Positions 1 through 64,000 of a stretch of DNA of 64,000 bases are shown piece after piece. Made by a program: the position numbers and the translations under genes. Numbering within the stretch: position 1 is the first letter of the stretch; every line of letters starts with the position of its first letter. Source of the stretch: Phoronis australis. Its lineage: Eukaryota > Animalia > Phoronida. The stretch covers positions 344,956-408,955 of the forward strand of contig NMRA01000208.1 of assembly GCA_002633005.1 (NCBI GenBank), in the 5' to 3' direction. Under the pieces are notes generated by a model. It did not search any database. It saw only the letters and a program-made list of their open reading frames with translations, and was not told the origin of the DNA.

Positions 1-532
1 TTTCATCAACAGGCAATTTGTCACTAACTATTGAAACCACAACATTTCCCGTTTTAAAGCCACATACAGTGCAGTTGTGCTTATTCTTTACAAAGCTGAA
101 ATGATTACCGATTACGCTTGCAAATTGTCATTTTCCTGTTGACCTCTAGAAATGTGCAGCGATCAAAATGATGTATTCCCTTAGTTTACATCTGATTTGT
201 TTGTGGGTGTAATTATTTTTAGAGCTTTCTTAAGAAGGCCTTTGAACAATTTTAAGTTTTGTGTTAACTTGTCCACAACAAAAGTTCCACATGCAAGAAA
301 AGTAAGTTTTCAATTGTAGCTAGCTGGATAAGAATCTGCTATGCACAAGATTCGAGAATAAACAATTATCAGTGTATTTAAAAAATAAATGGCGAACTGA
401 ACAACCACATACATACAAAGAAAAAACATTGTTAAAAATAATTGTAATTTTCCCATGCAACGGAGTCCATAATCAGGCCTGAATTTCTAAATTAGATTCA
501 ATTCTCTCAGGTTATTGCTGAAGGATTGCTTT

Positions 533-1414
533 TCACTTTGTCCAAAGGTAAAATAGACAGTCAGCTGGCTGGTTTGGTTTCAGTCGTTTTCTCTCACCTG
601 TAACAGAATAGTCACAGAAATATTAGCAAATTATAAAAAAACACAAGACAAAACTACTTTAATAAGGCAGAACATACTTGACGTTTCATCTTCATGTTTA
701 TATGTTGAAAGTAATAATCTTTGTACCCAAGTCTTATTTAAGATCTGATTTAAAATATGTAATACAGGCTAAAAATGATTTAACAATGTATATTTTTATG
801 ACACCTAAAATGTGCTTCTGACCTCAAGTAAAATTCATTCTAGGTGTCAGTTTTTATTCCAATGCAATGTTACGACGTTTACTAAATAGCTTATTCAGGT
901 TAATTCGGTAACTAATTTGGTAGTCCTAGGGGTGGGGTCCGCTATAAAATAAAGAAACTCACTCATCTAGAGAATTGTATTGGACATAGCATAGCATTGA
1001 AGAGAAACTGCTGTGGAAAAGTCACCCATGACTTCTTCACATACCATACACCTCTTATATTGAGCGCATTCCCACCAAGGACAATAGCTACACTCAATAA
1101 ACCCGTTATTCAGTGGGGTAACTGGTGGGGATAACATCGAACAATGTCGATAGAAACTTGATTGCTAAAAACTTACCAAGTAACGTTATGTAGTCTCCCA
1201 ATGGGGCTTCGGCATCCACACACTTTTTCTCAGTTGGTTGACCCTTTTGACCGCAATTCTCCACGAATGTAGTAACCTTAGGTCTTTTGGGAATTTTGAC
1301 CACCTGTCGAAGACTTGCACCAGGGAAAATAGCAAAAATAAGGCTTAGCGCGACGACGTACTTTGATAACAATCCGTCTTTTTACCAGCCGTTTACATGC
1401 AGACAGCGACGCAT
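533..1414 (-). pseudogene. Possible small spliced gene or pseudogene (exon 1414 or 1303..1177 joined to exon 597..533), product unknown
   Basis: Donor G|GTAAGT after 1177 and acceptor ttctgttacag before 597 join in frame: ...DYITLL-G-ERKRLKPNQPADCLFYLWTK*. The upstream frame has a signal-like hydrophobic stretch (YVVALSLIFAIFPGA) and an in-frame ATG at 1414, but TAA at 1382-1384 interrupts it. No recognisable family. Confidence 0.3.
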
Positions 1415-2018
1415 GGGCAATTCAATCACCACTAGTACAGCAGCGACACCGTGAAGATAATTCTCCAAATAGCCCCATTGGGTGTTGAATTTTAAGTTGT
1501 GCATTGAACACTGCCCTAAAATGGGGAATACCTAAACTATCTAAACAGTGGCGAAAGTAGTCAGAGCCAAAAGCCAAAGACCAGTTTGGCCATATAATAA
1601 AAAAACATGACATCCATAACAAGACGTGTGCACTCTGAGGATGTAGATTAAAGATAGAGGATATCAACTTTATTTTGAAAGTGAAGTACGTAACACTTCA
1701 AAACAAGCAAATCATGGATCGGTGTCTCTAGTTCAAGAGTTCAGCATCTTTTTAAACCAGTCAACCAAAGACCTAATGCTTGAAGGTGACGTGAATTATG
1801 AACACTAAGTCGTTTACTCAAATAGAAGTCTTGTACAGTACATTTTTAATTTTCTTAAACAGAGAGCCTCCTTCCTTGTGAAACAAACCTCATTCAATTT
1901 TATTTGCTGTATTTTGAAATGAGTAACTTCTTGTGGGGATGTGCTATCACCCCTGTATGCCTGCGGCATTCAGGGTGACGTAATTGCCTAGCTCAGTAGA
2001 TACTACCAGTGCTAGAGT

Positions 2019-2540
2019 CAGGGCTTGGAATGACCAATGACAAAAAACGCGGAAACTTTTATGGCCCAAATCATGCCCGATAACCAGCCTTTGAAATGGT
2101 CAATGTGAACCTTTCCGCGACAAAAATCGGGAGGACTAAAAAATAAAAAAAAATAAAAAATAAAAAAAAACGTTACCACCATCAGTAGCATGCGTCTGCG
2201 TCCTTTTCGCTCGACCGTCCACTCCCAAACCACACAATTTTGGCTACAGAGCGGTAGTATTTGTCGCCGCGCTTAACAATAACACGAGCCGCCATTGAAA
2301 ATCACACCACGCTTTACCCAGATGCCCCGGCAATGTTGACAATTTACGTTCCTCCGAAACATAAAGAGCAACTTCCGCTTTCCGAGGTGAACGTCGTCTG
2401 CAACGCCGCGGTAAGAAAGGAATTTGCCGCGGAAATTTCATATCAAATCCGCTTTTTTACGCGGAAATATTATAAAAAAAGCGGAAAGCACATTTCAAAA
2501 AAGCGGAAATCCGCGTTTCTGCGGAAAATTCCAAGCCCTG
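2019..2540. mobile_element. Non-autonomous hAT-like DNA transposon (MITE) with 6-bp TSD
   Basis: TIRs CAGGGCTTGGAAT...ATTCCAAGCCCTG, flanked by an exact TAGAGT duplication. Many subterminal CGCGG/GCGGAAA motifs. Confidence 0.85.
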
Positions 2541-2584
2541 TAGAGTCCCTGGTCACAACATTCATTGTCGTAATAGCCGAGATT

Positions 2585-2645
2585 GCCCGATCTCGGGAAT
2601 CGAACCAGTGACCCCGATTTAACCAGCGAGCATGCTAACTATTCA
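2585..2645 (-). mobile_element. tRNA-derived SINE head (remnant)
   Basis: Minus strand reads tagttagcatgctcgc...GGTTCGATTCCC (pol III B box). No complete cloverleaf. Confidence 0.45.
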
Positions 2646-2707
2646 GGTAATAGCTGCAATTTCCTGTTAGCGAGTGACTAAGTAACAGAGGCTCATATGA
2701 TTCACTA

Positions 2708-2921
2708 GGCAATGACCATCGCCTCTGTTGGCCCGAACCAGAGGCGATGCAGCTCCTATAGGCGCTCTGTACGCCGGAAGCTTTTCGGTGAATTATGCCT
2801 CGCACCGACTAAACCATCAAAGTCACGTTGTTATAAATAACTTTTGCGCATAGAGGAACACCTTAGCCTATAGGAGCTGCATCGCCACTGGTTCGGGCCA
2901 ACAGAGGCGATGGTCATTGCC
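2708..2921. mobile_element. MITE with ~55-bp near-perfect TIRs, flanked by TA
   Basis: GGCAATGACCATCGCCTCTGTTGGCCCGAACCAG...GCAGCTCCTATAGGC at the left, with its reverse complement at about 2866-2921. TA on both sides. Confidence 0.85.
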
Positions 2922-3656
2922 TAATGGCAGTAATGATTCACCAGAACAGAGGCACATTTCAAAACAAAAGAATGGTAACCTGTTCCTAACACCACTGCAT
3001 CGTATTCGGTCGGGAAATCGTCATCTGCCATGGTCTCTATCGCCGCCCAAGGTGCACGGCAGCCTTTCAAACCTGATCAAACAAAATTAATTGCTTTGAT
3101 CGGCGACTTGCTGTCCAGTTTTGTTTGTCCCAGATGAGTGACACAGCCACAGGCTGAGAGATACACAACACTTCCTGGTTATTCATAAATACACATACGA
3201 ACACATTTGGTTTTTATTATTTTTTGTATTTTAAAACATTTTCTGTGCTTTATATATCACCTGTTATGTTTTTTCTATTAAATAACAAATCATAACGTTT
3301 AATCAATTTTTTTAAGCAACAGTTAAAAACAATTGTTCAGAAAACACGCGAACGTACTGTAGTATTACAACAGTACTTCCGGGGGCTGACCAACAACTCA
3401 GCTGACAGCAGCTCAGTCATATACACAGGCCCTGGCAATTTTTTTTCTTAGAGTAGCCAAAAGCGAGATGTTACACTGACTGTTGTAAGTTAATTGTCAT
3501 TAAAGTATAATGCAGATTCTTCTTCATTTCCTGTGTATTTTGATTAATGCAGGAAGCACCTGCTTGAATTGGATGTGGGAATGTGGGATGCAATGTCAGG
3601 TCTGTAAATTCTTATACAGTCAGGTGACGTGTCTAGATCAGACCGGCAGGTAGTGG

Positions 3657-4733
3657 TGTTGCAGCCCTAACTGATGCCTGTGCCAAGCTGATTTGGCGGT
3701 CTTCAGTTTGGTGTGGGTTGGGAGGCCAAACTGATGCCAGGGCCAAACTGATGCCAGGACCAAACTGAAGGTACCGTAAGTTCGCAGGTTACTGCCAGTG
3801 GTATACGAATTGAAACTGGTGATAATGAGTGCGGGTTATGTATATTATTATCTCAGGATAATTCTAAAACAGCATTAATGGTGCAATATTGATTGCATTT
3901 GACAGGTAATAGTTGGATATAACATAAGCTCTTTGATAGCCGTAGGGCATCAGTTTGGCGTACTCGGTACTAAAATGCTCTGTTTTAAATCAACTGTATC
4001 GAAATGTCTACAATTACAAAGAAACATATGTTTGAGGCTGAATAATGTTAATTACTTTAAAATATGACTAAACAAAGTTAATACTATTTCTAACGATTGT
4101 TTTACCTAATTGGTATATGTTTTGATAGCTTTCAGCATCAGTTTGATGAAGAACTCGCTAATACTCGTGCATTGTTTTCAAACAGCTAGATTAGACCCAA
4201 CTTTTGCAACTGCCAAAAACATCTCTCTGGTTCTTATATTAATGTTAATCACTGTAATAAAGACTTAAACCTTTAATTCGGTTTTGGACGTTCGTTCCTC
4301 TGAGTCGTTGGGAGTCAATTTAGCTCACGACGAGTCCATGCACCACCTTTTAAAATAAATAACAACCCTTGCAAAGTTCCAAAAGAAATCTTTCGGTTGT
4401 TAAATTGTGTTCATAATGTAATGAACTAAAGTGTTTACTCCACTTAATTTATTCGATTTAAATACTACCATTTTAGCCCAGCCTGACTTGCTGAAGGTGT
4501 TCCTAGTATGTCAAATGGATCACAAGGGGTCCTGAGATACTATTACGCACCACCCTGCACTCATTGTTGTGAATTTCTGTTCTGAAAGCCGTCTGAAAAA
4601 ATAAACTACTGGCAGTAATTTGGGAACTTACGGTAGCTTCAGTTTGGTGGAGGCATCAGTTTAGCTCCCTAACCCGCATCAAACTGAAGCACGCGAAATC
4701 AGTTTCGCGCAGACATCAGTTCGGGCTGCAACA
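3657..4733. mobile_element. Non-autonomous DNA transposon with ~130-150-bp imperfect TIRs and TGT...ACA termini (Ginger-like ends)
   Basis: TGTTGCAGCCCTAACTGATG... matches the reverse complement of ...CATCAGTTCGGGCTGCAACA. AAACTGATGCC/CAGTTT motifs are iterated in both ends. No clear TSD seen. Confidence 0.75.
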
Positions 4734-6075
4734 ATAGTACGACATTGTCTTAGTGGGTCACATTAGTTTGTAAGTGGAATGTCTGCCACTTTTTCTATTT
4801 GATTTTTTAGGGATGGTACTTTAATTTGCGTGATTTTGTCGCTTACCTCAGCTTGTTATGTGAATTAGTGATTGGTTGGAACTGCTAACTGCATTTCAAA
4901 TTTCACTAAGCACGTAAATCCACAGTTGGGATCTGCATTTATTAATATGCCAGACTCCATTGAGGGGTAAAATTTATTTGAAATTAATCTGAGGCAAATA
5001 CAACAATGAAACATTAACTCAGGAGCTAATTGGCCATTACAGATTAAAATCTAAATCTAAACGTGTTGAATAACAATATTTGTAAGTACTAATATTGTCT
5101 AGTCTCTAGCTAATTTGTCACAAATTGCCGTACTAGTAAGTACTTCATATTAGCACATGTAACCTTGGATAACTCGTCACCGTCAAGTTTGCGAAAAAAG
5201 GATTTTGACATCTGAAATGCGATCTTTATACATTGTACTGGCATAGTGGTAGTGGCCGGGGAGATCAATTTCCACATTGATTTCTGGTAAGACTGTGTAG
5301 TTTCATAAGTTCAGATAGGTTGTTTTCGTCATGATTTGTGTGTCAAATATAATTTCATTGCATGGCCAAATGATCTTTGCCATGACTATCAGTAAAATTC
5401 GAACAAGATTTCTTGTGTCCGTTGAAGATAACTTGTGCGAAAAATTTTGGATTCTGGTTTTGAGCGACGAATTTGCGAAAACAAGTTGACTTAAAAGTAA
5501 ACGTAACTGCAAACTTTTACATATAAATGGATGGGCGTGTAATCAGGACCAAGGCACATGTAGACCGAGTTATGCAATTATGAATTAAGCAATAACAATT
5601 ATCTAATCCAAACAAACAATATAATCTTATCACTTGTATCTAGGAATATGAATAATTTATCGGATCAAATACACGTGACTACAGGGATATTCCTGTGACC
5701 AGATTTGAACCTGTATCTTTTGGCACACCTGATGATAAAAGGTGTGCCTTTTTCAAAATAGTTGTGCCCAGCAGATTAAAATCGAGACATATGAAACAGA
5801 AATCTCAAGGGCAAAAGATAAGAAAACGGTCATGTTTCTGACTGGCGTTAAGTTGACTTGAACCTTGCTGCAATGTACTTGCTCCTTTTTATTTTCCATG
5901 CACTTATGGCCCAAAGGTGCAGTCCAGGAATATCCCTGTCACTCTACTTGTGGAGCCAAGTGTGGAATGGGAGAATATACATGTTAAGCAAACTCTGCTT
6001 TTTGTTTAGACTTCAAATTTTGCTACTTGGATTTAAAAACTACTGAGCCGCCAAAAACCTTCCTCGAGGCATTGT

Positions 6076-6173
6076 GTGCTGCGGTGAATGATGTATTGAT
6101 GCACAGGAATGGTGTAGTGCAAGTGCTGCGGTGAATGATGTATTGATGCACGGGAATGGTGTAGTGCAAGTGC
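6076..6173. repeat. 47-bp tandem duplication (2 copies)
   Basis: gtgctgcggtgaatgatgtattgatgcac(a/g)ggaatggtgtagtgcaa at 6076 and 6123. Confidence 0.9.
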
Positions 6174-7017
6174 CACAAGAAAAAAATGTTTGTTAAGTTC
6201 GTTACATACTGGTATTCAATAATTAGTTGAGGATAAAATGAAAAACCTCAAACACTTGTTCTTGATGCAGACTGGCATTATCGGGTGTTTCTATCACAGA
6301 TCTATGTCTCTACACTAACTTACTGCACTAGAACAGTAAGTTGACTTGTTTTTGAATCAGCATAGTCATGTCTTATTGGTCACGGATGCCCTAAGAAATT
6401 GGGAAACCCATTTTGGTCGCCCTATTTAGAAGTTCTGGATGAATCTCTGTGATTCAACAGTGTAGCCACTACACCACATGTACTCATGGTCAGTACCTTT
6501 ATGATATTTATTAAATAAATCAATATTTAAGCACTTAATGATTTGATTAATGTTTTGGTATGGGATCTTTTCTTTTTTTTTTCTCTACCAAATTAGTTTA
6601 ATGCTAATTCTACAGAAGCTAGGCACCATGTTGCCCTCTCTGGTAGTAACCCCCCCCCCGGATGTGGTGTGATTGTGCCGTCATCACAATCACTAACTAG
6701 ATTCATGGGAGTTTGAATTCTGTCTTGGTTTTCTATATTATCTTGTCATTTTTATTTTGTGTGCTTTTATTTTTTCATGAACTCATACCGTTCTCTCACA
6801 CCTTTCACACCACCTCAAACAGTTGACTCTCTGCTTTTAAATCTGCATATTTACTGCAAAAGTTTAATTTTCTATGTCAATAGTCCAAAACTAAAGTTAA
6901 CCTTTCACACCGACTGCAAACTCTCCCCAAAACATTTACATGTCACCATTAGTGTGAAAGGCATCAGGACTGCATCTTGCTTAATGGTTCTTTTCTTCTC
7001 TTTGTTATCAGACGATC

Positions 7018-7199
7018 ATGGCACAGAAGCATGATGAGAATGTGCCCCTCATCTTGCCTCCCCTGGAAGAATCTGACCAGCTTGTGTCTCAGTCTAATAA
7101 CACACTCATAGAGACATTACCGTACAGCCCGTCTGTACACGAGAGTCCTACGTTGTCAGGTGGGCCTGGAAGAAGAAACGACAATCCCCATTCCACAAG
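7018..7199 (+). CDS. SLC36A1: SLC36 coding exon 1 (cytosolic N-terminal tail)
   Basis: Acceptor ttgttatcag ends at 7011, ATG at 7018, donor AG|GTGAGT at 7200. Confidence 0.8.
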
Positions 7200-10100
7200 G
7201 TGAGTTATCATTGTTACCTGGAATCCTGAGGTCTCACAGACATTACATAATCAGTCCTCAGTCGAAAGGTGGGCACATACTAATTCATTTTGACCAAGTT
7301 ACTCTCATGGTCTAGTCATCAAGTGGCTGAGGATCTCATATTGAGCAAATAATTCCTCCACTGGGGCTAATTTTCTGCAAAAGCACTTCATTTCCACTAG
7401 ACTTGGTGCTTCGGAGATATATAAATGAGGCTGTGAATTGTTGATAAAAATCCCACAAAAGAACAGAAAACATAGAAAATCTCTAACTAAGCAAATCATA
7501 CTTCTTTGAAGCTAAATGTACCGCCGTCAAAACTTTTAAATTATCAAGTCACCTTGACAGTTTCATGATGTCATCAGTTGAAACGAGCTTTAACCCCCTG
7601 AAGACCCATCTTTGAACACCATTGGTTTGTTTTTTTTAGATGGTCCCTAGTAGCCTTTGTTTAGTGGCTTTATCACTGCGAACTGGCATTCTTAGTTACC
7701 ATGACAACACAATGGCTTCAAGTACTTTAACCTGAAAATAACTGCCTGTATTTTTTGAGTTTGAAGTGGTTCTGAGTAGGAGTTAAAACTGTTACATGAC
7801 ATCATTCTTACTTCCAATTGTTTTAGAACGTCTTTTATGCAACTTCAGTGAAGGATTAAGAAACAAATTATTGAATTGAGCTGTTCTGACAATTGTATGA
7901 CGCTTGAATCACAATCATGCTAACATCGAGTTAGCCTCCATTGTTGTTTGCTGAATGTGTGACAACAACTTGTCATGTGCTCAAACACTGTTTCCAGTTC
8001 ATGTCACTGACATTTATCGAGGTACGGTTTACACAATAAAAATTTAAGGTATATGTTATAGTGGTATTTTGAATGGATTATTCCATTTTGCCAATAAAAC
8101 TTGACAATAGGTATGTTAAGTAAGTTGTTAAAACTGTCAATCAGGGCTGGGTTGCATAAATCTTCAAATTTATCTGCGGTATGAGTTTGATTGTTGTATG
8201 ACATCAGGTGCATTGTTCAACAATAACAACGTGGCAGATGATAATGCGACCTCATTGTTGCTATGCAGCGTATAACTTTATGCAACTGGGCCCAGATGTT
8301 GTTATTAGTTATTTCAGTCTGTTGTCTTGACTTGTTTATTGAATGTGTAATAATATCATATGGCAGTTGAAGAATGCATTACAACCACTGTAGTCTAATC
8401 TGGCCTTGGATTGTCAATTTCTTTGCCCACATGTTAATACATTCCAAATGGTTTTCCCATCAGACTATTGGTGAAAGTATGTCTTATTTTGAATGACGGT
8501 TTCGCTGCTTACTACCACCCTCTGTAGTCAATGCTCAGTAGCCTGGTAGTACGGTAGACTCACTAGATCTATAACCATGGAGACACCATGACTTCAATTC
8601 CCCGTCCACATGGACTGTTGTTCTCAGTACTTTTTGTGGAATTCTCTATGAAGCCTCTCCTTTACTCATTTACACTGTTTGCATTAGATCTAGTGTGAAC
8701 AAAACTTTGTGACTGGCAAAGTGTGGATGGTTCTTTTATAACGCATGTATTTAAATAGCATGAACACGGTTTTGAATTATGTGATTTGCAAACGTAATAT
8801 GAATGCTGACGTATCTATACTAAACCTGTGTAATAATGTTGAGTTTCATTTCAGTAATGTCCAAGCAATGATGAACCTACTGAAGGGAAATATTGGCACT
8901 GGCATACTTGCTATGCCTGTTGCAGTGAAGAACGCTGGGCTCCTGGTGAGGGCGCTAGCTGTTATTACATCCACAAGTATACTCGGTCTATGATTGTAGT
9001 TTTGGTTTGCGATAGGGGTTCAACTCGGCGTTTCAGTCTTTTAATGAACCAAGGTAGCTTTTTTAATTAAAACATAATGATAAAGGATATGGACTGAATG
9101 AACTTCATATATTGTTTCAACAGTATGATCTGCCGCTGCCGCTAAGTGGATTTATTCCAGTTTGAACGGCTTGACTTAGTTAGTTTCATGTGGGTCTTTA
9201 AGAAAATGTGTTACCAAAAGTAAAAACTCTTCAATTTGGGACAGTGAAAATTTAATTATTTTGCCCAAGGTCAGAGCTTGTCCCAAATTCTAGAACCAGG
9301 TGGCATTGGCCATCCCAAATTTCAAGAATCACTCTATAGATCGAATGCCTGAATACAGAAAATTCAATTTTTTGGGAGTTTCCGTGTCCCAAATTCTAGA
9401 GACTAACCACCCAAATTAGAGAATTTTTACCTTACCTTATCAGCAAGTTTGTGCATTTAGCCAACTGTCTACAGAACTACAGAATAACAGTTTTTTAAAA
9501 CTTTATTTTCTGGCCAAAGTAGAACTCCAGTAGAATTTTCTTTGGGCTTTTTGGCAACCTGCCATTTACTGGGTCACATGACCATCTCTGTTTAATAAAA
9601 TTATGGCTGCTGTTTACCTGCTGATTTGGACCCCATACCTTGATGGGAGTGGCCCGAAGTTGGTCCTTAGTCACAATAGTTGTAATTTGTGGGCTTGCAA
9701 GGAACTGACATATCATTATGAGATTAAGCTCTACAATTATATGAGTTGTTATGGCATCTCATTTTATTCGCCAATTAAGGTCCCAACCGATATTGAATAG
9801 TGGTTGGAAATAATTGAAAGTTTTTGACATCCAGCTACTGCCGTGTGTAATTTTTGCCTTTTTGTGTCTGCTTCTGTCAGTCTGTGTAAGCACCGAGTTC
9901 ATGACGCTTGACTGATGTGTTAACTATAAAAAAGAATACGACAACACAAATAATGCATTTCCATTAGGTTCAAGCACGTTTTGAACTCTCTTGTGACAAT
10001 TTTAGTATTTTCATATTTCATTTTTGGCATCCGCTTTTCTGTCTGCCAAACGGTTTGAAACCCGACTCGTGTTGGCATTTGGACAGTTTTGACTTTTACT

Positions 10101-13100
10101 CTGCCCTGTAGTGACAACTTCATGTTTTTGTATTTGGTGAAGGATTTATATGAAACTTGATAGATAAGATTTTATCCTGAAGAGAAAAGCAATGCTTGTT
10201 TTTGGAAAGTTCCGACTTGTGATGTGCCCCATCATAATGGCAGTTATGTTTAAATTAATTATTCACTTTTACTATCAGCTTCTCCATCTGCCAAACATCA
10301 AGCCAAATGAGTTTCTATTAAGATTATCATTACTGGCATCAATTACCAAATGGGTGTGACTCGTGCGCTTACCCTAGTGGTTATTTTTGTTTCAGTTTTA
10401 CTTGCGACAATCTCAATATCCATCAGGATTACATTCCAGATGACTGCGTGCAGTAGTCTCAATAACGCTCACTCTTGAAAAAATCAACCCCCTTTTAAAT
10501 TTCTGCCATTTGTTGTGCAGATGGTGGGTACATAGCAACACTCTAAGTTGGTTTTGTTATATATGGCAATATGTAATTGTGTTTTGCTTGTTTATTTAGG
10601 TTGGTGGTGTTGGTGTGATAATTATTGGCACAATCGCTGTACATTGTATGCATATATTGGTGAAGTGTAGCCATGATCTCTGTCACAGGTAATGATTATA
10701 TAGAACTCAATAAAATCTGGTCTTGTCTCTAAAGTCAATCCTGTAAACTAAAGCTGATAATTATATTTTATTAGTTCGTTAAAGGTTTATTGAGGGCTGT
10801 TTAGGTGACATGACAGTGGCAAGTGTCGAGTGTTTTGATGTATTTTTCACAAATAAGTCACATTCTTTTTTTTCTGTAGCTATTCTGTGGTTGGAATAGA
10901 GCTCGAGGTATAGTTACTTTTGGACTAACGTAGCCTGCTTCATTCTTATTACATCTTAAAATATGGTGGGTTATTTTTTACCGACCACTGTTACAGGTAC
11001 TCAGTTAAAAGCCCCCAGGGCTCCGTTTCATTTTACTCTTAACTTGAGACCGAAATAACAATGCTGTCATTCCATCCGACGTCATGTTGCGCTTGTTGAA
11101 CAATGCTCTTGTCGTTAATCGAGCTTGAGACTTAAACTCATGAAACGGAGCCCTAGTCCACTGTTTTTACCACTTTTTACATTGTGCAACTTTAATCTGC
11201 TGCTTAATAACTATGACAAGTAACAGTTTTCGTTCTTGTAAGTGTCCATCTTTTGCTGCACAATTCAGTCCTTGTCTCATGCTTAGTATGAGCTTTAGTT
11301 GTCACTGTCATGTATTGAATTTCTACCAGATGTTTATAGTTCCTGTAGCACTTAAATGTATGACTCTTAATCACATGTTACTATGACGTATATCCTTAGC
11401 GTGTATAAATAGTTTTCTTGCATGTGTTTGAGTCACTTGGATGTCGTTTTCTTTAATGCTGAATACTTTGATAATATAACTCTTATATCATTCAATTGGT
11501 TTTTATACGTCGTACACCGACGACGTTACAGTCACTGCAGTATTTCCTTACTGCATTTGCATAAAAATTGTCATTTTCATGATTAAATTAAGTTTTGCAC
11601 AATACCCCAATTTTGAGGAAGAACAATGTATTGTAATGTTTTTGTTTTTAAATTCTTGTAGTTTAATAATTTCAGTTGTTATCATTTAGAAACAATATCG
11701 GCCAGTTATCATTAAAGCCTACTCTAAGTTTAAATTTTGTTTTCTTTCTTGTAGAACTGGTAATACAGCACTTAACTATGGTCAGGCTGTTGAAGAAGCC
11801 TTCTGTCTCGGTCCCACCCCACTGAGACGCTGCTCAAAGCTGGCCCATCAGTGTGTCAACTTGTTCCTCAATATAACACAGATGGGCTTCTGTTGTGTTT
11901 ATGTCTTATTTATTGCGGAGAACATCAAACAGGTTGGAATTTCATTTCAAGTACATTAAAAGCCAGAAGTATTCAGACAGAATGACATGGATGTCCCTGT
12001 CTTGGTAGCTGGGCTGAAACTGAGTTCATTGTCAGTTTAGTTTTCTCTCACAACAGAGAATGAGCCATTCTGCAAATAGAATTTTGCCATTCCGATAATT
12101 GTTACTAGTCATTTTTCTTTTAACAAAATTTGCCGTCATGATGGGGAAAGATCATTTTGTCTAATTACTGTCTTGCACTGCATGTGTCTCTTTTGTTGAA
12201 ACATTTTATGGCTCACATGTTCTTTTTGTAACTGTAACTGCAAATATTGAGGCATATGTGTCTATATGTGACACTGCATCTACATCCAGAGTAAGGCACG
12301 TACACTTGCATAAAATGCCCAACATGGAGATTTTTAAAATGACATGTGAATGAAGCTTGGCTTATCCTTATAGAATATTGGATGTTGACGCGTTAACGCT
12401 TTGACATTAATTAGTTAATATGTGAAAAATACTAAGAATGAATTAAGGCATAAAGGCACACAAAATATTCAGTTTAAAACAATGCTCATATATTTTGGTA
12501 GGTGCCCGAATCTATAAATCCAGAGCACAGATAGTTTTTGAAAAATGCAGTGTCAGTCTCACGGTCTTTAACACAAGTTTTAAGATTATGTAACATGTCA
12601 TGTTCTCAACTCTACAAATTAAAAGAGTTTGTTTCGTAAAAGTTTATGGTTTTATTCTATGTTGCACTCAAAAGGACATCCCTATTTTGAGGGATACGAT
12701 TTAAATACAAACTGTAATTCCATTAGTATTTTGACTATGTTTTAATACTGTAACAACAGAATTAGGAACTATTGTTTAATACTAGAAAAATACCATTAAA
12801 TATACAACTTGCATAAAAACTTCAGTTGCATTGTTCTCTCTATATATAGTCAACCGTGGTGCTGCATTAGGTATGAAATTGTTTGCACCATGTTGAGCCA
12901 CGTTTAAAAATCCCTGAGCCATGTTTAAAATCTTCAGCCATGTTTGAACAGCCAGAGTTACAAGACAAATGATTGGAATACAGTTGTGTATTGCTCCGTA
13001 TTTTAATATATTGCGATGAAAATGATTGCGACATGTCCAGCAACTGAAAATAACGTGCGACTAAATGTCAGTTGTTTTTCTGAATTAACAGAAAGAAAAT

Positions 13101-16100
13101 TAGGATTTGCACCATGTTTTGTTTTTTTCTCTGACAGGGAGTTCCCTGAGATATCTTTTGCATGATACCGTGTTGAGACACTGGCAGTTAGGTCTTGTTT
13201 TACCCACTTAATATCTATTTTGTGATTATCACGGGAGCACTGTGTATTGACGTTCTAATCCAACCTTTACTGGAAGAGGATTTTTGGAGATCATTGTAAA
13301 GTTGTTCCTGCTAAATTATACTGTCACTAGGAAGTTTTATGTGCCTGGCAAATACAACGACTTGAGCGTTTAGTTATCTACTATCTACTGAGTTATCGTG
13401 TTATTGTCATTACAGGAGATTATCTGCTGTTATCAGGCTTTGTATCAGTTGGAAAGTTCTTTAACTCACCCTCACAGTACTCATAGTTATAATATAGGAC
13501 CCCGGAAATTGGACAATATTTGGCTAAATTTAGAACATCATATCTCATAAATGAATGATTGGATTCACGTGAGACTTATAGATACGCTTCATACACTGGT
13601 CTGATGTTTGTATGAGGGCCCGTCTAACATCACGTGAAACTTATAGATACGCTTCATATACTGGTCTGATGTTTGTATGAGGGCCCGTCTAACATCACGT
13701 GAGACGTATAGATACGCTTCATACACTGGTCTGATGTTTGTATGAGGGCCCGTCTAACATCACGTGAAACTTATAGATACACTTCATACACTGGTCTGAT
13801 GTTTGTATGAGGGCCTGTCTAACATCACGTGAGACGTATAGATACGCTTCATACACTGGTCTGATGTTTGTATGAGGGCCTGTCTAACATCTAACAGTTG
13901 CAGAAAACAGAACGATTATTTCGAAAAATGTTACAGGGTTTTTGAGATATCTCTTCATTCATATATTAAAAAATTTATTCATACTTTTCGTTTTCGCTAA
14001 AGTTCACTAAAACACATGGTCACATGACCAAGTTAATGGGAGATTGCTGGAATACTCTAACTCTAAAGGATTTTTACTTTCACAAAATATGCACTTTTTA
14101 GTTAAAATCTACATTTTTTCTAGGTATTTGGCTAAATACATAAACTTATTGATAAGATCTGACACAATCTTGAATTGGATAGTGCCATCATATTATCTCT
14201 TTAACTTCATACGAAGACAAATAATTTCTGATCATGTTTTTTATTGTTTTAAGAATGATGCTCAAAATTTTAGCAATTTTTTTCAAGATAACTGTGTAGT
14301 ACAAAGGTTGATAATGATGAAGGCAAGTTTTTCTCAATGTTTAGTTTTGTGGTGATGTTTGACAAAATAACATTTCCATATCTCTATTGTATCCTGTGCT
14401 AAATTATTGGGTGATCATCCTACTGGTTCAAAATAAACCATGTTCTTTTTGTGTGACACTAAGTTATACTTTTAAGTTAATTCTCTGTTTAATGGCAAGT
14501 GTTTTATGAGTTCCATTGGTGCCATCCACATGCAGACTTACCCTAGAACAAGTTGTCACTACATTGAGGGCTGTGTGGACACAGCACCCCATTGTTACGT
14601 ATTACTCCACCGTATCGAGGTGGGGGAACTTCTTCTTGGTTAACTTGCGCCACTTGTAATTGCTGTGTGGTCGCAAAATTTGAGCAATGTGGAAGTAATT
14701 ATCAACGGTTCATTGTCGTGCACAGAGCGACAACTTCTGCCTTATCCTAGTTTATAGGATATGTGTGTGTAGACGTTCCATTTAAAAGTGGGGTCACAGT
14801 TGCATTTATTTTGTGCAACTTGTTCTTGAAAAAGCTGTATGTGGACAGGACTATAGTCATGACCGTTTATCCAAGCAGGAAGTACACTCTACTAACTAAT
14901 GTTGTCTCTTTGACTCCAGGTGGTTGATGAGTTCCATAGACATGACCCATTCTCCAAGCAAGTCTACATGGCCCTGCTACTTGTCTTCCTCATTCCGTTT
15001 GTATTTGTGCGCAAGCTCAAGCACTTGGCTCCGTTTGCAACGTTTGCCAATCTCTTGACTGTGATAGGACTTATCATCACCTTCCAGTACACAGTGCAAG
15101 ATCTGCCTGATATTTCAAGTCGAGACGCATTCAACTCATGGAGAACACTTCCACTCTTCTTTGGAACAGCAGTCTTTGCCTTTGAAGGAATCAGTTTGGT
15201 GCGTGGCTTTTATGTGATGGAACAAGTAAAACATTGTTAGCAAGACATTTAAAGGAAACTGAACCCTGTTTTGGTGACTTGAACCAATCCTCGTTTTGTC
15301 ATCTACGAATGCATCATTGGCATACTGCTTGAGTTATAAACGCAGGATTGAAATAAAGACTAGTACTCCCTATCTCACAGATTGAATATTATAGTTCTTG
15401 GTGGATGGTCTTTCTCCACAGTTACCATGTAACTCACATAATGCATAGGTTTCGCTTGCCGGTTTAGCACACTTTAAAAAGAGTGTGCAAATTTTGTTTA
15501 AAACTTTTGAGTGTTGTCGAGGGTGACGGAGTATTATTTTGTTGCAGAGAACTGAATAGGAGTTGTTTTTAAATTAATATCTGTTTATAGGCCAAAACAG
15601 TGTTTGGTATCCTTTTAAGGAATTCAGAGTGATCAATAGTGTTATCTTAACTCAAAAGGCCTGATGTAACTGTGGACACCGTACATCCAAATATTCGTGG
15701 TTTTGTTTGTACAGCAGCGTGCGATGCTGGACGGACGCCCACATATGCATTCGTGGGTGCATGAAACGAATATTGTCTTGATTATCAGTTACAAAATTTG
15801 AACACTTCACTAGTAGGGGTGAGCCTTCAGTCTTTGGAAACTTTCTTTGTACCGTAGTATTTGCAAAAAATACGCCATGCAGTCTTCCTTCCTTTGGCTG
15901 GATATTCTTACAAACACGTAGTTGCTTATAAGTCTTAGCTTTTATCACAATACCAAAGACAACAAGTTTAGCCAGGTAGATTGTACGCTTTATTTACAAC
16001 TGAAAAAATGTATTCTTTTTTCCGGGTGTCAAATGAAATATTTTAAGTGGCACACAGTTTTACACTAGGTTGCACGAGGAGAAATGAGCTTACTTTTTGT

Positions 16101-18517
16101 GATTTTGTTTTAATAGGTGCTGCCAATTGAAAACAAAATGAAGCACCCAGAAGACTTCACTGGCTTGACTGGAGTCCTCAATACATCCATGGTGGTAGTC
16201 ACCTGTCTTTACACAGCTGTTGGTTTCTATGGTTACTTGCGATATGGCAGTGATGTACAAGGCAGCATAACTCTAAATCTGCCAACCGATTGGTTAGTAT
16301 TCTTGTTTGATGAGACATGTTAATCCCTTGTTAATTAAAAATGGCCGTAATTTTGGAAGTAGTCTTACCTCTCACAAGAATCGTATTTCTTCTGTAAAGT
16401 GTGTTTGGCTTTTTATGGTTTAGTGCCCGGCAAGGAGAATTTCATCAATTTCAATCTTTGCCCTACAAAACCTATTTCCCCTTGCTAAGAGTTGAATATA
16501 AGCATGTTGCATCTAACATGTTCTACATACCTGCCTAAGCCTATACTGCAATTCCATTACCCAAAAGACAATAACAGTCACTCCAAACTTCCCAGCCAAA
16601 ACATCTACACTAGCTCCTCCTATGGGGGCACATCCAAATGCAGTGAGTGAAACGTTCTCACACCTTGTCTTCAATGTCGGTTTTGTTAGGACTCGTTATT
16701 TGTAGTTATACTCTGTGTATTAAGCACCTCACATGAGTGCTTTTTCTACACTGGTTTCTAGTTTATGTATGTGAAATGGCTGCTCACTCTTGTAGTATCG
16801 TTTAGCCAGCCGGTTCATGTTCACAGGTTTTATCTTTTGCTATAAAAAATAATTGCTGGCAGTCTGGTGCATGTTGTACCAGACGCACACGTGCACTGCT
16901 CGTGTGGACCCACTGCCCTGATCACTTGGAACCATTTTTATGCTTTATTAACATACAGTTAAAACCGAACTGAAGACCTAGAGACCTGACTCAAGGGTCT
17001 AGCAGTGTGTCCCAGTGGGACTTTGACCCAGTGACCTTGAGTATAGGAAGCTGACATTTATCTCACTGTACCACACTGCCTCTTTAGGCTAGGTTTGAAA
17101 CTAAAATATTAAATTTTCAAACAATGTTATGCTTTGTTTGTATATGCTGTAGCTGGAAAATGATACAGGACTATTAGTTTTATTACACTAAAAAAATCTC
17201 CAATTTGGGGCAATCTGTAGAATTTGAGACACCAAAAATTGAATTTTTTCCATTCTGTAATTTGAGACGAGGGTAATTTTGCCATCATTCCATGTGAGTC
17301 TTGAATTTGGGATGGCCACTATTGGCTAATTTTAGAATTTGGGACAAGCTCCGACCTTGAGCAAAGTAATTAATATTTCACTGTCCCAAATTGGAGAATT
17401 TTTACCTTTTTTCAGTTTTATTGTTTTGATAATTGGTTTCAGGCTGTACTTGTCTGTCAGGATTATGTTCGCTTTGGCCATCTTCGTCAGTTATGGTGTG
17501 CAGTTCTACGTTCCTGTTGAAATTATCTATCCATTTATTAGAAGGCAGATCGCCTCAAGAAAATGCCAAAAGGTTGGAGAGTATATATTTCGCGTTCTGC
17601 TGGTTCTTTTGTCATGTGAGTAGTTGGTCCACTGTCATCNCAGTCAATAGTTTTGAAATTAGCTTTCTTAGTATAAACAAGGAGGATCAACAATTGTGCA
17701 GACTTCAAAACCACTTGCTCGGACTACAAAACCAGTCGGCTAGATTACAAAACCAAATGGTCGGTGATCAAACGTGCTGTCTGGACTTCAAAACACAATG
17801 CCCTCACCCAAAAACCTAGTTGGCTGGACACAAAACACAATGGCTGGTGCTGTAGTGCTGTAGCCTGGAGTAAGCCGTTGATTTGTTCGGCCATTGTTTT
17901 TGGCACTGGCAACCATTTTTGGTCTGGCCAGCCAGTTTTTTGGGTGTGTCCATTTGGTTTTGAGGTACTGGACATCGTGTTTTGATGTCCAACCATCAAG
18001 TAAAAACACTGCCCATTGGGTTTTGCTGTCAAACCAGCTAGTTTTGAAGTCCAACCATTTGTTGATTACCCCCAAAATGTAGTTGTTCCCATTCCCAGAA
18101 ATGACGAAGTACGTAACAAGTGGTATATGGTCTAAATGAAAATTTAATAATTTTAGTTGAAGGTGGGTCCATGGCAGTTGTTTATGTTGTTCCTTGTTTG
18201 TTTCAGTCACTCTAGCAGCAGTCATACCTTATCTGGACTTATTCATCTCACTCATCGGTGCTGTAAGCAGCAGCATCCTGGCTCTCATTATACCGCCCAT
18301 CCTCGAGGTGGTCACATTTTGGCAAGAGAAACCCAAATGGTTTGCACTGACTGTGATTAAAGACATCTTTATTTTGCTGTTTGGACTTGCTGGATTCATC
18401 GTAGGAACATACGTGTCATTAGAAGCCATTGTGGAAAAGTTCAGTAACTCTCCGGTTGTTAATGGAACCATTTTATCCACCCCTGCAGATGTTAGCCAAT
18501 CAGTCATGTTGCACTAG
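7018..18517 (+). CDS. SLC36A1: Proton-coupled amino acid transporter, SLC36/PAT family (SLC36A1/A4-like), 8 coding exons, 492 aa
   Basis: Exons 7018-7199, 8855-8945, 10600-10688, 11755-11932, 14920-15198, 16117-16292, 17443-17615, 18207-18517 total 1479 nt, all GT-AG with consistent phases. Family motifs: [75 protein letters not shown]. The symbol is family-level; exact orthology was not resolved. Confidence 0.95.
8143..8293. mobile_element. PIF/Harbinger-like MITE (intronic)
   Basis: GGGCTGGGTTGCATAAA ... TTTATGCAACTGGGCCC inverted ends, with CAG on both flanks. Confidence 0.6.
8855..8945 (+). CDS. SLC36A1: SLC36 coding exon 2
   Basis: [30 protein letters not shown]; boundaries tttcag| and |GTGAGG. 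Confidence 0.95.
9225..9430 (+). repeat. Dispersed repeat, copy 1 (SLC36 intron 2); inverted partner at 17190-17405
   Basis: caatttgggacagtgaaaatttaattattttgcccaaggtcagagcttgtcccaaattcta...ggccatcccaaattt is the reverse complement of about 17295-17400. Confidence 0.8.
10600..10688 (+). CDS. SLC36A1: SLC36 coding exon 3
   Basis: VGGVGVIIIGTIAVHCMHILVKCSHDLCH; boundaries ttttag-like tttag| and |GTAATG. Confidence 0.93.
11017..11154. mobile_element. Harbinger-like MITE (intronic)
   Basis: TIRs AGGGCTCCGTTTCA...TGAAACGGAGCCCT. Confidence 0.7.
11755..11932 (+). CDS. SLC36A1: SLC36 coding exon 4
   Basis: TGNTALNYGQAVEEAF...[26 protein letters not shown]; boundaries cttgtag| and |GTTGGA. Confidence 0.93.
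13566..13890. repeat. 65-bp minisatellite, 5 near-identical copies, inside a dispersed repeat
   Basis: cacgtga(g/a)ac(t/g)tatagatacgcttcatacactggtctgatgtttgtatgagggcc(c/t)gtctaacat at 13566, 13631, 13696, 13761 and 13826. Confidence 0.95.
14920..15198 (+). CDS. SLC36A1: SLC36 coding exon 5
   Basis: VVDEF...LKHLAPFATFAN...[17 protein letters not shown]; boundaries ctccag| and |GTGCGT. Confidence 0.95.
15249..15617. mobile_element. Possible Kolobok-type non-autonomous element (TTAA-flanked)
   Basis: TTAAAGGAAAC... and ...GTATCCTTTTAA short inverted ends. Confidence 0.35.
16117..16292 (+). CDS. SLC36A1: SLC36 coding exon 6
   Basis: [14 protein letters not shown]...GFYGYLRYG...[10 protein letters not shown]; boundaries aatag| and |GTTAGT. 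Confidence 0.95.
16985..17083 (-). mobile_element. tRNA-derived SINE head, same family as 27880-27965
   Basis: Minus strand gaggcagtgtggtacagtg...aatgtcagctt...gtcccactgggacacactgc aligns by eye with 27880-27965. Confidence 0.55.
17190..17405 (-). repeat. Dispersed repeat, copy 2 (SLC36 intron 6), inverted relative to 9225-9430
   Basis: Reverse complement shares caatttgggacagtgaaa...caaggtc.gagcttgtcccaaattcta...ggccatcccaaatt with copy 1. Confidence 0.8.
17443..17615 (+). CDS. SLC36A1: SLC36 coding exon 7
   Basis: LYLSVRIMFALAIFVSYGVQFYVPVEII...FRVLLVLLS; boundaries tttcag| and |GTGAGT. Confidence 0.95.
17687..18065. mobile_element. Foldback-like element built from ~21-bp CAAAACC subrepeats in inverted arms
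   Basis: Left arm tcaacaattgtgcagacttcaaaacc + (caaaacc..)n; right arm (..gttttg)n + gttttgaagtccaaccatttgttga. Confidence 0.6.
18207..18517 (+). CDS. SLC36A1: SLC36 coding exon 8 (last)
   Basis: TLAAVIPYLDLFISLIGAVSSSILALIIPP...GTYVSL...*; tttcag| acceptor, TAG stop. Confidence 0.95.
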
Positions 18518-20558
18518 AACTCATGTTCCATTCATACTATGTCCACTTGTATTTTAGGGCGGAGCTTGTCAATTAAAACTCCCCCAATAATCCAAATATG
18601 GATTTGAAGTTGCTGCTCTGTGGCATATCACTTGGTATTTTAGGAGAGTGTATGTTAATTGGAGAACACTGCTGTCTCCACTTACAATCCAACTATGAGG
18701 TTGGACTGACCAGCACTGTGATGTTGTTTTATCAGCCCATATTTTTAATCAATGTTGAGACTGAAAGTATTTACATCAAAGTGCCATAAAGGTGTAAGGG
18801 TTATACTTCTCAACTGTTTCTTGGCTTGCACTAGAAACACTTTGGGTTCAAAGGGGTAACTAATCCGCATATTGGCTTTATTTTTGGATGGTTGCTAATC
18901 ATGGGTGTTGTCTTGTGCAATTGACATACAAGGTTAGTGAAAACAGCTCTTTGTGAACCCTGCTCATACAACTGCTCATACCAGTTGAACTGCGTAAGTA
19001 AAAACAAGTTAACAAATGGTTTTTGGTCCTGGCTGAGAAGGTACTTTTATTATCCCTTTGAATTTTGAATAGCCAAGCCCGTAATACACAGACTGGAAGC
19101 TTGAACGTTGGTTAAAGTATTCAAAATTCTGTGATATGAGTTAAAGTTTGTAAAATTCACCTTTCGTTATTTTGCCTACTGTGGGAGTTGCATCCTGATC
19201 AATGTAAGTGCTTTTCACTTTGTTAAGTTATTTGCTGTGAACTTGTTATCAACTGTCTCAAAAATGTTCACAAAAATACTTTGAATTTGAGCACCAAGAA
19301 ATCATGGCTTTTACTGGAAACCAATCATTATTGTTATTATTATTATGGTATTTTTCTTATTCCAGGATGGAATCTTGAAATTTGTTTTGTAAGGCAAAAA
19401 GTGAAAACGTCACAGTTGACTGTGAATTCAAAAAGATTGGGAATGCATTTTGTTGGATCTCCATTACTGGCTTTGTTATAGCTCTCACGGCCTCTCCATA
19501 ACGACCACTTTTAACAGCAGCACCCTTCGTTGAAATATCACACAGTTCTGACTGTTGACACTTAATCAACACTGTCTTTCAAAAAGCAAAATACGGTCTG
19601 ATCTGTAGATTTTTATAAAGTGATACGGTGGTGTGGTATTTTTTGCTTTTCTAATTTTCTGTTGACCAGGGGAAATGAGGTGCACCATTGAAGTCAAAAC
19701 CAAGTAGAATTAAGGTCATGAAAGCAGCGATTATCGTCAGGTCGCCAAGCCACGCAACTACCGTAGCTTTCACGTGTTTGTGTGGCTCTTCAAAATGAAA
19801 TTAATTCCCCTAATCATGATGCTGGTGGGTGTGTTTATTTTTCTTTAAATAGTGGGTACAGGTGTCCAAATGAGTCCAGTGCAGTTATATTTCCTTTGGC
19901 CATAATTGTTCTCCATTTTGGCTTATCAGTGGAGGTGTTAAAATATCCTCGTTACCTTTGCACAGCAGGCTTCATAAGGTGTGAAAACACCACAGTTTTT
20001 TTATTGTCTAAGTAAGTCAATTTTGCCATTTTCCCATCTTTTATTCCAAAACATTCTTTTGGATTCTTGGAATGAAAAGAGCAACAGTAGGTCCAGGTAA
20101 AACGATTACCTAGCACACCTATTACACAGTATTCTTGTGACCCTTTTTGATGGAATTATTGAGCAAAAATATTCTAAAATGTGTAATTTGGAGATTTTAA
20201 AACTGTTTGTAGTTGTGATGTAGCTGTTATTTAATTGACACTATATTATTACCATTTTATGGGGAATGATTTTAGGATGTTTGTTATTGGCTGTATATTT
20301 ATATAAGATGGTGTGTATTTTTATGTATTCTTACTCTGTCGATGGTTGTTGAATGAGTTTGCTCAACATTATCACGTTCTTCTGACAGGTTGGAGTCCTG
20401 GTATTCACTTTTATTACATGACATGTAACAAGAGCATCATGTCACCTTCTTCTTGCTTCTGAAAGTGATGAAGAAATTGCAAGAGGACAAAATAGATAAA
20501 TTAGACAAAGCAAAATAGACAAAATAGATAATGTAGGTAAACTACATTAAGTAGACAA

Positions 20559-20564
20559 AATAAA
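20559..20564 (+). terminator. Candidate polyadenylation signal for SLC36 (about 2-kb 3' UTR)
   Basis: AATAAA followed by a GT/T-rich tract (tttctgtttggtt). Not confirmed by transcript data. Confidence 0.35.
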
Positions 20565-21116
20565 TGTTCTGTACATTTCTGTTTGGTTACTGGGATGTTT
20601 TCTCTAAACTTTCAAACTTAAACTGGTTATTTCTTATGCACCATGTTTTAATTGATTTAATTATTTAGTCTTTTAACAAGGTGTTTTGTTTTGAAAACTG
20701 TGAAGGTTGTTATTGTAAACTTTGGGAGAAGGTACTTATTAGAATTACAAAATCATGATTGACATATCATCCAAAAGATGGTGCTAGTGTATTGTAGTCT
20801 TGATACCACATTGTCTCTCTGCTCCATGTGTTAATGGTTGTAGCTGACTGGTGTTCCTAGTGATTATTGTTTTGGACATAATTCTATGTACTATTTGTTG
20901 TATGTTATTCCTAGATCAAAATCGTTGGTTTTTCTTTTTCTTTAGAAACTGTTATTAGCTTCTCATAATCATCTTATTAGTGTCTATCAAAGTCTAAACA
21001 GCTTAGCAAAAATTTCTATGCTGATGGTTGTTGAACATTTTAAATATAATTACCTTGACATTCAAGTGAGTGTTTATCAGGGAACAGTTGGCACATGGTA
21101 ACTATGTGCTATACAC

Positions 21117-23000
21117 AACTTAATTTGGAACAGTTTACTACAGGGTGTCAACTTTTGATGACCTAGAGTAGATGCACCTGATCAGCTAGTTCCCTGTCAA
21201 TGAACAAAGGCTTTAGTGTGTTAGTGTCGAGCCTGTGGTTATGGTGCAACCTACGTTGGCGAGTGTAAAGACGTGTGTAATTAGCGTTGGCCACTGGGTG
21301 GAAAATATTGCTGGTAAATTATTCTCCTGAATTAGAGGCGTAAAGACACTTTTCACGCGGTGTTTTGAGCATTACGCCGAGCGTAAGTCACGACCGTAAA
21401 TTTCGACAGTACAGTTACAGGCATAATTAGTGAAAATTATGCAGGAACCTAAAAAAGTAATCAAATTTTTGCAACTTTCGTTACAAATCTCATAAATGTC
21501 TCATTTAATTCATATGAAACTTGAAGGTACAACGCTTTATGCCATGTTCTGAACAACGCTGTTGGCGGTTGTTTTAAAATATTCCATTTAGGCATATATG
21601 GATGTGGTTTGTTTAATGTGAATGGACATTTCTTTTTGCTAAATTTTAGCAAGAAGACATTGTCAGGAGACCCAAGTGGCTATAGTTTGGTATAAGGTCA
21701 CTGAAAATAAAATTGTGCGGAGTTTCGAGTGCATTCATTGATTTAAATTTTCAATAGTGTAGTTTTGTTGATATTTGGGCTTGTCGATAATGTCCTACAT
21801 AATTTTGATGAACATGCGTAGTGTTTTAAAAGTACAGTGTCACTATATAGGGTATAGTGAAAACGTGCATTTTAAAATGTGTCGATTATTGAGGGTGAAA
21901 TCGACACATTTCGTTTCGCGACCAAAACCCGCGGAAACTTCCTAATCATGCCCGGAGAAACAAAAGTACGCAAACCTCAAATCTGTCCCGGCTCCGCTCC
22001 GAGAAAATGTGTCGATTATTGGCCATTTGTGTCGGTTTCAGAAACGTTGTGTTGAAAAATTTCTAAGTCGGCCTACGAAATGTGTCGATTATTGGCCAAT
22101 TTTGTCGCTTTCCCAAAGGTGCTTTGAAAATGTAACAAAAAGCAAACATATCGGGGTCGAGCGGCTGGCCGGTATACAGTCCCTAGTCGTGTCCCGGGTA
22201 TCTGTGAAAACTCCCCAGACGCTGGTGCGGCGCGGTCAAGTCCCGCAGCTTAATTGCGGGGTCCGCGCTCCCAAGGTCGAAGCGCGGCTGCAAGTCTCTT
22301 AGTGTCCCTTGCGTATGTGTGCGAAATTTTCTGTTCCGAGAAATGTGTCGGTTATTGGCCATTTGTGTCGGTTTAAAGTTCAGAGACATTGGCGGTCGTG
22401 ATATCGACTAAGTGCCGGCATATATACTTATGCGGTCTCCCAGAATGGCATGTGAAGCGGTCCACATACTAAAAGGCCTGATCTGCTGCCCTGCGGCCAC
22501 GTATCCATTACCCACGGGTTGGCGGAGGACCAACTGGGAGAATGAGGTCGCGCCCGCTGTCCCGGCGCCGGAAAGTGACGATCCAGTCGGTGATCGTAGT
22601 TTAATCAGCAAGTTTTTGCGGGTTTTAGTTGAGAAACGAAGTGTGTCGATTTCACCGTTAATAACCGACACATTTTAAAATGCACGTTTTCACTTTACCC
22701 TATCGTGCCATATATCGTTTTATGAGCGTGATAGACGAGTGAAATTTTACGGAGGTTCAACTTTTTGAGACTTCACCTGACCTGAGTGCAACCTCATCTC
22801 TCATCGGACATAACGTAAAGCGAGCGTGAAAAGTGTTTTTACGCCTGTAATTATCGGGTGACATAGTTTGCCCCCAGCAGTCAACGATATTTAATTGATG
22901 TACGCGAGCTCGGCGAGTAAATTAGTTATCAGCAGGAAAGCATTCCTATTATTAGGCGTACATCCAAGTTATTAGCGCAGTATTGTGTTCCAATTAAGTT
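21117..23000. mobile_element. Older DNA transposon with long degenerate TIRs, hosting a nested element
   Basis: AACTTAATTTGGAACA...TGTTCCAATTAAGTT ends. Internal inverted match aggcgtaaagacacttttcacgc (21336) vs gcgtgaaaagtgtttttacgcct (22824). Confidence 0.6.
21848..22702. mobile_element. Nested non-autonomous DNA transposon with ~100-bp TIRs
   Basis: TAGGGTATAGTGAAAACGTGCATTTTAAAATGTGTCG... and its reverse complement ending at 22702. AAATGTGTCG(A/G)TTATTG motif repeated near 21875, 22005, 22078 and 22341. Confidence 0.85.
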
Positions 23001-23477
23001 CAAGTTACGTACGATTTCCGTGTCTGATTGACAGTTTGTTAACAATCAAGACTTGTTTTTCATTAAGCTTTTACGCAGGTAGGCAACATGTTTTCTGTGG
23101 TGCTTATTCTTAGCAAGACGTGTGTCAAGGACGTCCTGTTCACTACTCACACTTGGACGAATTCGTCACTACTCTTGAAAACGAGGTGTTATGACCAAAC
23201 TAGGGGTCTGCGTGCCACGCGCGCTAAGTTTATGTTTGCGTTTTTAAAATCGATGCCAAAACGAGGCACTGTGGTCTAAACAACAATGCACAGCACTGCT
23301 GCAGCGCCACCAGGCTTTGGCAAAGTCTGCAAGTAGTGAATACGAAATATGAGGACGTTTTATGTCATACTTTTTATGGTTGACTTTTTACTTTTTTCCA
23401 ACGCCTTTTGTGGTTGGTTTAATAATTTAGCGCATATTTTCGCCATTTCTTTCATTGGTTATTTGTGATACGCAGAA

Positions 23478-26331
23478 TTTTTGTCCGCCCACATATTTTT
23501 ATGTGGGCGCATATTGCTGTCATCTCTATCTGGGCGTCCGCGGCTGTATCTCCTAAACCCCTTGCAAGATAGTATTGAAATTTGGCAGGTGTGTTCCTAT
23601 GGGATTGACGACAGATGGCGACGAGTTTCGGACCGACCTGAATACCGCTGTGCCCCCTAGTGCCAATTTTAGTTTTTTACGTACGCCTCTGTATCTTCAA
23701 AGGTCCTCAACCGATTTTCATGAAATTTGGCACATAGGCATGTATTAATGAGATGACGCTATTCTGCCGTTTTCGGATGGATTCGAGGTATTTTGCGCCA
23801 TCTATTGGCCATTCTTACCGTTTTCGAGTCAGGTTTTTTGGCGTCCGCCCCTCTTTGTCAACCAAATCACTCTAAGGATGATTGTGAAAATTGGCACGTA
23901 TGTTCTTATTATGAAGAGGACGGTTGCCAATGATTTTCCTACGGCTTTATCTACTGTGGTGCCTCTTAGTGGCAGTTAAGTTTTTTTTTGCGCCCATGGC
24001 TGTATTTCCTAAACCGTAAGCAGGATCTTTTCTAAATTTAGAATGTGTATTTATGTGATGTTGACAACGAATGAGCACGACTTCTGAACCGATTTGAACA
24101 TCGGTGTGCCCCTTAGTAACACTTTTAGTTTTTTACGCTGACCTCAACGTATATTCATAAAATTTGGCATATCAGCATCTATTAGTGAGATGACGCTATC
24201 CTCCTATTTTCGGATGGATTTGACGTAGTTTGCGCCACCTAGTGGCCATTTTTACTCTTTTCGAGTCTGTTTTTTGGCGTCTACCCCTCAACTAAACCGC
24301 TCTAAGAATGATTGTGAAGATTGGCGTGTATGTTGTTACTATGAAGAGGACAGTTGACGATGATTTTCTGACGTCTTCAACTACTGTGGCGCTTCCTAGT
24401 GGTAGTTTTGTTTTTTGCGCCCATGGCTGTATCTCCTAAACCGTTTGCAGGATCTTTGCTAAATTTAGCAAGTGTATTTATATGATGTTGACAACGAATG
24501 ACCACAACTTTCAGTCGGATCTGACTACCAGTGTGCCCCCTAGTGGTAATTTTAGTTTTTTAGGTTTAGCTCTGTATCTTCAAAGGTCCTCAACGGATTT
24601 TCAGAAAATTTGGAATTTAAGCATTTATTGGTGAGATGATGCTATCCTCATGAGGTACTTTGCGCCACCTAGTGACCATTTTTGCTATTTTCAAGTCGTT
24701 TTTAGGCATCCACCCCTCGATCAATCAAACCATTATATGGATGCTTTTGAAAATTGGCATGTATGTTCTCATTGTGAAGAGAACGGATGACAATAACGAC
24801 TTTGACTACTGAGGTGCCTCCTAGTGGTATTTTTATGCGCGCACATATTTATATGTGGGTGCATATTGCCGTCATCTCTGTCTGGGCGCCCGGCGTACGC
24901 GGTTGTATCTCCTAAACCACTTGCAAGATATTGAAATTTGGCAGGTGTGTTCCCAACGGGTTGACGACAGAGGGCGACGAGTTTCGGACCGACCCGAATA
25001 CCGCTGTGCCCCCTGGTGGCAATTTTAGGTTTTTACGTTTGCCTCTGTATCTTCAAAGGTCCTCAACCGATTTTCATGAAATTTGGCACATAGGCATCTA
25101 TTAATGAGATGACGCTATCCTTTTGTTTTCGGATGGATTCGAGGTATTTTTCACCACCTAGTGGCCATTTTTACTGTTTGCGAGTCTGTTTTTTGCGTCC
25201 ATCCCTCCATCAACCAAACCGCTCAAAGGATGATTGCGAAAATTCTCATATATGTTTTTACTATGAAGTGGACGGCTGATGATGGTTTTCCGACGACTTC
25301 AACTACTCTGGCGCCTCCTAGTGGCAATTTTTTTTGCCCCTATGGCTGTATCTCCTAAGCCGTTTGCAGGATCTTTACTAAATTTAGTGAGTCCATTTAT
25401 ATGATGTTAATAACGCAGGATGACGACTTTCGGACATATCTGACTACTGGTGTGCCACCTAGTGGCAATTTTATTTTTTTACGTTTACCTCTCTATCTTC
25501 AAAGGTCCTCAATGTATTTTCATAAAATTTGGCATACAGGCATCTGTTAATGAGGTGACGCCATATCTCCATTTTCAGATGGATTCGACCTAGTTTGCGC
25601 CACCTAGTGGCCATTTTTACTGTTTTCTAGTCTGTTTTTTTGGCGTCCACTCGTCTATCAACCAAACCGCTTTCAGAATAATTGTGAAAATTGGCATGTA
25701 TGTTTTAACTATGAAGTGGACGGCTGACGATGATTTTCCGACTTCGATTACTGTGGCGTCTCCTGTTGGCAGTTTTTTTTTTTGCGCTCATGGCTGTATT
25801 TCCTAAACCGTTTACAGGATCTTTACTTGATTTAGCAAATGTATTTATATGATGTTGACAACGAACAACGACGACTTTCGGACGGATCTGACCATTTGTG
25901 TGCCCCCTAGTGGCAATTTTAATTTTTTACGTTTACCTCTGTATCTTCAAAGGTCCAAAACAGATTTTCATAAAATTTTGAATATTGGCATCTATTGAAA
26001 AGATGACGCTTTGCTCCTGTTTTTGGATGGAATCTAGGTAATTTGCGCCACCTAGTGGCCATTTTTCAAACCCTGGTCAACCAAATCCTTCTAGGGATGG
26101 TTTTGAAAATTGAAATGTTCTCAGTGTGAAGAGGACGTTTGATGATGGCGACTGGCTACTGTGGCGCCTCCTAGTGGTAGCTCTGTTTTGTTTTGCATCC
26201 ATAGCTGTATTTGGATGGATTGTACGTTTTTGCGCCATCTAGTGGCCATTTTTATGATACAAATAACCCTAAAAGCACACCATTTGCGATGCACTCGTGG
26301 GCGCATTTCAACGCTCCGCGTTGCTCTTGTT
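23478..26331 (+). mobile_element. Helentron-associated non-autonomous element (HINE/DINE-1-like) with internal satellite; two 5' heads (23478, ~24830) and one 3' end
   Basis: Starts in a T-run, with 5' subterminal hairpin CGCCCACAT-N6-ATGTGGGCG (23486-23509). 3' subTIR GTGGGCGCA (26297), short hairpin CAACGC-TCC-GCGTTG (26309-26323), terminal CTTGTT, no TSD. This matches the established HINE architecture. Confidence 0.85.
23540..26250 (+). repeat. Satellite of ~150-bp monomers in an ABC higher-order repeat (~430-450 bp, about 6 units)
   Basis: Three recurring monomer types (GTGCCCCCTAGTGG, GCGCCACCTAGTGGCC, GCGCCTCCTAGTGG) in fixed order. Confidence 0.9.
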
Positions 26332-26598
26332 AGGAACTTCAAGATCTACTTGCAAACTTTTTACTGTGTGCGAGTCTATTGAATGACACAGCGGCTATTA
26401 ACCCGCCTTCAGCCTTGAACCATGAAAGAGCGTAACTTTTTATTTAAACCATCCCACTGTACGATAGGTATAGCGTGTTCCTTTCTCAGGTGGGGAATGA
26501 TTTCTGGTGTAGGAATGAATTGAGAGCTTTGTAATGTTGAGACCACCCCCAGCGCATAAAGAGACAATCCGTGATAAACCAACTGATATTATCTCAAG

Positions 26599-26640
26599 CG
26601 GTTATCTGTTAGTTATCTGTTAGTTATCTGTTAGTTATCT
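26599..26640. repeat. 11-bp tandem repeat (gttatctgtta) x ~4
   Basis: Seen directly in the sequence. Confidence 0.85.
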
Positions 26641-27879
26641 CTAGTACGAAAACTGTATCTAACTCTGCAAGGAAAAAGACCAGATTTTTAACTGTCTAAG
26701 TGTCGTAAATCAAATGTTCATTTTCACGGATGGTGATTTTAAAGCCGCTTTAATATGTATTAAAAATTAAGATTAAAGTTTTAGATTTTTCCGCGTACAC
26801 GTTGAAAATCAATAAGACTGATCTCCAGGGTTCTTCTTTGCGTCACAAGCTAACATGGTCTAATCGGACGGCGTGAGAACATTTTGTATGAATGTGCGCG
26901 GCGGATTCCGACAATGATCAACTAAAGGTGAAGAACATTGACCACCAGGGGTGTACTCGAACTCGAATGAGACTGTATATTTATTATAACTGGGTTCCAT
27001 TTACTGTATATTTATTATTACTGGGTTCCATTTAAGTGATGGAAATACTAAATGAAGATCCCTTTTGGAACCAAAGAACTGTACCTTGATGTGGTAAGTG
27101 TACGCTTAACCCATCAATTAAAGACTATTTTAGACACAACAAATTTGTTACGAACCGATTGCACAAAATATAAAACGTGTAATAAGCATTACAAAAAGAA
27201 GGTTTCGCGCGCAAACGCTATGGACCATAAACAAGTAGGTCTCTTAAGACTTCGTATCAATTTAGTAGTTAAATCGTGGTGGTGTAGTGGTAAAGCACGC
27301 CCGCTGTGTACGCTTGGTGGTGAGTTTAAGTCTTGTGGTACTTACAGTTTTTCCTAGCTGACACCTCTTTTTGCCATTTTTTGCTTGGATAATACTTCGG
27401 GAATCAAGGCAAATGCTTGATTCTTAGAGGAAATAACAGAAAATTTTCCTGGGCGGAGGGGGATTTGCCCCCCTCCCGACCTCCCCCATTCGGTGCTATG
27501 CGCATCTATAATCGTGCTTTGAGCAAATGTTTACGGACAAAATGTTGGCCCCCCTTGTGATATCCTAGATCCGCCATTGCAGTAAGAGATCAGCTTCAGG
27601 AATTTACCGAGCGATTTGAAAATAAATTTGATTATTATGTAGGGTGTCCCAAAAAGTCACCTTGTATTTTAACCTGAGTTAAGGATATATAGGTCTTTTG
27701 GACAAGACTGTATATGCAATCTAGTACTTACAAGCCTCGGCCAAAGGATATACTTTATGAAATCTGATGATGTCAATGTTTAATGTTCAAGATAAAATTT
27801 CTGAAACGCTGCCACAGTTTTCTAAGTTATCATTCCGTTTTCGTTTTGTGCAATTATATTTTTTTCATAAAACTATTTT

Positions 27880-27965
27880 GAGGAGGTAGTATGGCCTAGT
27901 GGAAAAAATGTCGGCTTGTTGTTCGAGTCCCACTTGGGCACACTGCGTGACCCTAGTCAGCTCTA
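27880..27965 (+). mobile_element. tRNA-derived SINE head
   Basis: A box TGGCCTAGTGG and B box GTTCGAGTCC; homologous to 16985-17083. Confidence 0.6.
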
Positions 27966-28892
27966 TTCTCTGTTAACTATATAAGCATAAAATAGTTCCA
28001 GGTGGTGAGTGCAATGGGCCCACCTGAGAGGCTATTTTTGTTTTTTTATATTTTGATACTCCCTCATCCAAAACTGAAAAAAATAAAAACAATTCCTAAT
28101 AACGTGGTGGAGCACAGTGCATAAAGCATAGTACGTGAAAGCCTCATGTGAAATCGGTCTGCCATTTCTGAGATATGATGTTTTGAAGTTGGCCAAAATT
28201 GGACATTTTCTAGGCTCCTACATAACCTTAAAGAATACATATTATGCATTTCGAAAATTATGATATCCCCGGGCTAATGGACTTCAACATTTTTGACGTC
28301 GTGGTGACATGCATGAGCCTTTAAATGAACAGAGAGTTGAAAATCGTAAGGAGGAGTGAAGCAGGTAACCCCATCAAACTGGATGACAATATTCTTACCA
28401 CGTAGTAGTTGGTTTCAACTTTCAACATAAATTGAGAGAGCATCAAAAGAACTGAAACAGTTCCAGTGTGGAAGCACTGGCCACCGTTTTCAAAAGTGAT
28501 TCTCTGCTCTTTGGAGTTTGACTTAATATAATCGTGTTGGAACTTTTGTGACATGCTGTATGGCTTGAGGTTGATTAACCGAATTACGACGTGCACTTAA
28601 GGCGGCGAATTGCAAGGAAATGTCGCTTTGCAACAAACGTCGAATGATTCCGGTAAAAGCGGTGATTTATTTCCGGAAAGTTAACGGAGTGGTACATCAA
28701 AGATGCCACACTTTCAGTGAAATACCTATCGCTGTTGACACGCAGGTCGAAAGTCTTCCGATGTTGCTCAACACGAAGGCCCTAGGCTATGATGAATCTG
28801 ATCCGGCACTACACATCTTATGATCTCATATTCTTAATTCACTTCAAATGTAATTTTACTTAGATCCTTCGTTGATCACTTTCATGCGGAAA

Positions 28893-30554
28893 TTAGAGCG
28901 CACCGTTCAAGGAAGTAATGGATAAAAAGTATCCCAGAGACACGACTAAACTCGCGACACTTGCATTGTACAATAGTTTCGGGATGTTTCTTGTATTCCA
29001 CGATGGTTCTTGTCTAGTGCAGATGGATGTTTCCGAAAGTGAACCTTTCTTGTACTCTAGCAAACGTCCCCGATTATGTTCTCTCGCTTTGTAGAGCATC
29101 TCAGAATGTATCATTCTGGCCGGTTTAAAGTGATTTACTGGATATTCTTTGATCTCTGTTAGATTTAATGTGGCTTTCGACCTCTGTGTCGTTGCTGAAC
29201 AACTGTCTTTGTTTTTGATTCCTGAAATGGTGCTGGAGTTATTTGGTTGATCTTCGATAGTTTCACCAAGTGACGTTTTGAAGTCATAGATACCATCCTC
29301 ATCAAGTGATTTAGGGATGTCTTTCAAAATGTCTGTGCATCTCTCATTTGCGAGCGCATCGTCTACTCCTTCTTTAGCTTTCTGCGGTGTGTCACTCTGC
29401 TCCATTTCGTTGGCTACTTGCATGAGAAGGTTGTACACGTTAATGCCATCTTCGTCCACACATTTGTCCTTTTTATTTAATGGTTCATAAGAAGTTTCGT
29501 TCACCCTTACTTTCCCGTCACAACTATTGGAGAAACTCGTTTCAAAAGGATCCAAACATGCTTGTGGTGTAGCTTTCGGGTCAGTAAAAGATTTTTCCAA
29601 GACATCCATCTCTTTGTCAGTCTTTTCATTTTGTCCGTTGTGCTGTGTCTTGAAAGTGGCATCGACGTCTTCGGCTTGACTTTCTAAACACGTGTGCAAA
29701 GATTCACGTGACTGGGAACCTTCGAGTAAGCGGTCCTCTCCCGTCGACGCACCGACTTCTCGTTGACCTATTTCAAAAATGATCGACAGCTGCTCAATGG
29801 TGCGTCGTGCCTCGGATGAATTGCTTTCTGTATCGGCAAGGTAGCCCTCCCTTTTTATGCAGTTTTCCTCTAAATTTTTGGCTTGAAGATCACTTTTTTC
29901 AACAAGGTGACCGATTTCTTCGTATATTGTGTCCAGTTGAGGTTTTAAGATGTTCTGCTGGAGTTCAGCTAATGCTTCCTGGAATTTCCTGGTGTCAGCG
30001 GTTTTCACATCACCCGTCTCGTCAATGCATGCTCTAATAAGGGCTGTGTAACACGGTATTGGTTTTTTCTGGGAATTGCGTCGTGCGCTGGAGTACTGCA
30101 CTCGCGGAGCTCCAGTGGCTGTTTGACTTAAGGGAGGTGACATGGTTGTCGACGTTCTTTCTGTCCGTATACTTGGCGCATTGGTGAATATGCCTCCAAG
30201 CTGGTTAAAACCTGGTATTTTTGCAGGCGAAACATTGTTCCTTAGGTGACGCCTAGTGGACAGCCTGGTGCCGCTCGATTTTAACATTTCATTCCTCACT
30301 TTCCACTTAAGAGGTTTTAAGAAATTATCCGCGCCGTGGCATTCTTTTTGACAAATCCCTTTGATGGAATGGTTTCCAAAATTTCGTATAAGACTGTTAA
30401 CATCAATCATCAGAGCTTTGTTTGATTTTTCTTTTCTTTCTTTGCCGACGAAATCCTTTATTTTTACACTAATTTCACTACTTTCCGTCTGTTTGTCGGG
30501 GGGTGGAAATTCAATTTTGTCCAATGTTTCGCGTAGCAGTGTTCTTTCGGCCAT
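28893..30554 (-). CDS. Uncharacterised 553-aa protein: basic N-terminal half, predicted coiled coil, acidic disordered region, C-terminal hydrophobic helix
   Basis: 1.66-kb uninterrupted ORF in AT-rich DNA, ATG in context aaaATGG. An acceptor (cctttgcag) just upstream of 30597 opens the same frame, so an upstream exon is possible. No family recognised. Confidence 0.75.
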   Translation of the reverse strand: MAERTLLRETLDKIEFPPPDKQTESSEISVKIKDFVGKERKEKSNKALMIDVNSLIRNFGNHSIKGICQKECHGADNFLKPLKWKVRNEMLKSSGTRLSTRRHLRNNVSPAKIPGFNQLGGIFTNAPSIRTERTSTTMSPPLSQTATGAPRVQYSSARRNSQKKPIPCYTALIRACIDETGDVKTADTRKFQEALAELQQNILKPQLDTIYEEIGHLVEKSDLQAKNLEENCIKREGYLADTESNSSEARRTIEQLSIIFEIGQREVGASTGEDRLLEGSQSRESLHTCLESQAEDVDATFKTQHNGQNEKTDKEMDVLEKSFTDPKATPQACLDPFETSFSNSCDGKVRVNETSYEPLNKKDKCVDEDGINVYNLLMQVANEMEQSDTPQKAKEGVDDALANERCTDILKDIPKSLDEDGIYDFKTSLGETIEDQPNNSSTISGIKNKDSCSATTQRSKATLNLTEIKEYPVNHFKPARMIHSEMLYKAREHNRGRLLEYKKGSLSETSICTRQEPSWNTRNIPKLLYNASVASLVVSLGYFLSITSLNGAL

Positions 30555-33500
30555 TTTGTTACGGAGTGATGTATTGAGAAAGTGGCGTGATGTTTGCCTG
30601 CAAAGGACACGGGTTCAGAATATATCGCGCCTTTTTCGACTGGATTGAGACATGTATTTTAATGTGGGCCTACTTGTTCCTTTTGACGGAAGTACCGGTA
30701 TATATTTTCTTTTTGATTTCTCAATAATTACTTCTAAACACATTTTGTAAACATTCTTCAGTTGTAATAGCATTAGTGCACACCTGTGCTTTCGAATGTT
30801 AATTATTTTAAACTCTTCCCTGTTGATATGGTGTTTCAGGAGAGATGTGAGCTGAAGTCTGTTGCCGGAACTGAGAGGTGAAGTGTGTATCGTGCAATGT
30901 AAAAGCTTGGAGAAATCACTTCAATGTGATTACAAATTCGGCATTATATTTAAAGTCGTGATAAGATTTCTAAAAAAATCTTTCGAACTTTACAAAAAAT
31001 ATTTCCAAAATCGTGCACTTTGCTACTTAAGTTTATTCGGTTTTTTATCTACTTTCGGAGAATTTTAACAATTTCTTTATTCTGATCATACCGAAACAAC
31101 TTTGAAAAGGGTTAATCTTTTGCTAACTCAGTTACAAAAACTTATATACCTAGATAATTTTAGAAAAAAGTCGATAACATTTAGAATACAAGTTTATATT
31201 TTATGATTTTGTCTGTATGCATTTTTGACAGAATGATAACGATGCTGGGCGACAATATTCATGAAAATCAAAAAGGAATCCTTGCTGGTAGATATACTGG
31301 TGAAAATACAAGATGTACATACGGTGTTCTACATCACTAAAGAATACGATGTATTTCGAATGTTAATGATTGTCGGCTTTGATAGCGTTTTTTAGACATT
31401 TGTATATATTGTTTACCCTTCTTCAACTTCGGCAAAACACAGTTTAGAGTATTCATGCGCCTTGCTGTGCATATCATTACCGCGCATGTCAAAATCATAA
31501 ATAACCTTCATGCCTTCAAAAGATTTTTTTCACTTTCATTCGGTTTTCTGGATTCGTCAAAAAATCTCTGTCCAACTTAATCCCAACCCCTGGCTTCTTG
31601 TTTTTGTGTTATAGTTGTGTTCCGACATGTAAATATTTTTTTTCTGATTTTATGGAATTTTGCGCATGTGCATTAGTGATCAATGCTGTCTACACGGCCA
31701 CGCCACATATAGTATGTGGTGGTCAACTAGCCGAAATATGGCAATAGTTGCGTGGGCAACTTTTAACGTGGCCATAAACCTGCGTTCCGTCCAAAAAGCA
31801 ATTTAGGCCATTTACTACTACAACATCGGTCACAATTTGATCGTTACTCAGATGAGAAGCGATGTCTGGTTTCTAAAGAACTAACAGTTCTGTATTTCTT
31901 GATACTTTGCTCGGCGCATACTGGATGACACACCGTGATAGGCAAACTTGTAGAGCCGGCACAATGATAATCATGATATAGGGAACTGTCATAGCGGGCC
32001 TATAGCATCTTTAAAATAAACGAAAGAAATTTTAGCGTTCACGTTTGCGAAAATGAATGTTTTAAACTATTGATGTCTTGGGGTTATGAGGAAACTCATT
32101 CGAGGTTCTCAATAAGCACGAGAAAACTGAGAGAGAATGTGCAATTTAAATTTCTTGAGTGTCGGGTGCGAGCGTCCCTCCTCGCTTCCGACGCCTATGA
32201 AGCACGGGTTACTTTCGAAAAACAAATCAATGTTTAAAGTAACGTGTGCATGGTTTTCAATACAATACCTTTATCGTCGTTCAAGTAATTCTGCAGTGAC
32301 GTCATAAACGCTCGGGCCTTCTGGGAATGATCTAGCAGTTTTCAGCTAACCGTCTGTGGAGGCCCTTAATTATGCCACTTAAAAGTTCAACGCAGACATC
32401 CATTTTAGATCCCATGGCAAAATAAAATTCGCTCAATAAGTTACTCAGGCGTGAATTGAGTTTGCTGGTTTGTTTGTTATTTTGTGAAATAATATTTCTC
32501 CAATTATGTTGCTTTCCGCGAAGTATGTTTGTTTTTGTTTGTACGCAAGCTAAAGGTCACATTTTCTTGCGATCGACATGGAATTCACACGAAATGTGCA
32601 TCTCGTTAAAATCTCGACGCATTTTGTTTTGGGACTAAATTGGTCCAGAGATGTCGCTGTGGCGGCCATTTTTCGAAGTTCGTTTCGTTGCTATCCATTG
32701 ACGGACTCTTTTGAAATTTAGCATGCACACAGATCTCGCCAAGGATGATCTGGATTTTGTGATGCGTTTCTCTCTACGACCTTCCGTTCTGGAGTTATTC
32801 AAGACTTTCTGAGCACTGCCATGGTTATAATCATCAACCTCATTTCATACTATTTACTATAGCCTGGGCCTCCCTCCAACTCTGGATCTGCCCATGTGCC
32901 AAAACCTTGGTAAGTAGACTACCTTCCAATGCAATGAAGGGCCACAATATGTATCAGCGGTTATTGCACTTATTATCGCATCCGAGATATATTGTGGGCC
33001 TGGAGACAATATGTGCCGATGTCATGCATATATTGTCACACTCGGCATAAATTGTCGCCTAGGTGACCATGTGTGTCGAGTGCGCCAGTATACGTCATGT
33101 TGCAATTCAACACATAAGACAACTCACTTGCCCTCGAGGCATGCATCATGCTAGGACTTTTCGACAATTAAGTGACGGACACTGAAACTTTTGGCCTCAA
33201 CCTCAGATTATTCATGCTGTTACCGGCGATCCGTGTAGTTAACACAACTCCAAAACCTTACATGAATATTTTTTCCAGCTGCACTATGTAATATAAAGAC
33301 GACAACGGATGCATCCTTCACATTAAGTGTGTCGCAGTCTGCTCTCAAGGTAGCGCCTACGCCCAATCCTAAGCGTACTTGCAGAACTCTATTTAGCCGA
33401 GATAGAACTTGACAGCGTTGCCTGGCCTATTTTCAACCCAGAGATCATTAGTTACAGTGGTGTAGCTGACAAATTTTAGGCTGTCGTCCACATGGATCTC

Positions 33501-33869
33501 ACGCAAACACCGCTTCGGAAAGTCCGTGCACCTCAGTACGCCCGCGACAAGTGCGTCCTCCAACAAAAAACTTTGATGAACTCGAACGTGAGTACAGCGT
33601 CAGATAAACTATACAATGTATCTTAAGTTTAATGGGTTTAATTGTTTGACGACATTCGATGGACAAAGACGGAATCAGAAGGGTTCCAACCAACTTATTC
33701 GTACAAACAACACGATGACGTGATTGCTTCTCCTTTCACGGAAAATGGCCTAGCTTTACAAAGAACGAGTTTTTTGAAGTTAAAACAAAAACACAGCAAA
33801 CACAGTGCTAATACGTTGCCAAGTCACCATGGCTTCGAAGGAAGTAAACAAAGTAAAAAGTCAAATCAA

Positions 33870-35560
33870 CCATAAATCCAATCGTCTGTTTGTCAATGAG
33901 GATTGAGGTGCTACCGTCGCGATCTCCTTGGTGCCTCTGGATGAGCAATGATCTTCAGAAGCAGGCGTAGTCGTAGATTCACTGTGGGGAGGGGGTGAAT
34001 TAGGTTGAGGAACGAAGGCGGGTGACACTGGTGAGGTAAAAAGCGTGTTACGTGAATATGGTGAACTGTCGTTGTGCCATTGAGCTGGAGCAGAGGACGA
34101 AAGCAACGACGAAACGTTGCGGCCGTCGAGGAAACAAGCGGCAGTGGCAGATAATGCAGCTGGAATGCCAGTGACCTCTGACGGAACACGGTAGCGCTCG
34201 ATGCGTTTGGCACGGTAAGAGGCATTGCGTAGCTGTTCTCCAGAGCATTTCCAAACATGCCATCGGAAGCGACAACGAAGTATCATGTACGGGGCTCTGG
34301 ACTTGTCCCTGTCGGAGTAGAGATAAACGAGGTCGCCGATGGTTGAGTTGCATTCTACTGCCTAGCTGGTAGCTGGTTGGCCAAAGGAGCCTTGGATCGC
34401 TCACTGGGTCCACGTTTGATGGAGCGCCGTTGTCGTTGGGAAGAGATCATCAAGTTGCCATGAACTGGTATTTGACAATTCGCTGAAACCACATCTCTCT
34501 GGTGGAGAAGACGGTGGAGCGAAGACGACAGCTCAATCGAGCAAATGCAACGGCAACGGCCAGGTGTAAGGGAATGACATTGTTGGTAGCGTGCTGGTGA
34601 CACAGTAACATTGTGACAACTCCTGCATGATCTTCTCTGCAACAGGGTTATAGCTGGGATTCTTGATGCGTCCGATCTCCATTGAATTGCGATGGTGTTC
34701 AAGGTGTTTGCCCTTTTGCAGGGCGGATAACCGCGTGATGGCCATCTAAAGAGCACATTTCAAGGCAAATTTGGAGAAAACCATTTTCGGAAGATTCTCG
34801 TGGCATTCAGTATCAATGATAGAAGTAGAGTAAGCTGTGGAACCAGCTACGAGAGGTTTGTTTCGCCAAACCACAAATAAACTAATTGACGCGATAGTGG
34901 CGACGTGGAGATAGCGCTTAACGTCTTGAGAATTGGTGGCTTCTTTGCGTGCCACGTTCCTTGGGTGAGACGCGAGCGTACTCGACGTAAATCGGGACAC
35001 TCAGACTGAATAGATAACATAACCGAGCGGTGAAGGGCTTCGGCAGCAGTCGTACGAAGCACCGCACTATCTTCCAGAGCGTTCACGGAAAGGCGCGCTT
35101 GGCATGATGCGTCAGTGCAGTCTGAGCTGGCGACTCGCGAAGTCAGAGACGGTGTTAATGACACCAGATGAGTGACGAACGATAGTCTAATAGCGAGAAT
35201 CTGTGGACAGAAATGTCGACAAACAAGGGCCGACTGAAAATTCACCTATGCGCAGTTTCTCGAAAGCTTATATAGGCTTGATGCCTGTAAATATGATCGC
35301 AGTATTTGCTGACTGAATCAAGTAGGACCTTTTGGGCCGAGTTGGAGGCAACCTGTTCCTGTTACTCATCGGTCCATGCAAAGCGTTATTTCGATTCGCA
35401 ACCAGATATAGCGGTGTCCAGTGGGGCGATGAAAGATGCACAGTAAGATATGACACCCGACATAGCTTTCACCGCTCCAATGTAGGACCTCGTTCTGTCG
35501 AACAGTACTGGGTTTCGGACAAGACGAGAGAGTAGCTACTCTCTTCCAATTTACACAACT
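33870..35560 (-). mobile_element. Decayed Ty3/Gypsy LTR-retrotransposon pol (RNase H-integrase region), frameshifted
   Basis: Colinear fragments across frames: IQSECPDLRRV, DVKRYLHVATIA, EIGRIKNPSYNPVAEKIMQEL, GDLVYLYSDRDKSRA, QLRNASYR. These resemble invertebrate Gypsy integrase regions (recognised from memory). Many stops; LTRs not identified. Confidence 0.8.
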
Positions 35561-36262
35561 GAGTTTGCGGTAAGTGCATTCAGACAGGGAGATTCTGGTA
35601 TCCATTTTATTCCCTAGCATTAAAAGCAGTTCAAAGTTTTCTCTGGTAAACTTCGTCTCAGTGGCGGATCTAGGATATCACAAGGGGGGCGTGATCACCA
35701 CTTGTCAGTCGCTGTACTCTAGTAGCTGCACAGCCCAGCTGTCACTGTATTTTTGTTATGTCTGCGTAAATACAAATCTATGCACTACTGCTAAACCCTG
35801 TCCCGTTTTGTTCTTTCCTGTCAATACCTACCGTATCATTCAGTCCTTCGCAGGTAAGCCATGCCAGTGCTCCATCTTGCAGAGTTTAATTGTTTTTATA
35901 ACGATAAGGCTTACAAACTTCCACGAAGTGTTAGAATGTTTTGCGAACAAAAGTAGATGTCCCCACTTAATTTCTTTCCAAAAAAACCCAGGAGCTGAAG
36001 TGGAAATCGCAAGTCAACGTTACTGATGCACCCATGGTGCAGAGAAGTGTTAACCTGTTCTCGTAATTTTACTTGTGATACGAGATTATAGTGGTTCCAG
36101 ATACGGTTCCTTCATAGAAGTGTGGCCACAAATACAGGTGCTTTCTCTTGGCAACTGTAGGTGTTTACCGGAATCTGATTATCGATGATCGTTGCTTTAT
36201 ACTGTCCTATCATCGGTTATGAAACCGTTTTCAATCCCATGGCACCACTAGATAACGCCACG

Positions 36263-36345
36263 CTGGTTCCCTCGCTGGTTCCCTCGCTGGTTCCCTCGCT
36301 GGTTCCCTCGCTGGTTCCCTCGCTGGTTCCCTGGCTGGTTCCCTG
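36263..36345. repeat. 12-bp minisatellite (CTGGTTCCCTCG) x ~7
   Basis: Seen directly; it produces the spurious (LVPS)n ORF. Confidence 0.95.
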
Positions 36346-36902
36346 CGTGCCGCTAGGTGGTAGCCACCACGCTGGTATCACTTAATTTTGCTCGGGAATT
36401 TTTTTTTACACCGGCGTTTCTGATTGGTTGGTCGAACTCTCAACAGGCAGCGCATTACGCAAACAAACTGGCATGACTTATGGAGGAGGTGTAAATGTGG
36501 TCTGTTCTACAGACAAATCGGTGCTTAAAATTCATGTTCAGGAAATGTGAATCCCAGAAATTGTGGTTGCGCCTTTTCGGAGTGCATCTTTCCACTGTCG
36601 ATGACTTTTGTTTACGATACTGTCCCGCATGGCAGTATGAATAACACACCGGTTAAATCGACCACTGTGTTTATTGTACATGTATGTGCTTCAAGTACGT
36701 GGCTATTAAACATTACTACAGAAACGGAATAATTGCTGCTACGCCACTTGCATGACAAGGCTACACTCAACTCGTTCATAGTCCGCCATTTCTCACGTTT
36801 TTGTAAAGCTAACCAATGACTGCCGAGGTTACATCAACCAATATGCTAAAGTGCGTGCTACTGTGTGCTGGCTAGGCACGTAGGGAACCAGCGAGTGCTG
36901 CA

Positions 36903-36955
36903 TGGTTCCCTGCGTGTCCGCTACCCCTTTCCCCTAGCGGACACGCAGGGAACCA
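36903..36955. repeat. Perfect 21-bp inverted repeat with an 11-nt pyrimidine loop
   Basis: TGGTTCCCTGCGTGTCCGCTA-cccctttcccc-TAGCGGACACGCAGGGAACCA. Confidence 0.95.
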
Positions 36956-38611
36956 GTGAGTACCTAACGTCTGCACAGAAGTCATATCTCTGATTAAATG
37001 AGGTTAACATTGTTAATTGATTATGAAAGTTGATCCATTTCATGGTGAAAAGCATCATCAATGCATTAGTTCCTCGCTTCATTGAGCGCCATAACTAATG
37101 AGGGTATATTGAAATGCAATTTTGTACAAAAACCTTTTGCACTGCATTTAATTTAGTTCGAAAAATCCATAATAACAAAGAGTTCTTCGTAGTATTCCCC
37201 GCTTTCTGTTGAGAATTATTTCAATAGTGCACGGGCTGACAATGAACAGGATTTCTTTTGTTTCTCAGATGTGAATAATCCTCATTTCAGGTTTTTAAAC
37301 ATGCGTATCCAGTTGCACTTGATGCGCATGTTTGGAGTTTTACTGTTTTATTACCATACTTTATCTTAACAAGAAGCTTTTGTCTGTCGACAGAGATAAC
37401 GACCCATCATTGTTTCACTTCGAGAGTGCAAAATTGATTTGACGTAATCTCTGATACCATTGTCCCTTAAAACATCACAGTTTTGATGAATCGACGGATT
37501 TACAGGAGCTGAGGTGTCATAACACATGATGATTACATAGATCATCTATAAGGGGAGAAAGAATGTTAGCCATTTTATTTTGTTTATTGGTTTGGCCGTC
37601 ATTCAGCTAATAAACTATTATTCACTTCACACCTTGCCCTTTGATGAGTGCCCCCTTTTGGCCAGTTGGCGTTTTTGATAGCAGAACGTTTTTCAACTGA
37701 AATCTGAAACAACGGTGAATATTGATTTCTCATTTTTATCCAATAATTGGAATTTGAAGTCAATTTATCAAGCGCTATTTCTCGCTGCGAAGTGATGCAT
37801 GACATCTCTCGCGGCCTACGTCGCTGTGCTGGTCGAACAACAAAAAAGGCACAGGTGCTGGTTTGGAATTCAGGTGAGGAGAGCATTATTTTGAGCTCGA
37901 TCATTTTATTGGGTTTTTTAAAAATAACCGTGTGTAGATGTTTTTTCTGTCGCACTTTTCACAAAAATGTAAATCGGGGGTCCAAACAAGGACGGTGTCG
38001 ATTTGTTCAATTATCAGGCGAACTTACAATGTGAGCTGTCGGTAGCCGCAACACTTACCAGGCAGTTGCCGTTACATTTGAATCGCCGTTTCATGACAAA
38101 GCGATGAAAAAAAGACACCGATCAGGAACTTTTTCCCTCTGACTAGTTCATTACCAGAACGGGATTGAAATTTGACGTACTTTCGAGATGAGTCAAGCCA
38201 CGTTGTGCTGGTTGCGGTAAGTCAAAAGTAATCATTTGCAATTAAGGTGAATTCAACTTAAAGCTATGTTAAATAATGCGCGTCCATTTGCGAGCAAGTA
38301 ACTCAGCTAATATTTGGACCATCAGCAATCAAATTTGTAGATCAAGAACCAAAATGTGAACGAGAACACTAGGTGCTATCAATACGTTTTCAAGGACAAC
38401 ATGGCCGGCATTCAGGAATCATTCCTGGACTGATGTACAGGGAACTCGGGCCACGAGAATAGTCGATGACTATGATTCCGTCCGAGAAGCGTAAAATCGT
38501 GTTCAAAAGGGGCTTTTAGTTTGATAATACAAATGCGAAAACATAGCGTAGTCAATTATTTAATTTGGTATATAGCGTTTGAATTAGATTAACCCCATGA
38601 GACAAGTGAGA

Positions 38612-39320
38612 GTATATTTATCTCATACGCGTTGAATCTGTCGAGTGCAGTACGACCATGTAATAATGTTTTCCATATTCACCTCACGCACTACTTCAAC
38701 AGTGACCTCTGACATGGAAAGTTCAAAAGGTAGGTCAATGTCGACTCGATGTCGTTAGCCGGTTCGTTCATCAAACTTTCCGAATATAGTTTAAAGTAAT
38801 ACAGTTGTAGCAGTGTAAGTAACACTCGACATGCAACCAGGCCCTAAACGTAACATCTGTTACAAAACTGTTAATTATATGACACTTCTGTCTCAGTTTT
38901 CCAATTGTTAAATATTGTATCGTCTGCAACTCAGGCGCCGATTCCTCGGTAACAACAATATGAAATATTGTTATTATTTAACTATTTCCAGGAGATGTTA
39001 CAAGTTCAATGCACAATTACCGATGTTTTCATCTTTGTTTTCTCTTTTTAAGTAATAAATTGTTACATTTAAAACTTGTTTCTTTTACTAGAGAAAACGT
39101 GAAACCTAACGCGCAAATACATACATATAAGATGTGATCCGCCACGTGAATAGTTTGAGTGAAGTATTTAAAAAATCTGCCGAACAAATGAAAGAAACTT
39201 AAAAATTCAAAGCGTATGGGATAAAAACAAAACGTACCTCGATTGGCGTAGATGAAGTAATATCCCACTCGACATTATGTTTCGTGGGATGTTGCTTCAC
39301 CTACGCCACTCTCGATACTT
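38612..39320. repeat. Dispersed repeat, copy A (partner at 59489-60180)
   Basis: 38918-39320 matches 59771-60180 in direct orientation; 38618-38905 matches 59489-59770 inverted. Confidence 0.9.
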
Positions 39321-39783
39321 TTTTTGCATCTATTGAGTGCTTTAAACAGCAATGTTTATGGAGTGGCCGATATATCTGGTTATACAAGCCAGTGTTAGTA
39401 CAAGTTTTAAAGACTAAATCCATACAAAACCAGAAAAAAAGGGTAATATGTACAAAATCACGGATTTGTTCAGAAATTGGCACAGCAGTAGGCCCTGGTT
39501 GTGAGTGCCTAAGATCTTCCTCTATCATAACCGCTTTATTTGTTTGCATAAAAACCAACACACACAAATAAGTGGGTGATTTCTGGCAAAAAACAACATA
39601 TCATTTCTTCATACAAAAGCAACGATGAAGACAAAAAGAATAAATAACGAAAAAACCTAGTTGAAATAAGTTGTGAAATCTTTATGTCGTCTTATTTTGG
39701 CCGACAAAAAAACGTTTATCAATTTTGCCTATTTTCATCGCAATACCAAAGCTTCATCGGACACATTTGAAGCCTGTATTTTT

Positions 39784-39864
39784 ATACATACATATCTACA
39801 TACATGTATACATAAATACGTACGTGCAATGCATGCGTGCATACATACATACATACATACATAT
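39784..39864. repeat. Imperfect (ACAT)n microsatellite
   Basis: atacatacatacatacatac... Confidence 0.85.
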
Positions 39865-40644
39865 ATTTCGTGCTTCATCAGTAAAATATCCGTGTGATTT
39901 TCTCGCTAGTGGTATTCGCAAAAAATTGAATAAAAGTATTCCACCGCCAGTCAATTCTAAGGGACTGATAAAGCTAACCACCACCCCTAGTCCAGGGCCT
40001 GGCCTGTTCACAATTCAGAGTCCACCGGTGGCAGAGTCAGCAAAGATTACTTTTACGATTGGTAATCTTCAAAAGCACTAATAAATATAGACAGAGGTGG
40101 ATCAAGGACAATGAGCAGAAGGTGGGGCTGTCAATGGACTTGCATTGGGTGCACTCGAAGTATCGTTCCATTACTTTAACACAAAATTGATCCAAGTTTA
40201 TCGATCAACATGTGTTCTTAACAATTTTCAGTTAATCTGTTCTTGATGTGTAAACATGTCAATATTTAGACGAACTGTCACACTTACATCATATATATAC
40301 TTCCTGCACTTAAGTTTTACTTTACGCTCATGCTAAGCGAATAGGCAGTTAAAGCCCGAACACAAGCAAGAACACAAGTGCGTGCATTTACAGTCCAATC
40401 TGAACGAACGTTCTCATTATGAGTGATCTTTTCTCTTTAAGGCAATTCTTTTCGTTATAAGTTTCACCTCTTTTCCTATAAAACGCAATTCTGCTCTCAT
40501 GGACTCATTTCTTTTCTCAGAAACCGCATCTTGCCTTCTAATGAAATGCGTTGTTTTCTTCGGAAGAATTATTATTTCGTGAGATATCTTCTTTGTTTTC
40601 GTGTTGACAAACCCCAGTGTTAGTGGAGGCTTTATTTTTGTGGA

Positions 40645-41270
40645 CTAAGTAGGGCCTAGGGTATTACTATAAGTAGGGCCTAGGGTATTTTTTTTCACAA
40701 TTAATACATTTATTACAAAAGACAGATACATATACAAATATACACAATACAACACAACAACGTACAGAAGTGTGCAAAAAAATAGCGAGAAAGCATTTCA
40801 TTGTTACTTCGAAATTAAAAAGTACTACTTAAATTTCTGTTCTGGCATCTGGTCAACTCTCTGGGTCCCCTCATGTTTCAAAAACACATTTCCAATCTTT
40901 CCATTTTTTGTATCAATAAATTTCCGTGTGTTTAACGAAGCACTAACTTCTACATTAAAACACTCATTCAAAAATGTTTTAAGACATCCTAAATTAGGGT
41001 TGACGTTAGCAGATTTCCTTGTAAACATGAAAAATTTAGTTTGTAAAAGAAACTAATTCAAAATTCTGTTCTTTTCATTTTGAAGGGTATTACTATAAGT
41101 AAGGCCTAGGGTATTACTGTAGGGCCAAAGGTATTACTAAGTAGGACCTAAGGCGTTACTAAGTAGGGCCTAGGGTATTACTATAAGTAGGGCCTAAGGT
41201 ATTACTAAGTAGAACCTAAGGTGTTACTAAGTAGGGTCTAAGGTATTGCTAAGTAGGGTCTAAGGTATTA
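40645..41270. repeat. 21-24-bp minisatellite (AAGTAGGGCCTA(G/A)GGTATTACT(AT)) split by a retroelement
   Basis: About 2 units at 40645-40690 and about 9 units at 41084-41270. Confidence 0.9.
40688..41083 (-). mobile_element. 5'-truncated non-LTR retrotransposon (Tx1/L1-clade ORF2 3' end) with poly(A) tail and TSD
   Basis: Minus strand ILN*FLLQTKFFMFTRKSANVNPNLGCLKTFLNECFNVE resembles the Tx1/L1 ORF2 C-terminus, followed by AATAAA and an A8 tail. AGGGTA(TT) is duplicated on both sides. Confidence 0.7.
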
Positions 41271-42867
41271 ACTGAGCACAGTGAATACAAAACGAGTCCA
41301 ATGCCAAACGTGGCAAATGTATTTCGTTAGTCAAAGAAAAGGCAGTTTGACTGTATGAATGACTGCTTTAATGCGGTTTATGAAAAAAGAACTTAGTTCG
41401 TATGATATGCATTGTGGTTTAAGAAAAAAGAACTGAACTCGTATGGAAAAATCACTTAAATGAGGAAAGAATGGTATTTATCATGAACGAGAACGTGAGT
41501 GTCAACCATGAGGGATCGAGGAAGACTGTCTAACATGTTGGATCTTTACTATCAATCTCGTGGACATCAATCATATAAACAGTAAACAGCGCCCCCCCCC
41601 CCCCCAGCCCCCTATGGTGCGCCGTCCATGAGATCGTATGACAATAAGTCGGATCGGTATTGCATTCTATTTGCCGTCTTGTGATTAATTAGCATAACAT
41701 TAACTTGCGAAATGCTAGTACCGTGCCGTGGTCAATCGCGAACAATCACCTGAAGGGTGTTGAGCGTGATCTGAGACTTTGTCCCTGTGTTGATGTGAAC
41801 TCGGTAGAAACTGAAATTCATTTGTCCCTAGTTTGACCGTTTTTACCTTGAAATAAGACGTACGTAGATATCTCCCATTTGCTACACACAGGACTGAAGA
41901 GGGCGCTATAGTTCATATTAGACATCTGTACTTTGTGATAACAATGAAAGGCGTCAACGTTTAATTGATAAACAAGAAACTTAAAATGTTCTTGTTACTT
42001 ATGTTGTATTTTGAAATTGTCATAGTTTTTGTATACGCATAAATACTTTGTAGTAACGGCCGGAGACCTATTTTCTTGAATGAATGATTGTTTGAAATCT
42101 GCGTCAGTGATTTGAAATTTGAGTGCAAATAAAAGAAAAGTTATATATGAACATAATCAATAATAAATTGAGTCTTGTATTGTTACAAGTAATTTTCTAG
42201 TATCATACTCTGTATGACTGTTGTTTTTTAATGTCAAATCTTTGGGTGTTCGGGAAACCCCCGCTCTTTGAAGAGTATATCTCTGATCAGAATCAGCATC
42301 GAGTGGTTGCACCCAATAAACAGGCTGTCCTGTCCTCAGGCGTCTCCCTTCGGCTACAACAACGACATGCAAAGATCCACCTTTGAGGAGATCAAAAGAA
42401 GGAATCAGCTTGTGTGTTGATGAAGATGACCTTGTGTAATAGACCTACAGTGCCGGATAAAGTCCAAGCCTAGGGTTCCCACATCAATTAGTCTTCCCTT
42501 GTAGTTACAGGGACCTGCCTTAGTAGAACTCGACCCCACAGTCTCGTTCTTTACTGAATAACTGGAAGCTCTATTCAAATACATACAGGCAGACATTGGA
42601 CTCTTTTCACACCGGAACGGCGTCACGGTGACACAGCACGGTGTCTGGTACCAAAATATCAACCGTGTTCCTCAAACCTACAGATAAACTGTGGATGACA
42701 TTTTGTTTCTATTATTGTGAGTACTCATACACTTATCAACATTTACCGTCTTTAGGGAAACAGACGCTATTAGCAAGCACTCTCATCTTTATAGCAAATT
42801 CCCATTTTGCCTAAATAGAAAAAAGCCGTTTTATGTATTACTTTTATATCACACACATAATAACTCA

Positions 42868-43089
42868 GGGGCTCGTTCAAAGGAACCAATCCTGACTCAA
42901 CCTCCAATCATTGAAACTTCCACACCCAGGAAGTTAGTCAAACATAAGACAAACTTAATTTAAAAAAAGCTTAAATAAGACTTAAGATCACTTTCTTGGA
43001 ACGGATTAAAACAAAATTTAATTTTTATCTTAAAATTGACTAATGTTTTAGATTTGTCTCAGCTAAGACAGCTTTCTTGGAACGCGCCC
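42868..43089. mobile_element. PIF/Harbinger-like MITE (second copy, inverted, at 62977-63224)
   Basis: GGGCTCGTTC...GAACGCGCCC ends with CAG flanks; the body matches 62977-63224. Confidence 0.8.
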
Positions 43090-43111
43090 CAGGACTACAC
43101 AAAACAATTAA

Positions 43112-43663
43112 AGCGGCATAGAAAGTGAAAAACAGACTGATTGAAATCTTCAAAGTGGTTCTTTGCCACTGAAACAGCAATCAAAGTGTTCATCGGGTAT
43201 TTTTACCATTTGTTCGTAAAGATTTTGGATTTCTGTTGGTGTCAAAGGATTTTTCCTTTAGTTTTAAATTTCAAAAATCTATCTGTCGACTGCTCTTCAC
43301 GTCCTCAATTTTTCTCCTACAAGGCAAAGCACGTTTCCATATTTAGTATGGCAAGACATAGACTCGCACATTTCCCTTATATGGAAATGTGACCTTTGAC
43401 TTTTGACAGACGGAACAAGAAGCAGCTAGCCCTTTGAGTGCATGCGCGCATATATATTATTAGGGGCGGAGAATTTGAAAACTGTATTGGGATGAAAGAA
43501 TTTATATTTCGACTGTGTTTCAGAAATAGTGAATCTGACGATTTTTTCTAGAAATTATGGCAAAATTTAAAGTGAATAACTCTCACGTAAGCAACCCCTA
43601 AAAGTGGATTCGTCGCGATATGTTTACAAGGCAATTTTACGAGTTTTCGCGTTCCGTGCCTCT
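43112..43663. mobile_element. Kolobok-like non-autonomous element
   Basis: TTAA|AGCGGCA ... TGCCTCT|TTAA. Confidence 0.55.
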
Positions 43664-43799
43664 TTAAAGACAATGAGATTAATGCTTACACACAATGAAC
43701 GAATTATGAACGGTGGTTAAAGTATAAAATTCTGTGCAGCTCAGCGCCAACATCAGTTTTTTCGTTCTCACAAACTCTTAAAACAGTTCCACTGGAACG

Positions 43800-44701
43800 T
43801 CATGCTGGGTTCATGAATCCGAGAGTAGAGTCACTAGCCGTTTCTGTTGTTTTTCCTATACTAGCTGTGGAGCTTTCCATGTCCACTAGGCTTGTGAAGT
43901 TGAGCTGGTATGTTAACAACTGGCTGTAAGTAGCGTCAGCTATCCACGAGTATAACATTTCATCCGACGGATTGTAGTCCATCATTACGGTGTAATAAGG
44001 AAAGTCACTCAGTTGAATATTTCCAGGAGAGTAAACTTGCTCTTCTCCAGTCGAGGTACTGAAAGTATAGTGGATGTAGGGAGCCTCTGGTGCGGCAGAC
44101 GGGGAGATAAACTTCTGAGAGACCGTGTACAGGGTACCACAGATCATGAAGGCATTAAGCTCTGTATTTTTCTTCTGACTTGTGTGCCACGTGTTTTCCA
44201 ATGAAAATGAATATTCATTCATTTTTCCAATCACTATTGTCCCGTTTCTGCTGACTGACGGGTATATAACCCAAAGGCCGTGCTCATCGACCGCGAAGTC
44301 AATGGCTGTCCATCCGCCGATGCTGTAGGAATACGAATTGTCAACACCAGCGTCTGTCAGCCGCAGTTTAGACAATGTGCCGTCAGTTAAATTATATTTT
44401 ACAATGACCGGCTGCTTGAAAAGGGAGCAGAAGACACTATTTTGAAACACCACATGGCCAGTTCCCGCGCAGTTAATGGGCAAAATGAAGGTATCCCGTG
44501 GAAGCATATTCTCGCGCAGAGCGATTTCAGACTCGTACTTAAAGACTCGGTCTACGCGTGAGTGACCAGGCATTACCCAAAAGGAGTTGCCGTCAGACGA
44601 GTCCTTGAACCAGGCTCCAGTAGAATAAGAGTTCCCTTGAATTTTACGAAGTTCGGTCAAAACTTTGGATCCAATGACTGTCGCCAATCGTTTCGGACAA
44701 G
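43800..44701 (-). CDS. Olfactomedin-domain protein, exon 2 (OLF beta-propeller domain)
   Basis: Acceptor tttcacag|. Olfactomedin motifs GAWFKD, GTGHVVFQNS, IDFAVDEHGLWVIY, NAFMICGTLY, MMDYNPSDEMLYSW. Phase 1, matching exon 1. Confidence 0.93.
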
Positions 44702-46385
44702 CTGTGAAATAGAAATGTACATGTACGGGAGCTTAGAACTTTAGAATATTGACTCATTATAATTACTTCAGAGTAATTTCAATAAGTCGAGAGCTTGTCA
44801 TATTGATATTAGAATTCAATATAATGCGTTTACTAGAATAACACGGAATCAATATAATCAGGAGCGAACTTATAATAATTAGCTGTCAACTCATTCGTAA
44901 TTCGGTGTAGTAAGTTCTAAATTCATTATTATAGTTAGCTAAAGTCACGATATTAAGTTCGCAACTGATTATAATAATCAAAGTTATTATATTTACTTTG
45001 AAATTCATAACAATGACTGTAATGGTCTGGAATTCGCATCAGATATGGCGCTACAACGCATCAGTACTCATGCGTGGAACTAAAATCTCCCTCTCATATT
45101 TAGTTGTTGGTCATCATGTTTTTTTCGATGTTTGCATTTTTAATATCAAAATATCGTACTTGTGCGCTTTTGCACCTTTCAACTTTGAACCCTATTTAAT
45201 TCCAAATTGTTGCCTTTATTGTCCGAAGCAATAACTCTTTCAGAAAAAGATTCAAATCTACACATTTGACAAATAGTGAGAGTTTTACTGTGTTCGCATA
45301 TGTGCAGTGTATCAGAAAATGAACATCAATGTACATGCGGTGTTCGGTGCAAAAAATCAAAAACGTTGACAGAGAGTGGTGTTATTTCCTTAGAGGGATA
45401 CCAGGTACTTGACTGCGACATGTCAATCTGATGTAAGATATGAAAAAATGCTCAAAACTGAAACACACGTTGCAAAAATTGTAATACACGTTGCTAAAAC
45501 TGTAATACACATTACAAAAAGTGTAGCTTCTATTCCGACTCTCCACCAAGGGGGACCTTTTTATGATATCACTCAAGGCAATAAGAATGAACAACTTTTT
45601 TATGAAATGCACACTGCAAACTTGATAGGCTACTATTTTATTTTGTTAGAAAGAATGTAACGTAATTGCGATAAATAATAATTAAGCTTGCACTTGCAAG
45701 TTCAGTTTAATTCACTTGCAGTCTTGTAAGGTTTCAACCGCGATTAGGCCCACTGACGTTTTGTTAATGAAAGGAAACTTAAGTTTTAGAGATGTTTTTC
45801 GATTCTGGGCGATAGATTCACGCTAGTTACATTTAGAGCCCTGAAACGACTATGTTTTACATCAGATTCCTTCATATTTGTACACGATTTTAGCAAAAAG
45901 CATGTTGTCATTACGTAGAATTTAATTTAGCGAAGTATATTCATTGCCTTATCACCAGGGCAAACAAATGTTTTATCAAAAATGAGTTGTGTCTGGAGTG
46001 AATCAAAGCTTACCCCCCCCCTCCAGTTGTGATAGGCCACAAGTTTGTACTACTCATCTTGGATAGGATTAATGAGATATCCGTATCTACCGAAAACATT
46101 TGACGTGACACTTACTTGAAGATAAACGTTATCTAACCAAATTGCAGTTAGTTGACTCACCAATTGTACAAGAGCACTTAATATATACTTGGAGCATGAT
46201 GAAATGCTTAGAGTTAGTAAATAATTATACAGTGGTGTGCCCCCGATATGCGTGTTCAAAAATGTAGAAGAGCATTTTTGTGAAAGCAAAAATTTAAGGC
46301 GGCGGATCGGTAATCCAATTTAAAAAATTCTAGCGTCGGTTTGTTGATTCTGAAAGAAAATGAATGCAAGTGCTATGCAACTCAC

Positions 46386-49300
46386 CGGTTCGTTTGACAC
46401 TTTCTTCTGTGATTTGCGAACTTGGTGTGGAAATGCTGGTGTTTAATGAGTTGGTCGTGAAATCAGCTGAAATGTTCAGTTCCGGTGTTTTTTCTGTAAA
46501 GTTCAAATTCCTCGACGTAGTTGTTACGTTTGGCCATGACAGGTATTCCGTAAATTCAGAATTTGGGAAATCCGTGTCTTCATCACCACTACCGCCGTCA
46601 TCAGTTGTCAACTGGTTACCCAAGGTAGTCGTATCGTTAATTATCTCATCAGTAATTGTAGTCGGAGGAGGTACGTTCGAATCACCCAAGGACACGTGCG
46701 ACGCGGTGGGTGACATCGTTATCAAACCTGCAAGATCATCTTCAGTCACCGAGAACCTAATCTCGGACGATGTCTGCGTTTCTTTTTCTGGGTCACCTAT
46801 ATCTGATGTGTTAGATAAAGTTACTGAGTCATACCATGTAGAGTTTTCATAATGCGTTCCTGTTGCTTCGGTTAAAGGCCGTATTGTGCTCAAAGACGTA
46901 AGAGAGGGCGCTGCTGTTGTTGCAGAAAAAGTTGGTGTAGTTACCGGCCGCGTTGTGCTCGAAGACGTGAGAGATGGCGCTGTTGTTGATGCAGAAACAG
47001 TTGGTAGGGTTACAGGCTGTAATGTTTTTTGTGTTTCTGTATGCTTTTTAGTGATTGTGGTCAAAGGCGTGAGAGAGGGCGCTGTAGTTGTCTTCAAAAC
47101 AGTCAGTAGGGTTACAGGCCGTGATGTCTTTTGGGTTTCTGTATACTTTTTGGTGATTGTGCTCAAAAAGGTGGCAGAGGTCGCTGCTGTTGTTGTTGCA
47201 GAAGCAGTTGATTGATGAAGGACAATTTCCTTCGTTGGAAGAATAAATTCCCCTTCGCTTTCTTCGACAGGATTCTCGTCTTCCTCTATTATCGTTTCAG
47301 TTACCACGCCTTGAGCTGTGTGCGTTGCTGGCCTGGTATTCACAGCTGGATCATTTGTGGTAAATGAGCTCCTTTTTGCCACGCCAATTTTTGTTAAACT
47401 CAGTATAGTCTGATTAAGAAGTTTAATATCCATTTGCGTCTTATTGTCTGACTCGTCCACGCGCGTCTCAAGAAAGTTAAAATTATCAGATACGTTTTGT
47501 ATTGAAGCCAACAACTGTTTTTCTATTTTATTAAGTCTTGTACCCACGTGGTAAAGTGTGGACACGTTTGCTTGTATGTTTTGTACAGTTGTGCCTAAAT
47601 ATCGCATGGTGTTTGACGCTTCTAGTTGCTTTTGCTGACATTCCACTACCGCTTGGTTGGCTTTCACAGATGACAAATAATTTCTGGAAGTGTTTCTGAC
47701 GACAGCTGCCAACTCAAACTTGAAATCTCGAATAGTTACATCCTGATTTGCTTCTAAGTCCTGTTGTTTGAGTTGAAGGCTTTCGAAACCATTTGACAAC
47801 TTAATTTGATTTGAAAGAAGTTCGTAGAAACTGTCGTTAAAACTGGAAAAAGTTGAATCTGCCGATGTCACGTCTTCAAGGGCATTGATCAGGGTATGGT
47901 TTAAATTCTGCAACGTTTTTCCCATGTCCGTGAAGATGTTCTGATGCTCCAATACCGCATTTTGAACTTTTTCAATATTTTGTTGATGTCCAGTAAATAT
48001 TTGTCCGTGGTCTTCTATTTTCGATAGTATTTCTGCAAATTTAGTTCGATGTTTTTCTGTTGTAAACTGAAGATCCGAGAATTTCTTAGTAGCGCTACTC
48101 AAGCCTTGTTTAAACATTTCAAACGTCTTTTCGTACGACTTCAAGCTAGCATTTATCCCAGTAATGTGTTCATAGTGGGCCAAGACTGTCTCTGTCTGTG
48201 ATTGAAAGACATTGCTCAGAGTGTCTATGGATGTTTTCAACACATCCAGGTCTACCGTATGTTCGTCAATGGTTTTAAGCACTTGGCTGGATTTGTCTAA
48301 ACTGTTTGTAAGCTTTTCTTCTATTTCATCAATGTCGTTTACCAATTCATTGTCAATGCCTTGCAGATCGTCTGCTTTATTCTCCACGCGTTCTACGCGT
48401 GATTTTAGTCTATTCAGTTCAATCCTTTGCGTTTCATGATTCGTTTCTTGCTTCGAATAGATGGCGTCTACTTCTCTCGAAACTTTACTTTTTAGCTCAT
48501 TCAAAGACATATTGACAGTTAACAAGTTATTGCTGATTCGATCTCTAAAGTCAAATAGTTTTTCTACGTTTCGTAAAATCACAACAGTTTGGTCCTCTAG
48601 CGTGGCGTCTTTATTCATTAATCTTTGATCTTGAAGTTTCAAATCGTCGACTTTATCTGAAATATCTTTGAATTTGTTGTTGACTAGATACTCCAGCTTT
48701 TCAACTGCTCGTTCGTTTTTGTCATGTAATGTTTCAAAGTTTTTCATCTTAGCGGTAGTGTCGACCATAAACTGTTGGCTGTTTTTAAGCAGTGATTCAT
48801 GCTTTGACTGCAAATTTTTGATCAATTCTGAGTGGCTGTTATGTTGCTCGTTGTTCAAAGTGTCCAGATTAATTAATCGTGCATTTACACTCTCGTTGTT
48901 TCTCATTAACATTGTTCCAGTAACGTTAAGTTCTCTTTCCAAACTCTGAGTATACAGCCATAGCTTCTGTTTCTCTTCTCGAAGCATCGAGAGTTCTCTT
49001 TCATGTTTGTTGTTTTGTGCCCTGTTCAATTTGCGCAAGGCGTCAACTTCCCCAGACAAGTTTTCATTCAACTCGTGAAGCTTGCGCGTGTCGTTTCTCA
49101 AGTGTTTAATTTCTGACGAGTGTTTTTCTGTATTATCTCGTTCCCTTGTTTCTAAAACATCCATCTTTGAGAGCAGCATTCGCACCAAACTTGTCACATT
49201 GTCGCGTTCCGACACTTGCCTCATAACTTCTTTCTGAAGTAACAGCAATTCCTTTTGTAGTTGATGCGGTACATTGTCCTCACCTGGTTTTAAAAACGAG

Positions 49301-49602
49301 ATACGCAGCTTATCTCCCGCCGGTACATTAAAACCGTAGGTAGCTTGGTCACTGTCTTTCGATCTCCTCTTCCTTGCGTGCTGTGCATTAATGTTTGGCC
49401 CTTGTAAAAAAGCAGCCAGAACATCCCTGGCAGATTTAATGCCGTTTTTCTCAGAATGCAGTGACTTACCCACGCTGCTTGCTTGGGCACCGTCGGCCCA
49501 CGGGCTGTCATGTATAATGTCTCGTTGGCTGTTATCACGTTCTTTAAGACCTGTTGCATGCACAGAGAACAGCAGTGCAAGTGCAAATAGTTCCAACAAC
49601 AT
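46386..49602 (-). CDS. Olfactomedin-domain protein, exon 1 (signal peptide, furin site, long coiled coil, Thr-rich mucin stalk)
   Basis: gccATG at 49602, signal peptide MLLELFALALLFSVHA, RKRR, heptad-rich stretch of about 600 aa, TTAPSLT repeats. Donor ACCG|GTGAGT joins exon 2 in frame (...KRT-A-CPKRLATV). Total 4119 nt, 1372 aa. Confidence 0.88.
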
Positions 49603-50289
49603 GGCTTGTGTGTATACGTGTAGGTCCACCAAGTTACCTCACAGCACCAGCCTTTACAACCGTCCGGCTACAGGTAACATTTTAAAAGAGTGCAACAGTC
49701 GACGACGTGGGATCATAAGTCCTATCAGATAACATCCTGCCAAAAGGTTAAATGTCAGTTAGATAACCTCATGACTACAGGTATTAGTTTCATATCAGGT
49801 GTGACGTGTTTTCACGAGTTCTCGCGAAAGATGATTCAAATTAAAAAAACTGAAAATGTGCCCTCCCCCTCCCCATTTGGAAAAGTGGGCAAAATAGTTC
49901 GCCTCAAAGAAACAAAAAGTCCGAGAAAAACGAGACAAAAGTCCAGTAAAAATGAATGAATGCGGCGTATATATAGCCCTGAACGAACCCCGTATTCCTT
50001 ATTTTTTCTTTAGTAAAAGGTCCACATCCTCAAAAATTCGAGCTCCCCTATATTTTAGGCTGGGAGCGCGCATGCCGTTTGTGTAGTATGCACGGGAAAT
50101 GCAAGTAAACGATTCAGTTTTGAAGAACAAAAATTCACTGCGCAATACTACTGGCAATTAAAAACATCAAGAAAGTGCAAAAACAACCTTTCCAATTTAA
50201 TGACCAATGAAATAGATTTTACTTGTTCAAGTACTTAAACTTCTTTTTCAATCTACGATTTGTAAACTTAAACCCAGTAATCTAGTTCC

Positions 50290-50960
50290 TAAGCCAATAA
50301 ACAATTTATTGCCATTTGAATTGTGAGAACATTTTGGGACACTTTGTAGAGCTGTCCGAAATTCATCAATTTCCTTGAGACTTATTTCAGATAGGCAAAA
50401 ATCGTTTAGTGTACTTTTATTTTTGGGGATCTGATGATAGATCGAATTTTCCCAATGTCGGTCTGGAACTAAGTTCATTGAAGCATTGTCATTTCTTACA
50501 AAATTAGCTTTTTACTTTCAAAAAAATCATCTCTCAATCAATCCATTTTCATAGATTCATAAACAAGTAAATCAGAAACCAACAATCAAATCCATGAGCA
50601 ATGCGTTTACCTTGATTTAATTCCGTTTTGATCCCCTGTTAGTGAGTTTAAACAGCACATCTTGTACCGAAGTAAAAAAGTAATGAATTTATTGTCAATT
50701 GAATTATGAGTAAATTTTTGGAAAGTGTCCAAATTTCATCAATGTCTTTGAGAGTTATTTTAGATAGAGAAAAAAAAGCCTCCAAGTGCACTTTACTATT
50801 TGGGGCTCGGATTATTGAGTTTTTTTCCATATTCAGCCTTCAACTTAATTCCCTGAATCGTAATTATTTTTTAAAAGATTAGCTAGTAATTGCCAAAAAT
50901 CATCTATTAACCTGTCGGTTTTCGTAGATACACAAACATGTAAATCAAAAACCAACGAAT
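50290..50960. repeat. Degenerate two-copy tandem duplication (~380-bp period)
   Basis: aatttattg.ca.ttgaatt.tgag and ttcatcaat.t..ttgaga.ttattt.agatag recur at about 50300 and 50685. Confidence 0.6.
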
Positions 50961-52339
50961 TTGTTGATCAAAACGGAATGTTATAAGCATTTTCCGCTTG
51001 TATGCTCGCAGATTTTTGACGGGTAAGCAGGGGAAAATGGAAATTAAGCATTCATAGCAAGATGTATTTTTGCTCAATTCCGAGGTACCTATAACGGTTC
51101 ACGAGTTGAACTTGGCGAGTATTTGAGTACACTCGTTTGACATATACACGGTCACACCAATGGTAGCCTCGACAGCAGTGTTTTCCACATGTGGGAATTC
51201 CTTACAAACAACTCATAGTAACCATCTTCAAAAGAGATACTATTCTTGAATGTGCTAATATGGGAAACAGTAACGTTATTTATAACTAACCATCGGAAAT
51301 AGTCCTTTTGTGTAATTAACAAACAACGGTCTTCACGTTCTTTAAAATTCCTGACTCACTTTCGATAGCGGTCAATCCTAATGTATCTTTTCACATTTTT
51401 GGTTGTCGTGATACTGCTGTGCTGTGCACGAGTGTTTTGTGTTTTTTGATGAATTTCGAATCACAACTTGCCCATTGAATACTTGGCAGTGTCGGATTTA
51501 CATGAACAGAGGGACAAAGGGACATTTCTCCGAACTGCTCCATCGAGAGAGGGTCTCGTCTGAAATGGGACACATTAATTATGAAAAGCTAAACATCATT
51601 AAGCTTGGAAAAGAGTGACAGTTCATTCCACCTTCGTGTGGTCACAAGATGGTGACCTTCCTCAACCTGAAAGTCGGTTGCACGATTTCACAAAAAACGG
51701 AAACTAGACGTAGGCCTAATCAAGTCCAACTTTGGGTCCTCTGTTCTTGAGTGGACCCTTAAGAATTTGACAATAAAAATATAAAAAGGTGGTCACTTGA
51801 ATGTCATCAATGGCCTTCTTCAAGGGTGGGGCCCCTCAGTATGAAAATATCTATATTTTGAAATGTTAAGAAGTGTAGAGCAATTGATAATATCTGTCAG
51901 TTCATCATTTTTTCTCAAGTGATATACAATTCTAGAAAAAAGCGACAGTTGTCTCCGTTATCCCTTGCAAGAGAGGGGTCTCTGGAAAAATGTGGTTTTG
52001 CAGTAGAGTTTAGACGACCTGTGCTGCGAAAGGGGACTGGGCCACAATAACAATGTCCTGGCCAGGATCCTCAAAAGGTAAACCATGCGTTGATACAAAG
52101 TTATTAAATGTTCTCTTGAATTTTCTCTATTATCCGCATTTAGCAGTCATTCTTTTCTGTCTCCGCCCCACGCGTATGCAGGTTGCCACGGTTTAACCCT
52201 TAGGCCTGAAAATTTTGGGGGGCCCGTGCCCCCCCCCCGCCCCCCCACTTCCTACGGCCCTGCTGTGGACACTGTTGTATCGGCTTGAAACAGTGATCCC
52301 AAAGGATGTTTGGGTCCCATCATCACCATAAGCCGACAG

Positions 52340-53170
52340 CTACTTCATATCACAAAAAGCGTCAGAGGCAATGTGAATTCGGAGAGGACAATTGTCAGCC
52401 GGCGATCAAGCCAGTTTGTCTGATTAGCACGAAAAGTGGTATAGTTAGATGGCTGGTTCTCGGAATATATCTTTGCCAGAACAGCCATCGAGTCGGTGGC
52501 AGTGGTCAGAGAGCGGTGAGAGCACGTTTTATAGCCTCCAATTCCATTTGAGTATATGTGAATGTTTATGGCATTTAAATTCCAAGTATACGACTTTCTA
52601 CAGGCATCAATTAATTTCTGGGTAAAAGAATTATAACCTCTTCTTACAAGCACGCGTGTTATAATACAACTATGTTTGCAGCTATCTCCGCCTAGGCGAG
52701 ACTGTATGGGCCCCGAGTATCCAAACGGTAACTTTGTATCGCTCCGCACATGCACGCAATGACAACTTTTTTGCCAAATCGTTCAAATGTCAAACAATGT
52801 TACATTGTTCAAACGGTTTGCAGTCTTTCCTGTCGGTTGTTCATGCATCTTCAAGAGCGCCATCCAAGATCATTTTCTGCAATGTCACGAACGTAAAATC
52901 ACCCGTCAAGAAATCGTGGAAAATACATCAATTCGGTACGTAGAGCACGATGTGCTGCGATTGAAAGTATTAGAGTCCCTTTTGATTGCATTTGAGAAGC
53001 CTGTTTTGAATGAGCAGTAACCCCCGTTCATTAGTCATCCTTTGCAGTTTTTCACACCTGCCGTGTCCCACTGTGTATGTCTCCAGCTTATGTTTTGTGG
53101 TGGCATTACTGTGTCATTTTATATTCACTTGAGAATGAAACAAGTATGTTTCGAAATATCGTGTATCTTT
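52340..53170. mobile_element. Penelope-like element fragment (GIY-YIG C-terminus plus pLTR hammerhead-like motif)
   Basis: Plus strand SAIQDHFLQCH...RQEIVENTSI...RLKVLESLLIAFEKPVLNEQ* matches the PLE endonuclease tail pattern. Minus strand RVLVRRGY resembles the RT-thumb/linker. Motif at 53126-53163. Confidence 0.7.
53126..53163 (+). ncRNA. Minimal hammerhead-ribozyme-like motif of a Penelope pLTR (variant core)
   Basis: cac-TTGAGAA-tg-AAACA-agta-TGTTT-CGAAA-tatcgtg, about 105 nt after the PLE ORF stop. Confidence 0.5.
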
Positions 53171-56100
53171 TGATTATGTCGCTAGATCAGTTACTTCACC
53201 AAGCATCCGTTGAATGTAGAGTTTTATTCCGAACATATGAACGAAACGGAATAAAGACTGTCAACAATGAAAAGTGTCGCGTGTTTAATCAATTCTGCAT
53301 ATCGGAAAAGTCGTTAAAGCTACATTTTCCGGCTTTTTCGCTCACGCACTTGAACATTGTTTTGTTGTGAATTGACGTAGTTGTTTCCCTTCTCACGCGC
53401 TGTCCGGTGACGCGTTTTCAGGCTTGCTGAACAAACTGTGATACCTTGAGGTTATGCAGTCGATTCAGTGGCATATCTGTGATCAACGTTTCACGGAAAG
53501 AGTGAGCCTGATGCGACACTGCGTCACAGCACGAGGACACTCCGTTTTGTGGTGAATGTGGCATGTCATGCAAACAGTATGCCTCCATCTACAGGCATAG
53601 CAAGCAGAAACGTCATGAATGAAATCATGAAGTCCAGTGGTGAAGGTTGTTAAGTCACTATAGTTTATTCAGATTTACAAAGTCTGTGGTTGGTAGTTGT
53701 CTGATGTGATAGTATTTTTGACGTTTCGTTTTGAACCTTTTTTCCTCAAGTTTCTTTCAATATATGTGTTATTTCAATTAAAATGATCTTTAACAGAACC
53801 AGTACATTTTTGTAGTGTTTAGGTAGATTTAAATGGCCATTGGGCGATACTTACATACAACTGTTCTGACAAATGAGTATTTTGAATGAAAATATATGTC
53901 TATGATTATTGTAGAAATTGCTTTCATATTGTAGTTGATTTCCTGTGAAAGACTGATATACTATCAATCAGTCCTAATTACATTGTCTATGATTCAGTGA
54001 TGATTTAGTCTAATACATTCCAAAAGTAATTCGTTGGAAATGTTCAATGGATTTGTTTTGCTGATTTCCCTATAAATAAATGTATATATTTTGTAAGACC
54101 AATATTGAGGTATGTGTGATAAAAGATTAATATTGTAATAGAAATGCTATAATATTGTTGATTTCCTGTGTAAATCACTACAGTGTGTAGTTGAAGTGAC
54201 GTTAATGACAACTTGTTGACTACGTTTTGAGAAAATCACAATATAGTATGTGTATTATAACTCTCAATCTTTTTGCAGTGTCACATTAAACTCGAGATCA
54301 TGAAGTGATGACGCAGGTGAACTTAGGACCAAGACTACAAAACAGAAGAGTCAAACACAACGTATAGTCAAACCACACGGTGCTACAAGTCAATCTGTTC
54401 ATCTCAGTATCGATGTTATCAGTAATAAAATATCAAGCCAAAAATCCCACCCGTTTTATCAGCACACCAGTTTACACAACTTCTGGCCAATTTTTTTATA
54501 CCAGACGTGTATGAGTGAGAATCTTTGAATCATCTCGTGAAGTGTTGCCGCACATCCCTCTCTTCCCATAGGCAAGCTCATCATCATTCTTTGACGTCAC
54601 TGACTATTTGTTTTTTTCCTTTTGCTGTCACAATTTTACAAGAAGATTCTTCACTCGCTTTCATCTCGGTGCTGCAACAATTTGTTTACCCCTGGCTGAC
54701 AGGCCAAATGGAACAACTCCTTCAGTTTAGAAACCCTTGTTCTCAGTGGTTTGGTCTGTACTTTTCAAACCCTGGTCGGCTGTACCTTCACGTCATATGT
54801 AACATGTTCGTTGAAGCTCGCCTCACATTAACAGTGAACTTGTTTCCTGAAATGAGAATAAATTCGTTTGTGAAACTAAAATTATGCTTGATGCATATGT
54901 AGTGTTCATGGCACTTTAATGGAAATAAAGCTATGTTGTTGTTCAGTTTTGATACGAAAGTAACACAGTAACGACACAAAATGTGATTAATTCATTGCAC
55001 CACACTTATTTTGTAACTTTTTTTCACGTTTTATAAGTAAAAAGTTCATTACTGTTCGACACACCACAATGCGTTCCCGATCGCATAAACAAACACAAAT
55101 TTGCGTTTCCGATCGCTTATCGTTGCGTTCTCGATCGCATCTTTCAACAGAAAAGCCTCGAAAAATCAGAGATCCTGACAAAAATACAAAAAATAAGGCA
55201 GCGTTGCGTTATATTTTCACACGCCATTTCTTCATAACTCTATGGTCAATTTATTGATTTAGTGCCAAAAATAACAGCAGTTTGCCAAAATGATATTCAA
55301 ATCACCTTCGGTTTAAGCGATGCCTCGGTCAACGTAACTTTCTCCTATAATTGGGAGAGACACTAGCCTAAACCTCTACCTGCCCTTCCTAAATGTGTTA
55401 CGCCTTGAAGTCATGTCTCTGTTTTCACATTGAAAGTAAAAACAACGAAAATTCATCAAATTTACTCACCTTGCCTGGCTTCGCTTCTCGCGCCAAATTT
55501 CGTTCTCGATCGCCCTCCGGTCGTTCTCGATCGCCGGTTGGCAGGGGTGGAACTGGAGACAGACAAATCCTGTTGATATGTGGATGATGTGTCATATAAA
55601 TACAATTTTTTGATTGAGTTTAATTGGATATTACTAGTTTTATTTTTTACATCACAAAATAATGAAAACAGAACGCTATTGTAGTTACCACTGTAGCTTA
55701 AAATGCCAGATTCAGCGGCTTTCGTGTAATTTCGTGTAATTTATTCAGCTTAAATGGTGGTTGACCTGGTTGAAACTTTGGAATTGTAGTCGTAAAAAGT
55801 AGTTCCCTTTAGTAGTAACCTTTTCGGATATTGCACGGACACGTGACACGATTATTGCACGGCCATATCAAGACGTATGTGGTATAAATACACAAAACGT
55901 GCCGAGAGTAGCGTCTAGCTGAAGTAATATCCCACGAGATATGATCAAAGAGTTTAGGAATGACAAAGCAGTGGTCGAGCGTGACAGCGAAAATAGCTAA
56001 CAAAAGTAGCCTCATTGACTTTAACATGTCATTATTTTAAAAAACGGGCATATCTCAAGCTGCACACGGTAACGGTTTGGATACTGTTGGTGGCTAAAAA

Positions 56101-57284
56101 TTTGGGTGGAAACAATATCGACCGTCACAGTCTCGATTAGGCAGATTTTGCTGCACAAAATAGGCAATAGTCCCGTACAGTGGTCCCAGATATTGAAAAC
56201 CAATTTGATACCCATTATTCCATGGAGAAAACTGGTTCTCAAAATGGGGGACCACCGTATGTGACTATTACCAACATCGTATCCTGATATAGACTTTCAC
56301 CGAGGTCATTGTTGGTTTCTAGACCAAAAAATATGACAGTGACCGAGGCGGAGCTGAAAACCAACATGCTGACCGAGAGTGAAAGCCAGTAATTGTTTTA
56401 TTATATTTTTACATCCGTTAAGTAATACATGGAAGGGGCTTAGTTTTAACTCGTTCAGCCAATCAGCTATTCAATGTAACTCCGTAAATAGCTTCGTCAA
56501 GAAGATGATTGAAGGATAAAAGATTTCCTAGCCACTTCCGAAAATTAAAAAATTACAAAGGAAATCTTTTACCCAACCCAGACTACCTTTGTTTGAAATT
56601 GTACAACTTTTTCTCAGACATTAACTTTGCATGTCCGGCGCTTTCGTCGAGCTTTCTTTCTGACGTCATTGCCAGCTTATATACAAATAAAGCGCACAAC
56701 CGGAGAGGTCAGACTTTGTGCTGGAAACCTTATGACATTAGAGCTGTACGCATTCGAAATAAGATCAAAAGGTTTGCGCGCAATAAAGGTGAGTTTGTTC
56801 GTATGCACAAACAATCTATTTAACCATAAGGCCTGCATTTCAGTTGACACTGATTTTTACGGACCTTAAAGTGAAGATGAAACATAGCACGCATTTAGTA
56901 TTGAGTTCCCAGGGAAACAGTTCCTTTTTCACTTTTCTTTGTAATTTTCGCTTGTGTTGTTTGAAATGGCTTTGTTTCCATGTCTGAGGATACCATGGCA
57001 ATGAATTAAGGAAACTTGTTCTTCACTATTTATCAGATATTAACAATGACTTTCCCATCCATCTCTTTAAAACAAAATGATGATATGCAATCCTCGTCAA
57101 CCCTTAAACGCTTGGAACAAACTCGAAAGATCCTTACAAAGTTTGTTAAACTGGCAAGCGTGACCTACGCTTAGTAGAATTTCACGACTTTGCGGAAGAC
57201 CATCCGCCAGGAACCGTAGTATCCACTCTCTGACACGGTGAGTAAGGGTTTTTTAGTTCAGAGAAAACTACGTTTAACACTGTA

Positions 57285-58839
57285 TAGTCGGTGGGCCAGA
57301 TTTTGTAGGGCCTCTAGAAAATGGTTTTTGTGAGTACTTTAGGGGGGCAATTTTATTTTGGTGTTTTTTAGTTCATTTATTAGAGTGTTTTCAAAATCTA
57401 AAAAGTTCCCACATATAAAGTTGCACATTTTTGAGAAATTTGAGTTTGAAGTTACCTAATAATCACCAAAGAGCTTAGTAAACTTATATTTGTAAAAACA
57501 ACAGTTTTGGTGACTTTTTTGTAAAACAAGTAATATGGTCCCATCAGTGCCATTGTATTGAACAATATTACACTCACATTACATGTTTTACTATTGTAAA
57601 TTAATTGTAAACAGTGAAATTTAAAAAANNNNNNNNNNNNNNNNNNNNNNNNNNNNNNNNNNNNNNNNNNNNNNNNNNNNNNNNNNNNNNNNNNNNNNNN
57701 NNNNNNNNNNNNNNNNNNNNNNNNNNNNNNNNNNNNNNNNNNNNNNNNNNNNNNNNNNNNNNNNNNNNNNNNNNNNNNNNNNNNNNNNNNNNNNNNNNNN
57801 NNNNNNNNNNNNNNNNNNNNNNNNNNNNNNNNNNNNNNNNNNNNNNNNNNNNNNNNNNNNNNNNNNNNNNNNNNNNNNNNNNNNNNNNNNNNNNNNNNNN
57901 NNNNNNNNNNNNNNNNNNNNNNNNNNNNNNNNNNNNNNNNNNNNNNNNNNNNNNNNNNNNNNNNNNNNNNNNNNNNNNNNNNNNNNNNNNNNNNNNNNNN
58001 NNNNNNNNNNNNNNNNNNNNNNNNNNNNNNNNNNNNNNNNNNNNNNNNNNNNNNNNNNNNNNNNNNNNNNNNNNNNNNNNNNNNNNNNNNNNNNNNNNNN
58101 NNNNNNNNNNNNNNNNNNNNNNNNNNNNNNNNNNNNNNNNNNNNNNNNNNNNNNNNNNNNNNNNNNNNNNNNNNNNNNNNNNNNNNNNNNNNNNNNNNNN
58201 NNNNNNNNNNNNNNNNNNNNNNNNNNNNNNNNNNNNNNNNNNNNNNNNNNNNNNNNNNNNNNNNNNNNNNNNNNNNNNNNNNNNNNNNNNNNNNNNNNNN
58301 NNNNNNNNNNNNNNNNNNNNNNNNNNNNNNNNNNNNNNNNNNNNNNNNNNNNNNNNNNNNNNNNNNNNNNNNNNNNNNNNNNNNNNNNNNNNNNNNNNNN
58401 NNNNNNNNNNNNNNNNNNNNNNNNNNNNNNNNNNNNNNNNNNNNNNNNNNNNNNNNNNNNNNNNNNNNNNNNNNNNNNNNNNNNNNNNNNNNNNNNNNNN
58501 NNNNNNNNNNNNNNNNNNNNNNNNNNNNNNNNNNNNNNNNNNNNNNNNNNNNNNNNCATCACATTCCATGGGAGCAGCCATATTGAAGTAACTAAGCACA
58601 ACAATACAATCTGGCTCTCTGATTGGTCAATTCACTAGAAAAGCGCCATCAAGTGGCAGGAATATGCATCATATTTTGTGCAACAAAAACACCTTTTTTT
58701 AAAAAAATGTGCGAGTGTAGACGTGGGAACTTTTTGGAATTTGATTTTTAGTTATATTATCTAGCCACATAGAAAAAACTAGGTTGCCCCCCCAAAGTAC
58801 TCACAAGGGTGAACGCTATGAGATTTGGCCCACCGACTA
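57285..58839. mobile_element. DNA transposon with ~150-bp imperfect TIRs spanning the assembly gap (TA-target type)
   Basis: TAGTCGGTGGGCCA...TTGTGAGTACTTT.GGGGGGCAA...AAAGTTCCCAC at the left, with its reverse complement at 58703-58839. Confidence 0.75.
57629..58556. other. Assembly gap (928 N)
   Basis: Run of N. Confidence 1.
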
Positions 58840-59488
58840 GTAGTAGGACGCCAGTGGTGCATTTGCCGTCGACAGAAAGAGGATTGGTTGAAATCATCAA
58901 AACCGAGTTTAGTACTCTTTTAAAATTAGACAAAGTGTGAATACATCGTGACTTTTTCTTCTTGCACACAACACTAGATGACGAGACCGATTCTAATTAA
59001 TAATTCAGAGACTTGTTTCTAAATGTTTTGCGTGTCAAACAATTTACTTGAAAACTTTCCCTCCGCCATCCATGTTTTGGAGGTAGGTTGTGGTTTTGCT
59101 TTGGGTTGCCAATATTTAATGAAAAAGTTACCGACAGATGGCAAAATTTTTTGGAGAGGAAAAACGGCTAATCAAAATTAGGTTGTGGGAATGACTGACC
59201 GCATAATCCAACTTTTTCATGCACAATAACGCTCAACATACAATCAGGTCTCAATCGCAACATCTGGAACAGGACTGTTTCCTAAATATACGACAGTCTG
59301 TTGATACAGCTAGCTGGCTGGCTACGGATTCTGTAGCATGGATAGGCTCACGTGTTGCTGGGACGGTCGTCGTTGCTGCTCGTGTAATACTGTCGTCGAT
59401 AGTATCGCGTGCTGTCATGGCCAGTGACAACAATGTTTGATATTGGAAAGGAATCGGTACCTGAGTTGCAGACGACATAATGTATAGA

Positions 59489-60180
59489 AATTGAAAACTG
59501 AGACAGAACTTTCACATAATTAGCAGTGCTGTTCCAGATGTTACGATTGAGATCTGGTTGCATGTTGATTGGTATTTACACTGCTACAATTGTATTACTT
59601 TAAGCTATTTTCCGAAAATTTGATGATCGAACCGGCTAACGACGTCGAGTCGACATTGACCTACCTTTTGAATCTTCAATGTCAGAGGTCACTGTTGAAG
59701 TAGTGCGGGAGGTGAATACGGAAAACATTATTACATCTCCCTCGACAGATTCAACGTGTATGGGATAATTTATCGTCTACAACTCAGGCGCCGATTCCTC
59801 GGTAACTACAATATCAAATATTGTTGTTATTTAACTATTTTCGGGCGATCTTACAAATTCCATGAAAAGTTACCATTGTCTTCATCTTTGTTATATCTTT
59901 TCAAGTAATAAATCATCACATTTAAAACTGTTTCTTTTACTAGAGAAAACTTACAGCCTAACGCGCAAGTACATACATATAGGATGTGAGCCGCCACATG
60001 AACAGTCTGAGTGAAGTATTTAGAAAATCTGCGGAAAAAATGATGAAAGAAAATTGGGAATTCAGAGCGTATGGGATAAATACAAAACGTACCTCGATTG
60101 ACGTACATGTAATATCCCACTCGACATTATGCAATGTCTCGTGGGATATAACCTCATGTACGCCACTCTCGGTACGTTTT
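59489..60180. repeat. Dispersed repeat, copy B (partner of 38612-39320)
   Basis: See copy A. Confidence 0.9.
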
Positions 60181-60370
60181 GTGTATTTATTAGGAAAAAT
60201 ATCGTGCTTTGGAGTCATACAACGATCAACGCAAGCTGCGTGTTAGCACGCTCAGAATACACACGCGAAAATGAAGTGCGAACATCAGTTTTAGCCTTTG
60301 AAACTTGCCTTTTGTACAAGGCCGTGATGGTGGGAACTGCGATGCCTTGATGCGCCAAGTTTTCATTAAC

Positions 60371-60526
60371 CAGCCTCTCGTTCAGTAACGCTAGGACCTC
60401 GTTAAAAAGCAAGGCTTTGCGGGATTACGTGAGATATTGCCGTGTATTTTGAATGAGAACGCGTGACTTTGGTTAGATTTTAGCTAGGTCCTAGCGTAGG
60501 TCCTAGCGTTACTGAACTCACGGCTG
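60371..60526. mobile_element. Harbinger-like MITE upstream of the GPCR
   Basis: CAGCC..GTTCAGTAACGCTAGGACCT ... AGGTCCTAGCGTTACTGAAC..GGCTG. Confidence 0.75.
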
Positions 60527-60874
60527 GTGATTTAGTTTGCAGTTATTTCGCGTTAGGTGACGTGTTGCTGGCGCAGTGTTAAAGCTGAGACTTTCGAAAT
60601 GATTCAAGCTGCCTGGATTGAATAATTGCACCTTTAACAAAAATTCTTGAGAAAAAATTTCAAAAGGCGTTACCACTAGCAATCAATATTACTCCGGATT
60701 TATCGACTCCGTGATACTGGTTTGTAATTTCCTAATTTATCCAAATCGTATCATCACACAATGTTGAGGTTCAAAAAAGAATAGTATACCTTTGTGGTTG
60801 TATTGTTGACTCGAGTCTGATGTCTATGTTTTAGGTGCGTTCCATTTTGTTGGCCAGAACATCGCATCTAAAAC

Positions 60875-61906
60875 ATGTATGCCGACGAGTACACGAGCAA
60901 GAATTTGACATCCAACCAAACTGCATGGTTTATTCGCAACGCTGTTTCCATTTATATTATAATTCCATATTCCGTGATCAATATCTTATGGATTGTTTTC
61001 ATCGTAATCAGCAACTCGGTACTACTTTACGTGTACGCCAAACACAAGTCTATACGCGTTAAAAGTGTGCACGTGCTATTATCCGGACTTGCATCCAACG
61101 ATCTCATGGTAGCAGTTGCCGCGTGCATGAACTTCTATTTGAAAATAGTCGTCTACATGGAGTGGCGCTCTTCGGGCAGAGCGTTCGGTTCGACCGCTTC
61201 CGGAACGACTTGTTTGGCTTTGATTGTGTGCATGGCATTTCCGTTGTTTATTCAGTACTGCTTGCTGATGTTAATATCAATAGATCGGGCGGTGAGTGTC
61301 AGATTTCCTATGAAGCACAAGATCATCATGTCCCACACACACTGTTGGATTTTCATCGCTGTTGTTTACGCCTTCGTCGGCACTGTACTCGCCATTGTGT
61401 ACATTCTAACGGCTGAGGACGTGGTAAAGGGTTACGATCCATACTTGCAAACGTGCACCTTAAATATTTTCCCCAAACGATACCGCGCTGTAATGACAGT
61501 AGCTATGGCTGGATTGCCATTGGGAATTAGTGTTTTGCTTCACCTCCTTGTCGCGTGTTATGCATTGAAGACCTTTCGAACTGTTGCACCACATATCGTC
61601 ATGGTGACCAGCCCAAGTTTACCCAAGACGTTGAAAGTGACGAAAGGAACAGCAATAGTGCTGTGTGCTTTCATTGTTTGCGTCATGCCGTCAGTCATTT
61701 ACAGGGCGGTGGCGGACTACTACGAGTATACTTCAACTTCACAGATTTTGGATATGCTTCTTACGGGTCTTCTGGCATTCCACGCAGTGTTGAATCCACT
61801 TATATATACCTATTCCTACCCTGAAATTAGAAAATATGTACGACCCATAGCAAAGTTATTCTGTAAACGTTTAAGACAAATCATGAGAGGTTGCAAAGAC
61901 GTCTAG
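60875..61906 (+). CDS. Orphan class A (rhodopsin-like) GPCR, intronless CDS, 343 aa
   Basis: Seven hydrophobic segments, N-terminal sequons NLT/NQT, TM1 SN, TM2 LASND, TM3 ISIDRAVSVRFP, TM6 FIVCVMP, TM7 LNPLIY. 5'-UTR acceptor ttttag ends at 60834. Confidence 0.92.
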   Translation: MYADEYTSKNLTSNQTAWFIRNAVSIYIIIPYSVINILWIVFIVISNSVLLYVYAKHKSIRVKSVHVLLSGLASNDLMVAVAACMNFYLKIVVYMEWRSSGRAFGSTASGTTCLALIVCMAFPLFIQYCLLMLISIDRAVSVRFPMKHKIIMSHTHCWIFIAVVYAFVGTVLAIVYILTAEDVVKGYDPYLQTCTLNIFPKRYRAVMTVAMAGLPLGISVLLHLLVACYALKTFRTVAPHIVMVTSPSLPKTLKVTKGTAIVLCAFIVCVMPSVIYRAVADYYEYTSTSQILDMLLTGLLAFHAVLNPLIYTYSYPEIRKYVRPIAKLFCKRLRQIMRGCKDV

Positions 61907-62497
61907 CAGCACTGAGACCTCACCTCAAAAGAGTTCCTGAACTTAATTCCTACAATGGTTACCGTATGAGAACTAGATTCTCTCTTAAATGTCGTAGAAC
62001 TCTAGAAAATGTCCACATTTGGTCAAATTAGGAACAATACATTACAGAAATGGGTTGGTCGGACTCTTGCGAAACCTTCAGATACCACGCCCTATGCTGT
62101 GATCTCCAAAACGCCACTGAGGGGCTATCAGAAAATTGTACATTTATGATTTTCATGAAATGAAAACGATATGATAGACTGCAAAATTGTAATAGCGTTT
62201 TTGAGTTTTCATCTTGAACATTCATATTAAACAAAACTTGGACAAAATGTTTTGAAACCGACTGGCTTTGTTATCAACGTACCTTCCCTTTTTTCTAAAT
62301 TTTATTCAAAAGGCATGGTCCCATGACCCAATCAATGGCAAATTGATAAAAAGTCAAACTTCAATATCCACAGGCTTTCTACTCCAGAAAATGTATATTT
62401 TTTCTGACTTAAAGTCTACAGTTTTATAGATATTTAGCTAACTATATACGCGTTTGTTGAGGGGTCCTACATGAGGAGTCATGGGGTCTAACATGAG

Positions 62498-62570
62498 GAG
62501 ACAGTGTGGCTTATTGGTATTAGCTCCGGATTCCCGTTTGCGAGACCAGAGTTTGAATCCTGGCTTTACT
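62498..62570 (+). mobile_element. tRNA-derived SINE head
   Basis: A-box-like TGGCTTATTGG and B-box-like GTTTGAATCC. Confidence 0.45.
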
Positions 62571-62976
62571 GGCAGACAATCGAGCATTGAAGTGTAAAGA
62601 TGAGAAAGACAGAAATAACGAAATGTACGCACGATAATGAGTTGGTACACGTTTTTTTATTTTTATTTTGTGTTGATTTGTGTGTTAAATAAACATTCGC
62701 ATCGTCATGTGTAATTTTTATGCAATTTTGCATCAAATTTATTTCAATTAGCGTTGTACATGTAGGCCTTAATAATGCTGAATACTAACACCACATTAGT
62801 CCCGAACCAACTTAATTTCATTATTCTCAAAATCTTGAATACTACACCGGAATGAGCGGGTTTTCTTTTAGGTGGATTTCGTCCTCAAATCTCGAGTCAC
62901 TCGTGAAGGTAATGCCGCTGAAGCTGAGTCTGCACGTGACGGATTTCTCCTGGCTTTAAAAAATTCACACAGATCA

Positions 62977-63224
62977 GGGACCCGTTCCAACAAAACTGAC
63001 TTAGCTAAGACAAATCTCAAATTTAGTAAATTTTAAAATAAGACTTAAATTTGTCTCGATACTGTTTCAGGAAAGAGATCTTATGTTTGAATTAAGTATT
63101 TAATAAAAGTTTGTCTTAATTTTAACTATCTTACCGGATGTGGAAGTTTCAACGTATGGAAGTTAAGACAAATCTTATACTTGAGTCAAAAATGAACTTA
63201 AGTCAGTTTCTTGGAACGGGCCCC
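62977..63224. mobile_element. PIF/Harbinger-like MITE (copy of 42868-43089)
   Basis: GGGACCCGTTCCAA...TTGGAACGGGCCC ends; the body is homologous to the first copy. Confidence 0.8.
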
Positions 63225-63418
63225 TGGTCTGATTTTCATATCTCCCCACCCATTTTCAAAAGTTAGGAGTTGCTCTCACTTTATACGTTTGTCCACTTGC
63301 TATCTAAGTTTCAGTACTATACTTTTGTAAAATTGAATATTTTCAACTGTATGTTCCTAAACTTCATTTTTTCACTTTGTATGTTGTCTTTTATGAAAAA
63401 ATCATTCATATAATATTG

Positions 63419-63594
63419 TATAAATATAGATTATTACATGGCGAAGTCATTATCCCCCGTTATCTAGAGCCCGAGTGGATTTTGGAGAATTATCGCCCGA
63501 GGGGCGTCAGCCCCGAGGGTGATAATTCTGCAAAATCCACGAGGGCTCTAGATAAGGGGGATAACGACTGAGAACATGTAATAATCTATTTATA
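63419..63594. repeat. ~175-bp near-perfect palindrome with a 3-5-nt loop
   Basis: atagattattacatg...ttatctagagccc..gtggatttt..agaattatc.ccc gaggggc-gtca-gcccc gaggg.gataattct..aaaatccac..gggctctagataa...catgtaataatctat. Confidence 0.9.
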
Positions 63595-64000
63595 CCACAT
63601 ACTAAACGAGAAACATTGCAATGAATCTATCTACCTTTCTCGACTCGCCTCGGCATTGTAACTACTTTCTATGTCAGAGGACCGGGGTCGGAGGTCGTGA
63701 CCTTTTAAGAAAAGCCGAGCTATTTTTGTCAAATAATGCTTATACTCAAAACCAATTAGAAATTTAAACAAAATAGAAATGAAGTGAATCTCTAAATTTA
63801 GGTTAAGCAACTACTATAGCTTAAAACACGTTTTTTACACGCTAAGCTTCGACCGGGAAATTATCGTCTGCTAAAGTAGGTTACCACTGGTAACTGAATA
63901 TAATTCTCAAGTCAAAGATCCTGACGACACGATACCCGCATTCAAACTGGAGATCGGTGATTTACAAGTAAGAGGACATGAGAGAAAAATTTCACTGAAT

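What the first reader, a model, noticed from the sequence alone, without database searches (positions are those of the whole stretch)
23478..26331. Helentron-type mobile element carrying 19 co-oriented CTCF-like motifs at near-nucleosomal spacing: a candidate mobile insulator array
Seen: every satellite monomer ends in a G(C/T)GCC(A/C/T)CCTAGTGG(C/T) motif or a close variant. Motif starts are 23650, 23795, 23959, 24106, 24232, 24389, 24533, 24662, 24814, 25006, 25151, 25311, 25452, 25597, 25756, 25900, 26045, 26164 and 26232, mostly 125-165 bp apart. This motif is the best-conserved block among three otherwise divergent monomer types. Established: its reverse complement (e.g. TGGCCACTAGGTGGCGC) closely fits the CTCF core consensus (TGGCCACCAGGGGGCGC), CTCF is present across most bilaterians, and HINE elements are known to carry internal tandem repeats. 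Inference: a rolling-circle element could spread oriented CTCF clusters that act as chromatin boundaries, here between the SLC36 gene and a convergently transcribed orphan gene.
Basis: partly seen in the sequence, partly recalled or inferred. Interest (0 to 1): 0.85.

Follow-up and report, generated by a model that had tools for sequence, protein, structure and literature searches.

The report
Rolling-circle transposon carrying CTCF-motif arrays
Two head-to-tail copies of an abundant non-coding jumping element in an invertebrate genome carry a match to the binding motif of the chromatin protein CTCF in every ~145-base repeat; the motif is likely kept for the element's own benefit, while this copy is decaying, and binding or insulation is untested.

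Summary
All 19 motif starts are exact; 8 of 19 match the published CTCF consensus perfectly and 14 of 19 within one mismatch, against 0 and 2 matches in the other 60 kb.

The element is a HINE (non-autonomous Helentron), here a head-to-tail pair of a ~1.5-kb element whose first copy lacks its 3' end. Its array is an A-B-C higher-order repeat. The family is abundant (11,367 contigs laid in one DNA run) and transcribed almost wholly from one strand.

Between monomer types, only 51-58% alike, the motif is the best-kept block (12 of 14 versus 52 of 130 columns; P=0.0013, or about 0.065 post hoc). An otherwise unalignable HINE family elsewhere has the same motif, same strand, at a similar distance from the shared core box.

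The insulator reading is not supported. The 19 sites descend from one ancestral site, and 145 bp is ordinary HINE monomer length. The motif is not significantly better kept than the rest of the monomer at this locus (P=0.19). A preprint finds no Hi-C insulation at invertebrate CTCF sites. Host CTCF, binding and insulation were not testable. Verdict: new variant of transposon-borne CTCF motifs; interest 0.5.

The parts
23478..26331 (+). Head-to-tail pair of a non-autonomous Helentron (HINE); no ORF of 100 codons or more
   Evidence: depth jumps from 0-6 to 18,547 (X1) and 3,306 (X2) in the bin starting 23476
23478..24830 (+). Unit 1: 5' module plus monomers S-B-C-A-B-C-A-B-C'; lacks the last monomer and the 3' module
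   Evidence: collinear with unit 2, 1102 of 1302 aligned bases identical
24831..26331 (+). Unit 2: complete element, 5' module, S-B-C-A-B-C-A-B-C', short terminal B-type monomer, 3' module
23483..23492 (+). 5' subterminal inverted repeat (8 of 10 complementary to the 3' one here; 10 of 10 with the family-majority letters at 23483 and 23485)
   Evidence: (G>A 93%, C>G 89% of X1 depth)
23486..23512 (+). 5' hairpin formed by the subTIR and its internal inverted repeat (DINE-1/HINE feature), -11.5 kcal/mol
24831..24866 (+). Second 5' module (subTIR plus inverted repeat), -10.5 kcal/mol
26297..26306 (+). 3' subterminal inverted repeat GTGGGCGCAT
26309..26323 (+). 3' palindrome CAACGC-TCC-GCGTTG, 8 bases before the T-rich end
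23650..26245 (-). 19 co-oriented CTCF-consensus motifs, one per monomer (starts as listed in the finding; the CCACTAG... reading is on the - strand); no upstream CTCF module at any of 19
23711..23730 (+). Example of the conserved core box, 84 bp before the motif; exact matches occur in 115 metagenome loci forming 32 clusters
10020..10380 (+). Old, decayed relative of the same monomer between parts of the SLC36 region; motifs eroded
   Evidence: nhmmer E=2.8e-5 at 10139-10230, weaker flanking hits, none in the reversed-window control; sequence

Best explanation
This is a decaying head-to-tail pair of an abundant non-autonomous Helentron (HINE) whose ~145-160-bp central repeats each carry one CTCF-consensus motif, likely kept by constraint on the replicating master elements rather than by any boundary role at this locus. 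Shown: HINE ends, tandem pair, A-B-C higher-order repeat, high copy number, motif fit, motif conservation between monomer types, and no significant extra conservation among the copies here. Inferred: a Helentron Rep/helicase made elsewhere copies the element by rolling-circle replication from its subTIRs and 3' hairpin; read-through of the 3' signal made the pair. Inferred and untested: host CTCF binds the motifs on unmethylated copies and keeps them open or transcribed, which would favour those masters; inserted copies then drift, with CpG decay eroding the sites. The net effect would be many oriented CTCF-motif clusters scattered through the genome as a by-product.
For: Ends fit the HINE definition in PMC4067079 and PMC7492417. 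Units 1 and 2 are collinear and 85% identical; PMC7492417 notes tandem Helitrons with 3'-truncated inner copies. 11,367 contigs of run X1 lay on the 5' flank plus first three monomers, with a sharp boundary. Family-majority letters restore the consensus where this copy deviates (23663 C>G 97%, 23805 T>G 95%). Motif 12 of 14 vs 52 of 130 columns shared by types 51-58% alike. Type differences fall at consensus positions K and R. A HINE-like cluster from other metagenome records (L012, L019, L073, L085, L091, L110) has the motif on the same strand 72-80 bp after the same box, with spacers unalignable to ours (z mostly -1 to 1, one 2.5); 1 of 32 clusters, P=0.015 by zone shuffles at one mismatch or fewer. 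In the annelid Dimorphilus the CTCF motif is the commonest in open chromatin, mostly at promoters (PMC7854359). Family RNA is abundant and one-stranded.
Against: No binding datum and no host CTCF gene could be checked (no genome). A one-mismatch consensus match arises in about 7 of 10,000 random 150-bp monomers, so among the many repeat families of many genomes some will carry one by chance. The post-hoc conservation test is only about 0.065. Variable positions being low-information is not significant (P=0.14 within the element, 0.06 with the other family), and the R-position change is a CpG transition. 31 of 32 metagenome clusters sharing the box lack the motif, and at two mismatches the cluster test is null (P=0.39). 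The zebrafish matrix gives the T at consensus position 5, present in 17 of 19 sites, a frequency of 0.001. No upstream module at 0 of 19 sites.
Confidence: 0.5

Rival explanations
1. The motif is an inherited or transposition-related block of the HINE monomer (for example a site for another zinc-finger protein or for the element's own replication machinery), and the CTCF likeness is incidental.
For: HINE monomers are known to keep short conserved segments while the rest diverges (two shared segments in oyster group 1, PMC7492417). A second, non-CTCF box is conserved far more widely (115 loci). Look-elsewhere chance is not negligible. The post-hoc conservation P is about 0.065. The B-type motif folds a 5-bp hairpin around CTA.
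Against: The hairpin is weak or lost in types A, C and S (-1.4 to -2.5 vs -4.3 kcal/mol) while the CTCF fit is kept. A second family with unalignable spacer keeps the same 14-mer, in a variant (CCGCTAGGGGGC..) that matches the first 12 bases of the chicken HS4 FII site printed in PMC6746451. Most families lack the motif, so it is not needed for HINE transposition in general.
Confidence: 0.35
2. One reading: the array is a working mobile insulator, here a boundary between the SLC36 gene and the convergent ORF.
For: 14 of 19 sites are within one mismatch of consensus and all point one way. Transposon-borne CTCF sites are bound in lamprey and zebrafish (PMC5504073; PMC7182764). CTCF motifs are enriched at echinoderm domain boundaries without orientation (PMC13317027), and fly boundaries in the bithorax complex use CTCF (PMC1904468).
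Against: No significant excess conservation at this locus (P=0.19). Family-wide, the site-breaking G>A at 24234 exceeds the tolerated C>T at 24233 in all three runs (10.7 vs 5.5%, 6.3 vs 3.5%, 17.6 vs 12.7%). The old relative at 10020-10380 lost its motifs. Insulation and looping at CTCF sites sit at baseline in protostomes, echinoderms and lancelets (preprint). Sites every 145 bp leave no room for a nucleosome plus bound CTCF (inference from established sizes).
Confidence: 0.1
3. The repeat is a conventional satellite or local duplication, not a mobile element.
For: No empty site or autonomous partner was seen; no target-site change can be read.
Against: Paired subTIRs, 5' inverted repeat, 3' palindrome and T-rich ends; sharp family boundary at the 5' end; the same 3' module follows a B-type motif in 98 (X1) and 89 (X3) other contigs (loose ends at 24254).
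Confidence: 0.05

Closest known systems
Cg_HINE elements of the Pacific oyster and DINE-1/HINE of insects and mites (PMC7492417: abstract, introduction, first results and passages read; PMC4067079: passages)
   Same: subTIRs, 5' inverted repeat, 3' palindrome, T-rich ends, no coding capacity, central tandem repeats of 140-180 bp, conserved short segments among divergent monomers, tandem copies with 3'-truncated inner unit
   Different: Three-monomer higher-order repeat; no clear microsatellite in the left module; a CTCF-consensus motif in each monomer (my term searches of these two papers did not include CTCF; neither was returned by the CTCF + Helentron search)
Transposon-spread CTCF sites: lamprey hAT-Tip100 repeat 274 (PMC5504073, passages), zebrafish TDR13B and others (PMC7182764, passages and supplement parts 1-2), mammalian B2 SINE (mentioned in PMC12817080 passage)
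   Same: A repeat family carries a CTCF core motif in its consensus and multiplies it
   Different: Those are vertebrate and shown by ChIP-seq; no family named Helitron is in the zebrafish table of 40 enriched repeat types. Here the carrier is a rolling-circle element with about ten co-oriented motifs per copy in an invertebrate, and binding is not shown
ISX/ISXR helitrons of Drosophila miranda (PMC4384637, passages)
   Same: A non-autonomous helitron disperses a docking motif for a chromatin complex
   Different: One MSL motif per element, with demonstrated binding and host selection; here a tandem CTCF-type motif and no sign of host selection at this locus
Helitron minisatellite-derived PATC insulators of C. 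elegans (10.64898/2026.08.08.743475, abstract and outline only) and Helitron-marked supersized loops of Xenopus tropicalis sperm (Shi et al. 2023, title and one citing passage only; paper not held)
   Same: Helitron tandem repeats linked to chromatin barriers or loops
   Different: PATCs act by 10-bp DNA curvature, not a protein motif; whether the Xenopus Helitrons carry CTCF motifs I could not read

Membership tests
HINE (non-autonomous Helentron) | Subterminal inverted repeats (10-15 bp) near both ends | tested here: met
   23483-23492 vs 26297-26306: 8 of 10 in this copy, 10 of 10 with family-majority letters; slightly shorter than the 11-15 bp in the papers
HINE (non-autonomous Helentron) | Inverted repeat a few bases after the 5' subTIR (DINE-1 type) | tested here: met
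   hairpins at 23486-23509 and 24834-24865
HINE (non-autonomous Helentron) | Short palindrome 8-35 bp from the 3' end | tested here: met
   26309-26323, 6-bp stem, 8 bases from the end
HINE (non-autonomous Helentron) | T-rich (TT) insertion site, no target-site duplication | tested here: inconclusive
   T runs at both ends; no empty allele seen
HINE (non-autonomous Helentron) | Interspersed multi-copy family with defined boundaries, non-coding | tested here: met
   11,367 and 9,092 contigs laid, sharp 5' edge; 3' module in other contigs; no ORF of 100 codons or more
HINE (non-autonomous Helentron) | Microsatellite in the left module (common, not universal) | tested here: not met
   none found by TRF at 23478-23560; PMC4067079 says only some copies have one
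HINE (non-autonomous Helentron) | Autonomous Helentron partner with the same ends and a Rep/helicase | not testable with these tools
   no genome held
CTCF binding site | Core consensus match | tested here: met
   8 of 19 perfect, 14 of 19 within one mismatch; 16 of 19 at p<1e-4 with the zebrafish matrix; 4 of 19 hold the Drosophila core AGGTGGCGC
CTCF binding site | Upstream module 8 or 12 bp from the core (optional in vertebrates) | tested here: not met
   0 of 19 above 6 bits of 15.5 possible
CTCF binding site | Host encodes CTCF and binds the site in vivo | not testable with these tools
   no genome; none of the 8 listed runs is labelled ChIP or ATAC. CTCF orthologues are reported in molluscs, annelids and rotifers but not flatworms (PMC10658182)
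Chromatin insulator / boundary | Motifs kept by selection at the locus | tested here: not met
   7.6% vs 10.7% difference from type consensus, P=0.19; power is limited, so weak selection is not excluded
Chromatin insulator / boundary | Hi-C insulation or enhancer blocking | not testable with these tools
   no such data; literature prior is low for invertebrates

The most novel reading that the evidence does not exclude
Animal HINE monomers are built as a near-universal core box followed 70-90 bp later by a swappable docking slot for a host chromatin factor: CTCF in this family and in one other, a YY1-like AANATGGC in 6 of 32 clusters (shuffle mean 1.0, 0 of 200 shuffles reach 6), AGGTCA direct repeats in the largest cluster (27 of 35 loci). 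In L019, L085 and L091 the first monomer carries the CTCF-type motif and the next the YY1-like one. This family would then be a bulk supplier of bound, oriented CTCF clusters in an invertebrate genome, driving one-stranded RNA and occasionally being co-opted as boundaries, and its insertion polymorphisms would be a natural test of what CTCF does outside vertebrates. The YY1 and nuclear-receptor labels are recalled, not from a call.
Probability: 0.25. Interest if true: 0.8.

Novelty: new variant of a known kind. Interest (0 to 1): 0.5.

Why it matters
What CTCF does outside vertebrates is open, and data for spiralians are sparse (PMC10658182). A family of many dispersed copies, each with about ten co-oriented consensus motifs, gives a large matched set for testing binding, nucleosome exclusion and insulation by aggregating over copies or comparing full and empty alleles. 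It also means CTCF motif counts and orientation statistics made by scanning such genomes can be swamped by one repeat family. If the docking-slot reading holds, HINE central repeats would have a function for the element rather than being passive filler.

Tried and rejected
No whole genome is held, so no host CTCF search, copy count or empty-site search. blastn of the element against the window found no second copy at E 1e-3; a monomer HMM later found one decayed relative. Box pattern in viral contigs: 0. Box-plus-motif pattern in prokaryote genomes and viral contigs: 0 and 0. Rfam on 23000-27000: 0 matches at E 0.1. No RNA holder listed for this stretch; RNA runs came by species label only. 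Upstream CTCF module absent. Motif hairpin as the conserved feature rejected, as it is stable only in type B. The fixed 84-bp box-to-motif distance (14 of 18 monomers) equals eight helical turns, but the two C' monomers both have deletions there and the other family uses 72-73 bp, so I treat it as suggestive only. 'Near-nucleosomal spacing' rejected as evidence: it is ordinary HINE monomer length. Host placement stays loose: best named hits are bivalves and Capitella at 35-38% for the olfactomedin domain, and a nemertean (60%), a snail (58%) and beetles (50-56%) for SLC36 exons. The 573-codon ORF has no usable Pfam or Atlas match. Literature searches that found no report of a CTCF-motif-bearing HINE: (listings only; subscription papers are mostly missing, and Shi et al. 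2023 was not held). Earlier-finding look-ups by sequence and by the first word set were empty.

Full report
Observation. All 19 motif starts are exact and on one strand, with a median spacing of 145 bp. Against the human consensus CCASYAGRKGGCRS printed in PMC6746451 (passages), 8 of 19 sites are perfect, 14 of 19 are within one mismatch and 17 of 19 within two. The remaining 60,217 bp hold 0, 2 and 12 such matches. With the zebrafish ChIP-seq matrix from the supplement of PMC7182764, 16 of 19 pass p<1e-4, but so do 35 places outside the element, so that threshold is loose. Four sites contain the Drosophila core AGGTGGCGC (PMC1904468 passages). None of 19 has the upstream module. The count of 19 is not 19 pieces of evidence: the sites are copies of one ancestral site, and a random 150-bp monomer holds a one-mismatch match about 7 times in 10,000.

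Anatomy. The monomers fall into types A, B and C in a ~450-bp higher-order repeat, plus a 5'-specific type S. Copies within A, B and C are 79-83% alike on average; those types are 51-58% alike. A 5' module occurs twice, at 23478 and 24831, each folding into a subTIR/inverted-repeat hairpin. There is one 3' module, with a subTIR at 26297-26306, a palindrome at 26309-26323 and a T-rich end at 26331. The two units are collinear and 85% identical (1102 of 1302), so this is a head-to-tail pair of a ~1.5-kb element whose first copy lacks its 3' end. These features define DINE-1/HINE elements (PMC4067079 passages; PMC7492417 opening sections and passages). The latter also notes tandem Helitrons with 3'-truncated inner copies and monomers of mostly 140-180 bp. 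The element has no long ORF and no Rfam match.

Family. I laid 4 of the 8 listed runs on the left flank plus the first three monomers and 3 of 8 on 111 bases around motif 5. In DNA run X1, 11,367 contigs lay on the first stretch; summed depth is 37 over most of the flank and 18,547 in the first element bin. The tool warns that this is no copy number, so I conclude only that the family is abundant. Family-majority letters make the 5' subTIR a 10 of 10 match to the 3' one and restore the CTCF consensus at two places where this copy deviates (23663, 97%; 23805, 95%). The window's 3' module follows a B-type motif in 98 other contigs of X1. RNA runs X5 and X6 put 14,693 and 12,026 reads on the first stretch, about 30:1 from one strand; X7 gave about 150:1 on the second. 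Only 12 of 14,693 X5 reads are 99% alike, so other copies make this RNA, not this one. The strand could not be calibrated and no common start was seen.

Is the motif under constraint? Between type consensuses it is the best block: 12 of 14 columns identical versus 52 of 130 (P=0.0013 for a window fixed in advance by the CTCF match; about 0.065 for the best window found afterwards). The two differing positions are consensus K and R, but this placement is not significant (P=0.14) and R is a CpG transition. Among the 15 full-length A, B and C copies here (the 2 S and 2 truncated monomers were left out), the motif differs from its type consensus at 16 of 210 positions versus 212 of 1986 elsewhere (P=0.19). 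Family-wide, from the 40 of 62 variant rows shown, minor-allele load is 0.020 per site in the motif versus 0.066 and 0.032 in the 30 bases either side, but 21% of 14-base windows are as low. The site-breaking CpG change at 24234 is commoner than the tolerated one at 24233 in all three runs. An older relative at 10020-10380 has eroded motifs. The pattern fits constraint on master lineages over long times and near-neutral decay of inserted copies, though power at the locus is limited.

Relatives elsewhere. To avoid circularity I scanned metagenome contigs with the other conserved block, the core box. The scan returned 115 loci of an estimated 710; the 108 with enough downstream sequence form 32 clusters. 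One cluster has a CTCF-type motif 72-80 bp after the box on the same strand as here (6 of 8 loci within two mismatches, 3 within one). At one mismatch this is P=0.015 by shuffling; at two it is null (P=0.39). Its spacer does not align with ours, so the motif is either deeply conserved or gained twice. One locus lies beside a kinase-like exon, consistent with an animal host; hosts were not identified. The other 31 clusters lack the motif, so it is not a general need of these elements. In the same zone 6 of 32 clusters have AANATGGC (shuffle mean 1.0, maximum 4), three of them at 84-88 bp and one more at 78, and the largest cluster has AGGTCA direct repeats in 27 of 35 loci. I recall these as YY1-like and nuclear-receptor-like; no call gives those labels.

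Context and host. The array lies about 5.0 kb after the SLC36-type transporter's last ORF (stop at 18517; Aa_trans) and 2.6 kb beyond the stop of a 573-codon minus-strand ORF with no usable match, so between two 3' ends. Either way it is an invertebrate. A preprint (10.64898/2026.10.19.760054; first part and passages) finds loop and insulation scores at CTCF sites at baseline in protostomes, echinoderms and lancelets, and no autonomous nucleosome phasing by fly CTCF. Echinoderm boundaries show mild, unoriented motif enrichment (PMC13317027 passages). In an annelid the motif dominates open chromatin, mostly singly at promoters (PMC7854359 passages).

Mechanism. Most likely (0.5): a HINE family whose masters keep CTCF-type sites because binding keeps them open or transcribed and so available to a Helentron Rep/helicase in trans; copies such as this pair then decay. 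The anatomy, abundance and conservation pattern are shown. Transposition by a partner, CTCF binding and the benefit are inferred. Rivals: the block is kept for another reason or by descent and resembles CTCF incidentally (0.35); a working insulator here (0.1); not mobile (0.05).

Novelty. HINEs with central repeats, transposon-borne CTCF sites (lamprey, zebrafish) and helitrons that spread chromatin docking motifs (ISX) are each known. I found no report of a HINE with a CTCF motif in every monomer in the searches. The library lacks most subscription papers, and Shi et al. 2023 on Helitron-marked loops in Xenopus could not be read and may bear on this. The alignments of oyster HINE monomers are in figures that I could not see. 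Earlier AI notes list several CTCF-motif repeats in other genomes, so the broad theme recurs and is not rare. Rating: new variant of a known kind, interest 0.5.

Noticed in passing
window 23478-23975 and 24180-24290 (family-wide reads): The family is abundantly transcribed almost wholly from one strand (about 30:1 in X5 and X6, 150:1 in X7; 0.12% of X5 records lay on the first stretch), from copies other than this one. Random read-through would give both strands; an element promoter or a few strong host transcripts could explain it. RNA also shows a monomer variant not present in this copy (loose ends at 23626).
   Followed up: partly
L003, L014, L018, L031, L045, L048, L098 (78-88 bp after the box); L004 cluster; L019, L085, L091: Other elements with the same core box carry a YY1-like motif (often as an inverted pair) or AGGTCA direct repeats where this element has the CTCF motif; L019, L085 and L091 carry the CTCF-type motif first and the YY1-like one further on.
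   Followed up: partly
window 10020-10380: Decayed old relative of the same monomer, same strand, motifs eroded.
   Followed up: yes
window 23152-23295: Two short pieces of other repeat families just left of the element (depth peaks), followed by a lone CTCF-matrix hit at 23299-23318 (p=8e-6).
   Followed up: no
window 28893-30614 (-): 573-codon open frame with no usable Pfam or Atlas match; expression not tested.
   Followed up: partly
window 43800-49638 (-): An olfactomedin-domain exon downstream of a 1,102-codon frame with a signal-peptide-like start, a probable coiled-coil stretch and a Thr-rich repeat (read); probably one large secreted protein.
   Followed up: no
window 60872-61906 (+): Single-frame rhodopsin-family GPCR (PF00001).
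   Followed up: no
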